From the IMG/VR virus record IMGVR_UViG_3300037117_000082, positions 1 to 64,000 of that record: a DNA stretch of 64,000 nt; one strand, written 5' to 3'. The DNA comes from a virus. Taxonomy: Duplodnaviria; Caudoviricetes. The position numbers and the translations under genes are program-made. Shown here in pieces: positions 1 to 64,000 of this stretch; the stretch's first letter is position 1, and every line of letters begins with the position of its first letter. The notes below the pieces were generated by a model. It saw only the letters and a program-made list of their open reading frames with translations, was not told the DNA's origin and did not search any database.

Positions 1-394
1 GCCCGGCCGGCCCGCCGAACGCGGCGTTGACGACCCCGCGCCACTCCTCATCGCTCTCCCACGACGCCCACGGCTGCCGGGTAAGGACATCGCCGAGGAG
101 GGACAGCGGGCGCAGGGGCCGGATGTCGCAGTTGACGTAGGTGCCGCCGAACCTGTTCACCAGGTCGTAGGCGATCACGTCCGCGAGCGCGACGGCCATC
201 TCGATCGAGCCGCCCTTGGTGCAGCGGCCCCGGATGTCCTCCAGCACGTCCTCGTTAGCGAGATCCTCGGGCAGGTTGTGCCAGCCCCACTCGATGACCT
301 TCGCGCCGGGGTTGAGTTCCTGCCATTTCTTCCCGAAGCCGCGGAACGGCGCCGGCATGGGCCGGGGGCCGAGCCACATGCGGTGAATCAGCAC
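1..394 (-). CDS. GT32/Och1-like (DXD sugar-binding) glycosyltransferase, truncated by window edge
   Basis: Manual translation from GTG 394: LIHRMWLGPRPMP...WQELNPG...ADVIAYDLVNRFGGTYVNCD, matching the IHxxW / ADxxxxxxxxxxGGxYxDxD pattern (NCD here). Not in the ORF track. Confidence 0.75.
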   Translation of the reverse strand, partial: MLIHRMWLGPRPMPAPFRGFGKKWQELNPGAKVIEWGWHNLPEDLANEDVLEDIRGRCTKGGSIEMAVALADVIAYDLVNRFGGTYVNCDIRPLRPLSLLGDVLTRQPWASWESDEEWRGVVNAAFGGPAG

Positions 395-1275
395 CCGGCC
401 AGCTCCCGGTAGTGCGCGACCGTCCGGGCGAGCCCGTCCTCGAGCGGGACCGCTCCCGGCAGCCCGGCTTTCGCGAGCACGACGCTGCCGGGTGTCTCGC
501 CGGGCCGCATCGGCAGGAAATCCACCGTGGCCGTGATCCCCGTCTGCCGCTGCACCTCAGCGCGGGTCAGCCACGCTACCTGCGCAACCGTCGTCGCCCG
601 CCCGGTGCCGGCTTCCAGCGGCTCATCCGGCACATCCCCGGCGGCCAGGCCCTCCAGCGCGGTCACGAGCGCCCCGGAGACATCGGTCACGTAGACCATG
701 TCCATCACCTGGGAGCCGTCGCCGTAGACCTCTACAGGCTCGCCGTGCAGTGCCCGCATGATGAACGACGGGATGATCTTCCGCACCCTCGACGTGCCGT
801 AAGGCGCGGCGACCGACTGGCCCGGCCCGTAGGCGTTGAAGGCCCGCACCGACGCGACCGGCAGGCCCCGGTACCGCCGGTACATCCCCGCGAACCGCTC
901 CGCCGCGTTCTTCGTCACCGAGTAGGTGGAGAACTCGAACCAGTTCCCGACCGCGATGTTCACCAGCGGCACCCCGTACTGGGCGCATGCTTCCAGCACG
1001 TTCAGGGCGCCGAGGATGTTGACCTCCGCCGCCGGCCTCGGGTTCGTGATCGTCTCCGCCGTGCCGAGGACGCCGGCAAGGTGGATGACGCCCTCGCAGT
1101 GCGCGACCGCCTCCGTGACCGCCGTCGCGTCCCGGACATCGCCGAGGATCACGTCATGCGCGCAGTCGCGGTCCCGCAGCCGGTCAAGGACCAGCGGGGA
1201 ATGACCTGCTGCTATCAGGGCGTCACACGTATTCCGGCCGATGAATCCCGCGCCCCCGCTGACCATTACCCTCAT
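388..1275 (-). CDS. NAD-dependent epimerase/dehydratase (extended SDR)
   Basis: GGAGFIG Rossmann motif, YSVTK (YxxxK), RAFNAYGPGQ, GDGSQVMD. Confidence 0.92.
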   Translation of the reverse strand: MRVMVSGGAGFIGRNTCDALIAAGHSPLVLDRLRDRDCAHDVILGDVRDATAVTEAVAHCEGVIHLAGVLGTAETITNPRPAAEVNILGALNVLEACAQYGVPLVNIAVGNWFEFSTYSVTKNAAERFAGMYRRYRGLPVASVRAFNAYGPGQSVAAPYGTSRVRKIIPSFIMRALHGEPVEVYGDGSQVMDMVYVTDVSGALVTALEGLAAGDVPDEPLEAGTGRATTVAQVAWLTRAEVQRQTGITATVDFLPMRPGETPGSVVLAKAGLPGAVPLEDGLARTVAHYRELAGC

Positions 1276-2399
1276 GCGGTGATCCTCGCTTCCAGCTCGG
1301 CGAGAGCCGGGGCCCAGTGCTCCTTCAGCACCCGGTCAGCGTCGTACTGCGCGGCGAAGGGGACGCACTTAGCCCGCCTGGCCTCGTAGACCTTCCCCCG
1401 CAGGTACGCCTGCTCATACGCCCGGTGGATGGCGGCGATCGACGGGCGGGTCCAGCAGGCGTTGTGGACCGGGTTCCAGAACGGCTCCCCGGCGACTTTC
1501 CACCCGCCGCCGCACATCTCCGCCATCGCCCCGGCATCCGTGACCACAACCGGAATCCCGCAGCTCTGAGCCTCTAGCGCAGTGATCCCGAAGCCCTCGC
1601 CGAAACTGGCCTGCGAGTACAGGTCAAGTGCCCCGTACCAGTTCGCCACCTGCTGGCTGGTGATCATCCCGGTCAGGTACTCGTACTGCCCGCAGAACTT
1701 CACCGCGTCCTGGATGCCCAGGTGGTGCGTCACCTTCGACAAGTCCACTGAGCCCACCTCGTGGACCAGCCCGTGGATCAGCAGCAGCGTGTCCGGGTGC
1801 GCCGCGTGCAGCCTCGCGAACGCCGCCAGCTGCTCGTACATGCCTTTACGGAAGCTGTCCTTGTTGTTCGCGTTGATGCCGATCGTGAACTTCCCGGCGG
1901 CCCCCAGGATCTCCCTGGTCTCCTCCCGGATCGGCGACGGCGAGAACAGGGCCGTATCGATCCCGTGGGGCACGTAGAGCGGCGAGTATCCCGCTGCCCT
2001 GAGCCGTGCCTCCCCGGCGCGTGACATCGCGATCGGGATGGCCCCCGAGGCGTCCAGGAACGTCCTGTCGGCGCTCGACAGCGGCTCGGAGTCCGAGGGC
2101 ATCCAGCAGGCCAGGGGCTGGCCTTTCAGCGGCGCCGGGTCCAGCACCCACACGTCCATCAGGGTGATGATCAGGTCCGCCCCGTGCCGTGCCCGGTGCT
2201 GCGGCAGGATCCCGGCGCCGTACGGGTCGCCGGGGAACGCGCCGGGCAGGACCGTGATCCCGTTCCACGCCAGCGGCGACCCGCCGAGGCCGTGGAACGC
2301 GGAGATGACTACCTCATGGCCGAGCTGCGGCAGGCGGGTCGCAAGCATGGCGGTTTGCGTACCATATCCTGAGCGTTCCCATGGAGCATTTGATCCCAA
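1272..2399 (-). CDS. GT4 (GT-B) glycosyltransferase
   Basis: SNAPWERSGYGTQT N-terminus, YVPHGID, EGFGITALEAQSCGIPVV (ExFGxxxxEA). The true start may be ATA 2411. Confidence 0.9.
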   Translation of the reverse strand: MGSNAPWERSGYGTQTAMLATRLPQLGHEVVISAFHGLGGSPLAWNGITVLPGAFPGDPYGAGILPQHRARHGADLIITLMDVWVLDPAPLKGQPLACWMPSDSEPLSSADRTFLDASGAIPIAMSRAGEARLRAAGYSPLYVPHGIDTALFSPSPIREETREILGAAGKFTIGINANNKDSFRKGMYEQLAAFARLHAAHPDTLLLIHGLVHEVGSVDLSKVTHHLGIQDAVKFCGQYEYLTGMITSQQVANWYGALDLYSQASFGEGFGITALEAQSCGIPVVVTDAGAMAEMCGGGWKVAGEPFWNPVHNACWTRPSIAAIHRAYEQAYLRGKVYEARRAKCVPFAAQYDADRVLKEHWAPALAELEARITA

Positions 2400-2430
2400 A
2401 ATGACCTTTATCGGGCCACCCCCGCCCGGG

Positions 2431-2901
2431 TCATGCCGCGACCACGAAATACTGCACGTTGACGGTCTGGGTCGGCGCGACCGACCCCGAGTTGCTGACC
2501 GTGAACCCCGTAGTCGCCAGCGCGGTTGCCTCCACCGTGGTCACGCTCGCCACGGATCCGGTCGTGTTGGTGGCCGTCGCGAACACCGCCACCGGGGCAG
2601 CCGGCAGCGCAGTCCCGAACGCCACGGTGGCGATCGTCCCCGCCGCGACCCCCGAGGAGTCGACCGTGAGCAGGAAGTTCCCGCCCATGTCATGGCCCTT
2701 CGGCACCGACGCCACGCAGTGCGTGACCCCCGTGATCGTCGGCAGCGCCCCCCCGCCGTTGAGCGCGACGGCAGTAAGGCCGCCCGCCCCGTGGACGTTC
2801 AGGGAGCCGCCCTGCTCGCTGATGATCACGGCACCCGAGAACGTCACGTTCGCGGTTTCGCTCTTGGTCCCCGGTGCGAGGTTCTTTCCGGCTAGCGACA
2901 T
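2431..2901 (-). CDS. small beta-rich virion/decoration protein
   Basis: Ala/Thr/Gly/Val-rich, GGAG RBS, downstream of capsid; resembles the C-terminus of 11396..13360. Confidence 0.6.
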   Translation of the reverse strand: MSLAGKNLAPGTKSETANVTFSGAVIISEQGGSLNVHGAGGLTAVALNGGGALPTITGVTHCVASVPKGHDMGGNFLLTVDSSGVAAGTIATVAFGTALPAAPVAVFATATNTTGSVASVTTVEATALATTGFTVSNSGSVAPTQTVNVQYFVVAA

Positions 2902-3006
2902 GCATCTCCAATGCTTCCGGGACTCACCCGGCAGGGAAAAGGCGAACAGGGATGAGGGGCCGCGGCCCCGGCGGGAGCTGAGTACCGCCGGGAACCGCGA
3001 GCCCGG

Positions 3007-3291
3007 TCAGACGACTGACTCCACGGTCGCCAGCCCGCCCAGGGCCTGCGACGTCTTGGCCGTGTTGCAGATCGCGTAGATGCTGATCTCCTGCCCCTGC
3101 AGCGTCACCTGGTCGCCCGCCGCCACCAGCAGCCCCGTGGCGTAGGTGACCGAGGACGTCCCCAGGGCGAACGTGTTAGGTCCCTGGTTGATGACGGTGG
3201 GGTTGACCTGCAGCCCCCCCGAGGTGGCCGTGTAGACGAGCGTGGCGACGGTGCTGACGGTGGTTGCGGATCCGGGCCCGAAGAGAGCCAT
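3007..3291 (-). CDS. small virion-associated protein
   Basis: ATG 3291 preceded by AGGAGG (MALFGPGSATT...), directly after the capsid gene. Confidence 0.6.
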   Translation of the reverse strand: MALFGPGSATTVSTVATLVYTATSGGLQVNPTVINQGPNTFALGTSSVTYATGLLVAAGDQVTLQGQEISIYAICNTAKTSQALGGLATVESVV

Positions 3292-3356
3292 GCGCCTCCT
3301 GTTAGTGGTGACTGGCGGCATGGCCGCCCTGTTGCGGGTAGTGCGGGAAGTTGGGG

Positions 3357-3405
3357 AGCGATGCGCGGGCCGGGCGCCCTTGCTGAGCACCCGGCCCGGC
3401 ACCGC
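3357..3405 (-). terminator. GC-rich stem-loop after capsid gene (terminator or mRNA stabiliser)
   Basis: Minus strand GCGGTGC-CGGGCCGGGTGCTC...GGGCGCCCGGCCCG-CGCATCGC inverted repeat; a second hairpin lies at about 2960-3000. Confidence 0.5.
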
Positions 3406-3458
3406 TGTGAGACTCTGGCTACCCTGCCTGTCCTAATCGGACATAACAGGATGAATGC

Positions 3459-6336
3459 TCAGGAATAAGGCGTAACGTCACTAACCTGGAGTCCCTGGAG
3501 CAAACCGGAGAAGAACGGTGCGTTCGCGATCAATGCCCCATACCAGAAGATGCTGAACCTAAAGGTCGCATCTATGACAGGCCAGGCGATACTGGCGTAA
3601 TCTTGCACCATTCGGGCTTCCCAGGCATTGCTGATCTGGGAGTAGGTCATCGGCGGCTGGTAGGTCATGAAGGCCGCCGTGCCCTGCGTGAACCAGGGGT
3701 GGACGACCAGCTTGAGGATGGAGCGGGTGATCGGGTTCTGGAACTCGCTGACGGCGCCGCCGACGCGCATTCCCCCGACATCCTGCTGCTCCAGGAACAG
3801 GCGGTAGTTCGTCGCCGTCCCCGCCGAGATCACGTCGTTGGACAGGCGCATGATGTCGCCGCCGTCGCCGACGATCTCCTGCGGGTCCGCCTTGAACGCG
3901 CCCGGACTCGTGGTGTTGGACTCCCACAAGGCGTCCAGCGCCGTGTAGATGGCGTTGTAGGACAGGTGGGTGCCCACGGACTGGTTGACGTAGCCGCCCT
4001 GCCAGCCCGCCGGGTAGACCCCGGCTGCGGCAGACGCGCCGGAAAGCGTCGGGATGACGCCCTCCATCCGGGTGTTCTTCCCGGTGCCGGTGTCAGTCGC
4101 CGGCGGGACAACGGCGCTCGGCAGGGACGCGAAGCCCTGGAGGGTGTACTTCGTTCCGCCGACGCCCGATGCCAGCAGGTAGTAGCTGGTAGCGGACGTG
4201 TAGCCGTAGATGCTGTACGTCATCGCGCCCGCGGACGGGGCGATCGTGACATCCACGACCTGGCCGGAAGCCACGGCGAACGTGGACGACGCGGCCGAGA
4301 CGGCGGTGGAGCCGAAGTAGTTGGTCGCGGCCACCTTGACCGCGGTGAGGTTGGTGTTGAGCGCCGTCTCGTTGGAGCCGGCGGTGCGGACGGCGCAGGT
4401 CGGTGCTGCGGGAACGGCCAGCGGAGCCGAGGTTCCGGCGATGAACTGGTACTCCTCGCCGAGCATGGCCTCCTGAAGCATGATCAGGTTGGCCAGGCCG
4501 GCAATGTCCTCGAAGCCCTGCCCTGCGAACTGCGCGAGCCACGAAAGCTGCTCGCTGATGCCGAAGAAGCGGTACGGAACATTCCAGTCGTTGTTACTCG
4601 CCGCCAGAGGCGGCGGGGCTAGTCGTTTCCGCTAGCCTCCTGCGCTCTCACGCAGGCTCGGACTCGATCATGATCTGAACTTATGCAGCGACCGGCAGGC
4701 CAAGCTTCCTGGCCATATGCTGCCGGCGCCTAGTCAGGTCCAGCTCGCCTAGCAGGCGAGCGCCCTTCCATCGATTACATGTGCTGTGTGCAGGCAGGAT
4801 GTTGCCGGCAGTGTGCGTGCCGCCCCTCGCCAGCGGGATGACATGGTCGAAATCCATCGCATCGGCGGAAGGTATCTCCAGCGTGCAGATGTGACAGACC
4901 ATGCCGTGCTCGGCGAGCAGGGCCTCCAGGTCCACGCGCTCGGTCCTGGTGGTCCGCTTCTGAGCTTTCCGGCGCCGGACGAAGCCCTTGTAGAGCGCGG
5001 GGCGCTTCGCGTACTTCTGCCGCCCGTAGGCGCGAACGGCGTCCGGGTCCCGGGCCATCGCGTCATCCCGGTTGCGCTTGACGACTGCATGGAAGCAGTC
5101 GTTGCAGGTCCGGGCAAGCCAGACGCGATCGCCGGTCTTGTTCGGCGCCGGCCGGAAGAACTCGATGGTTAGCGGCTTCGGCTCTCCGCAGTCCCGGCAA
5201 ACCCGAAACAGTTCGGGCGGTGCCTGGCAGGCGAGAGAGCAGAACCGGCGCCCCGTGTAGTCACGGAACTCCTTGCCGCATGAGCAGCGGACTATCTGGC
5301 CGCCTTTGCGGTAGGCGCTAGCGTAAGCCGTCGTCCAGGCACGGCATTTGTCACACAACCTGGCGCCGCCGCGCGGCCCCATCGTTGCTGGCTGCTTCTC
5401 GCACCTGATGCACAACACATGTTTATCGTACTAGTGTTCAGACCCCGCGTGCAGAGTCTCTGAACCTTTCCCGTGGGCGTGTTGCCTTTAGGGACTCGGC
5501 TGCTGATTGCCCCTCTGTGCTGCTTGCTTTTTGAACCATCACGCTCGGGCTTTCGCCCCACGTTGTGGTGCAAGCAGGTGGCTCGGGTATTCCAGCAATT
5601 CTCGCGGTTTGCACTCACCCGTCACCGGATGAGGTCCCAATCAGTTCAGGAAGACCTCGGTCTGACTGCCCGAGGGAGGCAGGTTGAGAGGCCAGTTCGA
5701 GAACGTACCGCCGCTCTGAACCAGCTCGGTGATGGAGACGTCGAGGACGCCCTGGCCGCCGGTCTGGCTGCCAGAGATGCCGGTGATGACCCGTTCCTGC
5801 GCACTCGTGCCCTGGCCCTGGGGCCGGGGAAACTTGTTGCGGAAAACGGTATAAACCGGATAGATCAGACGACTCGGGCGCATGAGATCAAACGGCACCA
5901 ACCCGTACACACTGCCCACGCCGAGGTTCCCGGCCGTGAAGTTCTTGAACGCCTCGCTGCCGCCGGGCATGCCGGCGAAGACACCCGACAGGGTGTCCAT
6001 CAGCGAAGGCGCGGTCAGGGCCGTCTTCAGGTACCCGAACTGGTTCAGGAACCCCTGGTTCATGCCCTTGACCACGGCGGGCTTGTCGTTGATGCCGTTC
6101 CAGGTTGACTGCCGCAGGTCGATAGCGGCCTGGCTGGCCTTGGTCATGATCTGGATCTCGTCGGTGAGGGGGGCGTTGCCGAGTCCGGCGTAGCCCGCTC
6201 CCTTGACGAGGTTGGGGAGCCGGGCCTTCAGCATCTCTCCCGTGCGGGAGAACTGCTGGACGTTGCCGGCTACCTCGGCGCCCGTGGGGCTGAGCTGGTC
6301 AGCCGGGGCGATTGTTGCTTCGAGAATGTCTGCCAT
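3459..6336 (-). CDS. major capsid protein, intron-split (exon 1 about 6336-5648, exon 2 about 4584-3459; about 604 aa spliced)
   Basis: Follows the protease, AAGGAG RBS. Exon 1 ends ...SGSQTEV; exon 2 frame is open upstream of the tracked ORF (NVPYRFFGISEQLSWLAQFAG...MLQEAMLGEE). Removing 1063 nt restores the frame. Confidence 0.85.
4585..5651 (-). ncRNA. group I self-splicing intron with HNH ORF in the P8 loop
   Basis: P AATTGCTGGAA (5600-5590), Q AATCAGCAGCC (5508-5498), R GTTCAGAGACTC (5465-5454), S ATGATCGAGTCC (4671-4660). P7 G(A)GACTC/GAGTCC, P3 CCGCG/CGCGG, P8 GTCTGAAC/GTTCAGAT flanking the ORF, GNRA-capped P2. Splice sites are ambiguous by 4 nt. Confidence 0.92.
4681..5418 (-). CDS. 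intron-encoded HNH homing endonuclease
   Basis: CHIC...DFDHVIPLARGGTHTAGNILPAHSTCNRWKG; several N-terminal CxxC Zn ribbons. Confidence 0.9.
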   Translation of the reverse strand: MLCIRCEKQPATMGPRGGARLCDKCRAWTTAYASAYRKGGQIVRCSCGKEFRDYTGRRFCSLACQAPPELFRVCRDCGEPKPLTIEFFRPAPNKTGDRVWLARTCNDCFHAVVKRNRDDAMARDPDAVRAYGRQKYAKRPALYKGFVRRRKAQKRTTRTERVDLEALLAEHGMVCHICTLEIPSADAMDFDHVIPLARGGTHTAGNILPAHSTCNRWKGARLLGELDLTRRRQHMARKLGLPVAA

Positions 6337-6462
6337 GCACTCCTTAATGGGTGCTGGTAGTTGCGTTCTTGTTGTCTCCTATGGGGTCTGGCCCGTGCGC
6401 GCCGCGCTAGGGCAGTCGTTACCTCTCAGCACCGCTGAGGGGGACGTTTGAGGGTGTGCCGG

Positions 6463-6743
6463 TCAGGCCGCGCGGCCAGCGTTGCGCAGATCCCGCGCCA
6501 TCGCGCTCTTGCGGATCTGGCGGGCTAGCTGCTGGTCGGTGACTACGCTGCCGGCCACGTGGTAGGTGACGGTAACTCCCGGCATCGCTGGCGGCGTGAA
6601 AGTCGTGGCGCCGCCTGACGTGCCCGGGCCCGGCCAGATGGTCGTCGCGGGACCGAGCACGCCTGTGGTGCCGCCCGAGCACGGGCAGCAGTCAAGGTCA
6701 GGGGAGTTGATCCGCTGGCAGGCAGGGCAGCGCCATCCTTCAC
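6463..6743 (-). CDS. hypothetical Zn-ribbon protein
   Basis: GTG 6743 overlaps the upstream stop; GWRCPACQRINSP...CPC. Confidence 0.55.
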
Positions 6744-6976
6744 GCATCGCGGGACGCCGTTGCGGCAGCGCACTCGCGCTCAAAGCGGCGGGCACCGAGG
6801 AATGCGCGCAGCGGCGTCTTGTGGCCGCCTGCGCCCACCGGGCCGGCCGGGCCGTACTGGACGCCGCAGGACCATGAGCGCCGGGGAGCACCGGGAGGGT
6901 AGACCTCATGCTGGAAGGTGTAGCGGCCGATCTTCCACCCGCGCGGGGGCGACTCGGCGCCGTCGAGAATGGTCAT
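6740..6976 (-). CDS. hypothetical protein
   Basis: AGGGAG RBS, in operon orientation. Confidence 0.5.
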   Translation of the reverse strand: MTILDGAESPPRGWKIGRYTFQHEVYPPGAPRRSWSCGVQYGPAGPVGAGGHKTPLRAFLGARRFERECAAATASRDA

Positions 6977-7016
6977 CGCGCTTCCTCCCTTGGTGCGGTC
7001 AGCTCGCCCTGCCCGG

Positions 7017-7175
7017 TCACAGCCAGTGCCTCCGGCCGCCGACTGGATGGCCGGCGTGGCCGAGGACGAGCAGGATCAGGCCGGCGATCAGGACGACGGC
7101 GCCGGCCGTGACCAGCACGGCGAGCTTTGCCACGAGCAGCCCGATGACGAGCAGGATGATGCCGAGGGTGATCAT
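7017..7175 (-). CDS. small two-TM membrane protein (DUF6131-like)
   Basis: MITLGIILLVIG...GHPVGGRRHWL, AAGGAG RBS; the actinobacterial family ends GGRRHx(Y/W). Confidence 0.65.
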   Translation of the reverse strand: MITLGIILLVIGLLVAKLAVLVTAGAVVLIAGLILLVLGHAGHPVGGRRHWL

Positions 7176-7185
7176 TACGTCTCCT

Positions 7186-9945
7186 TTACCGCACGCCGCC
7201 CGCGACATTCAGCAGCCTGGTCAGCTCCTGCCACGCGACTTCGCGCTTGCCGGGGTCCGGGTCGTTGCGGGCCTGGTGCTGGAGGTCCCGGATGAGGGAT
7301 TCCTGCACGTTGCTGGCTGCCTTCTCCACGGCGCTCCGCTCGGGGACCGCCGGGGATGGCTGCATGGCCTTCGGGCGCACCCCGCCTGCGCCTACGGCCT
7401 TGAAGGGGGCGTAGCGGGGGTCAGGGGCAGAGGCCATCTGGTCGATGAGCTCTCCCTGCTGCTCAAGCTTCGCGGCAAGGGGGGCGACGGCCTTCTCGAC
7501 GGCTGCCTGCAGCGCCGCGGCGTCCAGCGACGGGACGGGCAGGGCAGCGACGACGGGAAGCGGGTCCGCTGCCTTGGCCGCCATGTCGCCCTTCACGGGC
7601 ATCTTGTCGCCGCAGCCGGGGCAGAACTTGCCGGGCCGTGCCTTCTTGCCGCACTTGCAGTCCATCTTGGCCGGCTTGCCCGGCGCGGCTGCCTTGGTGA
7701 CGGGCAGGTCGCCCTCGTACTGGACGCCCGTGGTCTCCCCGGACGCGCCGTCTGCCTTCCGGGCTCCCGGCACCGGGACGGGGCGCGCGCCAGCGGGCGG
7801 CTGCCCGCCGTGACCGGGCCCGTGCATGGGGCACAGGTCAGGGAACGTTCCCGCAATGTGGTCGTGCATGGACGCCATCGCGGACCTGGCGCCGTCACGG
7901 CTCGTGTTGCGGTAGAACGTCCGCTGCGGCTTCCCCGGCACCGAGGGGACAGCCTGGGAGCCGTTGTCCCCGCCGGGCTCGCTGGAGGCTTCCTGGCCCC
8001 CGGTGAGAGGACCGCGGGTGAAGTCCGTAGCGGAGATGTGCTCAGCGGTGATGGTCATCGGGCTCGCGCCGCTTGCCGCCGTCGTGTTCGACTGGTCCAT
8101 GCCGGACAGGGCCGGGCGGCGGAACGACTGCGGGCGCAGCTCGGACGGGGCCGGGTAGGTGGAAGGGCCGGGGTTCGCGTCGGCGAACGCCTTGTGCGCC
8201 TCCCAGCGCAGGCCGGTGACCGTCTCCGCGTCGGTTCCGGCGATGGTGAGGGCGTCCTGCCAGCGGCGCTGCGCCTTCCCCGCCTCGGCCAGCGGCGCGT
8301 CGATCGCGGCCGACAGGGCCTTCGACTGCCATTCCGCCGGGTCCGCGACCATCGCAAGCGTCTGGCCGGGGTAGGACTTCGCGGTCGCGTCCGGGGAGAA
8401 CGCCGGGCACAGGAAGTCGTGCAGCATCCCCTCGCCCCACGACGCGCCCGCGTTCCTGATGTGCCACGACGCGGCCTCGGAGCCCGCGGTCTTGCCCGTC
8501 TGCGCCATCTCGGCAGCAGGAGGGGCCACAGCGGCCTCGGCTGCCCGCTCGGAGGGCTCGTCCGGGTTGGTGCCCTCCAGGTGCGCGTCGTCCTCGAGCT
8601 GTTCCATCGCCACCCCGTCAGGCTCCCGGTGAGGGGTAACGGGGTCGGTCGGCGCGGAGTCCTTCACGCCATCGGCAGGAGACGGGGACGCGGCCTTGTC
8701 GGCAGCATCGGGCTTGTCGGGGGTCATCTTCTTGCCGCACTTGAAGCAGAACGGGTTCTTCGCGCCGGACTTCTTGCCGCACGACGGGCACGCCATCTTC
8801 GGCTTCGCGGCCTTGTCGGCGACAGGAACGGCGGGCGCGTCATCGGCCGTGGCGGCCTTCTCCGCGTCGTCGGTGAGCGGGTTGGCGACGCCCAGTTCAC
8901 TCGCGCGCTTGGCGATCAGCGCCTTCGCGGCGGTGACGTCACCGTGCCCGGAGCGGGCCAGGATCGCGGCGTTGCCCAGATCCTCCGCGTTGGCGATCGG
9001 ATAGGAACCGTCGCTCAATGCGTGGCCCTTGCCAGCCAGTTCCTTGCGCTCGGCAGCGGACACGTCCCGCTTCCAGATCGCCGACTCGACGGCCTTCAGC
9101 GCGTCGGCCACGGCAACCTCTGCCGCGTCCGTTTCCGCTGCCTTCGGCATGTCCGTGTCATCCGGGGCGTCCATGTCAGCGTCGGATGCCTCGTCCTCCT
9201 GGTCAGCCGCAGCGTTGTCGCCGCCGGCCTCGTCGGCTCCCGCAGCTGCCTTCTGCGCTTCAGCGTCCTCGGCGATCTCCCGGTGCTTCAGCAGCTTCGC
9301 GAGGTCGGACGGGGAGAACGTGAGGGACGCCTTGATCACGTCGGGCTCGTCTGTCTTGGTGGTCGTGCCATCGCCTCCGAGCATCTTGCCGACGAACTCC
9401 GGGCCGCCATCGGCTGCCGCCTTGAACAGCTGGAAAGCAGTGCCGAAGTTGGAACCGCGATCAACGACTGAGATCTCGCCGAGCCCGGTCATGCCGTCCG
9501 CGCGGTCGGTGATGACTCCCCGGACCGCCTTGTGCTCAGGGTCCAGGTGGTTGAAGCGCGGGTCGCCGACGCGGATGTCCGGGTGGCAGATGCCGATGCT
9601 CCAGTCGTTCAGCACCTTGGTGCGGATCTTGTGCTTGGCGTCGGGGTCGGCGATCAGGCCCTTGACGAAGTGGCCGTCGACCTCCAGCCCGCGCCCGACC
9701 GCCTTGCGCGGGTCGTGCTGCATGCGGATGTTGGCCTTGGTGTCGAACCACTTCTTGATCCACCGGAGGCTGGCTTCGGGGTCTACGACCTGAAGATCTC
9801 CGTCGAGGGTGCCATCGGTGACCTTCCCCCAGATCTCTATGTCCGGGGTGCCGTCCACGGGGTTAATCGTCCCCGTGTCCTCTGACTTCGAGATCGGCAT
9901 CGAGAAGTGGACCATCTCGTTGCCGGCGGTCAGTGTGTTCGCCAT
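7186..9945 (-). CDS. HK97-type prohead protease fused to scaffold and Zn-ribbon domains
   Basis: ATG 9945 with GGAGG; NIRMQHD, DWSIG, EISVVDRGSN protease motifs; ERKELAGKGHALSDGSYPI module; two CxxC pairs; many K-A/K-S junctions. Confidence 0.85.
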   Translation of the reverse strand: MANTLTAGNEMVHFSMPISKSEDTGTINPVDGTPDIEIWGKVTDGTLDGDLQVVDPEASLRWIKKWFDTKANIRMQHDPRKAVGRGLEVDGHFVKGLIADPDAKHKIRTKVLNDWSIGICHPDIRVGDPRFNHLDPEHKAVRGVITDRADGMTGLGEISVVDRGSNFGTAFQLFKAAADGGPEFVGKMLGGDGTTTKTDEPDVIKASLTFSPSDLAKLLKHREIAEDAEAQKAAAGADEAGGDNAAADQEDEASDADMDAPDDTDMPKAAETDAAEVAVADALKAVESAIWKRDVSAAERKELAGKGHALSDGSYPIANAEDLGNAAILARSGHGDVTAAKALIAKRASELGVANPLTDDAEKAATADDAPAVPVADKAAKPKMACPSCGKKSGAKNPFCFKCGKKMTPDKPDAADKAASPSPADGVKDSAPTDPVTPHREPDGVAMEQLEDDAHLEGTNPDEPSERAAEAAVAPPAAEMAQTGKTAGSEAASWHIRNAGASWGEGMLHDFLCPAFSPDATAKSYPGQTLAMVADPAEWQSKALSAAIDAPLAEAGKAQRRWQDALTIAGTDAETVTGLRWEAHKAFADANPGPSTYPAPSELRPQSFRRPALSGMDQSNTTAASGASPMTITAEHISATDFTRGPLTGGQEASSEPGGDNGSQAVPSVPGKPQRTFYRNTSRDGARSAMASMHDHIAGTFPDLCPMHGPGHGGQPPAGARPVPVPGARKADGASGETTGVQYEGDLPVTKAAAPGKPAKMDCKCGKKARPGKFCPGCGDKMPVKGDMAAKAADPLPVVAALPVPSLDAAALQAAVEKAVAPLAAKLEQQGELIDQMASAPDPRYAPFKAVGAGGVRPKAMQPSPAVPERSAVEKAASNVQESLIRDLQHQARNDPDPGKREVAWQELTRLLNVAGGVR

Positions 9946-10029
9946 GCACCTCCGGAAAGGGCAGATCGGGTAGACCGCCGTGGCGGCAAGGGGGAGAACG
10001 AAGATCACTAGGGGGGGGATGCGGCGGCG

Positions 10030-11097
10030 TCAGGACAGGTAGAGATAGGCGGTAGTACCTGCAATCAGGTTGCCGCCGCTGACCGTCGCGATTTTGACGG
10101 ACGTGATAGCTGACGTGGACCGCCACGCCACAACCCCGGTCTCGGTGACGCAATCCGCGGTGGCGGCGGCACCGTCAGCGAACCCGGAACGCCAGAAACC
10201 GGTTTTCTGGAAGGTAGTCCCGGTATAGAGGGGGATCGTGATCTCCAGGAGCCCGGCGACCCCGGCCGTCGCCGACGCACCGGGCATATCGCCCACACCG
10301 GTGATGGAGCTGCCAAGCCACCCGGTCTGGCCCGCATGAGCAGCGGCAGAAAGCACGGCGGCGCCGCCGGTCACATGCTCGCCGTCATAATCGGCGTTAG
10401 TGTCCGCGTTGACCACGACGAACCACCGGTCAGACTCGGCCGCAGCCGCCGAGCTGCCGACAACCACGATCCGCAGGAGGCTGTACCCCGAGGGGATGGC
10501 CGAGAACGTGATGTTCGCCGCCGCCGTGCCAAGGGTCTGCGAGGTGACCGGAGTGGACGGGTGGACGTGCCCGGCGTCGGCGGCCTTCCCTGTCGCCCCG
10601 GCGGCGGCGGTTCCGGCGGCCTTGATGTCCCCGGCGGTCCCGTCAAGCTCAACCGCGCCCTGAGCGCTGGTAGTGGCTGCCGGCAGGTCGCCGGAGACGA
10701 TAGTGGCCCACGCGGGAGCGGCGGAAGCGCTCCCGGTACCGGTCTGGGTGAGATACTGCTTCGTCGCCACCGTGCCGCCGGCGAGCCGCGCCGGGGCCGG
10801 GGTGGCGTTCTCGTAGATGATGTCGCCGAGCGTCGTCATCGGGTTAGCGAACCCCGAGGCCGATGCCTGCCAGGTAGCCGCCGAGCCGCTGGTAGCCGTC
10901 AGTACCTGGTTCACTGTCGGCGCCGTAGCTGCCGAGACGACGACGGGCGTCGTCAGGGTGGCCAGCGCGGTCGCGATCCCTGCCGAAACGGGTAGCCCGT
11001 TCTCGTCCACCAATGTGACGGCCTGGACCAGCATCCCAGGCTGAACTTCAACGACCGCGGTAGGCGCTCCCGCGCCCGTGACAAGGCTGCCTGCCAT
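10030..11097 (-). CDS. minor virion/fibre-like protein
   Basis: GGAGG RBS; NPMTTLGDIIY...RL fibre-type repeat; C-terminal ITFSAIPSGY...AITSVKI beta domain. Confidence 0.65.
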   Translation of the reverse strand: MAGSLVTGAGAPTAVVEVQPGMLVQAVTLVDENGLPVSAGIATALATLTTPVVVSAATAPTVNQVLTATSGSAATWQASASGFANPMTTLGDIIYENATPAPARLAGGTVATKQYLTQTGTGSASAAPAWATIVSGDLPAATTSAQGAVELDGTAGDIKAAGTAAAGATGKAADAGHVHPSTPVTSQTLGTAAANITFSAIPSGYSLLRIVVVGSSAAAAESDRWFVVVNADTNADYDGEHVTGGAAVLSAAAHAGQTGWLGSSITGVGDMPGASATAGVAGLLEITIPLYTGTTFQKTGFWRSGFADGAAATADCVTETGVVAWRSTSAITSVKIATVSGGNLIAGTTAYLYLS

Positions 11098-11136
11098 GCA
11101 CCTCCGGGATGTTGGGAACGGGCAGGACAGGCGGCG

Positions 11137-11391
11137 TCAGACGGTGGCGTAGGCCCCGGTGCCGTCCACGACGACCACGGGGAGAACCTTCATGCCGGGC
11201 TGGACCTGGACAGTTGCGTTCGCGGCGCCGGCGCCCGTGACGAGGCCGGCGCCTGCCGTCACTGCGGTCCCGGCGGTGACGAGGGCGCCGGCGAAGCTCA
11301 CCAGCACGACGGGCTTCACGTGCATTCCGGGCTGCACCGCGACGACCGTGCTGGCCGCCCCGGCGCCTGTCACCAGAGTGCCCATGCGCAC
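11137..11391 (-). CDS. small virion protein with two LVTGAGA...VQPGM repeats
   Basis: Internal duplication; the same motif begins 10030..11097. Confidence 0.6.
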   Translation of the reverse strand: MRMGTLVTGAGAASTVVAVQPGMHVKPVVLVSFAGALVTAGTAVTAGAGLVTGAGAANATVQVQPGMKVLPVVVVDGTGAYATV

Positions 11392-11395
11392 CGCC

Positions 11396-13360
11396 TCAGG
11401 CGAGAGTGAGAATGTCGAAGACGCAGGTCGCGCCGTCGGCGGGAGTGGCCGCGCACCAGACCTGCAGGGTTGCCCCGGCCTTCACCACCCACATGCCGCC
11501 CGCGAACAGGGTTGCCGCAGCCGCGTTCACCGGGGTCAGGCTCACCAGGGGAGTCGTCGCGTACGACAGGTTGAACGTGATGATGGCCAGATCCCCGGCA
11601 GAGGTCGCGCTAGCGCCCGTGACGAGCGTGAGGGACATCGCCATGTCATGCCCGGTGATGCTCGCCGAGGCCCCGGACCCGGCGGCGGACTGGACGGCAA
11701 CAGTGGGGGCGCTGCCCTGGGTGACGATGTGGTTGCGGACGAACAGGGGCCCCGTCTGCACGGTCCCGGCACGTCCGAAGAACACGTTCTGCCCTGTCCC
11801 GGAGCCGGTAGCTGCCAGCGTCATCAGCACGGCCGACGACGCGCCGATGTCAGTCCAGACCGCCGTGCCGTCGCTGACCGTACTGCCGTTAGTCGGGAAC
11901 GCCGGCTGGCTGGAGCCTGACGTCCCGGCGGTCGTGCACTGGTAGAGATGGGCGTTGGCCGTTGCCGGGCGCGTCACCTGCCCGGCGGCGTAGGCAAGGG
12001 AAGGCTGCCACGCGAACGCCGTGGAGGGAGTCCACGCCCAGACGATCGAGGTGTTCTGCGGGATGAGCCCGGAGGCGTAGATCCGCTCCCCGATGTCAGC
12101 GGAAGTCCAGGCCGCGGTCAGCGACGTGGCGACATTCGAGCCGCTGATGATGTTCCCGTCCGTGACCTCGGTACCCGGGATTATGTAAGGCGATATAGAC
12201 GGGTAGCCGCCCTGGTACAGGGCAGTCTTCCAGCCGGCCATGTTGCCGTAGTAGTCCTCGCCGTACGCCCCGGTGGAGACGGGGTTGGTGACGACGATGC
12301 CCGGCGTGCGCAGGGTGCTGCGGGAATCGGCAACCGACTGCCGGCCGGCGCTGATCACCGCGTTGCGCTGCGCCGTGGGGTCGAACAGCAGCGGGATGGT
12401 CACAGAGGAGAAACCCTCGATGACCTGATTCTCGGCCGAGTTGGCGTCCAGGCAGATGTAGCCGAGGGAGGCGGTGCCGGGATCGAAAAGGCCGTTCGGC
12501 CCGATGGTGTTCTGCTGGAGATAGGTGCCCTTGATCCCGAACGGGTAGTTCGTGACCTCGATGCAGTTGCCGTAGATGTTGCAGCCCAGCACGGGCAGCG
12601 GGGAAGTGCCGGCCGCCTCGATGCAGGCACCGAGGTACAGGTCCGATCCGCAGGTGGAGGAGACGGTGTTCCCGTAGACCTGGACCCCGTTGGCCGCCGG
12701 GTTCAGCAGGAGCATGCGGCGGATGCCGGTGAAGGAGTTCCGGTAGACGGCCCCGGCGTAGCCCTGGTACTGGGCGGTGTCGCCGGAGCCGGTGCCGGGG
12801 TAGCCGCCGAGCACGATGGCGTCCTGGAAGCAGGACGTGCCCGTGGCCGACCCGGCGAAGGCGTTGTCGTGGATGTTCGGGACCGGGTTAGTGGACTGGT
12901 AGAACGGCACCGGGGAGCCGCCGGAGTCCTGGAACAGGATGCCGCTGATCTCGACTGACCCGGAGTGCTGGAAGTCCATCCTGGCCGCGCCCGCGCCCGC
13001 ATACGACATGGAGACCGTAGTCGCGCCGCCGAAGTACGGGCCGTCATCCGCGATTGCCCCGGCGCCGGTGATCGCCAGCGGCGTGATAACCCCGGCACTG
13101 TAAGTCGTGGCCCACTGGTCAGCGAAGCTGTAAGCGCGCGGCGAGAGCACGATTGTCCCGCCCGCCGGCGAGGCGCCGAAAACGGCGGCGAGGGCACTCG
13201 CCATCTTCTGGTCGTCGGTACCGGTGTAGTCATCCAGGTAGTAGGCGCCCGGTACTGACTGCCCGGCAGGCCCTGGCAGTCCTCCTGGTGAGATGGTTAC
13301 CCCGGCCTGCCCGTTCCCGGCAGGGGAAACGATGAGGGAAGCGGAGTACGGGGTGCTCAC
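11396..13360 (-). CDS. spike/fibre protein with beta-helix and CBM-like module
   Basis: GTDD...LAA...GGTIVL beta-helix start, Asn-ladder repeats, AWQPSLAYAAGQV...YQCTTAGTSG module. Confidence 0.65.
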   Translation of the reverse strand: MSTPYSASLIVSPAGNGQAGVTISPGGLPGPAGQSVPGAYYLDDYTGTDDQKMASALAAVFGASPAGGTIVLSPRAYSFADQWATTYSAGVITPLAITGAGAIADDGPYFGGATTVSMSYAGAGAARMDFQHSGSVEISGILFQDSGGSPVPFYQSTNPVPNIHDNAFAGSATGTSCFQDAIVLGGYPGTGSGDTAQYQGYAGAVYRNSFTGIRRMLLLNPAANGVQVYGNTVSSTCGSDLYLGACIEAAGTSPLPVLGCNIYGNCIEVTNYPFGIKGTYLQQNTIGPNGLFDPGTASLGYICLDANSAENQVIEGFSSVTIPLLFDPTAQRNAVISAGRQSVADSRSTLRTPGIVVTNPVSTGAYGEDYYGNMAGWKTALYQGGYPSISPYIIPGTEVTDGNIISGSNVATSLTAAWTSADIGERIYASGLIPQNTSIVWAWTPSTAFAWQPSLAYAAGQVTRPATANAHLYQCTTAGTSGSSQPAFPTNGSTVSDGTAVWTDIGASSAVLMTLAATGSGTGQNVFFGRAGTVQTGPLFVRNHIVTQGSAPTVAVQSAAGSGASASITGHDMAMSLTLVTGASATSAGDLAIITFNLSYATTPLVSLTPVNAAAATLFAGGMWVVKAGATLQVWCAATPADGATCVFDILTLA

Positions 13361-13373
13361 GACCGCCTCCCGC

Positions 13374-13763
13374 TCACGGCTGAGGCGTCCCTAGGATCAG
13401 CAGATTGCCCGTGAACCAGGCGAATGCGTTGACGGTTGAGGGGTTCTGCCATAGCGAATGCCAGTACGTCCCCGGCGTCAGGGCCGCCGTCGCTGCCGGG
13501 TAGATCGACAGGAGCGCCCGGGAAACCGATGCGGTACTGGTGATCGTGATGACGCCCGAGGTGTTCGCCGTGGTGGTGATGGAGAACACGGGACTGCTCA
13601 CGTCGGTGGCGGTGTTTCTACAGACATATTCCCAGGTATTGCCCGTTATCGGCCACGGCGCGGAAGTGGCCGGGGAGTTGATGACGAAGTTGCAGGCGAG
13701 TTCCTGCAATGATCCCGCCGCCATGCGGTAGGTGAATTGCGGGTATGCATCCTGGTAGGCCAC
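13374..13763 (-). CDS. BppU-like adaptor/virion protein
   Basis: PITG.TW...IYPAATAALTPGTYWHSL...GNL pattern. Confidence 0.5.
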   Translation of the reverse strand: MAYQDAYPQFTYRMAAGSLQELACNFVINSPATSAPWPITGNTWEYVCRNTATDVSSPVFSITTTANTSGVITITSTASVSRALLSIYPAATAALTPGTYWHSLWQNPSTVNAFAWFTGNLLILGTPQP

Positions 13764-13773
13764 GGCTCACCGC

Positions 13774-16700
13774 CTACCCGTCATGCGTGGCCCGGAGGTG
13801 TTCCCATTCCTCGTGCGTGCGCTCGCTGGCAGCCGCTACCTCTGGCGTGACGTGACGGTGCGGTCCCCATTCCAGGTTCCCGTGCCGCCAGCGCTCCACC
13901 GCCGCGACCGCCATCGCGATGGCCTCGCTTTCCGGGACGCCGTGGTCGCGCTCGATCGCCGCCGCGATGTTTTGCACGTATGCGGGCAACTGCTGACGTT
14001 CCGGCACCTTCTTGCTCGGCGTGTGCCACAGTCCCTCATGCCCGAGCGGGTGATGCACGGTGGACAGGTACGGGGTGGCGGCCGACTTGCCGACATCGCC
14101 GAAGGGGAAGTGCTTCACGTCCTCGCCGCGATGCACGCTCAGGTGAGTGAAAGTCACCGGCATGTGCGGCAGGGGGTCCGGCAGCGGGTCGCCTTCTTCG
14201 AGGTACGCGATAGTGCAGTGCGGCTTGTAGCCGTGCTCGCGTGCCTTCGCGTCCGGTGACTGGAGTTCAGCCAGCGCCTCATGCAGCGACTCGGCACCGG
14301 GCAGGTTCACGCCAGCCCAGACCGGCACCCCGTCATCACCGGCAGGGAACGAGCCGATGCCGCCGATGGTCCCGGACAGCGGCTGCGTGGCCGCCGCTAC
14401 CCTGCGCGCCATGACGCACGCGAGGCTGAATGCGTCATCATCCACGTCCGGGCCAAGGTAAACCACGGTCACATGGTGATCAGTGATACCGCCCGGCAGG
14501 GGCTCGATCAGCCCTTCCGGCAGGTCCAGGGAGATCATGCCCGACCGCTTGCTGAGGCTGTAGCCGCGCGCCTCTTTCGGTGCGTCCTGGCCCCGCAGGT
14601 CATACGGCGCGAGGCCGTGCACCGAGCCGTCGCCGAGGTTCGCCGCCGTGAAGTTCTTCGTGGAGCGCCCGTCGTCGCCCGCGCCCGGCTTCTGGTCGCT
14701 GAATTGCGAGCTGTGAGTTTCCTCGGCCAGCTTCGCGCCTGCTGCAGTGACCTTGCCCACGTAGGCGACGACGGGACGATCTAGTTCCCTGAACGCGAGG
14801 GCACGGTGATGCCCGTCGATCACGATCAGGTGCGTTCCGGGCTTCGTGTCCGGCCGGTCGATGAGGACGGCCGGCTTGACCGGCCGGCCTGCCGCCTGCC
14901 GGCGCTCGATCTTGGCCTTGAAGCGATCGACCTTGGCGTCCTCGTGGCCGGCCTGCCACTTGTCCGGGGTGTACTCGATCGCGCTGAGCGGGACCTCTTG
15001 CGGGCCGGTCCAGGTAGCGTCCTTTACCCAGGTCAGCGCCGAGGCGGGGTAGTCCTCCAGCAGTTGCGCGTAGACCTGCTCAGCGACAGGGAGAGACGTG
15101 TCCGGGTGCTTCCAGGGTTTGTCGGCCTTGGTAAGGTGCACTGCGGCCGGGGTTCCGTAGGTTGCGGGTTCGAGTCCCGCCTCGCCATCCATGGTTGGCG
15201 GGTAGCTCAATGGGCCCCCATGGACGGGTCCTTGGTAGAGCAGCGGAGCCCCGGCCGCCTTCGCAGTCCCCGGCGCGGGAGGCGCAACACCCTGCTTCGG
15301 CGGATCGCTCGGAGCCAGCCAGCAACGACATCCTGGATGCTGGCACGGCTGGGCGACCCCGCCGGGGAACAGGCTCCCCAGCGGAACCGGGCCGGCGTCC
15401 TGGTTGGCCATGCAGCGGGCGCAGACCCTTGAGTCGTTACGGGTGTGCCAGCGGACGTAACTCACGCCTAGCTCGGTGTAGACCCCGAAGGCCCCGTCCG
15501 CGATGGCCTTCTCGATCTCCGTCAGGGCGATCAGCCCGGCGCGGTTCTCAGCGTTAAGGAACGCATCCAGCAGCGCCAGCAGCGCCCCAACGGTGACCGC
15601 GCCGCCGAGGAGCAGCTTCATGAGCGCGACGGTGAACCCGGCGAGCCCGGTGCCGGCCATCTGCCTTACCGCGGCCTGCTGAGCGATCTGGGACGTGTCC
15701 GCCTGCTGCGCCGCCGCGATCCCCTGCCGCTGCCGTGCGGAGGCTCCTGCTGCCTGCATGGCCGCTGCCCGGCCCAGTTCCCGGCCCTCCGCGTGCAAGG
15801 GGGCCAGGATGAGCGCGAGCCGTTGCCGGATCAGGTCCGCGATCATCGACGCGAGAACCGCCGCCGTGACGGCGAGGGTTCCGGCGAGGAACGCCGCGAA
15901 CAGCTTTCCCGCCTCGGTCATCACCGAGGAGAACGCGGCCCCGATCTGCTGCTCGTACTTGGCCGCTAGCTGGAGGTCGTGCTCCCAGGCGAGCCACGCC
16001 TGCCGCTGCTGGCCGCCGCTAGCGGCCCGCGATTTTGGGAGCGCCCGCCTCGCCTCGGTGAGCACCTCGGCGATGCCTATGCCCTTCGTCACGTCCTCGG
16101 TGATCATGGCCATGACGTGACCGGGGATATGGACCGGCTGCCAGGTAGCGGGGTCGCGGCCCTTCCTGACGTGCCTGCCCAGCGCGTCCAGCTCGCTCAG
16201 CGCGGCCTTGGAGCTGCCGCTGCCGAGGAACGGTGGCGGCCCGCAGTTCGGGCAGCCCTGGACGTGCAGGGCCTGATCCCGGAACACTTCCTCGCACCAG
16301 GGAGATCCCTTTGCCTCGGCCTCGGGCACCCGGTAGCCATCGCAGCGGTAGCACTCGTGGCCCGTCTCGTGCTCGCCGGCGCCGCCGCAGCAGGCACAGG
16401 GCGCGAGGGCAGCCAGGGCTTCCTTGCTCAGCGACGCGGCGTCCGGCGCGGTCAGGATCTCCGCGAGGACATGATCCGCCGGCCTTGGGGCGGCAGGCTC
16501 CGCGATGGCCTTGAGCATCATCCGCGACCCGATCGCCGTCACCGCGTGGGCGGCGTAGCTGCGGGGCAGGCTGCATTTCACGCACGCGGACTGGTCACCG
16601 GGGACGTACGGCTCGTAACGGTGCAGCCCGTCCGGGTCGCTCGCTGCCGCCTTCGAGGACGAGCCCGAGACCGCCGCCGCTGCCTCCGCCGCTCCCGCGA

Positions 16701-18414
16701 TCGCCGCCGAATGCGACGGTGTCGGGTCACGGTCCGGCTGAGCCGGGGGGACATGCGTGGTGCCCGGCATGTGCCCCTGCGCCAGCGCGGGCCTGCCGCT
16801 GACCTGTCCCTCGTTCGCGCCGGGTGATCCGCCGGCGGAGCCGCCCTGCGCGCCCTGCATCTGCTGCGTCACCGATGGCAGCCCGGCGAGCTGCCCGCCC
16901 GGCTGGCCCGTCGCCGGGTCCACGGAGCCCAGCAGCATGACCCCGTTCGCGGATGCCCACAGCGGGTCCTGGGTGACGGGCAGGCCCCACGGGTCCAGGC
17001 CCAGGACGCCACGGCCCTCGTCCACCGAACGCAGGCCGGTGCCGATCTGCGTTCCCAGCAGGCCCGTCAGGGAGACCTCGTCCTCGTCCTCTTCCAGGCC
17101 CTCGAACAGGAACTGCATGTCCGTCTGCCCGCAGGCAACCTGGATGACCTTGTCCAGCAGTCCCTGCTTGAGGAACTGGAGCATCGGGACGAGGGACTTG
17201 CGCTGGTGGCGCGCGGCATCGGCCTTGCTGGCCTGGTTCATCGCGCTAGGACTTTGAACCGTAGCAACCTGGGGCATCAGGCCCAGTTCGGTAGGCTGGA
17301 CCTGAAATGCCATGCAGACCTCAGTTGACACGATCATGTCGAACTGGTCCGCCAGCTCGGGCGGCTTCTGCGGCATCACCTTGGAGCCAGGGGGGAGCAC
17401 GACGATCTGGTGCTTCATCCCCACGTCGCCGGCGATGACGTTCAATGCCGTTTCCAGATCGCGGATCTGGGATGCCGTCATGGCCGCGTCGCCGGGGGAG
17501 ACGAACAGGCCGGGGATGCTTCCCGAGCGGTAGTAGTCGAGCTGGTAGCCCTGCTTGGAGAGCCCGGACATTACCGGGACAAGGGCCTGCTCAATGGGCG
17601 GGCTGCCGTAGGGCCGGTTCGCCGCGCGGGTGTACGGCAGGTAGAGGAGCTGGTCGCCGCGGTAGTCCTGCACCTTGGTTTTCCGCAGGTCATCCGACAG
17701 GTCCGCGTCGCACATGATCGAAATGTTGTCCGTGCGCGGAATGCCGTAAATGTACTGTTCGTAGGCTGGCGAGGGGGGTGTCGGGCGCGATCCGTGCAAA
17801 TCGACCAAAGGCCGGAAACTGGACCCGTCGATGATCTCTAGCGCCGACAGGTCAGACCCCATGAGGCCGCGCCCGCGCACCCTTGACGGACGTAGGTACA
17901 CGCTTGCGGCGTCAATGGCGTATATGTCCTCCAGGAGGGTATCCAGCCAAGACGACCACGAGCCGTACTCAGGGTCCGGGTTCTTGAAGAACCTGATGCA
18001 CTCGCTGCGGCGCTCCCCGAAGTCCCGCATGGCCTTGTGATCGCCGCGCATCGCCTTCGCCGCGTCCTTCGTGGGAACAATGTCCCACTCCAGGGCGCGG
18101 ATTTCGGACTTGAGTAGCTGGATGCAGGCCCGCGCGACCGAGTAGAGCTGCGCGAGTGACCGCAAGGTGCCGAAATCGGTAAGAGTGACACCTTCGGTAC
18201 GAGGCAGTGATCTGGGTATATTCCACCCGAAAGGGTACTGCCAGCGTCGCGGCATCGGCCGGTCGAAGCCATCCGGCGGCTGGTCGATCGGGATCGGGTC
18301 AAGGGGCGAGAGCGGGCCGAACGAGCCGTCAGTGAAGTCCGCGGCCGGGCGCGGGAGGGCGGACCCGTAGCCGCCTCCCCAGGCGTCGCCCATCGCGGCA
18401 ACGGCGGGAGACAT
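13774..18414 (-). CDS. portal polyprotein: portal + MuF minor head + ParB-like + 2H phosphoesterase + C-terminal domain
   Basis: Portal (VARACIQ, YGSPPIEQ, VCMAFQVQPTELG, VDEGRGVLGLDP); MuF (WHTRNDSRVCARC...QHPGCRC); VIDGHHR; HVT/HCT 2H motifs; LPAYVQNIA...AVERW domain. Confidence 0.88.
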   Translation of the reverse strand: MSPAVAAMGDAWGGGYGSALPRPAADFTDGSFGPLSPLDPIPIDQPPDGFDRPMPRRWQYPFGWNIPRSLPRTEGVTLTDFGTLRSLAQLYSVARACIQLLKSEIRALEWDIVPTKDAAKAMRGDHKAMRDFGERRSECIRFFKNPDPEYGSWSSWLDTLLEDIYAIDAASVYLRPSRVRGRGLMGSDLSALEIIDGSSFRPLVDLHGSRPTPPSPAYEQYIYGIPRTDNISIMCDADLSDDLRKTKVQDYRGDQLLYLPYTRAANRPYGSPPIEQALVPVMSGLSKQGYQLDYYRSGSIPGLFVSPGDAAMTASQIRDLETALNVIAGDVGMKHQIVVLPPGSKVMPQKPPELADQFDMIVSTEVCMAFQVQPTELGLMPQVATVQSPSAMNQASKADAARHQRKSLVPMLQFLKQGLLDKVIQVACGQTDMQFLFEGLEEDEDEVSLTGLLGTQIGTGLRSVDEGRGVLGLDPWGLPVTQDPLWASANGVMLLGSVDPATGQPGGQLAGLPSVTQQMQGAQGGSAGGSPGANEGQVSGRPALAQGHMPGTTHVPPAQPDRDPTPSHSAAIAGAAEAAAAVSGSSSKAAASDPDGLHRYEPYVPGDQSACVKCSLPRSYAAHAVTAIGSRMMLKAIAEPAAPRPADHVLAEILTAPDAASLSKEALAALAPCACCGGAGEHETGHECYRCDGYRVPEAEAKGSPWCEEVFRDQALHVQGCPNCGPPPFLGSGSSKAALSELDALGRHVRKGRDPATWQPVHIPGHVMAMITEDVTKGIGIAEVLTEARRALPKSRAASGGQQRQAWLAWEHDLQLAAKYEQQIGAAFSSVMTEAGKLFAAFLAGTLAVTAAVLASMIADLIRQRLALILAPLHAEGRELGRAAAMQAAGASARQRQGIAAAQQADTSQIAQQAAVRQMAGTGLAGFTVALMKLLLGGAVTVGALLALLDAFLNAENRAGLIALTEIEKAIADGAFGVYTELGVSYVRWHTRNDSRVCARCMANQDAGPVPLGSLFPGGVAQPCQHPGCRCWLAPSDPPKQGVAPPAPGTAKAAGAPLLYQGPVHGGPLSYPPTMDGEAGLEPATYGTPAAVHLTKADKPWKHPDTSLPVAEQVYAQLLEDYPASALTWVKDATWTGPQEVPLSAIEYTPDKWQAGHEDAKVDRFKAKIERRQAAGRPVKPAVLIDRPDTKPGTHLIVIDGHHRALAFRELDRPVVAYVGKVTAAGAKLAEETHSSQFSDQKPGAGDDGRSTKNFTAANLGDGSVHGLAPYDLRGQDAPKEARGYSLSKRSGMISLDLPEGLIEPLPGGITDHHVTVVYLGPDVDDDAFSLACVMARRVAAATQPLSGTIGGIGSFPAGDDGVPVWAGVNLPGAESLHEALAELQSPDAKAREHGYKPHCTIAYLEEGDPLPDPLPHMPVTFTHLSVHRGEDVKHFPFGDVGKSAATPYLSTVHHPLGHEGLWHTPSKKVPERQQLPAYVQNIAAAIERDHGVPESEAIAMAVAAVERWRHGNLEWGPHRHVTPEVAAASERTHEEWEHLRATHDG
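15143..15258 (+). ncRNA. circularly permuted tRNA-like RNA (YrlA/Y-RNA-like topology), antisense within portal gene
   Basis: 16-bp closing stem 15143-58/15243-58; T arm GCGGG-TTCGAGT-CCCGC; acceptor CTCGCCA/TGGCGGG closed by a loop; D arm TA-GCTC-AAT..TTGGTA-GAGC. Confidence 0.7.
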
Positions 18415-18508
18415 GGCGCTCTGGGGCGCCGGCTGTGCCCTTGCGGCCTTGGCTGCCTGGATTATGGCCGAAGCTGAAGCGATGCAACCACCGCCTCAAG
18501 CCGTTAGG

Positions 18509-18742
18509 TCAGGCCGGTGACGACTGCCACTCGAAGCGCAGGTCAGCGAAGCCGTGGGAGGCAAGGTGATCGTTCAGCGACTTCCTGATCGCCGCCGTGC
18601 GCGCAGGCAGTACCACGTCGCGGAACCCTGCCGTAGTGCCATCCCAGGGCGGGTCAGCATAGCCGTCCGGGTAGCCGTAATGCCAGTCGCAGTCATTGCC
18701 GAAGGGGCAGGCGCTGATGCGGTGCGGGCTGTCGTTGCTCAC
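18509..18742 (-). CDS. hypothetical protein
   Basis: Overlapping start/stop with upstream gene; CP..C..H motif. Confidence 0.5.
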   Translation of the reverse strand: MSNDSPHRISACPFGNDCDWHYGYPDGYADPPWDGTTAGFRDVVLPARTAAIRKSLNDHLASHGFADLRFEWQSSPA

Positions 18743-19200
18743 AGCCCCTCCGGTTCGGGAATGGCCTCGGCCTCATCCTTCGTGAGCAGCCGGTCACGGA
18801 ACTCAGCGGCGATGAACTCGGCCGGGATAGGCCCCACGCTCGCTATCTCGCCGCCGGGGTTGGCGCCGATAACGTGGCTGCGGGTGATGGCCGCCGCGAA
18901 CGTGGGGGCCTGCACGATGGCCACCCCGAGGAACTGGCTTCCGGCAGGGCGGTCCGTGTCGCAGAACGACAGCCACCACAGCGGGTCGCCGGGGTCCGGC
19001 TCGTACTTGCCTAGCTCGGCGTCCCAGGGGATGCGCATGGGCCGGCCGGCGGAGTTGATGGCGTAGTGGTCGTCCCCGATGCCGAGGCCGAGCAGGGCTT
19101 CCAGTTCCGGCCCCTCAATGATGACCGGCTCACCCACGGAGACGATCTTGACGTCATCCGGCACGGACGGCCAGCCTGCGCGCTTGCGGCGGCTTTTCAT
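18739..19200 (-). CDS. hypothetical protein
   Basis: WWLSFCD...FLGVAIV...GANPGGE recurrent phage-protein pattern. Confidence 0.6.
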   Translation of the reverse strand: MKSRRKRAGWPSVPDDVKIVSVGEPVIIEGPELEALLGLGIGDDHYAINSAGRPMRIPWDAELGKYEPDPGDPLWWLSFCDTDRPAGSQFLGVAIVQAPTFAAAITRSHVIGANPGGEIASVGPIPAEFIAAEFRDRLLTKDEAEAIPEPEGL

Positions 19201-19344
19201 CCGCCCATCATGCCTCAGACGGGACTCCCGGCGGCTCAGGCGGCGGCCAGGGCTTCCCGCAGCCCGGACAAATCCACGGCGCGGCGATCCCCTGATGACA
19301 CTTCCAGCCGCAGCAGGAGATGGTTACCTGCGCAGCGGAGCCGT

Positions 19345-19929
19345 TCACGCCTGCTTCCCGCCATGCGCCTCGGCGAGCATGACCCCGATAATGCGGTCCA
19401 CCGATTCCACCGGGATACCCGCCTCTACCGACTCGTGCCAGAACTGCGATAGAGCCGTGGCGCGGAGGTCACCGGCAGTAAAGGGATCAGCGGGGAGGGA
19501 AGCAGGAGCGGAGAACTGGCCGTCCATCGGGCCGGGCTTCCATGCCGGGTCATGCAGCCAGCCGGGACCAGAAGGCGTGTCAGGGATGATCTCCTGCTTC
19601 AGCCCTTCATCAACAGGTGCCGCGTTGGCGTGGGCTTCAGCCCATAGCGACTCGTCATCGCAGAGCACCCGCGAGTCGTGGACCGTATCGCAGCGGGGGC
19701 ACGGCGAGTAGTGCCGGGCGTCCTCGTCGCTGGCAGGGAGCGGGATCGTCGGTCGCCGTGCGCCCTTCAGCGCTGCCAGAAGCGCTTTCCCGTCCGTTCC
19801 CGGCGGGGTGAGGGCGCTGAAGACATCACCGAGGGACATTGAGGGCGGCAGGGGGCTGTCCATGACGGGCTCGCCTGCGTTCCCGGTGCGGCGCGCGGGA
19901 ATCGGGATCTCGTCAGCGGCCATCAGCAC
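19345..19929 (-). CDS. hypothetical protein
   Basis: Operon orientation, overlaps upstream stop. Confidence 0.5.
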   Translation of the reverse strand: MLMAADEIPIPARRTGNAGEPVMDSPLPPSMSLGDVFSALTPPGTDGKALLAALKGARRPTIPLPASDEDARHYSPCPRCDTVHDSRVLCDDESLWAEAHANAAPVDEGLKQEIIPDTPSGPGWLHDPAWKPGPMDGQFSAPASLPADPFTAGDLRATALSQFWHESVEAGIPVESVDRIIGVMLAEAHGGKQA

Positions 19930-20207
19930 TCACGCTCCCTGCCGGCCGCGGTCTTGTACAGGACCGTCCGCTTGCATGCGCCGCAGCTGACGCCGCTGGC
20001 CTGATCGGTGATCCACGCGGCAGCGAGCCACTTGCCGCATGCGGTCGGCGGCAGCGCAGTGGTTCCGTAGCGCAGGTGGATGACCGGCTCGCGCTCAACC
20101 TTGGCTGGCTCGGCAGCGACAAGGCCGGCATGGGTGAGCGACGCGAGTGCGTCATCGATCGCAGGGTCGTCCGGGCCATCGCCGGCGCGGCGGAACGGGT
20201 TTCTCAT
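19923..20207 (-). CDS. hypothetical Zn-binding protein
   Basis: H...TACG...VSCGAC; ATGA overlap. Confidence 0.55.
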   Translation of the reverse strand: MRNPFRRAGDGPDDPAIDDALASLTHAGLVAAEPAKVEREPVIHLRYGTTALPPTACGKWLAAAWITDQASGVSCGACKRTVLYKTAAGREREC

Positions 20208-20468
20208 GCATCCTCGCCTCCTGCCGCAATGTCGCGGGCCAGGACTGCCCGCTGCGCCGTTCTCGCCAGCTTGTGCGCCATCGCCTTGGCTGACTTCCCG
20301 TCTGGTGCCCCGAGGGTAGCGGCGATCTGCGCCCAGGAGGCTCCCCGGCTCTTGGCCTCGGCGATCATCCTCAGTTGCAGGAGAGCATGGGTGAGGGCAT
20401 CAGCGGGGGGAGGGGCGGGAGTGCGGTCTTCAGCCGGAAGCTCGTCAGCGATCATGAGCCTGCCGCGC

Positions 20469-20906
20469 TCACCCCGCATCGCTGCCCGCTTCCCCGGCCG
20501 GCGCCTCTTTCGCTTCCTCCACCAGCACCGTCCGTGACATGTCATAAGCCCCGTCCGGCCAGAACGACCCCGCCTTGATGTTCCCGTCGCCGTCAAGCTC
20601 GAACGTGGCGAGGCGGGGGCAGGAAAGCTCGGCTGCACGGTGATCCTGATGCCCGCATTGCGCGCAGGGCTTCACTTCCGCGCCGGGATGAACTCCGGCG
20701 CACAGGCGGCAGGCGGCACCGGAGGCGATGACGTCACCGAGGGCGGCGCGGTCAGCGTCGGTCAGCGCCGGGCGCTCGGGCTTCGGCATCAGCGCAGCGG
20801 GCAGCAAGGGCGCCTGCGGGGTGATGCGTCGCCGGGCTGCGTCGATGATCCCCGCGGCGATTGCCTGGGGTCCTGATACGGGAGCGCCGGGATAAGGGTC
20901 AGTCAC
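20469..20906 (-). CDS. hypothetical Zn-binding protein
   Basis: CRLCAGVH...CPR...WP; GTGA overlap. Confidence 0.6.
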   Translation of the reverse strand: MTDPYPGAPVSGPQAIAAGIIDAARRRITPQAPLLPAALMPKPERPALTDADRAALGDVIASGAACRLCAGVHPGAEVKPCAQCGHQDHRAAELSCPRLATFELDGDGNIKAGSFWPDGAYDMSRTVLVEEAKEAPAGEAGSDAG

Positions 20907-21664
20907 GGCAGGAAGCCCTTCAGTTCCCGCAGCACGTCCTCGCCGAGGGTGAACCTGTGATCACTGCCGCACTCGCAGTACGAGCAGTGAGGGAGGCTGT
21001 CGCAGGGGACGCTGAGCTGCACCGTGACGCGCGCCTCGCAGCAGCCTGCCTTGCAGGCCCCGTAGTCCGTGCGGACGATCAGGGGGGCGTCCTCGCCGGC
21101 CCCCAGGGGCAGCTCGCGGACATCATAGGAGGCGTCCCGGCAGAGGATGCGTGGGACCAGTATCTTCGCCGGGGGCGTGAGGTCAAACGGCTGGAGCGTG
21201 GCACGCTGCAGGTTCAGCGGGCGGATTCCGGACAGGTGATCCTCCAGTTCCCCCACCGTGGTCTCCCCGATAACGCTGCCGTCTGGCAGCGGCGTCCAGG
21301 TGCCGGCAGCGGCGCGCTGCGGGGTGTGCACCGGGATATCCGGGTGCCGGTGCACGAGGTCCAGCGGGCCGGGAACCAGAACCGTCCCGCCCGCCATGCA
21401 GGCGCCCGCGTCACGGCCATCGTGCCCGTCCAGGCGGTCGCAGCCGGGCAGGCAGTGCGGGCGCAGCGGCCATCTGGCGTGCAGGTAGTAGCCGCCGGGG
21501 AACCCGGACTCAGACGGCAGTACCGGCCCTCCGCCCATCTCGGGGTGGTAGCGGGACTCACTCATCGGGCTGTTCCGGCACGGCCCATCTTGACGAGCGC
21601 AGCCCCTTGAGCCGCAGCGCGGGCACTCCGCTACCTCGCCGTCAGGCCCGGCAATCCGCACCAC
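20903..21664 (-). CDS. hypothetical Cys-rich protein
   Basis: Abuts neighbours in the leftward operon. Confidence 0.5.
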   Translation of the reverse strand: MVRIAGPDGEVAECPRCGSRGCARQDGPCRNSPMSESRYHPEMGGGPVLPSESGFPGGYYLHARWPLRPHCLPGCDRLDGHDGRDAGACMAGGTVLVPGPLDLVHRHPDIPVHTPQRAAAGTWTPLPDGSVIGETTVGELEDHLSGIRPLNLQRATLQPFDLTPPAKILVPRILCRDASYDVRELPLGAGEDAPLIVRTDYGACKAGCCEARVTVQLSVPCDSLPHCSYCECGSDHRFTLGEDVLRELKGFLP

Positions 21665-22093
21665 TACTGCACCAGCCCGGCCGCGAAAGCCGCGAGGTTC
21701 AGCCCTGCCGTCGCGGCCAGCAGGGGGCGCCGCGGCCCGTCAGCGGCCAGCGGGACATGCGCCGGGCACACGTAGCAGGGTCCCGCGTTCGGGATCGTGG
21801 CCATCGTCACCGCTTCCTGTACCTGCGGCATGGAGGCGACAAGAGCCTCGCCGAGGTAGGCGCGCGGGTCCGGGGGCGGGCCGCCGTTTGCCACCGCCGC
21901 CATCATCGCGGCCTGGGCGGCTTCCAGGACGGCCCGGTTGGATTCCTCCCATGCCCGGCGCAGGCCCACGCAGAGGGCGCACTGCCAGCGCTGCACCGGC
22001 TGGGGGGGGCATCATGGAGCGGGCCTGCATGGCCCTGGCGAAGGCTTCGGGATCGGTGGCCTGCGGGATCTGGCCGTCCTGGTCCAGGGTCAT
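21664..22093 (-). pseudogene. gene frameshifted at a C8 tract
   Basis: MTLDQDG...SMMPP joins QPVQRWQCALC... if the C8 run at 22002-22009 is read as C7. Confidence 0.6.
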
Positions 22094-22587
22094 GACGCGG
22101 GCTCCGCGATGCCCAGTCCCTCAGCGGGCAGCACCATCGCCCTGAAGCCGAGGTCCCAGTGCGTGATCCCACTGTCAACGGCCTGCTGGTACTCACGGCA
22201 CTGACTCGGGGTCATGTTCTCGCTCACCCGGATGATCAGCGTCTCGCCCGGCTTCACTACCGTTACGCATTCCCGCAGGAGGGAGCGGATCTCGTCGCGG
22301 TCAAGGCCGGGCCGGAGCCAGACCGGGTGCGCGAACGGGGGCGCGTCCGCCATTGCCGCCTTGAACCTCTCCGCGAACTCTGCGGCCTGCCCGTCCGTCA
22401 TGGGGATGCTAGGCGAGATGCCCATCTCCCGCGCGACCGCCTCAGCGATGCTCAGGCCGCCTCCGCGCACCGGGTGATGCGGGTAGGTGACCATCCGCTC
22501 CACGTCATCGAAGGTCAGGCCGCACGCGCACGGCGACCTGTCCTCTGCCAGCAGGTTCGGGTCGGTGCCACAGCAGGTGCGGATCAT
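22090..22587 (-). CDS. hypothetical protein
   Basis: ATGA overlaps at both ends. Confidence 0.6.
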   Translation of the reverse strand: MIRTCCGTDPNLLAEDRSPCACGLTFDDVERMVTYPHHPVRGGGLSIAEAVAREMGISPSIPMTDGQAAEFAERFKAAMADAPPFAHPVWLRPGLDRDEIRSLLRECVTVVKPGETLIIRVSENMTPSQCREYQQAVDSGITHWDLGFRAMVLPAEGLGIAEPAS

Positions 22588-22856
22588 GATCCCTCACCGC
22601 CGGGCTCCTGCGGCCAGCAGGCCCGGACCACGCTGGCGAGCCGCTGCCCGAGGTCCGCCGGGATCAGGGCCGGCGGGTACTCGGCAGTCACGCAGATGCG
22701 CACGGGGCGGACGCTGTGATCCGGCATCTGGATGGTGATGATCTCGTCGCAGAGCGGCGGCCATGCGGCGACCGCCCCCCTGGCGCGCTCCCTGACCAGC
22801 CGCTCAGCTTCCGCATCCGGGTCTATGCGTCGTACTCCCGGCGGCAGGCCGGTCAT
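22584..22856 (-). CDS. hypothetical protein
   Basis: ATGA overlaps. Confidence 0.5.
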   Translation of the reverse strand: MTGLPPGVRRIDPDAEAERLVRERARGAVAAWPPLCDEIITIQMPDHSVRPVRICVTAEYPPALIPADLGQRLASVVRACWPQEPGGEGS

Positions 22857-23068
22857 GCGGGATCGGCCGCGCGCAGGATGTAGGCGACGTGCTCCGCCGG
22901 GACCTCCATCACCAGTCCGGCGGCGTCGCTGAACATGTAGGCGCTGCCGTCCGGGGTGCGGCGGGGCGGCTTCGAGGTGACCTCGATGCCGGGAAGGTCC
23001 GGGGCGTTCAGGTGGACATGCCAGACGGACAGCGCGGTCTCAGTGGCGGCGCCTTCGGGGACAGTCAC
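22853..23068 (-). CDS. hypothetical protein
   Basis: Small beta protein in the operon. Confidence 0.5.
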   Translation of the reverse strand: MTVPEGAATETALSVWHVHLNAPDLPGIEVTSKPPRRTPDGSAYMFSDAAGLVMEVPAEHVAYILRAADPA

Positions 23069-23117
23069 TTCTCATGCACTCCTTCGCGGGTTTGCCGGCC
23101 CCCGCGAAGGAGGCCGG

Positions 23118-23495
23118 TCAGGCTTGGTTCTCGCGCGGCTGGTAGCGGCGCGTCGGCTGCCGGCCTACGCGGCGCAGCCGCACCGGGCCGGTCCTCGGCT
23201 GCGGCAGCAGCCCGGCCGGGATGCTCTCGGGCAGGCCGGGCCACACGATCATGCCGTGCTCGTTCATGGATGCGCGCAGGGCGCGCTCGACGTCGATCAT
23301 CACGGCCTTGAGGGGATCAAGGCAGACGCCGGGATCGGCACCTGCCGCCTCGGCCTCGCAGACGTCCAGGCCCTTCTCGATCAGGGCCGACAGGGAGCGG
23401 CCCGACGCCTCGTAGCGGGCGCGGGTCGCGGCAGTCAGCCGGACGGATGTTTTCCACCAGGCGGCCGGCGGTGCGGCTCTCATGGGCTCAGTCAT
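23118..23495 (-). CDS. ribbon-helix-helix-like DNA-binding protein
   Basis: KTSVRL...SLSALIEKGL; TATGAT -10 just upstream of ATG 23495 suggests a leaderless transcript. Confidence 0.55.
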   Translation of the reverse strand: MTEPMRAAPPAAWWKTSVRLTAATRARYEASGRSLSALIEKGLDVCEAEAAGADPGVCLDPLKAVMIDVERALRASMNEHGMIVWPGLPESIPAGLLPQPRTGPVRLRRVGRQPTRRYQPRENQA

Positions 23496-23535
23496 GCGGC
23501 CATCATATACGGTATGCAGCAAGGAGTACAGTAAC

Positions 23536-25170
23536 TCAGGCAGCGATTTCCCCGCAGTCCGGGCACTTGCCGAGCCGCGCCATGTACGCCTTGCCGCAGT
23601 CACACCGAGTTACCCCGTAAGCGTCCAGCCATGTCGTACCATCCGATACGAGGGCAAATACCACAGCGTCGCCGTCGTCGGTGGACCGGCCGATCCGCTT
23701 GCGGATCTCCTTCTTGGACTCGACCTTGATCCGCGCGCCGGACTCCACCTTGGACTTGGGGGCGCACAGGTCACCGATCAGGAGATCATCATCGGGCAGG
23801 CACAGGTCCGGGTCGTTACGGGGGTCAAGCGCCTCGCGCAGCTTCCACCAGGCATAACTCCGGAAATCCGAGAAACGGTACTCGCCCGAGACATCCCTGC
23901 GCTGGCCTGCGCTCTTGGCTGCGGTGAACGGCTCGGCTTTCGCTTTCTGCTCGCGGAGCCGGTCGTACACGCCCTTGCCGATGCCGTCCGAGTCCACCAC
24001 GGCGGTGCACTCCGGATCGGCATCGAGGATGCCCTTGATCCGCCCCGTCGTCTGCATGGTGTCCTGCTTGCCGAACTTCCGCAGTTCCGTGACCACGGGA
24101 CCCCTGCGGATCGCCAGCACCGTCATGTCCGATCCCTCGCCGGCGATGTCCGCGCCGAGGGAATGCGGGCCGGGCAGATCAGGCTTGCCGGCGTCCTCCC
24201 AGGCGTGCCAGCGCTGGACCGCTGCCTCAACCCACGCCAGCGGGATCACGGCATCGTCGTCGGCCGCGTGGAACTCGCCGAGGACGTGGCACTGGACGAA
24301 CTGGGATGTCAGGCCGTACTGCTTGATGCGCTGGTCAGCCCACTTGCGGCTGATCTGCCCTGCCGCTACCGCCTCGTCCAGGGTGACGTGGCGGGCGGTC
24401 CAGTCCTCCAGGCCCTCACGGCGGGAGTGGATGTCGTAGAACCGGCCCTGCGGGTCACCCGGCGTCGACAAAGCGAGCGCGAGGGCCTCGCCGCCGCCGG
24501 ACAGGGCGCCCTCGATCGCATCCCATGTCGTCGCCGGGATGAGCTTCGCCTCATCGAACATGATCAGGATCGCGCTCGCGTGCGCGCCCTCGATCTTCGC
24601 CGAGTCAGTCGGCGCGGCGGCCAGCGCGAGGCCGTGGGGCAGGCGGAGGGCCTGGCGCATCAGCTCATCGGATTTCGGCGGCCTGCCATCACGGACGATG
24701 TCCCAGCGGATCAGGCCGGCCCACTTGTGGACCTCGGGCCAGAAGTAGTTCTTCAGCTGCTGCCACGCCCCGGCGGTGGTGACGATCTTCCAGTCGATGC
24801 CGGCGGCCTCGCGGGTCAGGGCGAACCAGAGGACCGTTATGGACCCGATGCAGCTTTTGCCCAAGCCCCTCGGGCCCCGGACGGCAACGCGCTGCTTCTC
24901 GTCCAGCAGGGTCAGGATCTCGGCCTGGTAGTCCGCCAGGCCCTTGGCGCCTTCCCCGGCTCCCTCGTCCTTGGAGCGGGGAACGGCGCCCCAGTCGATG
25001 CAATTTTCCGCGAACCCCGCTGGATCATGGAGGTACTTGACAACCGACTCGCGGGAGGTTTCCTGACGCCGCGCCAGTGCCTTCGCGTTGAGGGCCAGGA
25101 GGCGGCGGATCTCCGCGTCGATGTCCAGGGGCTCGGGCGGCTCAGCCGGCCGGGTCCTCGCCATCGCCAT
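23536..25170 (-). CDS. terL: terminase large subunit
   Basis: Walker A GPRGLGKS, Walker B LIMFDE, coupling motif LSTP, nuclease GADIAGEGSD, STDDGDA. Confidence 0.92.
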   Translation of the reverse strand: MAMARTRPAEPPEPLDIDAEIRRLLALNAKALARRQETSRESVVKYLHDPAGFAENCIDWGAVPRSKDEGAGEGAKGLADYQAEILTLLDEKQRVAVRGPRGLGKSCIGSITVLWFALTREAAGIDWKIVTTAGAWQQLKNYFWPEVHKWAGLIRWDIVRDGRPPKSDELMRQALRLPHGLALAAAPTDSAKIEGAHASAILIMFDEAKLIPATTWDAIEGALSGGGEALALALSTPGDPQGRFYDIHSRREGLEDWTARHVTLDEAVAAGQISRKWADQRIKQYGLTSQFVQCHVLGEFHAADDDAVIPLAWVEAAVQRWHAWEDAGKPDLPGPHSLGADIAGEGSDMTVLAIRRGPVVTELRKFGKQDTMQTTGRIKGILDADPECTAVVDSDGIGKGVYDRLREQKAKAEPFTAAKSAGQRRDVSGEYRFSDFRSYAWWKLREALDPRNDPDLCLPDDDLLIGDLCAPKSKVESGARIKVESKKEIRKRIGRSTDDGDAVVFALVSDGTTWLDAYGVTRCDCGKAYMARLGKCPDCGEIAA

Positions 25171-25696
25171 CCCTGCCGTTCAGGTAGATCTCCTCAGCCG
25201 GGATGCCCAGGTCAGCGGACATCTGCTGGAGTTCCTGGAGGCTGATCGCCGCCCTTGCCGACACCGACCTCGTGGGCGCGTCGAGGCCCATCAGCTTGCG
25301 CAGCGACTCCGACGCCTTCAGGATCGTCTGGTGGTGCCGGTCGATGACCGCCTGGTCCGGGACCGCGTACTCGCTGCCGTCCTCGCCGATGAGCGTCACC
25401 GGGTGACCCGTCTTGTCCACGAGGGGCTGCGGCTCGGAGATCAGGTCCCACGCGCCGCGGATCACCAGCATGGTCCGGTTGTACTCCATCGCCCGCAGCT
25501 CGTCCGCGGGCTGCTGCATGGTCTCCAGGAGCGCCCGGCGGATGTCCGCCTCGGCGGCGGCCTTCCCCGAGTAGCCCAGCTCGCCGGCGATTTCCTGCAT
25601 GGAGTGGCCGCGTGCCCGCAGCGTCATCGCCTCGGCGGCCCGCTTCGCGCGCTCCAGCGCCTTCTCGTCCAGCCTCCGCGCCGCCAGTTCCCCCAT
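25142..25696 (-). CDS. terminase small subunit-like HTH protein
   Basis: LRARGHSMQEIAGELGYS HTH; KLMGLDAP; overlaps terL start. Confidence 0.75.
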   Translation of the reverse strand: MGELAARRLDEKALERAKRAAEAMTLRARGHSMQEIAGELGYSGKAAAEADIRRALLETMQQPADELRAMEYNRTMLVIRGAWDLISEPQPLVDKTGHPVTLIGEDGSEYAVPDQAVIDRHHQTILKASESLRKLMGLDAPTRSVSARAAISLQELQQMSADLGIPAEEIYLNGRDGDGEDPAG

Positions 25697-25742
25697 CGCC
25701 CGCTCACCCCCCGTATCCGTGGTGAGCAGTTACGATGCGTGC

Positions 25743-25979
25743 ATGAGCGGAAACCGGATCGGCTTCGTGGTCCTGACGCGCGTTACGGAGTCAGACGGCA
25801 CGCCGGGCGCGTTCGTCACCTACCAGGAGGTCACCGGCCCCCGCGCCGTCGCCGAGAATGAGCGCGACCGGCAGCGGGCGCACTACGAGGTAGACGTGCG
25901 CTTCGGGGATGACAGGCCGGACCGCTACGCCTACGAGGTAGCCGAACTGGTCACCTGCGACCCGGCAGAGGCGTGCTGA
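25743..25979 (+). CDS. hypothetical protein
   Basis: ATG 25743 lies 6 nt after TACGAT (leaderless-type promoter). Confidence 0.5.
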   Translation: MSGNRIGFVVLTRVTESDGTPGAFVTYQEVTGPRAVAENERDRQRAHYEVDVRFGDDRPDRYAYEVAELVTCDPAEAC

Positions 25980-25982
25980 GCC

Positions 25983-26372
25983 TTGAGCGAGCTGGCATGC
26001 CGCTGGGACCTGGACTGGCGGCATGCACCGCGAGGGCTGCCCGAGGGCCCGGTTGAGATGTGGCTCGCGGTCGCCAGCGATGAAGGCACCGTGATGGGCG
26101 CCGGGCCCATGACGCAAGCCCCGGCGTGGTGCTGGAAGGACGGCAGGCCTGCCATCGGCTACGGCCCTGTCCGCATCCGCATCCAGCGGCGGGGACGTTA
26201 CGCGCGGGGCCTGATCGTCGCGGTATCGCGGGAATCCGGGGCATGGGCGCCCGTCTGCCCGATCGACCTGTCCGGCGGGAAACACCGGGAACTCCGGGCC
26301 GGGGATGAAATGACAATGGCCGATGGCGTGCTCGCCCTCTACCCGGAGTTGCCGGCCGCCGTGAGACCATGA
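25983..26372 (+). CDS. hypothetical protein
   Basis: Follows the previous gene; start uncertain. Confidence 0.4.
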   Translation: MSELACRWDLDWRHAPRGLPEGPVEMWLAVASDEGTVMGAGPMTQAPAWCWKDGRPAIGYGPVRIRIQRRGRYARGLIVAVSRESGAWAPVCPIDLSGGKHRELRAGDEMTMADGVLALYPELPAAVRP

Positions 26373-26393
26373 CCCCGATGGGGCGGCAGTTCA

Positions 26394-26450
26394 GGAGCGG
26401 GGTCGCTACCCGCCACGGTCTTGCGGGTTCGAATCCCGTCCGCTCCGCTA
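26394..26450 (+). ncRNA. truncated tRNA-like element (acceptor + T arm, no canonical D or anticodon arm)
   Basis: GGAGCGG...GCGGG-TTCGAAT-CCCGT-CCGCTCC-G-CTA with only 22 nt between acceptor and T arm. Confidence 0.55.
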
Positions 26451-26834
26451 GCCGGCGTGAGTCCCGCAGGCTCCGCAGTAGCCCTTGATCACTCGCGCCT
26501 TCGGGTGGGGGCACGACTCGTCCCGCCGCGCTGGCGACTGCTCAGCCGCACGTCGCGTCTCTGCCCGCACCAGCGCCTTGCGTGAGGGCGCCGGAACTGG
26601 GGGCAGCGGAGGCACATCACCAGCCGGCCGGAGCCTGCCAGTCCTCACGGGCGACGCGCGCTTGCCGGTCACCGGAACGGCGCCGGCGGTTACCAGCGCC
26701 TCGCGGAGAGCCGCCTCCAGGAACGCCGACCGGGACACGTCCCCGCGAACCTCGTCAAGCTGAGCCGCCAGCGACTCGCTCACCTTGGCACCCACCGTGA
26801 CCCTGCGGCCCTCATCCAGGCGCTTCCGCCCCAT
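26448..26834 (-). CDS. CopG/RHH DNA-binding protein
   Basis: MGRKRL...VTVGAKVSESLAAQLDEVRGDVSRSAFLEAALRE. Confidence 0.7.
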   Translation of the reverse strand: MGRKRLDEGRRVTVGAKVSESLAAQLDEVRGDVSRSAFLEAALREALVTAGAVPVTGKRASPVRTGRLRPAGDVPPLPPVPAPSRKALVRAETRRAAEQSPARRDESCPHPKARVIKGYCGACGTHAG

Positions 26835-26836
26835 GG

Positions 26837-26886
26837 ATAGAAGTTTACCGGAATCAGGGGCACGGGCGCATAGAGGTTTACCGGAA
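26837..26886. repeat. 17-bp direct repeat ATAGARGTTTACCGGAA (candidate operator)
   Basis: Copies at 26837-53 and 26870-86; partial third copy at 28535-48. Confidence 0.7.
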
Positions 26887-27256
26887 CGGGCCTGGACGCA
26901 CGAGGCGAACCGCCGCAAGAAATTCCGGGAGTTCCGGAGTCCCGGCGCGCAGGGAAAAAACGGCGCGCTGAAAATCTAGATGTACCCTTGGGTGCCCAAG
27001 ACCGACTAAAGGGACAAGACGGGGGTCTTCGGTACATACCTGACATACAGGTATGCGTGACCACCCTGACCATGTTCCCGCCCGGGGCGGCCTGCCTCAG
27101 AGCTCTCTCATTGGTGCGCCGGCCCAGGTCCGCGCCACGCTCTCAGGCACCGCGCATAGTGCACCACTTTACGCGGCATGGTGGTGGGCGCAGGGTCGTG
27201 ACCTGCGGCTACGTGGCAGGCTACCAAGATCACTACGGAAACTTTACGCGGCAGGG

Positions 27257-27285
27257 TTGACACCGGGCTAGGGTGCTGCCATCAT
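27257..27285 (+). promoter_or_regulatory. sigma70-type promoter for the rightward array
   Basis: TTGACA-17 nt-CATCAT followed by an AT-rich segment. Confidence 0.5.
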
Positions 27286-27371
27286 TACGGTATCGGTTTA
27301 GATATATTCTAGAACGGCATTCGGTTCCCCGGGCATCCCGGGTGGCTGCCGATCAAAGCCAGGAGGTTTCA

Positions 27372-27818
27372 GTGCAGATGATGACACCCGGCGACGCTAA
27401 CGCTCTCGGCTGGTCATATGACGAGGCCATGGCGGCACGGGATGCGGTGCAGGACGAGCGGACCGCTGCGCTTGACGCACTGGCAGCGGAGAACGGGGTC
27501 GAGCGAGGGGACGGGCCGGCGCTGTGCGAGTGCTCTGGCCGTGACGAGTTCACGCGGCCGGAGTCGGGTTACTGCCCGAGCTGCGAGGGATGGGTTCCCG
27601 AAGGCGCCGGCCTGAGCACGGCCCGTGAGCCGGACGGCGGAGTGCGAGCGTGCGAGCGGAACCTGTACGGGTTCTGCCGTACCTGCGGCACCGACATGAG
27701 GGAGTGCGTCGCCTGCGGGATCACCGGCGGCGAGCTGGTCCGCGGCCTGACCGGCGTGCTGTGCGCCGATGCGGCCACGTGCGAGGACCGGTTCCTCTCG
27801 GCGGCAGGTGCGCTGTGA
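27372..27818 (+). CDS. hypothetical Cys-rich protein
   Basis: GTG 27372 with AGGAGG; several CxxC. Confidence 0.65.
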   Translation: MQMMTPGDANALGWSYDEAMAARDAVQDERTAALDALAAENGVERGDGPALCECSGRDEFTRPESGYCPSCEGWVPEGAGLSTAREPDGGVRACERNLYGFCRTCGTDMRECVACGITGGELVRGLTGVLCADAATCEDRFLSAAGAL

Positions 27819-28044
27819 GGTACCTGCTCGGGTTCGCCGTCGCCCACGTGGACCTGTTCCGCCCGTGCGGACGGCACCTGTGCGAGGTGGTGAGGCTGCG
27901 GGACGGGGTTACCTCGGTCATGCGGGCAGTGATGCTGCGGCATATGGCGAGCTAGGGAAGATCCGCCCGGCTGGCAGGCCGTCACGTTCGAGCCGTGACA
28001 CGGGCACTCGGGAAGATCAATCACTAGCCAGGGGAGCAACGATC

Positions 28045-28215
28045 ATGAAGACCAAGGACCCGCGCGTGCAGGTGACCAGCTTCGGCCGCGAGAACTGGCG
28101 GACCGTGGTCAAGGACGATTGCGGCGACTGGGCAATCACGGGCCCGCCGTACCCGACTAAGACCGAAGCGCTGGTGAACGTTGACCAGGTGGTCCGGGAC
28201 TACTTCGGCGAGTAG
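28045..28215 (+). CDS. hypothetical protein (MKTKDPRVQV...)
   Basis: ATG after the conserved RBS motif. Confidence 0.7.
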   Translation: MKTKDPRVQVTSFGRENWRTVVKDDCGDWAITGPPYPTKTEALVNVDQVVRDYFGE

Positions 28216-28311
28216 CAGGCAGCCTGCCGTGCCGGAAGTCGCGGCGCACGGTTCACAGCCGGCGGCAGGCACGGAAAGATCAAGAAAAACTCACCCGAGA
28301 GGACAGAGCAA

Positions 28312-28470
28312 ATGGGCGCGCTAGCAGAACCGATGTACGCGGTCACCTGGCCGAACGGAGGCGACTACCACAACGGCGAGCTGTTTACCCGCGAGCAGGC
28401 ACTAGCCATCGCGGAGAGCATGGGCAAGACGGCCGACGGGCGGACAGCGAAGATCCGCAAGGTCGTATAG
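28312..28470 (+). CDS. hypothetical 52-aa protein (MGALAEPMYAVTWP...)
   Basis: GAGAGGA RBS; manual translation; not in the ORF track. Confidence 0.65.
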   Translation: MGALAEPMYAVTWPNGGDYHNGELFTREQALAIAESMGKTADGRTAKIRKVV

Positions 28471-28547
28471 CGCTCAGCCTGCCGTTGCGCTCGCAGATCG
28501 GGCGGCAGGCACTCGATGCAGGAACCTAGCCAGGGAGGTTTACCGGA

Positions 28548-28871
28548 ATGTACGACGTAGAGATGACCGATCCGCGGGTGTCGCATGCCGTGCACGCGGA
28601 GAACGGCGCGAGCCGTGACCAGGAGGACCGGATCATGGCGGTTGCGGCCAGGGCCGATCGCGCGGCGCGCGTCCTGCTCACGCAGGCGGAGGTTATCCAG
28701 CTCAGCGGGCGCATGATCAACGCCACGGCGGACTGCTCGCGGATCGCCGCCGGACTCAGCGGCAGGCGGAGCGAGCAGCCGCTGTATGCAGTGATCGCAG
28801 ACGAACTGCGGGCGATCCGCGATGCGCTCACGCTCTGCCCGGTCAGCGGGCCCGTGCCTATCCCGTTCTGA
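28548..28871 (+). CDS. hypothetical protein
   Basis: ATG after the conserved motif. Confidence 0.65.
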   Translation: MYDVEMTDPRVSHAVHAENGASRDQEDRIMAVAARADRAARVLLTQAEVIQLSGRMINATADCSRIAAGLSGRRSEQPLYAVIADELRAIRDALTLCPVSGPVPIPF

Positions 28872-28997
28872 CGCGCTGTAGGGCGCACGCCTCACGGGAC
28901 GTCCAGGCTGAGAACAGCTTGTGTCGCGTCGTGATCCGCAAGGCGTGCGCCCGGCAGCCTGCCAGAGCAGGAAGACTCCAGCCAGGGAGAGTCACCA

Positions 28998-29282
28998 GTG
29001 AGCTACACCGTCATAGGGATCAAGCCTCACGGCTTCCACCGTGCCAGTGCCGCGGGAACGTTCCGCAAGATCGTGCGCGTCGTCAGGACCGGCCTGCGTG
29101 CCGCGCGGATCCTGGCCACCGAGCCGGCGTTGCCGAAGCTGCTTCGCGTGCTGCTGGTGGTCGGCATGATCCAGACCCCGCTGCCTCTCGATGAGGCTTG
29201 CCTGGCCATCGCACTGCCGTGGCTGCTCATCGGGCACCGCGCCACGCTGCGGGCGGCGATCGTGAAGGCGCGGCTGGCATGA
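28998..29282 (+). CDS. hypothetical membrane protein
   Basis: GTG after the conserved motif; P.P.DE hydrophobic hairpin. Confidence 0.65.
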   Translation: MSYTVIGIKPHGFHRASAAGTFRKIVRVVRTGLRAARILATEPALPKLLRVLLVVGMIQTPLPLDEACLAIALPWLLIGHRATLRAAIVKARLA

Positions 29283-29546
29283 GCCTCATTGCGCGGCTCA
29301 TGTTCGAGCTTGACTGCCGTTTCGCCGAGTGGCTCTGCACGCGCTTTGAGGCGATGGCGCGGCACCGCTAGCGGTGAACCGGAGGACAGCCCAACGGCCA
29401 GGGAGGGCTGTCCTCCGGCATGTCAGGGAGCTTACCGGCTGGCAGGAAAAGGCCGGCGTGTTGCCGCGTAAAGCTAGACAGGACCATGCCCCATGCATTA
29501 AGGTATAGCTATACCGTAATTCACTCTTAGCCAGGGGAGAGACCAA

Positions 29547-29960
29547 GTGAGCATCAGGACCGGCACAGAACTAGACCAGCGTGATCAGGAAATCCTCGCG
29601 TGGCGCACTACCGAGCTTGACCTGATCACCGGGCCGCGCGAAGGCGATTACGTGGAGTTCGCCAACGGGATCACGCGGCGCGTCTCCCATGTGTGGGGCA
29701 CCGAGTGGGACACCGAGGACGGCTGCATGTCCGGCGTCCAGACCACCGAAGGCGGATCGTTCTACCTCGGCAACGGGCACGTCAGCTACTCCGGGTCGCT
29801 GTACCAGATGGTGCCGATGGCCAGCCTGACGGACACGTGGACGGCTCGCGCCGGCTCAGTGTGGATCTTCCACCACGACCACCACACCGCGCACAACGGC
29901 ATCGCCGCCGAAATCCCGTTCCGTGTCTACAAGTGCTCGCAGGACGCACCGCGTTCCTAG
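29547..29960 (+). CDS. DUF4121-like protein
   Basis: PREGDYV...GSFYLG.G.VSYSG...WIFHH...AHNG...RVY pattern. Confidence 0.6.
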   Translation: MSIRTGTELDQRDQEILAWRTTELDLITGPREGDYVEFANGITRRVSHVWGTEWDTEDGCMSGVQTTEGGSFYLGNGHVSYSGSLYQMVPMASLTDTWTARAGSVWIFHHDHHTAHNGIAAEIPFRVYKCSQDAPRS

Positions 29961-30041
29961 GTGCTCATGGCCGGGCTGGTCACGTACCAGCCCGTGCCAT
30001 GTCCGCTAGGGCAGCCCGAACTAGCCAGGGGAGAAAAGATC

Positions 30042-30560
30042 ATGACCTACAGAGACCGGCGCGAGGCCCGCGCAGAACGACTGCGCGGATGGGCCGGGAC
30101 ACGCGAAGCACGCGCCGAGGCCGTATTCAAGGCCGGTGAACCGTTCACATCTGACTACGCGTTCAACACCCAGCCGGGGCACATCCCGTTCCGGGCGAAG
30201 CTGATCGCCCGCGAGGACCGGGCGCACGAGTCGGTCACCAAGGCCGCGTCGATGCGATCCCGCGCGGACGGCATCGAAGGCCAGCTGGCGAACGCGATCT
30301 ACGAGGATGACCCGGACGCGATCGAGCAGTTGCGGGCCAGGATCGCCCGGCTGGAGACTGAGCGCGACGCGGCCAAGGCAGTCAACGCCGCCTACCGCAA
30401 AGAGCACAAGGCCGAACTGGCGGCGATGGAACCCTACGAGCGCAGGCAGGCGGTGCCGTACCCCGGCTATCACTTCGAGAACCTGTCGGGGAACCTGAGC
30501 CGGCAACGCGCCCGGCTGGCCCGGCTGGCCCGGCTGGAGAGGGCGGCTGCCAGCGCCTAG
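30042..30560 (+). CDS. DUF3560-like protein
   Basis: Y.DRREARAERL...QPGH...IYEDDPDAIEQLRARI...NL..NL.R.R.RL. Confidence 0.75.
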   Translation: MTYRDRREARAERLRGWAGTREARAEAVFKAGEPFTSDYAFNTQPGHIPFRAKLIAREDRAHESVTKAASMRSRADGIEGQLANAIYEDDPDAIEQLRARIARLETERDAAKAVNAAYRKEHKAELAAMEPYERRQAVPYPGYHFENLSGNLSRQRARLARLARLERAAASA

Positions 30561-30657
30561 CACGTCAAGCCCTCGGACCGGCTAAGGACCGGGCACCTGC
30601 GAGCGAGACGCAGGAGGGCACGCAGTAGGCGAAGCACCCTAGCCAGAGGAGACAGTA

Positions 30658-30870
30658 ATGGATAACGAGAGACTGCACCGCGCCGGGCAGGCTTACCGCG
30701 AGGCAGTCGCCGCAGCGGATGCGCAGTACGAGGCGGACGGCGACCGGGGCGCCTGCAACGCCGCCAAGGTTGCCGCATCAGAGGCGCTCAGCGCCGAGAA
30801 GAACGCGGTATACGCGCCGGTCGACGCGATGCTCGACCGCATAGACGACGACGACAGCCCCGTCAGCTGA
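30658..30870 (+). CDS. hypothetical protein
   Basis: ATG after the conserved motif. Confidence 0.6.
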   Translation: MDNERLHRAGQAYREAVAAADAQYEADGDRGACNAAKVAASEALSAEKNAVYAPVDAMLDRIDDDDSPVS

Positions 30871-30948
30871 TGGCCCCGAGGCTGCGCGTCTCGCACGCGC
30901 AGCCGATCGGGCACTCAGCCCAAAGTCCCTGCCAGGGAGGACTACGCA

Positions 30949-32679
30949 ATGACCATCACCCTTGACCGGCCCGACGTCCGGTCGCTGTCCGATGCCGAGC
31001 TAACTGAGCTTGCATGGGTAACCGCCACCTACTGCGGAGGCGGGGAACTGTCGCAGGACGCGACCGCGGAGCAGCGGCGGCGTGAGGCAGCGAAGCGCCG
31101 TTACGCGGCCCGCAGCACGGGACTCGCGGGCGAGTGGATGGACGCGGCGCACGCTCAGATGCTTGCTGCCGAGTCCGTTTGCTGCGGCAACCTCGTGCGC
31201 AAGGGATCGGAAGTCACCGACGGCTGGTCGCTCTGGTCCGGCACCGAAGCATGGGCCAGGGCGAACGCTACCGAGGAGCTGCGGGAGTTCTGGGATCAGT
31301 CCCCGCGCATCACCGTAACGCAGTACAAGGCGCAGGAAAGGCGCCAGAGGGAGGTTTACGAAGATGACCGACTGGACCGAGATGCAGCCGGCGGAGTTCG
31401 ACAGGAGCGCAGCGGGGAAGAGGGAGCGCGCGATCATCGAGAGCGCGCCGGCCACCCTGTTCCCGCGGCTCCTGCCGGCGCCGTCACGCAAGGCCACGCC
31501 GGCGGCAGTACAGCTGCCCGGCCAGGATTCCCTGTTCGGGGAGGACGCATGACCACTGACACCGCGTGCCTGCACACGGACGACTCGTGCACGCACAAGA
31601 GTCCTACCGGGCGGGCGATAAGGGCAGCGGCGATGGGCGCCACGGAGCCCGTGGCGATGGCATACCGGGCGCCGGCTCAGGTAGCGGTAAGGGAGCCGTC
31701 AGCGGTCATCGTGCCGCAGCGCAGCGCAGCTAGGCGCACGATTGACGGGGCGATGGTGCTGGACTACACCCGGCTCTACCTGTCGCGCTACGTGGCGTTC
31801 CCGAGTGCCGCAGCGCTGGACCTTACTACCGCGTGGATCGTGCACGCATCGGCCCGTGACCGTGACGACACCGGCATCGGCCCGCTGATCTGGCGGGCGA
31901 GCCCGCGGCTGCTGGTCACGTCGGCGACGCGCGGCAGCGGCAAGTCAACCGTGCTGGACCTGATCACGATCCTGACCAGGTCGCGCAACGGGCGCATGCC
32001 CAAGGTCACGCCCAGGGCGATTGCCTGCGTGCTGGGACGCCGCCACGAGACCGCGATCCTTGACGAGGCGAAGCTGATCCTCGGTGCCGGGAACCGGTCC
32101 CAGGAACTCCAGGGCATCCTGCTGGCGGGCTATACCCCGCGGTCCAACTACGTCGCCAGCAAGGGCGGCAAGGATGACCCGATCCCGCTTTTCGGCCCCG
32201 TCGCCTACGCCGGCAAGGATGAGCTGATCACCGACACCGGCGGCATGCTCGGCGACCTGCTGGACCGCTCCGTGATCGTGCGCATGCGCACCTCGCCCCG
32301 GCACATGCCGGAGGTAGACGAGGACGCCGAGGATGACGGCGACCTGCTCGCCGGCGCTCTCGCGGCCTGGACGAGCGAGGCCAAGGGCGATCTGCGGGAA
32401 GCCGCCAGGGCGCTCGGCGCGGCCGACAGGGAGACTGGCGCGGTCACTGACGGCGCGGCGCTGCGGGCAGCTCAGATATGCCGTCCCCTGCGCGCTGTCG
32501 GCATGGTCGCCGGCGGAGGCTGGGCAGAGCGCATTGACGAGGCATGCCGCCGCAGCGAGGACGAGGACATGATGGACGTGCTCAGCGCGCGTTTCGGTTC
32601 CGCTGGCGCGGCATCAGACGGCGATGACGAGTGGGGCACCGGCAGCGTGGTAAGCGGAGAAGGTGACTGGGATGCCTGA
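30949..32679 (+). CDS. ORF whose C-terminal part (internal start 31549) is a DUF3631-like replication NTPase
   Basis: YLSRYVAFPS...AW.VH...PRLLVTS.TRGSGKS Walker A, ILDE Walker B, DRS; internal GGAGG-ATG at 31549. Confidence 0.75.
   Translation: MTITLDRPDVRSLSDAELTELAWVTATYCGGGELSQDATAEQRRREAAKRRYAARSTGLAGEWMDAAHAQMLAAESVCCGNLVRKGSEVTDGWSLWSGTEAWARANATEELREFWDQSPRITVTQYKAQERRQREVYEDDRLDRDAAGGVRQERSGEEGARDHRERAGHPVPAAPAGAVTQGHAGGSTAARPGFPVRGGRMTTDTACLHTDDSCTHKSPTGRAIRAAAMGATEPVAMAYRAPAQVAVREPSAVIVPQRSAARRTIDGAMVLDYTRLYLSRYVAFPSAAALDLTTAWIVHASARDRDDTGIGPLIWRASPRLLVTSATRGSGKSTVLDLITILTRSRNGRMPKVTPRAIACVLGRRHETAILDEAKLILGAGNRSQELQGILLAGYTPRSNYVASKGGKDDPIPLFGPVAYAGKDELITDTGGMLGDLLDRSVIVRMRTSPRHMPEVDEDAEDDGDLLAGALAAWTSEAKGDLREAARALGAADRETGAVTDGAALRAAQICRPLRAVGMVAGGGWAERIDEACRRSEDEDMMDVLSARFGSAGAASDGDDEWGTGSVVSGEGDWDA
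31364..31552 (+). CDS. nested small hypothetical protein
   Basis: GGAGG upstream; its stop overlaps ATG 31549 (ATGA); ends LPGQDSLF. Confidence 0.55.
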   Translation: MTDWTEMQPAEFDRSAAGKRERAIIESAPATLFPRLLPAPSRKATPAAVQLPGQDSLFGEDA

Positions 32680-32830
32680 TCAGGTAACCCGCGACAAGCT
32701 CGCGGCACTCAATCCCGGCATGGACGAGCGCGGGCTAGCGCGCCTTGCCGCGTTCGAGCAGCTCATCGCCGAGGATGACGAGGCCAGTGGCTACGAGGAC
32801 CCCGCGGACGAATGCGAGGGTGCACCGTGA
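32672..32830 (+). CDS. small acidic hypothetical protein
   Basis: MPDQVTRDKL...; stop overlaps the recombinase GTG. Confidence 0.5.
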   Translation: MPDQVTRDKLAALNPGMDERGLARLAAFEQLIAEDDEASGYEDPADECEGAP

Positions 32831-33753
32831 CCCGCGCGCTGCGTGCCGTCCCCAGCACCACGATGCCCCTGTGGGATGCCGTGGCCAGCTACCTGGCCAC
32901 CATGGACCACCCGGAGAGCGCCGGAACGCGGAAGCAGTACGGGTCGATCCTGAACCGCATGGCCAGGGGCATCGGCGAGGAAAGGGACGTGCAGGCCGTC
33001 ACCGCCGCCGACCTTACGGCGTGGATGAAGGCCACGTCCGGGGATCGCGCCCCCCGGACGTGGAACCTGGCGAGAGTATGCCTGCGCTCCGCATGGTCGT
33101 ACTGGGGGCAGGCAGGCTGGGCTGACCCGGAGGTTGCACGGGGCATCCCGCCGCGGAAGGTCGCGGAGGACCGTGACCGGGCAATACCGGGAGACGTGCT
33201 GGAGGCACTGCTGGCGGACCAGAAGATCCCGCTGCGGGAGCGCGTGCTCTGGCGGATGATGCTGGAGACCGCGGCGAGGGAGTCGGAGCTGCTGCGGCTT
33301 GACGTCGGCGACCTGGACCTGCCGCACCACCGTGCGCGGGTAACACGCAAGGGAGGCGACACAACCGGCCTGTGCTGGCAGTCGGGCACCGCATCGGCGC
33401 TTCCCCGGCTGCTGAAAGGGCGCAGGAGCGGCCCGCTGTTCGTCACGTCCCGGAAGGCGCCGGCGGGAACGCCGCGCGCCGACGTGGCACCTGACGGCCG
33501 GGGAAGGCTGTCAGCAAGGCAGGCGCAGGACACGTTCATGAAGGCAACCCGGGACTTCCCCGGAGGCCCCTGGACGCTGCACCAGATCCGCCACCGCGCA
33601 CTCACCGACGCGGCCGAGGCAGGCGCGTCGACCGCGATGATGATGGCGCTGAGCGGCCACAAGAACGTCAAGAGCCTGCTGATCTACGCCAGGGTAGGGA
33701 CGGACGCGCTGGCAGCCTGGCAGGCCGATCGTGACCCGAACCGGAGGCACTGA
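32827..33753 (+). CDS. tyrosine recombinase (Xer-like, no arm-binding domain)
   Basis: Catalytic set: ARESELL (R), RKGG (K), HQIRH, SGH, IYA (Y). Confidence 0.92.
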   Translation: MTRALRAVPSTTMPLWDAVASYLATMDHPESAGTRKQYGSILNRMARGIGEERDVQAVTAADLTAWMKATSGDRAPRTWNLARVCLRSAWSYWGQAGWADPEVARGIPPRKVAEDRDRAIPGDVLEALLADQKIPLRERVLWRMMLETAARESELLRLDVGDLDLPHHRARVTRKGGDTTGLCWQSGTASALPRLLKGRRSGPLFVTSRKAPAGTPRADVAPDGRGRLSARQAQDTFMKATRDFPGGPWTLHQIRHRALTDAAEAGASTAMMMALSGHKNVKSLLIYARVGTDALAAWQADRDPNRRH

Positions 33754-33754
33754 G

Positions 33755-34072
33755 ATGGAGAGCACCGGCAAGGCCGAGTACGACCGGCTCATGAGCGAGT
33801 TGCGCGCCGGGATGGCATCGCCGGAGCGCGAGTCCGGCAGCCGCACATTCTCCGCCAGCCCTGCCGTGAACGCCGCGTGCGCTCTTGCCCTCGCCGCGTT
33901 CGTGCTCGGCCTGGCAGCGGTCCTGGCCCCTGGTGAGCACGCTACCTACTGGGCATCCCTCTGGCACTGCTGCGAGTTCATCACCGGGATTGGGTTGTGC
34001 GCGCTGTTCGGGGTTTACTGCAAGTGGCGGAGTGCTGCGGTAGCGCGGAACCAGGCACGGCAGAGACGCTAG
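33755..34072 (+). CDS. small membrane protein
   Basis: Two hydrophobic segments. Confidence 0.5.
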   Translation: MESTGKAEYDRLMSELRAGMASPERESGSRTFSASPAVNAACALALAAFVLGLAAVLAPGEHATYWASLWHCCEFITGIGLCALFGVYCKWRSAAVARNQARQRR

Positions 34073-34245
34073 GTGCTGGGCGGATCTTCCGAGTTCACGC
34101 GCTGGAAGACCACGATGTAGGCCACGGCGGCGATGATGGGCATTCCGCCGTGGCGGAGCTGCCGGTACCACTCGCTCATGGTGATGATGCCGACGTCCAG
34201 CTGCGATACCGGATCGACCGGGCCGGCCTGCGGCTGCTCGCTCAC
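34069..34245 (-). CDS. hypothetical 58-aa protein
   Basis: Manual translation MSEQPQAGPVDP...; GTGA overlap. Confidence 0.5.
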   Translation of the reverse strand: MSEQPQAGPVDPVSQLDVGIITMSEWYRQLRHGGMPIIAAVAYIVVFQRVNSEDPPST

Positions 34246-34487
34246 GCGGCACGCTGCCTTCGCAGGATGCGAGGATCAACGCCGCCCGTGCGGATTCCGT
34301 GCTCGCGGACGTCCTTGTCTGCCTGCGCAACATCGTCAGGGTGATACAGCGGGTGGCCGCGTTCCGACAGGCCGCGCGGACTCAGGAAGCCGCGCGATGC
34401 CCAGGTGCGGATCGTGGACGGGCTGACGCCGGCAAACTTGGCTGCCTGGGCCGTGGTGACCAGGCCATCCCCCCGGGTAATGAGCAT
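34242..34487 (-). CDS. MerR-type HTH DNA-binding protein
   Basis: LVTTAQAAKFAGVSPSTIRTWASRGFL...PLY. Confidence 0.8.
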   Translation of the reverse strand: MLITRGDGLVTTAQAAKFAGVSPSTIRTWASRGFLSPRGLSERGHPLYHPDDVAQADKDVREHGIRTGGVDPRILRRQRAA

Positions 34488-34603
34488 GCTCACCTGCCCG
34501 GGAATGCGAAATGACCCGGGCCGCAATCGGGTCCGGGTCATGGATGTGTTAAGTCCTATGCCAGTGTCGTACCCCCGGTGACCTCTGTCAACTAGCCGCG
34601 CGA

Positions 34604-35545
34604 TCATGCCGCGTCTAATCTGGCTGCCCTCACCCGGTCAAGTTCCGCCGTGCTCAGCGTGGCTGCGTAGAGCCGGGTCCAGGCCCGGTACTCGGCCGTA
34701 TTCAGCAGCCTGCCGCAAGCCCGGCATTCAGCTTCGTACGCGCTGCCCTGGACGCGCTCCAGCATCAGCAGGTCGCACGACGGGTCCGGGCACGGCACGT
34801 CCAGCCGTTCCACCATGCGCGTCTCCCCGAGCACCGAGCGGGAGCGGTACTGCAGCGCCATGATCTCGCTGCCCGCATCCGCTCCGGACAGTTCCACGGT
34901 CACTTCCGCGTAGCCGCCGATCCGGTTGGTGCGCCCGTGGCAGCCTTCCGGGATCTTCCCCAGGTCATGCAGGGAGTAGGCACGTGACATGGCGTCGGCG
35001 GGCAGCTCGAGCAGGCGGTCCAGGTGCGCGGCGAGGGTGCGGCAGAACGCGGCGACCTGCCGGCCGTGGTCCGGGCGGCGGCGCTGCTCATCGGTGTCGG
35101 GCATCGTGAGGCCCGCGTCCATGCGGCAGCGCTCGTCCCAGGACGCGAGGATGTCGACGTGCTCCCGCAGCAGCGCGTCGATGTCTGCGCGCAGGGGCAG
35201 CGGCGCGGAGTGGCCCTTGATGGCTACCTTCTCGCCGCCCTGGCCCTTGCTGCCGAGTTCCTGGTGAAGGCGTACCCACAGCTCGGGGATGAGGGTGAGC
35301 GCCCGGTAGACCTGGTTACGGCACTTCTGGCAGAACGCCGCATAGCAGAGAGCGGGAGTCTTGACGGTCTTCCCGTCGTCGCCCACGGCAGCGGTTGAGC
35401 CTGAGCAGTAGTCACCGCGCCGGCATTCGTGCTGGCCTGCGGCTGGCGATCGGGGTGGCGGGGTGGTGGCGTGATCCCGCCGCCGCTCGCGGAAGCTATC
35501 GGAAGCCTGAAAATCAACCTGCCAGTAGTTCCCGCGATTGGCCAT
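34604..35545 (-). CDS. Zn-finger phage protein, probable late-transcription regulator
   Basis: CQKC...L..IPELW..L, PLPLR, CP...C...CRAC; TTGACA follows directly downstream (34591-86). Confidence 0.5.
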   Translation of the reverse strand: MANRGNYWQVDFQASDSFRERRRDHATTPPPRSPAAGQHECRRGDYCSGSTAAVGDDGKTVKTPALCYAAFCQKCRNQVYRALTLIPELWVRLHQELGSKGQGGEKVAIKGHSAPLPLRADIDALLREHVDILASWDERCRMDAGLTMPDTDEQRRRPDHGRQVAAFCRTLAAHLDRLLELPADAMSRAYSLHDLGKIPEGCHGRTNRIGGYAEVTVELSGADAGSEIMALQYRSRSVLGETRMVERLDVPCPDPSCDLLMLERVQGSAYEAECRACGRLLNTAEYRAWTRLYAATLSTAELDRVRAARLDAA

Positions 35546-35870
35546 AGCGTCACCCCTGATGCTCGCGGTGTGGATGAGGCCATAATGCCACGCAGGGCGA
35601 CTACCCGGCTACGAAGCGCTAGCCAGCTGCTCCGGCATGATCTCGGTTAGCGGCCAGAGGTTAGCGGGATAGTCGCCGGCTTCGTAGCACCGGCTGCAGT
35701 TCAGCTCACCCTCGCAGAGCATCCGCCCGTGGTTCGCGGCGTGAGGCGCGCAGAAGAGGGCGTCCAGCACGTGCCCGTTCCCGCACCTGCCTGCCAGGCG
35801 GACGGTTCCGGTCTCATGGCAGCTGGTGATGTGGCACTCCGGGTGATCAGCCATGGCGTCCATCCTGCCA

Positions 35871-36221
35871 TCACGGCGTGAACTTCCGCCGCAGCTCGGT
35901 CTCCTGCGCACGGTGGCCGCCGGTCACTTCCTCAATCAGCGTTGAGATCATCTCCTGCAGGCGGGAGATCTCCGCGTACTCGGCGATCTTGTCCTCGGGC
36001 GGGTCGCCGTTACGGTGCAGGTTCGAACGCTGCCACCCGTGGATGGCCGCGATGCGCTTGCGCTCCCTCGCCAGTTCCGCGTCCTTCGCCTCGATGACCG
36101 GCTGCACGATCGACATGACCGCGGTTACGGGATCAGTGCCGGACGGGAGGGACAGGAGGCGGCGGTGGATGGCGCGCTCTACGTCTGCGCAGGAGGCGGT
36201 AGCGGGGTCCTGTCCGGTCAT
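35871..36221 (-). CDS. hypothetical protein
   Basis: GGAG RBS before MTGQDP. Confidence 0.5.
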   Translation of the reverse strand: MTGQDPATASCADVERAIHRRLLSLPSGTDPVTAVMSIVQPVIEAKDAELARERKRIAAIHGWQRSNLHRNGDPPEDKIAEYAEISRLQEMISTLIEEVTGGHRAQETELRRKFTP

Positions 36222-36506
36222 GGCGTGTTCTCCCGCGCGTAGACCCACGCCTGGATCACGATCGCCAGCACCTCAAGCTGATCCCCAGCGGGCAGCGGCA
36301 GCAGCCGGGAAAGCAGGTCGGCAGCACTGGCAAGATGGCGCTTGCGCTCAGCGGTCACTCGCAGGTGCACGGGCACGTGTAATCCTCCAGGTAGTCGCTC
36401 CAGCCGCAGTCCGAGCCCTCTCCGGCGTGGCAGCCGAGGCGAGTACAGCAGGTGCAGTCCCCGCAGGGCTCGTAGGGCGCGGCATCATCCAGCCCGTCCA
36501 TGGTCT

Positions 36507-37208
36507 CTACCTCCCCGCAATCAGGGTGTGTACAGGCAGGCTCAGCGCCAGTTCGTGCCATGCCAGCGCGAGCAGGGCCAGGGTGAGCAGCGGGTCGATG
36601 ATCCACAACTCCGGGCGCGTTCCGGTGGTGAAGGCTGCGCGGCCTGGCAGGAAGTGGAAGCGGTGCTGGCTCAGCGGGTAGAACCACATCACGCCCGACT
36701 CAGTGCAGGAATCGCCAATCAGGTGAACTCCGGTGCCGAGCGCGACCGCCAGCGGGATCAGCGCGAGCCCGTAGCCGTACCAGATGACCCCGGCCGCTGC
36801 GGCGATGCCCAGCACGTCGGCCAGGTGCCCGTCAGTGACGTGCGTGGCCTCCAGTGCCGAGGAGAGGGCGATCGTGATGAGCAGCGCGAGCCCGGCCTTG
36901 CCTGCGATGTCGGCCCGGAAATGGCAGGCGAGCCCTGCGAGTCCGGTGAAGGCGGCGATGCCGATCAGGCTATGCGTGAGGTGCCTGTGGCCACCGCTGA
37001 CGGACCGGATCACCCAGGCGAGCGAGCGCGTCAGGAAGCCGAGGCAACGGGCCTGCGAGCTACCGCAGCTGTCGAGGTCCGGGGTTAGCGCCATGCCTGC
37101 CGTGAAGCCAGCCAGCGCGAGCGTGCCGGGCACGGATAGGTGGAGGACGAACTCCCCGGCTGCCGCTCCCGCCACGGCTCCGGACAGGCTATGCGAATGT
37201 CCCATCAT
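36507..37208 (-). CDS. YdjM-like membrane metal-dependent hydrolase
   Basis: GHSH, PDLD, HRHLTHS, HLIGD...GV..FYP motifs. Confidence 0.88.
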   Translation of the reverse strand: MMGHSHSLSGAVAGAAAGEFVLHLSVPGTLALAGFTAGMALTPDLDSCGSSQARCLGFLTRSLAWVIRSVSGGHRHLTHSLIGIAAFTGLAGLACHFRADIAGKAGLALLITIALSSALEATHVTDGHLADVLGIAAAAGVIWYGYGLALIPLAVALGTGVHLIGDSCTESGVMWFYPLSQHRFHFLPGRAAFTTGTRPELWIIDPLLTLALLALAWHELALSLPVHTLIAGR

Positions 37209-37210
37209 GG

Positions 37211-38326
37211 CTAGCCCACCACGGCAAAGCTAGGGCGCTCGGCATGCCACATCGCCAGCAGCCGGTCAGCCTTCGGCTCGCCAACGGGAAGCTCCTTGGC
37301 GACCCTGTAGCGGGTCATGGCCGCGCCGCTTTCAGCTAGCTCCCGGATGGCCTCCAGCAGCAGGTCATCGGTAGCGCGGCGTCCGGCCCTCTGTGCCCTC
37401 TTAACGGCACTGAGGGATGGCCTCCGGGGGGTAGCCCCGGCAGGCTCCGGGAGGGGTGCGGCGATGGCCTCCGGGGGTGCTTCGGCGACCACGGCGGGAG
37501 GGGTCACGGGAGCCACTTCGCGGCGGTCGTTGGACAGCACCTCGGCGATAGTCTCGGGCAGCCCCAGGCGGGACGCCAGCCACGTCTCCAGGGCAGGCTC
37601 CCAGACTGTCGCGCCGCCATAGCCCAGGGACCGCTTGATGGCGTCCGCGACGTCCGCCGGGAACCGCCCGGAGCGCATGGCCCGGCGGACGGTCAGCGGC
37701 ACCGGCAGGTCCGGGCGCCGCACCCTCGCGGCGGTCACCACATCGGCGCAGTGCAGCCGGGCGTCCTCGGTGACGAGCATCAGCGGCCACGACGCGATGC
37801 CCAGCAGGTGCTTGCGGCGCCACAGCAGGAGCGTCGGCCAGGGTGCCGCGAGCCACCGGCCGGCCGGGACGCGGTCCGGGCGGGCGGCAGGATCCCGGCG
37901 CAGTGCCCGCCAGGTGAACCGCAGGGCCTCCACGCCGAGCACCCACAGCGCCGGCATGGCCGCGTGGATGACGCGCCACACGTTCCCGTCAGCCGGGGAG
38001 ACCGCGGCGTTGGCCCACACCGTGAACGCGGCCAGCGCCCATGCCACCGCGTGCAGCCAGCGGGACCGCTCGCCGAGGGTGACGGCCAGGTGGTCGAGCA
38101 CCACGTAGGCGAGAATCCCGGAATCGACGCCCAGGGGCAGCAGCGCCGGGAACACCCATCCGTGCGCGCTGGCGGCGCCGTACAGCGTCGTGAAGGATGA
38201 CAGGAAGCCCATGGCCATGCCGGCGGTTACCACGGCGACGGCGAAGCGCAGGGCATTGCGCTGGCCGCGTGTCAGTCGTGCGTTCATCTCGCCATCCTGT
38301 GTCTGGCTGGTGATCAATCGCTGCAT
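37211..38326 (-). CDS. DUF2637/SpdA-like membrane protein with C-terminal HTH
   Basis: SF..L...A...G...LLPLGVD; four TMs; RWLAAPWPTLLLWRR. Confidence 0.8.
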   Translation of the reverse strand: MQRLITSQTQDGEMNARLTRGQRNALRFAVAVVTAGMAMGFLSSFTTLYGAASAHGWVFPALLPLGVDSGILAYVVLDHLAVTLGERSRWLHAVAWALAAFTVWANAAVSPADGNVWRVIHAAMPALWVLGVEALRFTWRALRRDPAARPDRVPAGRWLAAPWPTLLLWRRKHLLGIASWPLMLVTEDARLHCADVVTAARVRRPDLPVPLTVRRAMRSGRFPADVADAIKRSLGYGGATVWEPALETWLASRLGLPETIAEVLSNDRREVAPVTPPAVVAEAPPEAIAAPLPEPAGATPRRPSLSAVKRAQRAGRRATDDLLLEAIRELAESGAAMTRYRVAKELPVGEPKADRLLAMWHAERPSFAVVG

Positions 38327-38350
38327 TTCCGTCCGTGTCGCGCTACCCGC

Positions 38351-40417
38351 TCATCCTCCGGTGGCAGTGTGATCGCTAGGGGCACTTCCGGCCAGGACGG
38401 TGAGGCTGGGACGGGTGAGGACATAGAAGCCCGTCCGCGGCCTGCCGATCTGGCCGGCCTCGGTGAGCGCCCGCAGCGAATCGGAGATGACGCGCAGCCC
38501 GAACGGCTTAGGGCGCCCCCATTCCCCGGTCGCGAGAATGCCGGCGCGCTCGCAGATGACGCCGCGGTCCAGCTCGCCGGCTGCCTCGTGCAGGACGGCG
38601 AGGATGGCGTCTGACGAGGTGCGGCCCTCGGGTCCGTCAGTGTCCGGGACGGCAGCGAGAGGAGCGGGCAGCGTGGCGGCGGCCGGGCGCGGCGCGGCGA
38701 TCCTCTGCTGGTCGAGGCAGCGGCGGAACGCATCGCCGAACACGGCATCCATCTCGCGGGGGGTGGCGTCCACGGCGACCTTGCGCGGGTTGGGCACGAG
38801 CCGCACGCGCATCGGGGAGTCGGGGCGGTTGTCCGGGCCGACGATGTAGCCGAGCCCGTGAGTCTCCGAGCCGTCCGGGAAGGTGCGCGGCAGCAGCTTC
38901 GGGTCAGCCTCCAGCCCGATGATGCCGCCCGACAGCGCCTCCCCGGTGCGGAGCGCGACCGCGTTGCCGCCGACGACCATTGCCCGCAGCGTCATGTCGC
39001 CGAGCTGGGACAGCAGCAGCGTGTGGGAGACGATCATCAGGTGGCCGCCGGCCTTGCGGTTGAGCTTCACGAGGTTGCCGACGATCCGCTGCGCCTCGGT
39101 GCCGTGTTTCGGGTCGCCGAGCACGAGGTGCGCCTCATCGAAGACGGCGAAGATCAGCGGCAGCCCGGACAGGACCGGGTCGTAGAAGTCCATGCCGGGC
39201 CGCTCGTAGCCGTCCTCATCGGTCCACGTGAGGTCGGCCAGGTACTCCGACCGGGCCATCATCCCGGCCTCGAACGCGCGCAGGTAGGCCATGCACTCCG
39301 GGACGCCGCGGGCGTAGGTGACCTGGCCGCGCCAGTCCGGCAGCGACTGCCCTTGCTGCGGGTCCAGCACGATCGGGATGACGGGAATCTCGGACGTGAC
39401 CGCGGCGGACAGCAGGAGATGCAGGAGGTAGCTCTTCCCCGAGCCTTTTACGCCCACCACGACGGACTGCTCAGCGCCGTTGCGGGGTGACCAGAACCGG
39501 AAGTGCGCGGGGTCGCCGTCCGGGAAGTCGCCGAGCACGGCTAGCCCGGTTGCGGGGTCGATGCCCTCGCCGTCCCAGCGGCGGACCCTGGCGAGGGTGT
39601 TGGTGCGCAGCAGCGTCAGCGTCACCTCATGCTCGCGGCCATCGGGCAGCCGCTCCGGGTAGACCTCGGTGACCGGCCGGCCGAACAGGGACGCGATCTT
39701 CTTGGTCATGCCGAACACGTCGGAGGTGTCCTGGTCGCCGCGGACGAGCCGCAGCGTGTACTTCGTGCCGTTGCGGATCTCCAGCGGCAGCGACAGCCTC
39801 GAGCCCGCGAGCCGGCCCTTGGTGCCGAGCGTGGCGGCCCAGAGCGCCGTATCGCTCAGCGGTGCGGGCTCAGGCTCGCGCTCGGGCAGCACCGGCCGCC
39901 AGCGGTACTGCCGTACCCAGAGGATCACGACGGGCAGCCAGCAGCAGAGCAGCAGCGGCGGGAGCGGGCCCTTGTGCAGCCCGAGAGCGGCGATGAGCGG
40001 CAGCAACAGGAGCGTCAGGCAGGCGAGCACGGCAGCGGTGCCGCGGGCGAAGGCAGTCAGGTGACGGCACAGCAGGACCATGCAGGCGGCGGCGAGGAAG
40101 GCAGTCAGGAAGGCGGCAGGCAGCGCATGGTGCAGCGCGAGTCCTGCGCCGGTGACGCCGCCGAGCCACCAGAACGGAACGAGGTGCAGGCGGTAGCGGT
40201 AGGCCCCGGTCCGGGCGGCGAGCTTCGAGCCCGGCAGCCGTGACGGCACTACCTGCCCGGCGAGTGCAGTGCCGGGTGCAGCCGCCAGTGCAGCGGCCTG
40301 CGCCCGGCCCATCTCGCGGGCAAACTTCTTCGCCTGCCTGCCGTCCATGCGGATGACCGGCCCCGCTGGCGGGTGCTTGCGCCGCCAGCGGGGGATCTCC
40401 CTCGTCGCCTGCTTCAT
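38351..40417 (-). CDS. TraB-like FtsK/SpoIIIE conjugative DNA translocase
   Basis: N-terminal TMs; Walker A GVKGSGKS; Walker B AVFDE; RKAGG; C-terminal wHTH. Confidence 0.85.
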   Translation of the reverse strand: MKQATREIPRWRRKHPPAGPVIRMDGRQAKKFAREMGRAQAAALAAAPGTALAGQVVPSRLPGSKLAARTGAYRYRLHLVPFWWLGGVTGAGLALHHALPAAFLTAFLAAACMVLLCRHLTAFARGTAAVLACLTLLLLPLIAALGLHKGPLPPLLLCCWLPVVILWVRQYRWRPVLPEREPEPAPLSDTALWAATLGTKGRLAGSRLSLPLEIRNGTKYTLRLVRGDQDTSDVFGMTKKIASLFGRPVTEVYPERLPDGREHEVTLTLLRTNTLARVRRWDGEGIDPATGLAVLGDFPDGDPAHFRFWSPRNGAEQSVVVGVKGSGKSYLLHLLLSAAVTSEIPVIPIVLDPQQGQSLPDWRGQVTYARGVPECMAYLRAFEAGMMARSEYLADLTWTDEDGYERPGMDFYDPVLSGLPLIFAVFDEAHLVLGDPKHGTEAQRIVGNLVKLNRKAGGHLMIVSHTLLLSQLGDMTLRAMVVGGNAVALRTGEALSGGIIGLEADPKLLPRTFPDGSETHGLGYIVGPDNRPDSPMRVRLVPNPRKVAVDATPREMDAVFGDAFRRCLDQQRIAAPRPAAATLPAPLAAVPDTDGPEGRTSSDAILAVLHEAAGELDRGVICERAGILATGEWGRPKPFGLRVISDSLRALTEAGQIGRPRTGFYVLTRPSLTVLAGSAPSDHTATGG

Positions 40418-40419
40418 GG

Positions 40420-41730
40420 TCAGCCCGCGTAGAACTCGGGCTGCGCGCCGACTACCGGCGCTCCCTGGTGAGCCTCGTTCATCGCACCGTGGTCGCGCTT
40501 GAGGCCGTCGCGGAACGCCTGCGCGGCGTCGAGGGCCTGCTGCGCTGCCTTCTCCTGTGCCTTCAGCGCGTCATCGATCTCCATGGCGCGGCCGATGCTG
40601 CCGGAATCCAGCCCGGCGGACGCCATCTGCTCGACCCTGGCGGCGAGACGCCGGGCCTGCAGCCGGGCGATCTCCTGCTCGCACTCGGCGATGATGCCGT
40701 TTGCCTCGACGACGGTCTGGTCGTAGGTGGTCTCTGCGGTGCCAGTTGGCATTGCTTTTCCTTCCGTTGCGAGTGACGCATCGCCATGGCGGCGGTGCGG
40801 GATGCCTGCGGGCCAGTCGCCATCGGCCTGAGCGGTGTCTGCCTCGAACTGCCGGTTGTGAGCCTCCACTAGCGCAGCCTGGTCGGCTGGCTGCCGCCGG
40901 TTCGCTGCCGCATCCACGGCGTGAGAGCGATGGAAGTTCTCGCCGCCCTCGGTGAGAACCGGGTCAGCGTCGGTGCCCGGATGGCCGCACGCACCGCAGA
41001 TGGTTCCGGGTGCGGCCAGCGGCGCGTCCGGGTCGGGGTCAGCTGATCCCCAGCCACGGCAGTACGAGCAGGCACCAGCCGGACCGGCGCCCGATCCGCC
41101 GCACTGAGGGCAGCGCTTCTGGCCGGGGCGCAGGTGGTCGGAGTCATCCGGGCGGGCGTCATCGCGGACGGGGTAAGGGTCCCCGGGAAGATCGCTGGTG
41201 GCTGACTCGTCATCAGGGTCGCCCGGCTCATCATCGGGCACCCAGTCATCGCGGCGGGGGAAGTCCGGGTGCAGTACCACTGCATCGGCTGCCTCCTGCA
41301 CTGCCTGCCTGCCCGTGCGCCCGGCCGGAGGCGAGTCGTCGTAGACGCGGATAATCTCGTCCCGCAGGGCCTTCTGGCGCGTCTTGTGATCCCGCAGGGC
41401 CGGGCCGTAGGCAGCCTTCGCCTCAAGATCGGACGTGCGCGCTTCCTCGCGGATATGGCGCTGGTGGCGGGACTCGCGGCGGTGCGCTATCCAGCCCGCG
41501 TGCCAGCCTGTCCGCGCCACGGGGAAGCCCCCGCCTGCCTCGCGGATCCACCAGCCGATGGCGTGACGGCGGCGCATGGCGCGCTCGCGGTTCCTGGGAA
41601 CGTCGCCGGTCTTCTTGGCTGCCTTCACCTTCGCGTCACCGGACTTGCGCCGGTCGTCGCCCATGTGATCCCACGCGGACTTGACCGAGACGCCGATGCC
41701 GACGCACAGCAGCAGGAATACGAGTTCCAT
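40420..41730 (-). CDS. AICE-type transfer-region protein
   Basis: N-terminal TM, DnaJ-like CxxCxGxG, C-terminal helical hairpin; immediately upstream of TraB. Confidence 0.6.
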   Translation of the reverse strand: MELVFLLLCVGIGVSVKSAWDHMGDDRRKSGDAKVKAAKKTGDVPRNRERAMRRRHAIGWWIREAGGGFPVARTGWHAGWIAHRRESRHQRHIREEARTSDLEAKAAYGPALRDHKTRQKALRDEIIRVYDDSPPAGRTGRQAVQEAADAVVLHPDFPRRDDWVPDDEPGDPDDESATSDLPGDPYPVRDDARPDDSDHLRPGQKRCPQCGGSGAGPAGACSYCRGWGSADPDPDAPLAAPGTICGACGHPGTDADPVLTEGGENFHRSHAVDAAANRRQPADQAALVEAHNRQFEADTAQADGDWPAGIPHRRHGDASLATEGKAMPTGTAETTYDQTVVEANGIIAECEQEIARLQARRLAARVEQMASAGLDSGSIGRAMEIDDALKAQEKAAQQALDAAQAFRDGLKRDHGAMNEAHQGAPVVGAQPEFYAG

Positions 41731-41739
41731 GTCAGCCCC

Positions 41740-42165
41740 CTAGACCTGGTTGATCGCGGTCGTGAGGCTGCCCATGACGCCGACGATCGCGCCACGGAGC
41801 CCGGCCAGCGCGGGGATGCCCGCCACGCCGACAGCCACCAGCACGCCGAGCGCCAGCCCGATCCAGCCGGTCCGCGGCTGAGCCGTCTTCTTCGGGTGCA
41901 GGTCGTGGGCAAAGATGATCGCCAGGATGATGAACAGTCCCGCTGCCAGCGGGACGCCCACGGCCCAGTTGAGAACCGACCCGAACGCGCCCTGCGCCCA
42001 GGCGCCGACGTCCCCGAGGATCCTGCCGAGGAACCCGGTAGTGCCGATCACCACGACGCCGAGGAACACCAGCACGGCGCGGATGGCCGTGAAGATGCCC
42101 AGCCAGTGGAAGACGCCGAACAGGAGCAGGAACAGCGCCCCCAGGTCGGTAACGGTCAGAGTCAT
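41740..42165 (-). CDS. membrane protein (spread-like)
   Basis: Four hydrophobic segments; GGAGG RBS. Confidence 0.65.
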   Translation of the reverse strand: MTLTVTDLGALFLLLFGVFHWLGIFTAIRAVLVFLGVVVIGTTGFLGRILGDVGAWAQGAFGSVLNWAVGVPLAAGLFIILAIIFAHDLHPKKTAQPRTGWIGLALGVLVAVGVAGIPALAGLRGAIVGVMGSLTTAINQV

Positions 42166-42177
42166 GGTGCGGCCCTC

Positions 42178-42648
42178 CTAGGACCTGAACAGGAATACGT
42201 AGATGACGACGGCGGCGATAACCACACGGGGCGGCGATTCCAGCACCCACTCGATGCAGTGCAGGAGAGCCTTGACGCACAGGTGCCCGTAGCCGTAGAT
42301 GATGCGCGGCCAGACCATGGCCAGCGCGTTCCACTGCCCGGCGGCGCGGTGATGGCGTTCGCGGGTCTCGGCCAGCGACGGCGGCTGCGCGTGCAGCACC
42401 GAGACGCCGGACGAGATGCGGGTGAAGGCGCGCTGAGCGCGGTCGGCGGCTTCCTGCCAGCCCGCAGGAGCAGGCCGGAGGTCGTCACTTTCCGTGACGG
42501 GCGCCAGTTCGGCGGAGTGCAGTGCTGGCAGGGTAGCCGGTGGCTTTGGTATGCTTTCCCCGCGCCCGCGCGCCTCTGCCCGTTGGAATCCAGATCCGGC
42601 TTCCGGCGGGACTGCACTGTGCACTGCCTCCTGCGTCACGCTGCGCAA
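42178..42648 (-). CDS. membrane protein
   Basis: QPPSL...EW...P.R + C-terminal TM. Confidence 0.6.
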   Translation of the reverse strand: MRSVTQEAVHSAVPPEAGSGFQRAEARGRGESIPKPPATLPALHSAELAPVTESDDLRPAPAGWQEAADRAQRAFTRISSGVSVLHAQPPSLAETRERHHRAAGQWNALAMVWPRIIYGYGHLCVKALLHCIEWVLESPPRVVIAAVVIYVFLFRS

Positions 42649-42902
42649 CCTTCCTTGTGGTTGTAGTCGCCGCGCTCGATCGCCGCGGCGAGCCCGTTCA
42701 CGTAGTCGGCCGCGATGCCCAGAAGCTCGGCCGCGCGCTCGGAGTCCATCCGCCGGGCGGCGGGATCACGCTGCGGGCGCTGCATGTGCTTGGCTGCCGC
42801 GCGCAGCCGGTCACTCGCCGCAGCGAACTGGTCGGCCGGCGTCTGCGCCGCTGCCGCTCGCTGCCGCCAGCGCGGCACGGGGCGTTCCTTCCGCTTCGCC
42901 AT
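42636..42902 (-). CDS. hypothetical protein
   Basis: MAKRKERP...; operon context. Confidence 0.5.
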   Translation of the reverse strand: MAKRKERPVPRWRQRAAAAQTPADQFAAASDRLRAAAKHMQRPQRDPAARRMDSERAAELLGIAADYVNGLAAAIERGDYNHKEGCAA

Positions 42903-42904
42903 GA

Positions 42905-43120
42905 TCAGGCCCTGACCTTCCTGCGCACCTTGTACTCGCCCGCGTGGCGCACGAGCAGCTCGAACTCGCCCCACCGGCCCTTAGCCCAGCCGTTGCCCTC
43001 GAGCCAGCCCGTCAGGGTGTCCTTGAGCGTCCCCACGTCGTCGGGGTCCGCGTGCAGGTCGATGTCGTCCGCGTGCCTGCCGCGGCGGAGGATCTCCAGC
43101 TCGAGGTTGCGGGCGGTCAC
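42905..43120 (-). CDS. hypothetical protein
   Basis: GTGA overlap with GGAGG RBS. Confidence 0.55.
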   Translation of the reverse strand: MTARNLELEILRRGRHADDIDLHADPDDVGTLKDTLTGWLEGNGWAKGRWGEFELLVRHAGEYKVRRKVRA

Positions 43121-43755
43121 GACGGGCCTCCGTTGCAGTAGGAGCAGGACGGGCAGGTAGTGGTCTCGCCGGCGAAGGCAGCCAGCATGGGCCAGAGGCG
43201 GGCGTTGGTGCCCGGCTCCGGGTCCGTGATGGTGATCAGCCACGCGGCGCGGATCTCGCTCGCGGCGTCAGGGCAGCGCGCCTCGTAGAAGCCCGTCTCG
43301 TCACGCCACGCCCGGCGCAGGCTGTAGCGGCTCTCGCCGAAGCGCTGGCGCCCTCTCGCGCCTGCGAGCAGGAGCGGCGTGCCGATCACGGCAGCCTGGA
43401 TGCGCTGCAGCGTGTTGTCGCTGACGAGCCCGTCGACCCATGCCTCGCACTCGCCGTACCCCGGCGGGTCGCTGGGTCCGGGCGGATCATCCTCCGGGTT
43501 ACTCGCGGACTGCGAGCTGGTCGTGACGAAGGCTGCCCGGTTGGCCGCGGCGAGCACGTCGAGGTGCGGGATGGTCTCGGCTTCCGGCGGACCTCCGGGG
43601 CGGGGCGTATGGATGATCTCCCCGTACAGCCATGCGACGGTTAGCTCACCGATGTCAGCGAGGGAGGATGCGGTCTTCCAGCGGGCGCGGTCGGCCCGGC
43701 TCATGTCGGTGTCGAAGGCGAACAGGAACCAGTCCGCAATGCGCTGGAGGTTCAC
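43117..43755 (-). CDS. DUF6919-like protein
   Basis: MSRADRARW..A..L...GEL...WL.G...ET...LAAANRAAFVT.SSQ. Confidence 0.6.
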   Translation of the reverse strand: MNLQRIADWFLFAFDTDMSRADRARWKTASSLADIGELTVAWLYGEIIHTPRPGGPPEAETIPHLDVLAAANRAAFVTTSSQSASNPEDDPPGPSDPPGYGECEAWVDGLVSDNTLQRIQAAVIGTPLLLAGARGRQRFGESRYSLRRAWRDETGFYEARCPDAASEIRAAWLITITDPEPGTNARLWPMLAAFAGETTTCPSCSYCNGGPS

Positions 43756-44279
43756 GCGGCCACCTCCGTCGCGGCGCGCTGTCCCTTGCGCTTGGCGCCC
43801 CGGGCTGCCGTGCAGTCGGTGCAGACGGTCTTGCCGTAGGGGTAGGCGGGGGACGGGGCTTCCCTGCGGGTGTTCGCGGCAGTCCGGGTGTGGTCGTTGC
43901 GGCATTTCCCGGGACACTGCAAGGCGGAGTTCGGGCCGGTCAGGTGCGGTCGCCGGATGACGACCCTGCCGGGAGCCCGCACTGCGGGGACACTGGCCCG
44001 GATCAGCTGACCCCGGTCGCTGAACAGCTCGCCGCCCCAGATGCCGGCGACGGCCGGGCTGGCGTTCATGGCCGCGGACAGGCACTCCGCCCGGACGGGG
44101 CAGCCGGCGCAGACGGCCTTGGCCGCGGCGATGCCGGCGCCGTCCATGGCGTCGGGGAAGAACCGTTCCGGATCCACGCCGCGGCAGGCAGCCAGTGCCC
44201 GCCAGTCGCGGCGTTTGGCCACGGCCAGCACCGGGCCTGCCGCGCCGTCGCTCCACTGGAGACCTGGACGGGCGGTCAT
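43752..44279 (-). CDS. WhiB-family regulator with extra C-terminal Zn finger
   Basis: WRALAAC..VDPERFF...AKAVCAGCPVRAECL...GIWGG; CRNDH...NT...CTDC tail. Confidence 0.9.
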   Translation of the reverse strand: MTARPGLQWSDGAAGPVLAVAKRRDWRALAACRGVDPERFFPDAMDGAGIAAAKAVCAGCPVRAECLSAAMNASPAVAGIWGGELFSDRGQLIRASVPAVRAPGRVVIRRPHLTGPNSALQCPGKCRNDHTRTAANTRREAPSPAYPYGKTVCTDCTAARGAKRKGQRAATEVAA

Positions 44280-44536
44280 GGCCTGGCATCCCGCATCGCT
44301 GCCCAGGCAGTACCCAGGACTTCCAGCACGGCGCGGCCGGTGCGCAGGGCCTCGGCGAGCACGAACGCGACGAACGCGCCCGGCACCCGGCTTCCGTCAC
44401 CGAGATCAACTACGGGGATGACGCCGCCGGCGATGCGCCGGGCGATGGTCCGCTCGCTGAGCCGGAAGGCCACGGCAGCCTCCTGCGTGGTGAGCATCAG
44501 GGAGGCAAGATCCGGCGCCTGCGTGGCTGCTGTCAT
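44276..44536 (-). CDS. excisionase-like HTH protein
   Basis: LTTQEAA..FRLSERTIARRI..G.IP....G.RVP. Confidence 0.75.
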   Translation of the reverse strand: MTAATQAPDLASLMLTTQEAAVAFRLSERTIARRIAGGVIPVVDLGDGSRVPGAFVAFVLAEALRTGRAVLEVLGTAWAAMRDARP

Positions 44537-44576
44537 CCCCGGCTCCTGGTCCGTCGTTGTCAGACTGAATTAACCC

Positions 44577-44607
44577 GAGTCAACCATAGTCACACAGTTG
44601 AGTCAAC
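44577..44607. promoter_or_regulatory. candidate GntR operator between divergent genes
   Basis: Palindrome GTTGAGTCAAC (44597-607) plus a second GAGTCAAC (44577-84). Confidence 0.55.
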
Positions 44608-44649
44608 ACGTAGGTAACTCGCGGTTTTTCAGGTTGTTACGCTTGGCGC

Positions 44650-45012
44650 GTGGACCAGCGGCCAGGCAGGGCAACAGCGAAGTACCGGCAGGTTGCCGCC
44701 GCGCTGCGCGCCCGCATTGAGGCAGGGGAGTTCCCGGCCGGGGCGCAGCTGCTGACCAAGCCCGAGATCAGGGCGCAGTACGGCGTATCCCTCGGGACGG
44801 TTGACGCGGCGCTGAGGGTGCTCAGCGACCTGGGCATGACCGAATCGCAGCAAGGGGCGGGCACGTTCGTGCTCAGCGAGCACGGCACGGAGAGCGAGCC
44901 GGAACTCGTCAGGAAGCTCGCAGTGCAGCTTGAGGATGTCCTGCGCCGGCTGGCGAAGGTCGAGCAGCGGATCGAGGACGCGGAAAGCGCGCTAGGGCCA
45001 GACGGCCCGTGA
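44650..45012 (+). CDS. GntR-family repressor (KorSA/TraR-like position)
   Basis: KYRQVAAALRARIEAGEF..G..L...YGVS.GTV..AL..L...G...QGAGTFV. Confidence 0.88.
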   Translation: MDQRPGRATAKYRQVAAALRARIEAGEFPAGAQLLTKPEIRAQYGVSLGTVDAALRVLSDLGMTESQQGAGTFVLSEHGTESEPELVRKLAVQLEDVLRRLAKVEQRIEDAESALGPDGP

Positions 45013-45191
45013 GCCTGTCCGCGCGGGCCTCCGCGCTCTCCAGCCGGCGCATGGCCTCATCCAGGGCGGCGGACAGGTACCGGAGTTCATCGCGCATCCT
45101 GCCACGCTAGGCGTGACGGACACTGACTGTCTGCGTCAAAGCCGGGGCAACGCATGTACCATTCCTGCGTCACGAACCTTACGATGGCTGC

Positions 45192-45920
45192 ATGGCCAAC
45201 ACGGCACTGCGCGCGGCGCGGATCCGCGCTCACCTGAGCCAGGACGACCTGGCCCGCCGCATCCGCGAGGCTGGCAGCCGGACGGGCGACCGGAATGGCT
45301 GCACCCGCGGCATGGTGCAGCGGTGGGAGTCCGGCAGGACGCTGCGCCCGCAGGGACGCTACCTGCTGGCGCTGGAGAACGTCCTCGGGCAGCCCGCGTA
45401 CAGTCTCGGCTTCGCTGACGAGATCCACGGCGTTGACCGGGCGCGCGCGCTGGACGACGCGGGCCTGAGCGCCGCCTACCCGGTGCCGGACCCGGCCGCC
45501 GACTACGGGCCGCTCACCGGCATCTGGCTCTCGGCCTACGAGTACCACTCCAGCAGCCGGGGCGAGGATCTCACCAGCAGGCATTACGTGACCGTGACCC
45601 AGCAGGGCCTGATGCTGCGGGTTCACTCGCTGCCGAAAGCCGGGTCCCGGCTGTCGATGGAGCTGAGCGTCAACGGCTCCGTGGTCACCGGGACATGGGC
45701 CGAGCGGACCGACCAGGCGGGCTACTACCAGGGCGCGGTGTACCACGGGGCCATCCAGATGCTGCTGGAGCCGACCGGGCACCGGATGCAGGGCAAGTGG
45801 CTCGGCTTCGGCCGCGACCTGGAGGTCAACATCGGCGGATGGACGCTCAGTCTTGTTGACGCCGATTTCAGCGAGCGGGCCATGAGCCGGTGGGACCGGG
45901 AGCCAGGCACCGGAGGATGA
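45192..45920 (+). CDS. XRE HTH protein with C-terminal beta-barrel domain
   Basis: LRAAR...LSQDDLA...VQRWESG; LTGIW.S.YEY...GTW.E...YHGA.Q...M.GKW.GFG. Confidence 0.75.
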   Translation: MANTALRAARIRAHLSQDDLARRIREAGSRTGDRNGCTRGMVQRWESGRTLRPQGRYLLALENVLGQPAYSLGFADEIHGVDRARALDDAGLSAAYPVPDPAADYGPLTGIWLSAYEYHSSSRGEDLTSRHYVTVTQQGLMLRVHSLPKAGSRLSMELSVNGSVVTGTWAERTDQAGYYQGAVYHGAIQMLLEPTGHRMQGKWLGFGRDLEVNIGGWTLSLVDADFSERAMSRWDREPGTGG

Positions 45921-46261
45921 GCCGCCGAACGCTCTACAAGGCACAGGACGGCATCTGCCGCTGGTGCTCACTGCCGCTTCCCGAGGACTTCGCGGACACG
46001 GAGATTGATCACATCATCCCGAGATGCAGGGGCGGTCCTGACAAGCCCTGGAACAAGCAGCTACTCCACCGGGAGTGCAACAGGGGCCCGGGCGGCAAAT
46101 GGAAGGCGCTCACCGAGGAAGCCCGCGCACTAGCCGGCGAGCACGGTGTCACCCTGCGTGAGCCAACGCCGGCGTGGCTCTACGGCGGGCGCAGCTGGCG
46201 TGATGCCGTCAACCTGGACCCGGGCGCAGCATCCGACCCGCACTGGCCGGCCGGCGCCTGA
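45917..46261 (+). CDS. HNH endonuclease
   Basis: QDGICRWC...EIDHIIPRCRGG...N.QLLHRECN; ATGA overlap. Confidence 0.85.
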   Translation: MSRRTLYKAQDGICRWCSLPLPEDFADTEIDHIIPRCRGGPDKPWNKQLLHRECNRGPGGKWKALTEEARALAGEHGVTLREPTPAWLYGGRSWRDAVNLDPGAASDPHWPAGA

Positions 46262-46446
46262 TGGCCTCGGCAAGGATCGAGCCCCCCGACCCCGGCAGCT
46301 GGGGAGCCGTGAGGCTGCTGATAGCTCACCTGAACCGGCTGAACTACCACGTCGATGAGGCGAGATCGTTTTGCGACGGGGAGCCCATCTCCACGCTGCT
46401 GCTCAGCTAGCCCGCAGCATTGAGTGACGGCGTGTGCGCGTTCCGC

Positions 46447-46487
46447 TTGACAGTGGTAACCACACCGGGATACGTTGTGCTTACCAC
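46447..46487 (+). promoter_or_regulatory. sigma70 promoter with two operator palindromes
   Basis: TTGACA-18 nt-TACGTT; GTGGTAACCAC in the spacer and GTGCTTACCAC directly after the -10. Confidence 0.75.
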
Positions 46488-46504
46488 CTAGCGAGGGAGC
46501 GGAC

Positions 46505-46726
46505 ATGGGCAGGCAGCCAGAGGCCAGGATCGGCGACGTGATCAGCGGGACGTGCGTCACGTTCGGGAGCCAGAAGACCGGCATCGTGGCCGAGGTCATC
46601 GGCCCCATCGCCTTGCCGGACTGCGGCGGCTACCGCTACCAGCTCACCGAGACCGGCGAGTTCTACGCCAGTGGCAAGCCCGTCAGGCCGATCGTGTTCT
46701 ACGGACGGCACGAGGCGCTGGCCTGA
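46505..46726 (+). CDS. hypothetical protein
   Basis: GAGGGAG RBS after the promoter. Confidence 0.6.
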   Translation: MGRQPEARIGDVISGTCVTFGSQKTGIVAEVIGPIALPDCGGYRYQLTETGEFYASGKPVRPIVFYGRHEALA

Positions 46727-47085
46727 TGTCCGAGCGCCACAAGTCCCCGATGCTCGGCTGGCACCCGCCGGCCGAGCTATCGGCGTGGGCAAGAGCAGAA
46801 GCGCAGCGACGGGGAGTGCGCCTCTCGGTGATCCTTACCGAGGCCCTTTCCCGTCTCCGTGCCTCTGCCGGCTTCGATCACTTCCGCATCGGCGGCTTCG
46901 ATGACGAGGGCCGGGCCGGCGCTGAGTACACCGAGCCAGTGCAGGTCACCTGCGGCCTGTGCGGTACCTCGCAGGCGTTCACGTGGCGGGACGACGGGGG
47001 CGCCGACAGGACCGAGAGCCTCGCCGTGCTCACCGCATGGGCGCAGGATCATGAGTGCCAGCCACCTACAGGGGAGGACCGATGA
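46726..47085 (+). CDS. RHH-like regulator with Zn-binding C-terminus
   Basis: HKSPMLGWHPPAEL..W...AQRRG..LS.IL.EAL. Confidence 0.6.
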   Translation: MSERHKSPMLGWHPPAELSAWARAEAQRRGVRLSVILTEALSRLRASAGFDHFRIGGFDDEGRAGAEYTEPVQVTCGLCGTSQAFTWRDDGGADRTESLAVLTAWAQDHECQPPTGEDR

Positions 47086-48699
47086 GCGAGACAGCACGCA
47101 AGCCATCGAAGCCGTGGCGCGTAGACGGCCCGGCGGATCGCGGCAACGGCCAGACTTACCGTAGCCAGAGCGCAGCCTACGAGGCGGTGCGCGAGCTGGC
47201 CGGATTCGGTCACGACAGCACCGTCTGGCACTGGGAGGACGGCCGGTGGCGCACCTACGACAAGGTGAGCGCCGCTGACATGACCGCCGCATTCGATACG
47301 CAAGCCGTGACAGCTACCGGGACTACGGAGGAGGGGTCATGATCTTCGGTCACACGCACGACTACGAGGCAGTAGCCGTAGAGCACTCAGCAACGGGCCC
47401 GTTCTCGCCCACGGGAACCGCGATCCTCTGGCGCTGCAAGTGCGCTCACGTGTTCTCCGAGCGCATCGAGGGAAAGTGGACGCTCGGGCAGGTGCGCGGG
47501 GAGCGGGAGTTGACGGAAGCTGAGCGGATCGAGTTCGAGGCTGAGCTCGGCGAGGCAGCGGAGAGGCTGTCATGACCTACGCAGGCTGCCGCCGGGCAAT
47601 GGCCCCGCAGAGTACCGCTCCTCCGCAACGACCCAGATCAGCCCCGTAGGGGGACCGGATAAGACCGCTTAGGTTCAAGAGCGGAAGTAGGAGGACGGCA
47701 ACATGAGCACAACCGCCAGCGAGCACCCAAGGTGCGGATACTGCTACAAGAAGATCCGCATGCAGCGCAACGGCGCGTGGTATCACGACCACAACGCCAG
47801 CGTGTCCTGTAACCCCGGCTCGGGGTCGGACCGGAAGGCTTTTCCGGCGCCCGCTAGGGACCGAAGGGAAAGTGCGGCATGACAACAGGCAAGATCAGCG
47901 AGCGGCAGGCTCCCAATCCCGGCAAGTGTGACCACTGCGGAACGCGCTTCGCTGCTGGCGTCCAGATCGTCTCCGATGATGATGGCGGCTGGCTTTGCGG
48001 GGACTGCGCAGAGGCTGACTGGCTTTGCTCTGACGGGCCGACCTGGCTTTGCTCGGGCACGTCATGAGTGAGATGAGCGCCGACCACCTGTCCGCCTGGG
48101 GCAGCCAGCCATGGTGCCACGCCTGCCAGTCGCGGACAGTCCGCTGGCATTGCGCCGACCGTGGCTGCCGCAAGGTCATCTGCCTGAAGTGCATGGCTGA
48201 GACGATCTGCACGGGTGTGCGGGTGCTGCTCACCTACCAGGGAGTTGAGCGGGTGTGAGCGAGCTGCTGACCCTCTACTGGGTGCGTCCCTGCAATGCCC
48301 GGGATGACCCGGAGCCCGGCGTCCGGCTGGAGCGCGCAGGCGAACTGATGAACAGGCTGTCGCCCACTGAGGCTCGCGAGCTTGGCGCCGAGATGATCCT
48401 CGCCGCTGGCGCCAGTGAAACGCAGTGGGGACAGGGCAGCGGTGACCGCGATGCGTGAGCTGCCACCCGAGGCTGTCAACGTTGCCGCGGACGCCATTGA
48501 GGCGCACCCGGACTGGAACCTGCCATGGGCCACCGCAGAGGCGATGGCGCGCGCCGCGCTTGAGGCCGCCGGGCCGGTCACTGAGGCTCTGGTAATCGGC
48601 TACCTGGTCGATGGCAACGTCTGGCACCCCTCAGACGTAACGATCGTGCGGCGGGAGACTACCGCTACCGCAACTAAGCGGCCGACGGAGGAGCTATGA
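47082..48699 (+). other. run of small hypothetical genes (47082-47342, 47339-47575, 47703-47882, 47879-48067, 48064-48258, 48255-48458, about 48451-48699)
   Basis: Chained ATGA/GTGA overlaps and RBSs. Confidence 0.55.
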
Positions 48700-49088
48700 C
48701 TGAACATCTGACGCTTGACGGACTGCTCATGCGCGTCCAGGCCATTGATGACGTCCTCGACTCGTCGGGAAGCCCGGACTATCTCGCGCAGCCGCTCGCC
48801 CGGCACTGGGCACGGGTGACCAAGGTCTGCGAGGAAGCCGGTGAGGTGTGGCAGGCCCTGAGCAAGTGGACCGGCGAGAACCCGCGCAAGGCCTGCGGCA
48901 CTAAGGACGAACTGCTGGGGGAGCTGGGTGACACGCTCGGCGCGGCTATCTGCGCCATCCAGCACCTCACGAAGGACACCGAGGCAACCTGGGCCGTCGT
49001 CTCAGCGGCCGTGGACAAGTGCCATTCCAGGCTGACGGAGCCTGCGCTGTCTACCGCTTTGCTTTCTAAGCGGCAGGAGACGCCATGA
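48696..49088 (+). CDS. MazG-like nucleotide pyrophosphohydrolase
   Basis: KVCEEAGEV...GENPRK...ELGD (EExxE...ExxD). Confidence 0.85.
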   Translation: MTEHLTLDGLLMRVQAIDDVLDSSGSPDYLAQPLARHWARVTKVCEEAGEVWQALSKWTGENPRKACGTKDELLGELGDTLGAAICAIQHLTKDTEATWAVVSAAVDKCHSRLTEPALSTALLSKRQETP

Positions 49089-49306
49089 CCGACTACCGCG
49101 TTGAGTTCTCTATTACGCGGCGCAAGGACGGCGAGGGCGACTTCACGGAGATCGGCTTCGGATCGTCGGGAGCGCTCGACAGTATCGACGCCGCCTCGTT
49201 CGAGGTTGCGTCCATGATCCAGAACTGGCAGTGGGAAACCCAGCCCGGCATGCCTGACCCCGAGTCGCTCCGCGTCGCGGAGCGCGACCGGGAGCTGCCG
49301 GAATGA
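49085..49306 (+). CDS. hypothetical protein
   Basis: ATGA overlap, AGGAG RBS. Confidence 0.6.
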   Translation: MTDYRVEFSITRRKDGEGDFTEIGFGSSGALDSIDAASFEVASMIQNWQWETQPGMPDPESLRVAERDRELPE

Positions 49307-49821
49307 CGGGGCCGTGTACCGCTAACCTGCCGAAGCGGAAGGACTGAGCGATGACCAAGCAGACTGTAGAACCGGGCGACCGGGTACTGATCCCCGCCAT
49401 CGTGGAGTGCCTGGGCCACGACGATAACCACGTCATCGTCCGGGTCGCTGGCATCCCGGTTCAGGTGTCTACCGCTTCCTGTGAAGAACGGAAGGATTGC
49501 CCTTGAGGCAGACCCCGTGAGCTACGCCAGCCACCGCCACCTAGAGCGGCACGCTGGCAGTCGCCTTCGCCTTCGACACGGCCACCTGGATCTAGCCGCG
49601 TGGCTACCGCGCGCAAGCCCCCGCGACTGCCACAATCCCCCATGTGCGCTTATCCCTGGCAATCCTCCTAGCCCTGGCGCTCAACCTCGCTGCCTGGCGC
49701 TGGGACACCCGGAGTGAGCGCAGGAAGCCACGACGGCGGCGATGGTGGCGGGGTCCGGGCTGTCACTGCCGGTAGCGGCTAGGCTTCGGGGAGACAGGAA
49801 AGAGCGCACCGAGGGGGAGCC

Positions 49822-49983
49822 GTGGCACCACCGATCGAGACCGCACTGCCGGACCTGCGCGGCATCCCCCTCGGTGATGTCCCTGGCCGTTACCCGGCGC
49901 TGGACGCCGTGCTCGAGCGGCTGGTGGACGTACCGCGGGTAGTTCCGGTGGCCGGGTTCAACTCCTCGTTGGCGCCGTACTAG
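49822..49983 (+). CDS. FxSxx-COOH (FxsA-like) RiPP precursor peptide, 53 aa
   Basis: GAGGGGGAG RBS + GTG; MAPPIETALPDLRGIPLGDVPGRYPALDAVLERLVDVPRVVPVAGFNSSLAPY*. Not in the ORF track. Confidence 0.8.
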   Translation: MAPPIETALPDLRGIPLGDVPGRYPALDAVLERLVDVPRVVPVAGFNSSLAPY

Positions 49984-49991
49984 GTGCGCTC

Positions 49992-51307
49992 GTGAACTAC
50001 CAGGACGCCTGCGCAGCCGTTGCCCTCCCGTGGCGCACCGGACGGCACAACAGCCAGGTCGCCTACGCGCAGGCAGGGGAAACGGCCAGCGACGATGACG
50101 TGATGGTCGGCACGTTCATGGCCCCGGAACTGGCAGAGGATGCCGTGAGAGCTCACAACGCGGCAGTCGAGGCGCGGCAGATGAGTCCTGCTGCGCCCGC
50201 TGGTGACGCAATGTGGACGTGCCCTGACTGCAACGAGCCTGCGCCTCACAAGCGCGGAGAATGCCCGGTGTACTGATGGCCAGGATGCTAGGCCGGGAGC
50301 GGCGCGCTGGCTGCGGCAACTTCCGCTGCCGTCTCTGCGGTCCCGGTGATACGCGGTGGGCCAAGCGACGGGAAGCGCGGGAGGCCGAGCGCGAGATCGA
50401 GGCTGACTACGACCACGCCGCTCCGGTTGCCCTGGCGCTGAGGCCGTGGCGCATCCTGCGGGAGGACCAATGACCTACAGCGCACCGCTCCGTGACCGCA
50501 TAGCCGTCAGGATCTGCAACGCGGTCATGCGGGTACTGGCAACCGAGCACTACCGGAAGATGATCACCGGGGCGATACGGCTTGGACTCCAGACCGCAGC
50601 GGACGAGTCGCTGGCGCTGGTCACGATCTCGCCGGACGTGCCGCCCGTCGTGAGCTTCGATGAGCGCGACCTGGCCGTCATCGCCATGTACGACGAAGAC
50701 GAGGGCTGATGCCCGGCACCCGCTGGGATGCCCGTGCAGGCCGCATGATCCGGATCCCGGAGTCCTGCGATCACTGCGGGCGCAGGCTGGCCAGCGGGCA
50801 TGCAAGAGGCAGCAACGGGGAGAGGCTCTGTCACCCGGACAACCCGGGCCTGCCTGACTGCGCAAGGCGCGTGGCCGCTGGTGAGATACTCGGCGCGCTC
50901 AAGGGCATCGGGCAGCCGCCGCCGGGGGTCACGGGCATCACCGAGGAGGCCCGATCATGACCACGCCAGCCGCGCTCCGTGAGGACGCTGACCAGTTCAT
51001 CGAACTCGTCCGGCTGGACTGGGCGGTCACCAAGACCTGGAACCGGCTGCACGCCGTCAAACCGGAGACCTGGACCGATGAGCACCGGGACGACATGGAG
51101 TGCGAGTGGGCCGTCCTGGCGCCTGTGCGGCTTGCCTGCGGGCGCACCGCAGCGTACCTGTGCATCCCCGGGCTGTTCTCGCGGATGGGCGCTCAGCGCT
51201 GCACGGGCTGCTGCCGAGCTACCGGGATGCCGCAGGGGAAGGGATCGCCGAAGAACGACGACGCCTGCCGCGTGATCCTGGGACTGCCGACCGATCCCGA
51301 CCGCTAG
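49992..51307 (+). other. run of small hypothetical genes (49992-50276, 50276-50473, 50470-50709, 50709-50960, 50957-51307)
   Basis: Overlapping starts and stops; several Cys-rich. Confidence 0.55.
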
Positions 51308-51384
51308 GATTGCCTCTCCGCGTCCACGGAGACAGCCCGGCAGGGCATCTAGGTCCCGAACCTGCCGGGCTTTCCCGTTGCCAG

Positions 51385-52189
51385 TCACGTCTCCGGGCCG
51401 CAAGTAAGGCACACGTTCTGAGTCATGACGTGCTCGCCATCCGGCATGTCCAGGAAGCGCACCGCGTAGCCGTCATACGGCGTGAACGGAACCCCGCAGG
51501 CCGGGCACGGAAACTCCCCGCCCGCGTCGGCCGGTTCCTCGTAGTCGTCTGGGTGAAAGAGCCGGACGTGATCGAGCAGCCCGGTGGCAATGCCGAGATC
51601 GGCGTCAATATCCGAACCGCACCGCAGGCAGGCTGCGCTCATTCCGCCACCGTGCCTTCCCGCTCGGCAGGCAGCCGGCGCATCATCATCGGGTGGTCAC
51701 GGTCGCCGCTGGCCTTGAACTCAATCTTCACGCTGGTGACTGGACCTGGCGGGATGCACTCAGGGTCAACGGGGCCGAAGTTGCTGACCGTGAGCGGCGT
51801 GTCCACCCTGATGTCCAGGCCGTGGGGCTTGGCCGCCTCGAACTCGTAGCCGGTGCCGTCCGCGAACTCCACGCGGGTAAGGACGCGGGAGACCTGCGGG
51901 ACCGGATCGAAGGCAGTGCGCGCGGGCTCGGTCATGGTCGTGATCCCGCCGCGCCTTCCCGCCCGGCATCCGGCAGGTACTCGATCACGAATCCGCCGCC
52001 GTCCAGTGCCCGGATCCGGGCGCCCTTGCTGAGCCGTATGCCCGCGTCGCCGGCGTCACTGGTGACGGTGATGCTGCCGCCGGGGCCGAACTCCACGCCG
52101 AAGCCGGAGCCGTCCAGCCCGGCAACCTGGGTTGCGCTGTAGAGGCTGCACCCGACGATTTCGATGGGCGCCTCTGCTGTCTCGGTCAT
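51385..52189 (-). other. three small hypothetical genes (51932-52189, 51639-51935, 51385-51642)
   Basis: ATGA overlaps; GAGAGGA RBS before 52189. Confidence 0.55.
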
Positions 52190-52211
52190 GGTCTTGATCC
52201 TCTCAAATTGC

Positions 52212-52268
52212 AGTCTCATCATGAGACTTCTGCCTGTCTCATCAAGAGATTCAGTCTCATCATGAGCC
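52212..52268. repeat. three palindromic repeats GTCTCATCAWGAG
   Basis: 52213-27 (perfect GTCTCAT-C-ATGAGAC), 52236-50, 52254-68. Confidence 0.8.
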
Positions 52269-52333
52269 TGCCGGTTGCTGCGAAACGCCCGTCTGGCCTG
52301 CATGTACTTGACGTGATCTTCCTCCGGTCGGTA

Positions 52334-52822
52334 TCACTTAGTGGTCCGGGAAGTGACCGCGCGCCGCGATCTGAAAGCCTCCGCGCGGGACACATGGACC
52401 GCGCCGGCCAACTCGACCAGCGCAGCGCCCGGCGGCAACTCCCCTCCCGGCGAGTCAAGCAGGGCAAGCGCCCGCAGCCGCACGTCGGCATGGCCGAGGT
52501 CGGACGTGAGCATTTCCCGCAGGGTCTCCTCGAAGTCGCGTGACTCGGCGGCGGAACGCGGCAGGCACGACGGATGGATGCCCAGCCCAATGAGCTTGTG
52601 CCGGATCTTCCGCTCGCTGCACCCCGCGTGGCAGAACCAGACGAGCCGGTGCTTCCCCTCGCTGATCTTGAGCGAGCGCTTCGCGTCGTCGTGACCGGGG
52701 CAGTACGCCGTGAAGTACCAGCGGCCCGTGTCGGTGTCCATGCGCAGATCTGCGGGCGCTCCCGGCACCTTGGGGCGCACGTGCTGGTGGAGGCACTCCC
52801 TGGACGGCACATCGCATGCCAC
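52334..52822 (-). CDS. primase-type (CHC2-like) Zn-binding domain + C-terminal HTH
   Basis: CPGHDD..RSL.I......CHAGC; LVELAGAVHVSRAEAFR. Confidence 0.75.
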   Translation of the reverse strand: MACDVPSRECLHQHVRPKVPGAPADLRMDTDTGRWYFTAYCPGHDDAKRSLKISEGKHRLVWFCHAGCSERKIRHKLIGLGIHPSCLPRSAAESRDFEETLREMLTSDLGHADVRLRALALLDSPGGELPPGAALVELAGAVHVSRAEAFRSRRAVTSRTTK

Positions 52823-53107
52823 GGCGCGCTCAGACGGCGAGAGGGATTGCGGGGCGCGGCTGATCGGGGAGGCTGTCGCCAGTTATGCTCTGCATAGGCT
52901 GCACCGGGTTTCTTAGCCGAGACGGTGACGGCTTAGGCCCGGCGAGTGTTTCCGCACTCGTTCGGGCCGCCGTTTTTTGTTGTCCTCGAACAGTCTACCG
53001 GTTGTAAGCACCCCGACACGGTGTGTGCGTGCAGGTTTTCGACCCTCCGCCCGCTACCATCCACGCCGGGGGGCCGGGGAGACCCGATGGGGATCGGGTC
53101 TCCCGCC

Positions 53108-53151
53108 ACAGAAGCCCCGGCTGGCTCGGCTCAGCAGCCGGGGCTTTCTGT
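53108..53151. terminator. intrinsic terminator-like hairpin
   Basis: AGAAGCCCCGGCTG...CAGCCGGGGCTTTCT. Confidence 0.6.
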
Positions 53152-53347
53152 GTGCGCACATGAAAAAGCGCCGCCGCCAGTGCGGGGGGCGCTGGCGGCG
53201 GCGCGGGGCAGCCTCCGGGAGCGGGTGGGCTTGAGAGGCCGCACGGGGCAGCCAGCCGGACGGCTGCCGTTGCCGAGAGTAGCGCTCCCCTTACCGCTCA
53301 CGGTGTTGCCGCAGGACAGGGCGCGTGTCGGGCGGTACGGTGCTGGC

Positions 53348-53680
53348 ATGAGCCTCACGGAGCACGCCAGGCGCGAACTAGAGCTATGCGGCCAGTACGC
53401 CGAGGATCCCGCCTACTCGGAGTCCATCATCAAGGCCGTCGAGGCGTTCGCGTCCTACGGCCACTCGGGCGGTTCGGCCATGTGCGCCCGCGAGCAGCTT
53501 CATGCCCTGCTTGCCTTCCAGGCGCTGTCTCCGCTGACCGACGATCCTGCCGAGTGGGTAGATCAGTCCGAGGTCAGCGGAAGCCCGATGTGGCAGAACA
53601 AGCGTGACCCGGCCGTGTTCAGCACGGACGGCGACAAGACGTGGTACTCGCTGGATGACAGGCAGCCCGAGTCGGCCTAG
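53348..53680 (+). CDS. conserved phage hypothetical protein
   Basis: L.EHA.REL...F...GHSGGSA...L....LSPLT...EW...WQN.R...FS. Confidence 0.7.
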   Translation: MSLTEHARRELELCGQYAEDPAYSESIIKAVEAFASYGHSGGSAMCAREQLHALLAFQALSPLTDDPAEWVDQSEVSGSPMWQNKRDPAVFSTDGDKTWYSLDDRQPESA

Positions 53681-53860
53681 CCGCTTCCATGCCCCGCGTG
53701 TCCGCTACCGCCAGTTGCCGCGTGAACGCAGACCGCTAGAAATTTAATTAGCCCGGCTGTACGGTGCTAAGTGACGCTAATCACTGAACCACCAGTACGC
53801 CGGGCTTGGTCACTAATCGTAGCCCCGCCCGCGTGCTCACGGCAAGCGGGAGGGGCAGTC

Positions 53861-54588
53861 ATGAACGTAGATCGGCCGCGCTTACGGGATGACATCGACG
53901 GGGACGTGCGGGCGCTGGACGACCTGTCTTACCACTGGGGGCCGTTCTGGTCCTTCTCCGTCAGGTACGGCCGCGAGGGCCCCGTCTGGAAAGCCACCCC
54001 CGCAGACGACAGCACGCCCATGACGGCAGTCAGCGCGGAACTCCTGCGGTCCATGCTGAGAGGGTCCGCGGAAAGGAACAGGGCGCCCCGTCATGGCTGA
54101 GTGGCTGATGGACCGCCTAGCCGCGCTGTATGGCGCCGAGTACGACCTGATCGCCACCGCTGCCGGGCTCGCCGCGGTACCTCACGAGACGGGCCGGGAG
54201 ACGCTGAGAGCGCATTCCCCTCTGGTGCTGGCCGTGCTGCTCGGGCAGGCCGCAGCCGGGAAGGCGCACGGCGAGCCCGCGCTGGAGCGCTGCCACCGGG
54301 CGCACGGGCGCGTACAGGGCGCGCATGCGGCGAGAGAGGCGCGCCGTGGCTGAGCGGCTCGAATCCACGAGCGACACCTGCGACCGGCTCGGCGGGGCTC
54401 ACGATCACTGGAGTTTCTGGTTCGCCGGCGAGTTCTACGCTGCACGGACTGGCGACCTGACGCCAGGCGAGCACCGGCACGGGGTGATGGCCCCGCTGTC
54501 GGCCGCGGACCCGGACGAGCTGTCCGCGATGGTCACGGCGCAGGACGAGCCTGCCGCGGATGCCGAGCAGTTCGCCTGGGAAACCTAG
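53861..54588 (+). other. three tandem small related proteins (53861-54100, 54093-54353, 54346-54588)
   Basis: Overlapping ORFs sharing an aromatic strand...A...L.A.S..(E/L)L...L pattern. Confidence 0.55.
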
Positions 54589-55026
54589 AGACCGGCTGCG
54601 GCGGCCGGGTTCCCCCCGTACCCGGCTGCCGCAGTCTCTAAGTGATCACGGCGGGCGCGCAAGGCATCGGCCAACTTCGACCCCCGAAGAAACCGGCCAG
54701 CTTATTAAGGGTTGCGTGGCCCGCCGTGATCTCCCCTCCTGCTTGTCACACCGGGAGCGTAGCGTTGTTCCTGTGGCTCTTGCATGTTTGCTCTCCGTAG
54801 CAGGGCCGTTACGGTAAGTTAGGTTCCCTGTCAAGGAGACACGCGGGGGAAGGGTACGGAAGATGCGCTTGCGGCCACGGGGGAAGATGGCATTGATCGC
54901 CGCACTGTCGGCCGATCTGGCGGCGAGCCGTGAGCGCGAGGGCAAACTCACCGAGAGGCTTGCGTGGTACCGCGTGGCAGTCGAGGGCGGCACGACGCCA
55001 CTGCGGCTGCTGGAAGGCGGGGCGGT

Positions 55027-55380
55027 TCAGGCGCCCCTGCGCTCCCCGTTACGGGTGGCGCGCATCCCCTGAATGACGGCGATCACGACCCGGCGTTCCT
55101 CGTCGTCTAGCTCGGGCAACTCGGTCGCGACCTCGCGTGGCTCCCGGATCACGGGCTCGGCGCCGGCCAGGACGCGCCGCGCCGAGTCAGGTTCCCAGCC
55201 GAGCGCGAGTTCGACATCCGCGAGCGTGACCGCGCCGACAGGGCGACCGGTCTCCAGCTTGCCGAGCGTCCGCGCCGTCACCCCTGACACGGCGGCCAGG
55301 GCCTTGCGGTCCCGGTAGCCGAGCTTCACCCTGCGCGCTATCACGTAGCTGGCAAGGCGTCCCCAGTCCTCAAGAGGCAT
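55027..55380 (-). CDS. XRE-family immunity repressor (CI-like)
   Basis: W.RL...RR..LGY...LA..SGV...TL..LE.G...E.ALGW..S; divergent from the Cro-like gene. Confidence 0.82.
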   Translation of the reverse strand: MPLEDWGRLASYVIARRVKLGYRDRKALAAVSGVTARTLGKLETGRPVGAVTLADVELALGWEPDSARRVLAGAEPVIREPREVATELPELDDEERRVVIAVIQGMRATRNGERRGA

Positions 55381-55487
55381 GACGCCACTATGCCGGAAGG
55401 GTTCGGAAGAATCCAGCGTGTCCGCATAACTTACGCCCGCATCCGGTCACGCCACGGTCACCAAAGAGGAAACGGTGCGCGTTTAGT

Positions 55488-55516
55488 TTGACTTTGCTTC
55501 CACTTCGCTGCATCCT
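55488..55516 (+). promoter_or_regulatory. leaderless early promoter
   Basis: TTGACT-17 nt-CATCCT, 6 nt before the ATG at 55523. Confidence 0.6.
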
Positions 55517-55522
55517 GATGAC

Positions 55523-55780
55523 ATGGCAAACGGACGACCGCGCGGACCAGCAATCAAGGGCTCCGGCCTCCGCGAGCGCCGCGTTCAGCTCGGGCTCAGG
55601 AAGACCGAGCTGGCGGCGCGCTGCGGGGTCTCGGCCCGTTACATCGCGGACCTGGAAAAGGAGCGCTACTCCCCGAGTATCGAGGCACTGCACCGGCTCG
55701 CCGGCGTGCTTGAGATGCCCGTGACGAGCCTCATGCGTGACCCGGAAAGCGATCCGATCACGGCCGGGAACGCCGCGTGA
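55523..55780 (+). CDS. Cro-like XRE regulator
   Basis: LRERR..LGL...ELA..CGVS..YI..LE.....PS...L..LA..L. Confidence 0.88.
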   Translation: MANGRPRGPAIKGSGLRERRVQLGLRKTELAARCGVSARYIADLEKERYSPSIEALHRLAGVLEMPVTSLMRDPESDPITAGNAA

Positions 55781-55877
55781 CCAAGGAGAGCAACCGAGCC
55801 TGAGACGTGAACGGGGCGCCAGTGCTAGCTGACGCCCCGGAAAGAACCGCAGGACCACGATACATGAAGGGACCGCA

Positions 55878-56192
55878 ATGCGTACCAAAACCACCCTTGC
55901 CGCCGATGGGCGCGAGGCGAGCATCCTCAGCCCGAAGGCCGTACTGGGCCCGATCGTGCGCCTCTCCAAGCACCGCGCGTCCAAGCCGGGGCACCACCAC
56001 ATGGAGCGGTCGCAGCGGTCCGTCAGCGGCAACACGGCGCGGGCGCTCACCAGCGTGCGGCGTAGCACCGGCAAGAAGCGCGCAGGCCAGCGCGGGGCGC
56101 TCGGCGCGGTCCCGCAGCACAAGCGGCCGGCCGTCTACAAGACCGACGCCCGGCGCGCCCGTGAGGCAGCAGCAGACCGGCAGGCGTCATGA
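55878..56192 (+). CDS. highly basic hypothetical protein
   Basis: AAGGGA RBS; Arg/Lys-rich. Confidence 0.55.
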   Translation: MRTKTTLAADGREASILSPKAVLGPIVRLSKHRASKPGHHHMERSQRSVSGNTARALTSVRRSTGKKRAGQRGALGAVPQHKRPAVYKTDARRAREAAADRQAS

Positions 56193-56425
56193 CCTCCCTT
56201 ACCGGGAGCGGCACCGTCACCCTGGCCATGCCCCAGCCGGTAGCGATCGGGTTCTACTGCCCGGCCTGTGGTGCCTGCGGATCGAGTGAGACCCACCGCG
56301 TCGACTGCCCGCGCCGCCCGCGCGGCTACTGCGGCTGCTGGCAGGTCACCGGCAGGCAGCCTGCTAACGGGGTCCACTGCTACATCTGCGACCGGCCTGC
56401 TGATCCTGCGCAGGTAGCGGCGTGA
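56189..56425 (+). CDS. Cys-rich hypothetical protein
   Basis: Several CxxC; overlaps neighbours. Confidence 0.55.
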   Translation: MTSLTGSGTVTLAMPQPVAIGFYCPACGACGSSETHRVDCPRRPRGYCGCWQVTGRQPANGVHCYICDRPADPAQVAA

Positions 56426-56706
56426 GCGCCGCAGCGATGGAGGCCGAGGCTGGCCGCCGGGTGGATGACCTGATCGCCTTCGAGGCTGACTACCGCTCCC
56501 GGATGCGCGCCTACCTGCAAGGACTGCTGCGCGACCTGGACAGGCGCGGCGAGTTGGCAGGCGATAAATGCGCCGATCCGGTCACGGTCAGCCGCGATGA
56601 CTTGCGTACGTTCTTCACGGCTCTGGGCGGTAGCCAGTTCCTGCGCCTCGGCTGTGCGGCCGGGCAGGCAGAGCAGCGGTTGCGGGCCGCTGGCGGTGCG
56701 TCATGA
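56422..56706 (+). CDS. protein with DivIVA/Wag31 C-terminal-like segment
   Basis: RVDDLIAFEADYRSRMRAYLQGLLRDL resembles the actinobacterial DivIVA motif L..FEREYR.RL..YL..QL..L. Confidence 0.7.
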   Translation: MSAAAMEAEAGRRVDDLIAFEADYRSRMRAYLQGLLRDLDRRGELAGDKCADPVTVSRDDLRTFFTALGGSQFLRLGCAAGQAEQRLRAAGGAS

Positions 56707-56899
56707 CCGCCGCAGGGATGGCCGGCACTCTCGCCGCTATCGCGGAGCGGGACCTCATCACCGGGGACCAGGCAGCCCGCAACCGCATCGCCGATGGATA
56801 CGAGCGGCTCGCGGCGGCCATCCGGCACAGGGCAGACGTCGAGGACCGCATACGCGCCCGGCTGCTGCCGCAACTGACTTTCACCAACAGGGGGACGAC

Positions 56900-57613
56900 A
56901 TGACCACGCCTACCAAGACCCGCAGGAAGCCCGCATCCAAGGCCACCGCAGCCGGCGCCGAGGCAGACACCATGCACGCAGAGGCGATGGCGGCACCACT
57001 GGGCCTGCCGCTGAGCCCGGACGCCCTGGCCGCGCTCGAGCGGGAATCACCCGGCGGCCCCATGACCATCATCGCCGCCGTCAGGGAGTCCTACGACGCC
57101 TGCAAGACCGTCACCAAAGGCGACTGCGAGGCCCTGCTCGAGCAGTGGCACGGGGAAGCACGGGAAGCCGTCTACGGGCCGCTGGCCGCATGGCTGGGAG
57201 CCGGGAAGCCCGATCACGTCCCGGCGCCGGCTGCCGGGATTGAGCGTGACGAGCCGCCGGCCCCGGAGGAATCGCAGCCTCGCCCGTACGCTCACCTGCC
57301 CCCCGATCCCTTCGATGCGTCTTTCGGCCCCCGCCGCGACGACGCGGTGCAGGCAGACGCCCTGGCATCCCTGGACCGCTGGTCTAAGGGCGGCACGAGC
57401 CAGTTCCCCGCCATCACGGACGAGCCCGCAGGAGAGCCGGAAGCCGCTGAGCCGGCCCTGTCCCCTCCCGCAGCGCCACCTGCTGCCGTAGATGCCGCAG
57501 AGGACTGGGACGCGCTCAAGGCACTCGGCGACGCGATCCCTGACGATGACGCTCCGCACACGGAAACGATGACCGTGATCATCGACCGCGCGGACGGGGA
57601 TGAGGCGGCATGA
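56900..57613 (+). CDS. hypothetical Pro/Ala/acidic protein
   Basis: ATG 56900 with AGGGGA; preceded by small ORF 56703-56903. Confidence 0.55.
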   Translation: MTTPTKTRRKPASKATAAGAEADTMHAEAMAAPLGLPLSPDALAALERESPGGPMTIIAAVRESYDACKTVTKGDCEALLEQWHGEAREAVYGPLAAWLGAGKPDHVPAPAAGIERDEPPAPEESQPRPYAHLPPDPFDASFGPRRDDAVQADALASLDRWSKGGTSQFPAITDEPAGEPEAAEPALSPPAAPPAAVDAAEDWDALKALGDAIPDDDAPHTETMTVIIDRADGDEAA

Positions 57614-57945
57614 CTCTCGCAACCATCACGCCGCTGCCCGTCGCAGAGCAGACGACCGCGGATCTGCTGGACGACGCTGCAGGGCGCCTGGCGCCCCTGT
57701 TCGAGATCGCAAGGTATGCCTGCCCGGCACTCACCGAGGACGAGCTGGCGCTGGCCTGGGAAGACCTGTGCGAAGCCGTGCGGGTCCGGGACGGGCTGGC
57801 CAGCGGCTACATCACCTGGGCTGAAGTTCAGCCCGACCTGACCTGCTCCGGCAGGCAAGAGGAAGCACTCCAGATGGCGTGCGCCGAGGCCGACGAGGCC
57901 CGCGACCGCCTCCAGCACGGCTACATCCGGGGGGATGCACGATGA
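57610..57945 (+). CDS. hypothetical protein
   Basis: ATGA overlaps. Confidence 0.55.
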   Translation: MTLATITPLPVAEQTTADLLDDAAGRLAPLFEIARYACPALTEDELALAWEDLCEAVRVRDGLASGYITWAEVQPDLTCSGRQEEALQMACAEADEARDRLQHGYIRGDAR

Positions 57946-58931
57946 CCGAGACGACTATCACCGAGGCAACGCCGGCCGACTACGACCCGCCGACGCCGAA
58001 GCTGAACGCGGCACTGGCGAAGGTGCAGGCCGAGATGCCGTCCGTGGCCAAGGACAACCTGGCCAGCATTCCCGGCAAGGACGGGAAGACCGGCTACAAG
58101 TACGGCTACGCGGACCTGGCCGACTGCAGCAAGGCGATCCTGCCGCTGCTGGGCAGGCACGGGCTGTCGTTCCGCGCCAAGCCGACGCTGCGCCCGGACG
58201 GCAAGTTCGTCCTGGCCTACGCGCTCAAGCACGAGTCCGGGGAGCAGGACTGCGGGGAGTACCCGCTGCACCTGAACTCGACCCCGCAGGCACTCGGCGG
58301 GGAGATCACCTACGCCCGCCGGTACAGCCTGTGCGCCATCACGGGGCTGGCGCCCGGCGGCGATGACGACGACGCGGCATCGGCTCAGGTGGAGGCGCAG
58401 CACCGCGGCTCCGGGTACGGCCGGGCCGACGACTCGTGGCGTGACCAGCCGCCGGTAAACCGCGCGCAGCCGCCAGCGAACGGTAATGGCCACGCGCCGG
58501 CTCATGCACCCGCGCAGGAGGCTCAGCCCGAGGCGCCCGACGCGGCCACGATCGCCGAGTGGGGCGCGCTGATCGACACCATCACCTGCCAGGAGGACGC
58601 GGACAAGGCTGACGCGGAGCTGAAGGAGATCTTCAAGCAGGACAAGATCACCTCCGCGACCGCCAACGCGATCCGCATGGCCATCCGGGCAAAGACAGCC
58701 TCCCTCGGCAGCCGTGAGGCAGTCCGCCAGCCAGATGAGCAGGTGCTCGCCCTGGCCGCGCGGATCGAGGAAGCGCCGGACATCGCCACCCTGCGGTCCA
58801 TCAGCGACGCGGCGAAGGTGACCCGCAAGGCGAGTGCCTCCTACATGCGCGAGGGGAAGCCGGTCACGATCAGCCAGCGCATCGGCGCGCGGCGGGCCGA
58901 GCTTGAGGCCGCGATGGCCGGTGCGTCGTGA
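57942..58931 (+). CDS. ERF-family single-strand annealing protein
   Basis: ALAKVQ.E...V.KD...Y.YADL...PLL..HGL...PQ.LG..ITYARRYSL....G...DDDA. Confidence 0.92.
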   Translation: MTETTITEATPADYDPPTPKLNAALAKVQAEMPSVAKDNLASIPGKDGKTGYKYGYADLADCSKAILPLLGRHGLSFRAKPTLRPDGKFVLAYALKHESGEQDCGEYPLHLNSTPQALGGEITYARRYSLCAITGLAPGGDDDDAASAQVEAQHRGSGYGRADDSWRDQPPVNRAQPPANGNGHAPAHAPAQEAQPEAPDAATIAEWGALIDTITCQEDADKADAELKEIFKQDKITSATANAIRMAIRAKTASLGSREAVRQPDEQVLALAARIEEAPDIATLRSISDAAKVTRKASASYMREGKPVTISQRIGARRAELEAAMAGAS

Positions 58932-59232
58932 CCGTGGCAACCTTCCGGTCAGCGTGGACCGACCCGGAGTTCGTGCGGCTGGCGTCCTACCGCTCATGGT
59001 GGGACGCCGGGACGTCAACTCGCGGGCCGCTGGCTGACGGGGAGAACCCGTGGCTGACGGACGAGCACCCGGAAGTCACGACCGTGAACGCGGCACCGGT
59101 GCCCCGGCCAAGGCTGGCGCGGGCCGATGAGTACGCGAGCCAGCGGTGCAGCTGTACGCATATTGCTTACGCCGATGAGTACGACGGCGGCTTCTGCCGG
59201 TTCTGCAAGTGCTCGGAGCACGGGGCGGCGTC

Positions 59233-59481
59233 ATGAGCCTCTACTCAGTGCGCCCGTGCAGCACGAGGACCGACCCGGCACCGGGCGTGCAGCTGATGCG
59301 CCAGGGGCAGAACCTGAACCGGCTGAGTCCCGCCGAGGCGCGCGAGCTAGGCGCCGAACTGATCCTCGCCGCCGGCGCGAGCGAGGCACAGTGGCCCGCA
59401 TCCGAAGCCGAAGCCGAGGAAGACGAGGACACGGCCATGCTCGGCGCGGGCTGGTCCGACATGTACGGGTCACCGGGATGA
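59233..59481 (+). CDS. hypothetical protein, paralogue of 48255..48458
   Basis: Shared VRPC...DP.PGV.L...NRLSP.EARELGAE.ILAAGASE.QW. Confidence 0.7.
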   Translation: MSLYSVRPCSTRTDPAPGVQLMRQGQNLNRLSPAEARELGAELILAAGASEAQWPASEAEAEEDEDTAMLGAGWSDMYGSPG

Positions 59482-59837
59482 CCGCCGGCAGCGACGTCCT
59501 GAACCCGGTGGACGTGGAGAACCACATCCAGTCCTGCTCCAACCGGATCGCCGAGGGCGTTCGCGTGGTCACGCAGGCCGAGCGCGAGGCCAGGGCAAAG
59601 CGCCGCGCGTTCGACCTGGCCTTCGCTCACGCCTACAAGCGCGCGGAAGGCCCGGCGCACGAGCGGAAGTACAGCGCCGAGATCGAGGCCATGCCGCACC
59701 GTGAGGCAGCCGACATCGCGGAGATCGCGTTCAGGCACGCGGAGCGGACGGCCAAGGCGCTGGAGAAGGAACTGTTCGCCTGGCAGAGCATTAATTCCAA
59801 TATCAGGGCCATGTACGGCGCGGCGGGTGTCCGGTGA
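59478..59837 (+). CDS. conserved actinophage helical protein
   Basis: LNPVDVE..I...SNRIA.GV...QS....IR..Y; ATGA overlap. Confidence 0.7.
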   Translation: MTAGSDVLNPVDVENHIQSCSNRIAEGVRVVTQAEREARAKRRAFDLAFAHAYKRAEGPAHERKYSAEIEAMPHREAADIAEIAFRHAERTAKALEKELFAWQSINSNIRAMYGAAGVR

Positions 59838-60322
59838 ACCGCGGCGGACCCCTGCGCGCATGCGGACGCCGCTGGCCAGCCGAGGAAGCCGCCCGCCACT
59901 CCAAGCGGGGACTCACCGAGGGTGCCGTTGTCATCCCCTGCTCTACGGGATGCGGGGGCTTTCACGTAGGGGTGCCGAAGGTAAAAGCGGCACCAGCGAG
60001 AAAGGCCGTGCGCAAGCCGCTGGAAACCCGGACACGGCTGCGGCCACGCAGCGCCAAGACGGCAGCCCGCTACGTGACGCGCCGCCAGATCGTCGCCGAG
60101 ATGTTCGCTGAGCCGTCCATCTGCGAAGTGCCGTGGTGCACAGACATTGCCACCGACCCGCATGAGCCGCTGACCCGTGCGCGAGGCGGCGACATCCTCA
60201 ACCGCGACGGCATCCGCAAGGTTTGCAACCCGCACAACGTGATGTTCAGCGCGGATGAGCAGCTGTGGATGTACGAGCTTGGCTTCTTGATCCACTCATG
60301 GGCCCGGGGCGGTGCAGCATGA
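59834..60322 (+). CDS. HNH-like nuclease
   Basis: CEVPWC...ATDPHEPLTRARGG...VCNPHN. Confidence 0.7.
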   Translation: MNRGGPLRACGRRWPAEEAARHSKRGLTEGAVVIPCSTGCGGFHVGVPKVKAAPARKAVRKPLETRTRLRPRSAKTAARYVTRRQIVAEMFAEPSICEVPWCTDIATDPHEPLTRARGGDILNRDGIRKVCNPHNVMFSADEQLWMYELGFLIHSWARGGAA

Positions 60323-61140
60323 CTGAGTGCTCGGTAGATGGCTGCACGAAATCCGCTCGGAGCAGCAAAACCGCTTACTGCGAAATGCATTATTACCGGC
60401 TTCGGAGAACCGGCACTCTCGAAATTATTACTAAGCCTCAGCGCCCGCCTGGCACTTGCACAGTTGACGGCTGCACCAAGCCTCGGTGCAGCCTCGGCTA
60501 CTGCCAGATGCATTACTCGCGGATGCGCAGGAACGGATCGGTGGAGCAGACAAGGCCGTGGAGTCCGACGACCGGCCAGTGCCCGGTTGAAGGATGCGAG
60601 AAACCGCAGAACTACAACGGCATGTGCAAACTGCATGCATCCAGAGTCGCCCGGCACGGTGATCCGTTCGCGTACACGTCGCACAGGGAGCGCAACTTGG
60701 CACGCGGTGAGGCGAACCCGAACTGGACTGGCAGCAATGCCACGTATTCCGCTATCCATCAGCGGCTACCCCGCGTAAAGGGTCGCGCAGCAGATCATCC
60801 GTGCGCAGAGTGCGGCGGGAATGCGAAGCAGTGGTCATACGATCACGCCGACCCGGACGAGCGCACATCAGAGTTCGGTCCCTACTCCACCGATCTTGAC
60901 CGCTACATTCCGCGCTGCGTCCCCTGTCACAAGACGCTTGACCTAGAGGTCAACCCGCCGAAGCGCTCGCCGGTTGATCTTGATGAGGTACGGCGCTTGC
61001 ACGCCGCCGGCGTCCGGGTGGCTGCCATGGCACGCCAGCTCGGCGTCGGCCGGGAGCGAGTCAACTACGCACTGACCGAGCTTGGGCTACCCCGGTTCGG
61101 TCCCGGCAGCCCTGGCAAGAATCTGGCGGTGTCCGCATGA
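60319..61140 (+). CDS. HNH-type endonuclease with three CxVxGC...CxxH Zn repeats
   Basis: Repeats CSVDGC/CTVDGC/CPVEGC; CAECG...WSYDH...YIPRCVPCH; C-terminal HTH; lower GC. Confidence 0.8.
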   Translation: MTECSVDGCTKSARSSKTAYCEMHYYRLRRTGTLEIITKPQRPPGTCTVDGCTKPRCSLGYCQMHYSRMRRNGSVEQTRPWSPTTGQCPVEGCEKPQNYNGMCKLHASRVARHGDPFAYTSHRERNLARGEANPNWTGSNATYSAIHQRLPRVKGRAADHPCAECGGNAKQWSYDHADPDERTSEFGPYSTDLDRYIPRCVPCHKTLDLEVNPPKRSPVDLDEVRRLHAAGVRVAAMARQLGVGRERVNYALTELGLPRFGPGSPGKNLAVSA

Positions 61141-62096
61141 TCCACGCCGGCGGCACCTTCATCGCCATCCTCACCGTAGCCGTCGCCTTCTGGGTGGTCC
61201 CGTACGGCTGGCGGGCCATCGAGTACCTGACCCGCCGCACCCCGTCCCGGTTCCTGGCCCCGGACGACGAGATGGCGCTGCGGATAGCACTGTCACGGCA
61301 CCCGGCAGGGCAGGGAATGGACGCACGGGACGCGGCGTGGTGGGCCGAGCTGGATGCGCTGGCAGCCTGGGCGGACTGGGACCGGCTGACGGCCGATAGC
61401 GCCGATGAGGACCCCCCGTGACACCCCGCGAGCGAGCACTGATCTGGTCAGCCCGGAGGCGGCTCCTGAGCACCCGGCGCATGCCCACGAAGGCCGGGGC
61501 GCTCGTGCAGGTAGAACTCGCGGCCGGGGAACTCACGAAGGCGCTGAGCCTCGCGGGACCGGCCAAGAAAGACATCACCGACAAGGAAAGGGGGCAGGCG
61601 TGAATACCGGAATGGTCATAGGCGTTTCCCTGTTCGCCGTCATCTGCATAGTGGTCGTGGTCGCAATGGCGCTTGGCTACAAGATTACCAACACATTCAC
61701 CATTGCGAAGCAATACCCGCCGAAAGACAGGGCTGCGGCTAAGGCGGAAGTCACGGGCATTGCGGACAGGCGATCGGCTGGCGCGGCATGAACGCCAATG
61801 TTGCCCCGCTAGTCGCCGCAGGAGTGGCCCTCATCGAGGCCAAGCGCCCCGGTGCGGTAGCCCTGCTAGACCCGGCCGTCCTGCGCGTGGATTCCTCCTG
61901 CGACTGCCCGCTAGGCCAGACCTGGGGCAGCTACGTGAAGGGAAAGAAGGCGCTGCGCCTGGACGAGACGGGAGCGCTCCAGCACGGGTTCACGTGGCCG
62001 GCGAGCGGCTACGCGGCTACCCGGTCGTGCGACTTCATCGAGGGCCTGAATGCGGAATGGCGGCGCGTTATCGCGGCTAGGAGGGCAGTCCTGTGA
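61137..62096 (+). other. four small genes (61137-61421, 61418-61603, 61600-61791 membrane, 61788-62096)
   Basis: Chained 4-nt overlaps. Confidence 0.6.
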
Positions 62097-62227
62097 ATGA
62101 GGAAAGATGCGACCTCCTGTGCGCTGAATGCCCTAAGTGTGACTGCGTATGCGAGGACCGCTGCGACGTCGATTGCCATCAGATAACGGCTGGCAACAGG
62201 GCAGCGAGAGGCGAGGGTGCAGCGTAG

Positions 62228-63154
62228 ATGGCTGACAAGACTGGCATTTCCTGGACGGATGCCACATGGAACCCGACGACCGGCTGCGACCGCGTTTCAC
62301 CGGGCTGCGATAACTGCTATGCGATGACGCTGGCGAAGCGGCTAAAGGGCATGGGATCGGCGAAGTACCAGACTGATGGCCACCCGTTTACCAGCGGTCC
62401 CGGATTCGGCGTGGCGGTCCACCCTGACGCACTTGACCAGCCGCTCCGCTGGAAACGGCCACGGCGCATCTTCGTCAACAGCATGTCGGACCTGTTCCAC
62501 AAGGACATTCCCGAGGGCTTCATTGCCCGCGTGTTCGCGGTCATGGCCGGGGCGCCGCAGCACACATTCCAGGTGCTCACCAAGCGCCACGGGCGCATGC
62601 GGTCGCTTGTGGGCAGCGGCCAGTTCCGCGACGCCGTGGCCGATGCCCTGGCGCCGCTGATCACGGACGGCATACCGGGCTTCCGCTCAGTCCCGCCGTG
62701 GCCGCTGCCGAATGTCTGGCTGGGCGTAAGCGCTGAGGATCAGCACTGGGCAGACATCCGCATACCAGCGCTCAACCGGACGCCGGCTGCCGTGCGGTTC
62801 GTCTCAGCCGAGCCGCTGCTAGGGCCGATCAAACTGCACCGGGGACACGGGCACTGCCCGGTCCATGACTTCCCCGGCGGCTTCTGTTCCAGCCCGTGCG
62901 GCGATCTGATCCTGCCTGACTGGCTGATCATTGGCGGCGAGTCCGGACCCGGCGCCCGGCCTATGCAAATCGACTGGGCGCGCGATCTGGTGAGGCAGTC
63001 CCGCGCGGCGGGAATCGCGCCGTTCGTCAAGCAGCTCGGCGCGGTGACGGGCATTCCCCTTGGTGCCGGTTCTCACGGCGCCGACTGGGACGCATGGCCT
63101 GCCGACTTGCGCGTCCGCGAGTTCCCTGCTGCCGCGCAACTGGCCGCGTCATGA
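62228..63154 (+). CDS. phage Gp37/Gp68 (DUF5131) protein
   Basis: I.WTDATWNPTTGC.RVSPGCDNCYA...IFVNSMSDLFH...LTKR...S.EPLLG...GGESGPGARP. Confidence 0.93.
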   Translation: MADKTGISWTDATWNPTTGCDRVSPGCDNCYAMTLAKRLKGMGSAKYQTDGHPFTSGPGFGVAVHPDALDQPLRWKRPRRIFVNSMSDLFHKDIPEGFIARVFAVMAGAPQHTFQVLTKRHGRMRSLVGSGQFRDAVADALAPLITDGIPGFRSVPPWPLPNVWLGVSAEDQHWADIRIPALNRTPAAVRFVSAEPLLGPIKLHRGHGHCPVHDFPGGFCSSPCGDLILPDWLIIGGESGPGARPMQIDWARDLVRQSRAAGIAPFVKQLGAVTGIPLGAGSHGADWDAWPADLRVREFPAAAQLAAS

Positions 63155-63362
63155 CCGCCACAGACCACCGCCGCATAGCCACCCAGGCCGTGAGCCTCCT
63201 GCTGACCATCGGCTGCTACGGGCTGGACCGCAGCAAGCAGCGGGAGTTGTGGCAGCGCGCCCTTGACCTTGACCGGCATCTGCACCCGGGCTTCCCACCC
63301 ACCACCGTCTGGACGGCCGGGGAAGGCGACATAGACCCGCCGCGACGAGAGCAGGCGACCGC

Positions 63363-63854
63363 ATGACGCGCGGCGCGATTGCCGGCAGCGAGCCGGGTTT
63401 CTTCGCCATCGGCATCTACCACCCGAAGGCTGAGGTCAATGTCGGCTCCCTCTGGCGATCCGCCACCCTGTACGGCGCGGCGTTCGTGTTCACGGTCGGC
63501 CGCCGTTACGAGCCGCAGTGCAGCGATACCCCGGTCACGCCGAAGCGCATTCCGTACTTCGCGTTCGATGGCATGGATGACCTGACCGGCAACCTGCCGT
63601 GGTCGTGCCCGCTGATAGCCGTCGAGATGACCCCGTTCTCGCAGCCGCTGTACCAGTTCAGGCACCCGGAGCGCGCCGCCTATCTCCTTGGCGCCGAGGA
63701 TCACGGGCTGCCGCGATCGATCAGTGACCGCTGCCACGACCAGGTAGTGATCGAGGGGCCCGTAGCGGAGTCGATGAATGTCGCCTGCGCCGGCTCCGTG
63801 CTGCTGCATGACCGCTACGTGAAAGCCGATCTGAAGGCGGCGAGGCCGTCATGA
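63363..63854 (+). CDS. SpoU/TrmH-family (SPOUT) RNA methyltransferase
   Basis: NVGSLWRSA, LLGAEDHGL, SMNVACAGSVLLHD motifs. Confidence 0.88.
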   Translation: MTRGAIAGSEPGFFAIGIYHPKAEVNVGSLWRSATLYGAAFVFTVGRRYEPQCSDTPVTPKRIPYFAFDGMDDLTGNLPWSCPLIAVEMTPFSQPLYQFRHPERAAYLLGAEDHGLPRSISDRCHDQVVIEGPVAESMNVACAGSVLLHDRYVKADLKAARPS

Positions 63855-64000
63855 CCACCTCCCCTATCACTCCCGTACCTGCGGTGGAAGGGAAGTCCGC
63901 CGTAGGTACGGGTTCCACCCCGCGCTCGTGGACGCTGGAGTTGCCCGCGGGCATGCGCCTGCTGTCCCTCAACGGCCGGTACCACTGGGCCGAGAAGGGC
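63851..64000 (+). CDS. probable RusA-like resolvase, truncated by window edge
   Basis: WTLELP...LSLNGR.HW N-terminal pattern. Confidence 0.5.
   Translation, partial: MTTSPITPVPAVEGKSAVGTGSTPRSWTLELPAGMRLLSLNGRYHWAEKG

Follow-up and report, generated by a model that had tools for sequence, protein, structure and literature searches.

The stretch of viral DNA analysed here (the window, the opening 64 kb of an IMG/VR virus record of 115,040 bp) comes from a tailed phage of a peat-soil actinomycete, and carries in its early region a gene for a 94-residue protein that appears to be a phage-borne chimera. The first 40 residues of this protein are traced to the 3' portion of divIVA from a host, and the 54 residues that follow form an orphan part. 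The preferred reading, held tentatively and at a probability of about 0.45 from sequence comparison, is that the copied end of the second coiled coil (CC2) of DivIVA pairs with the host protein and caps, or otherwise disturbs, its assembly. Polar growth in Actinomycetota is organised by DivIVA, an essential protein whose gene cannot be removed from walled cells, which makes it difficult to study. Phage proteins that target it are already known, and the new element here would be one built from a piece of its own target. If this reading is correct, a minimal, phage-evolved DivIVA fragment would reveal the residues that carry the DivIVA–DivIVA contacts, the fragment could be used as an inducible tool with which to turn tip growth off, and a second, mechanistically different phage route to DivIVA, carrying a piece of the target itself, would stand beside that of the mycobacteriophage protein Fruitloop gp52. 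A full-text literature search found no paper describing a phage-borne DivIVA fragment, though one may still exist.

The target gene (Table 1) is a real gene, as indicated by its GC at codon positions 1, 2 and 3 (0.74/0.54/0.80, with the peak of the frame plot on its third positions), by three homologues, and by 4-nt overlaps with both neighbours, in which its GTG start overlaps the stop of the upstream ORF and its own stop overlaps the ATG of the downstream ORF. Use of this GTG is further supported by the N-terminal “MSA” common to the window protein and two of its homologues, P0002 and P0003. The closest homologue (P0001) is 99% identical, and an additional entry (P0159) is the exact window form, beginning at Met6. 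P0002 (92 residues, on 55 contigs) and P0003 (136 residues, on 3 contigs) are each 69% identical to the window protein. All members of this family (the window protein, P0001/P0159, the P0002 cluster and P0003) consist of the CC2-end motif followed by the orphan part, and an alignment of four family rows (A1) has 50 invariant positions, distributed across both halves. The three diverged forms are 67–71% identical to one another, with intact ORFs. The family is rare, amounting to four clusters among 5.8 billion sequences; tblastn against 50,697 GenBank phage records gave 0 matches for the window protein and one weak match for P0003, while IMG/VR scans with alignment A1 and with P0003 found no relatives, the phage's own record perhaps being excluded from them. 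A scan of JGI metagenomes returned 80 loci, every one of which matched via the DivIVA-like part alone. One candidate for a larger fusion was a 354-residue protein (P0004), encoded on a contig of 2,275 nt; its permease N-terminus leads into a P0002-like end, and it was read as a chimera or a gene-call read-through, and set aside.

Table 1. Positions of the features discussed, numbered from the first letter of the window
Feature	Position	Strand	Evidence or remark
Portal fusion	13774-18414	-	Profile matches
Large terminase	23536-25170	-	
Tyrosine integrase	32812-33753	+	PHROG 1, E 1.6e-34
Divergent repressor-like HTH gene	55027-55380	-	PHROG 6288, E 4.8e-13; PHROG 37057 “transcriptional regulator”, E 2.3e-5; weak Pfam HTH_3
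Cro-like HTH gene, head of the rightward operon	55523-55780	+	Pfam HTH_3, E 1.5e-12; PHROG transcriptional regulators
Cys-rich 78-residue ORF upstream of the target	56189-56425	+	Overlaps the target via GTGA; frame plot agrees
Target, 94-residue accessory early gene	56422-56706	+	GTG start; stop included
Segment probably derived from the DivIVA CC2 end, EAGRRVDDLIAFEADYRSRMRAYLQGLLRDLD	56446-56541 (residues 9-40)	+	NF050102, reverse search, consensus
Family-specific orphan C-terminal half, PVTVSRDDL..FF.ALGG..F.R..C.AG.AE.RLRAAGG	56542-56703 (residues 41-94)	+	Invariant positions in 4/4 family rows
Downstream 66-residue ORF	56703-56903	+	Overlaps the target via ATGA; no Pfam family above cut-off
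ERF-family single-strand annealing protein, same gene chain, downstream of the target	57879-58931	+	Pfam ERF, E 5.1e-17; PHROG 155, E 1.3e-25

The motif found at the end of the DivIVA CC2, ..RRVDDLRAFEREYR.RLKAYLEGQLRDLE.., is present in the window protein, where the peptide RVDDLIAFEADYRSRMRAYLQGLLRDL occupies residues 13–39 (nt 56458-56538 on the + strand). Residues 12–45 align with positions 218–251 of the 256 in the NCBIfam profile NF050102, “DivIVA-like cell division protein Wag31” (E 1.1e-6, 28.7 bits), which is the sole NCBIfam family listed for the protein at E <= 10. The same profile matches P0002 (E 1.3e-7) and, over 85 residues, P0003 (residues 3–87, profile 165–249, E 4.2e-21). In the reverse direction, a full-length DivIVA encoded in a dcw cluster (L001) was used as the query against the entire phage (115,040 bases) and gave a single match, at 56437-56562 (E 4.1e-10). 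A preliminary description of this DNA had noted a likeness to the C-terminal coiled-coil motif of DivIVA/Wag31, and had named a similarity search against DivIVA as a check on it; the match is significant in both directions, and the likeness, as judged from these comparisons, exceeds chance. The 28.7 bits lie below the curated cut-off of NF050102 (260), a strict value given that Streptosporangiales-type DivIVAs themselves score 156–177 bits.

Over a 32-residue core, the window protein equals the consensus of 160 DivIVA loci, a biased sample picked by similarity, at 22 positions, P0002 at 23 and P0003 at 25, and the same numbers (22, 23 and 25) are kept of the 30 core columns whose conservation in those loci reaches 90% or more. 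As read off from blastp, the core of the window protein is 76% identical to host DivIVA sequence. Four columns with conservation of 90% or more in DivIVA are altered in the window protein between R12 and L39 (R to I at 18, R to A at 22, E to D at 23 and K to R at 29), and the changes common to all three family forms relative to the DivIVA consensus are K to R and the final E to D. In a monomer model of the window protein (mean pLDDT 71.7), residues 3–45 form a helix with a pLDDT of about 82–90.

Residues 9–40 of the window protein are homologous to the CC2 end of DivIVA/Wag31 (NF050102; PF05103), and the remainder of the host protein is missing. Searches of Pfam and PHROGs gave no match for the window protein, nor did PF05103 (the Pfam DivIVA N-terminal domain) or TIGR03544, both of which do match the host-type DivIVAs of three genome loci (L001, L006 and L069). 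PF05103 also found nothing in the whole 115-kb phage, which confirms the absence of the N-terminal membrane-binding domain, as had been remarked at the outset. The intercoil region is likewise absent, and in the short forms, which are two of the three diverged forms of the family, CC2 is gone save for its end. The window protein is not a member of the DivIVA family, because the defining N-terminal domain is absent; unlike DivIVA/Wag31, it is phage-encoded without this lipid-binding domain, adds an unrelated, conserved C-terminal half, and is specified outside the dcw cluster, from a phage early operon as opposed to a position after sepF and yggT. Searching the PDB by sequence gave no match below E 0.44 for P0003, and only N-terminal-domain entries and ATP synthase b for the L001 DivIVA, so that no solved structure was found for the copied region by these searches.

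The long form of the family, P0003, has been the most informative as to origin. It contains 79 CC2 residues that are 84% identical to the L001 DivIVA, which is of the Streptosporangiales type and whose gene lies in a canonical dcw cluster (FtsZ, a YlmE-like PLP protein, SepF, YggT and DivIVA); at a second locus (L069) the dcw context was verified in part. With P0003 as the query, an exhaustive HMMER search retrieved 867 proteins at E <= 0.001. For most of the 150 matches listed out of these 867, the best stretch lies within about residues 2–100 of P0003, and the sole listed entry matched mainly via the C-terminal part, besides P0003 itself, is P0001. The 33 matches inspected comprise DivIVA proteins and fragments of them, together with proteins that carry CC2 with a different end or one that seems mis-called. 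In a scan of one genome per species, 332 pattern matches out of 462 were confirmed, of which the 80 best were retained. The titles of these best 80 of 332 name Streptosporangiaceae in 27 cases, Trebonia in three, and Streptosporangiales, Nocardiopsaceae and Actinocorallia in one each, the families named presumably all belonging to the Streptosporangiales; a further 46 give only uncultured Actinomycetes or Actinomycetota, and one is a Gemmatimonadota bin.

A quick maximum-likelihood tree was built from 40 rows, comprising 35 distinct CC2 segments from the 80 genome loci, four Streptomyces-type rows and P0003, with metagenome loci and duplicate segments left out. The Streptosporangiales-type clade (SH-aLRT 99) contains P0003, which groups there with six DivIVA rows that share “EGLLRD” (SH-aLRT 93, below the starred level), on an end branch of 0.26 versus at most 0.036 in those six rows. 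The 84% identity of P0003, together with its nesting within a DivIVA clade, argues for capture of a host gene fragment as opposed to convergent mimicry, and the DivIVA-like stretch points to homology by way of a captured piece of host divIVA. The wording of the preliminary description, in which the protein was “mimicking” DivIVA, is therefore right as to the likeness, but mere mimicry gives way to capture. The simplest history would be that a phage lineage acquired the 3' portion of divIVA from a host just once, that evolution was faster afterwards, and that the short forms lost all but the last 32 residues of CC2, the direction presumably running from long form to short. Some uncultured Actinomycetes genomes (L006, at 4311-5165, and L013) contain a second DivIVA type, with FERDYR, ...KGQLRDLD and a short tail; that of L006 sits behind a GlmU-like gene and not in a dcw cluster, and this second type may be a paralogue.

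The window has a G+C content of 68.6%. The record has direct terminal repeats, and with these and a tyrosine integrase the 115-kb phage is probably temperate despite its size. Its portal gene encodes a 1,546-residue fusion of a portal (PHROG 2662, E 6.6e-55), a minor-head/head-morphogenesis part and an RNA-ligase-like part (PHROG 14859, E 1.4e-9). Megablast of positions 50000-64000 against known phages gave only four short matches, each covering about 1% of the query at about 80% identity; the sole DNA likeness of this region to known phages lies within a gene for a DUF5131 protein (62228-63154, +; E 8.1e-84), and extends at about 80% identity over about 146 bases, to gp68 of Che9c and to two Microcystis phages. 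The stretch is found in peat and permafrost metagenome runs, including two runs, from studies not flagged as its possible source, that contain 0.76 and 0.54 of its words, and this habitat fits the proposed origin of the fragment. Just to the left of the immunity region is a gene (52946-53680, +) whose 244-residue product matches Pfam PF25185 Tad3 (Type I Thoeris inhibitor) at residues 135–239 (E 4.3e-32), and which is likely an anti-defence gene.

With the cro-like gene counted as the first, the target ORF is the fourth of a rightward chain in which the majority of gene junctions between 55878 and 59236 on the + strand are 4-nt ATGA/GTGA overlaps. It lies in the operon between the cro-like HTH gene and the ERF recombinase, the usual early region, and its earlier designation as an early gene holds good, as a label of position only. 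No RNA is listed among the sequencing runs that contain the stretch, and no expression data were found; a promoter and terminator scan over 54500-59500 gave 0 sites, with a consensus that may not suit actinomycetes. The ORF immediately upstream of the target has Cys pairs (YCPAC..C.., C..C and C..C) that give it a zinc-ribbon look, and Pfam and PHROG searches gave no match for it.

Comparison of the target region with contigs from four other runs, of peat and permafrost samples, indicated that the gene is accessory and variably present among related phages. Contigs of one run (X4) are identical to the window at 56203-56487 and 56490-56665. In another (X5), a contig equals 56045-56406 and then continues with 92 letters unlike the window, while contigs of X4 and X6 enter from unlike sequence and join the window at 56702. 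The break points at 56406 and 56702 lie at the two borders of the gene, as expected of a mosaic cassette. The X5 bins at 56440-56567 have no cover and no contig bridges them, and gene loss there is not implied. Variable presence, with loose ends at both borders, and the rarity of the family could together suggest that the gene is a decaying, functionless remnant of an accidentally captured host fragment. This is very improbable, as intact ORFs persist in the three diverged forms, the invariant positions span both halves, the GC at codon positions is coding-like, and the gene is fitted to both neighbours by 4-nt overlaps.

The 54-residue orphan half is conserved across the family to the same degree as the motif, and protein homologue searches detected no relatives of residues 41–94 outside the window family. 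A blastp alignment to DivIVA runs on into the tail (42% over 91 columns), and descent from a diverged DivIVA tail was considered and rejected: in Smith-Waterman comparisons of the tails only, against 137 distinct DivIVA tails, the scores were not above those of shuffles, the observed maximum being reached by 35 of 200 shuffles for the window protein, 151 of 200 for P0002 and 90 of 200 for P0003. Derivation from another frame of divIVA, or from a paralogue in the window, was rejected likewise, as tblastn against the divIVA loci and the window gave a best value of only E 0.08. In the monomer model this half has two short, low-confidence helices (residues 58–70 and 79–90). A Foldseek search of the PDB with the window protein model produced no match at E <= 0.001, and the ESM Atlas returned sub-threshold rows only.

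A conserved C-terminal half implies a second activity, and the helix might accordingly serve as a polar address, binding DivIVA without inhibiting it and bringing the orphan part, or a partner of that part, to the hyphal tip or pole. Such a role would draw on the same homology evidence as capping, and Fruitloop gp52 is itself reported to be polar (PMC7474061). It is nevertheless unlikely, since the C-terminal half is without a function or fold assignment, and none of the neighbouring genes, by Pfam and PHROGs, indicates a polar process.

The preferred reading, capping of host DivIVA, attaches to what has been kept and what has been lost. Retention of the CC2 end, with the lipid-binding N-terminal domain and the rest of CC2 absent, makes pairing with the matching CC2 end of host DivIVA the most likely activity. 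The phage protein would thereby occupy a dimer–dimer contact, with neither onward linking nor membrane binding, and so act as a cap; with DivIVA dimers capped in this way, the polar scaffold behind hyphal tip growth would be weakened or remodelled in a dominant-negative manner. The phage might profit from a halt in tip growth, or from keeping other phages out, as the unrelated Fruitloop gp52 does. In Kitasatospora, deletion of CC2 abolishes DivIVA function, the C-terminal motif, with antiparallel dimer–dimer contacts, is assigned to DivIVA self-association in AF3 models, and the CC2 of B. subtilis is no substitute for an actinobacterial CC2, as stated in PMC12585849; a tetramer model of B. subtilis DivIVA is summarised in bioRxiv 10.1101/394452. 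PMC12585849 also describes a minimised DivIVA whose last 26 residues can be exchanged for those of B. subtilis with function kept, so that sequence variation is accepted in a part of this region that may overlap the copied motif. Retention of the DivIVA core columns by the family, and of the terminal end in the short forms, was counted in favour of capping as selective retention. Counting against it, along with this tolerance of change and the L163 protein described below, the copied segment is only about 32 residues long and coiled-coil ends can serve any oligomer, the four changed core positions could reflect drift from compatibility with DivIVA, and the orphan half is as conserved as the motif, which capping leaves unexplained. 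Prediction of a complex of two copies of L001 DivIVA residues 105–225 with two copies of the window protein gave, in a run without controls, scores of 0.11 and 0.09 (mark 0.32), which weigh on neither side of the question of binding.

The main alternative to capping is one in which the helix is a portable oligomerisation module that drives only self-dimerisation or self-tetramerisation, and the orphan half has a function unrelated to DivIVA, such as phage or host regulation. Scanned with a CC2 alignment, IMG/VR gave 10 pattern matches, one of which was confirmed as a relative; it lies on a contig of 25,033 bases (L163). This protein (5158-6300, +) has an XRE-type HTH_3 domain at residues 162–218 (E 4.6e-5) and a CC2-like end at residues 316–353 (NF050102 profile 208–245, E 1.5e-5), is 40% identical to the L001 CC2 over 82 residues, and is encoded directly upstream of a tyrosine integrase (6297-7733). 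Like the window protein, it belongs to a mobile element and contains a DivIVA CC2-like stretch; it differs in that the stretch is C-terminal and fused to an HTH protein, in the divergence of the second half of the motif, and in lacking the orphan domain of the window family. It is common for repressors to depend on a C-terminal helix for oligomerisation, which was counted in favour of such a module; self-oligomerisation is the simplest reading of the L163 protein, where the CC2-like stretch may simply oligomerise a repressor, and the equal conservation of the C-terminal half in the window family would suit the same idea. As an account of the window protein it is rated somewhat below capping, as a generic coiled coil could drift, yet the family keeps 22–25 of the 30 conserved DivIVA core columns; the short forms retain exactly the terminal motif and not a longer, dimer-forming coil; and a helix whose core is 76% identical to the abundant host DivIVA could scarcely be prevented from pairing with it.

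The closest functional precedent for capping is Fruitloop gp52, which binds Wag31 and excludes another phage (Ko and Hatfull 2018, as cited in PMC7474061), and which shows that phages gain from attacking DivIVA. The two proteins are similar in size (gp52 has 93 residues according to its GenBank CDS, against 94) and would share a target in host DivIVA/Wag31. Both genes lie outside the structural region and to the right of the integrase, in actinophages that are temperate (probably so in the case of the window). The parallel drawn with gp52 in the preliminary description survives as a functional analogy but not as a sequence similarity, BLASTP having given no alignment between the two at E <= 100. 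Moreover, gp52 matches 0 NCBIfam families at E <= 10 and contains no DivIVA-like motif; in contrast to the window protein, it is not host-derived as far as sequence tests show, and its binding of Wag31 is experimental where that of the window protein is only proposed.

The DivIVA end may be a module reused by mobile elements. In its broadest form, this would have phages of mycelial actinomycetes repeatedly capturing the self-association end of DivIVA as a portable plug into the host polarisome, with the window family acting as a cap or poison of polar growth, and the L163 protein coupling the lysis–lysogeny switch to the state of the growth scaffold; so general a scheme is a long shot. Three short metagenomic proteins (P0037, P0025 and P0137) also begin with DivIVA CC2 (NF050102 E 1.8e-19, 1.7e-21 and 1.5e-8, respectively), lack the N-terminal domain and have unrelated C-termini, although some are perhaps gene-call fragments. 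One of them, P0137, has the sequence “GLLRDLDESD” in common with P0003.
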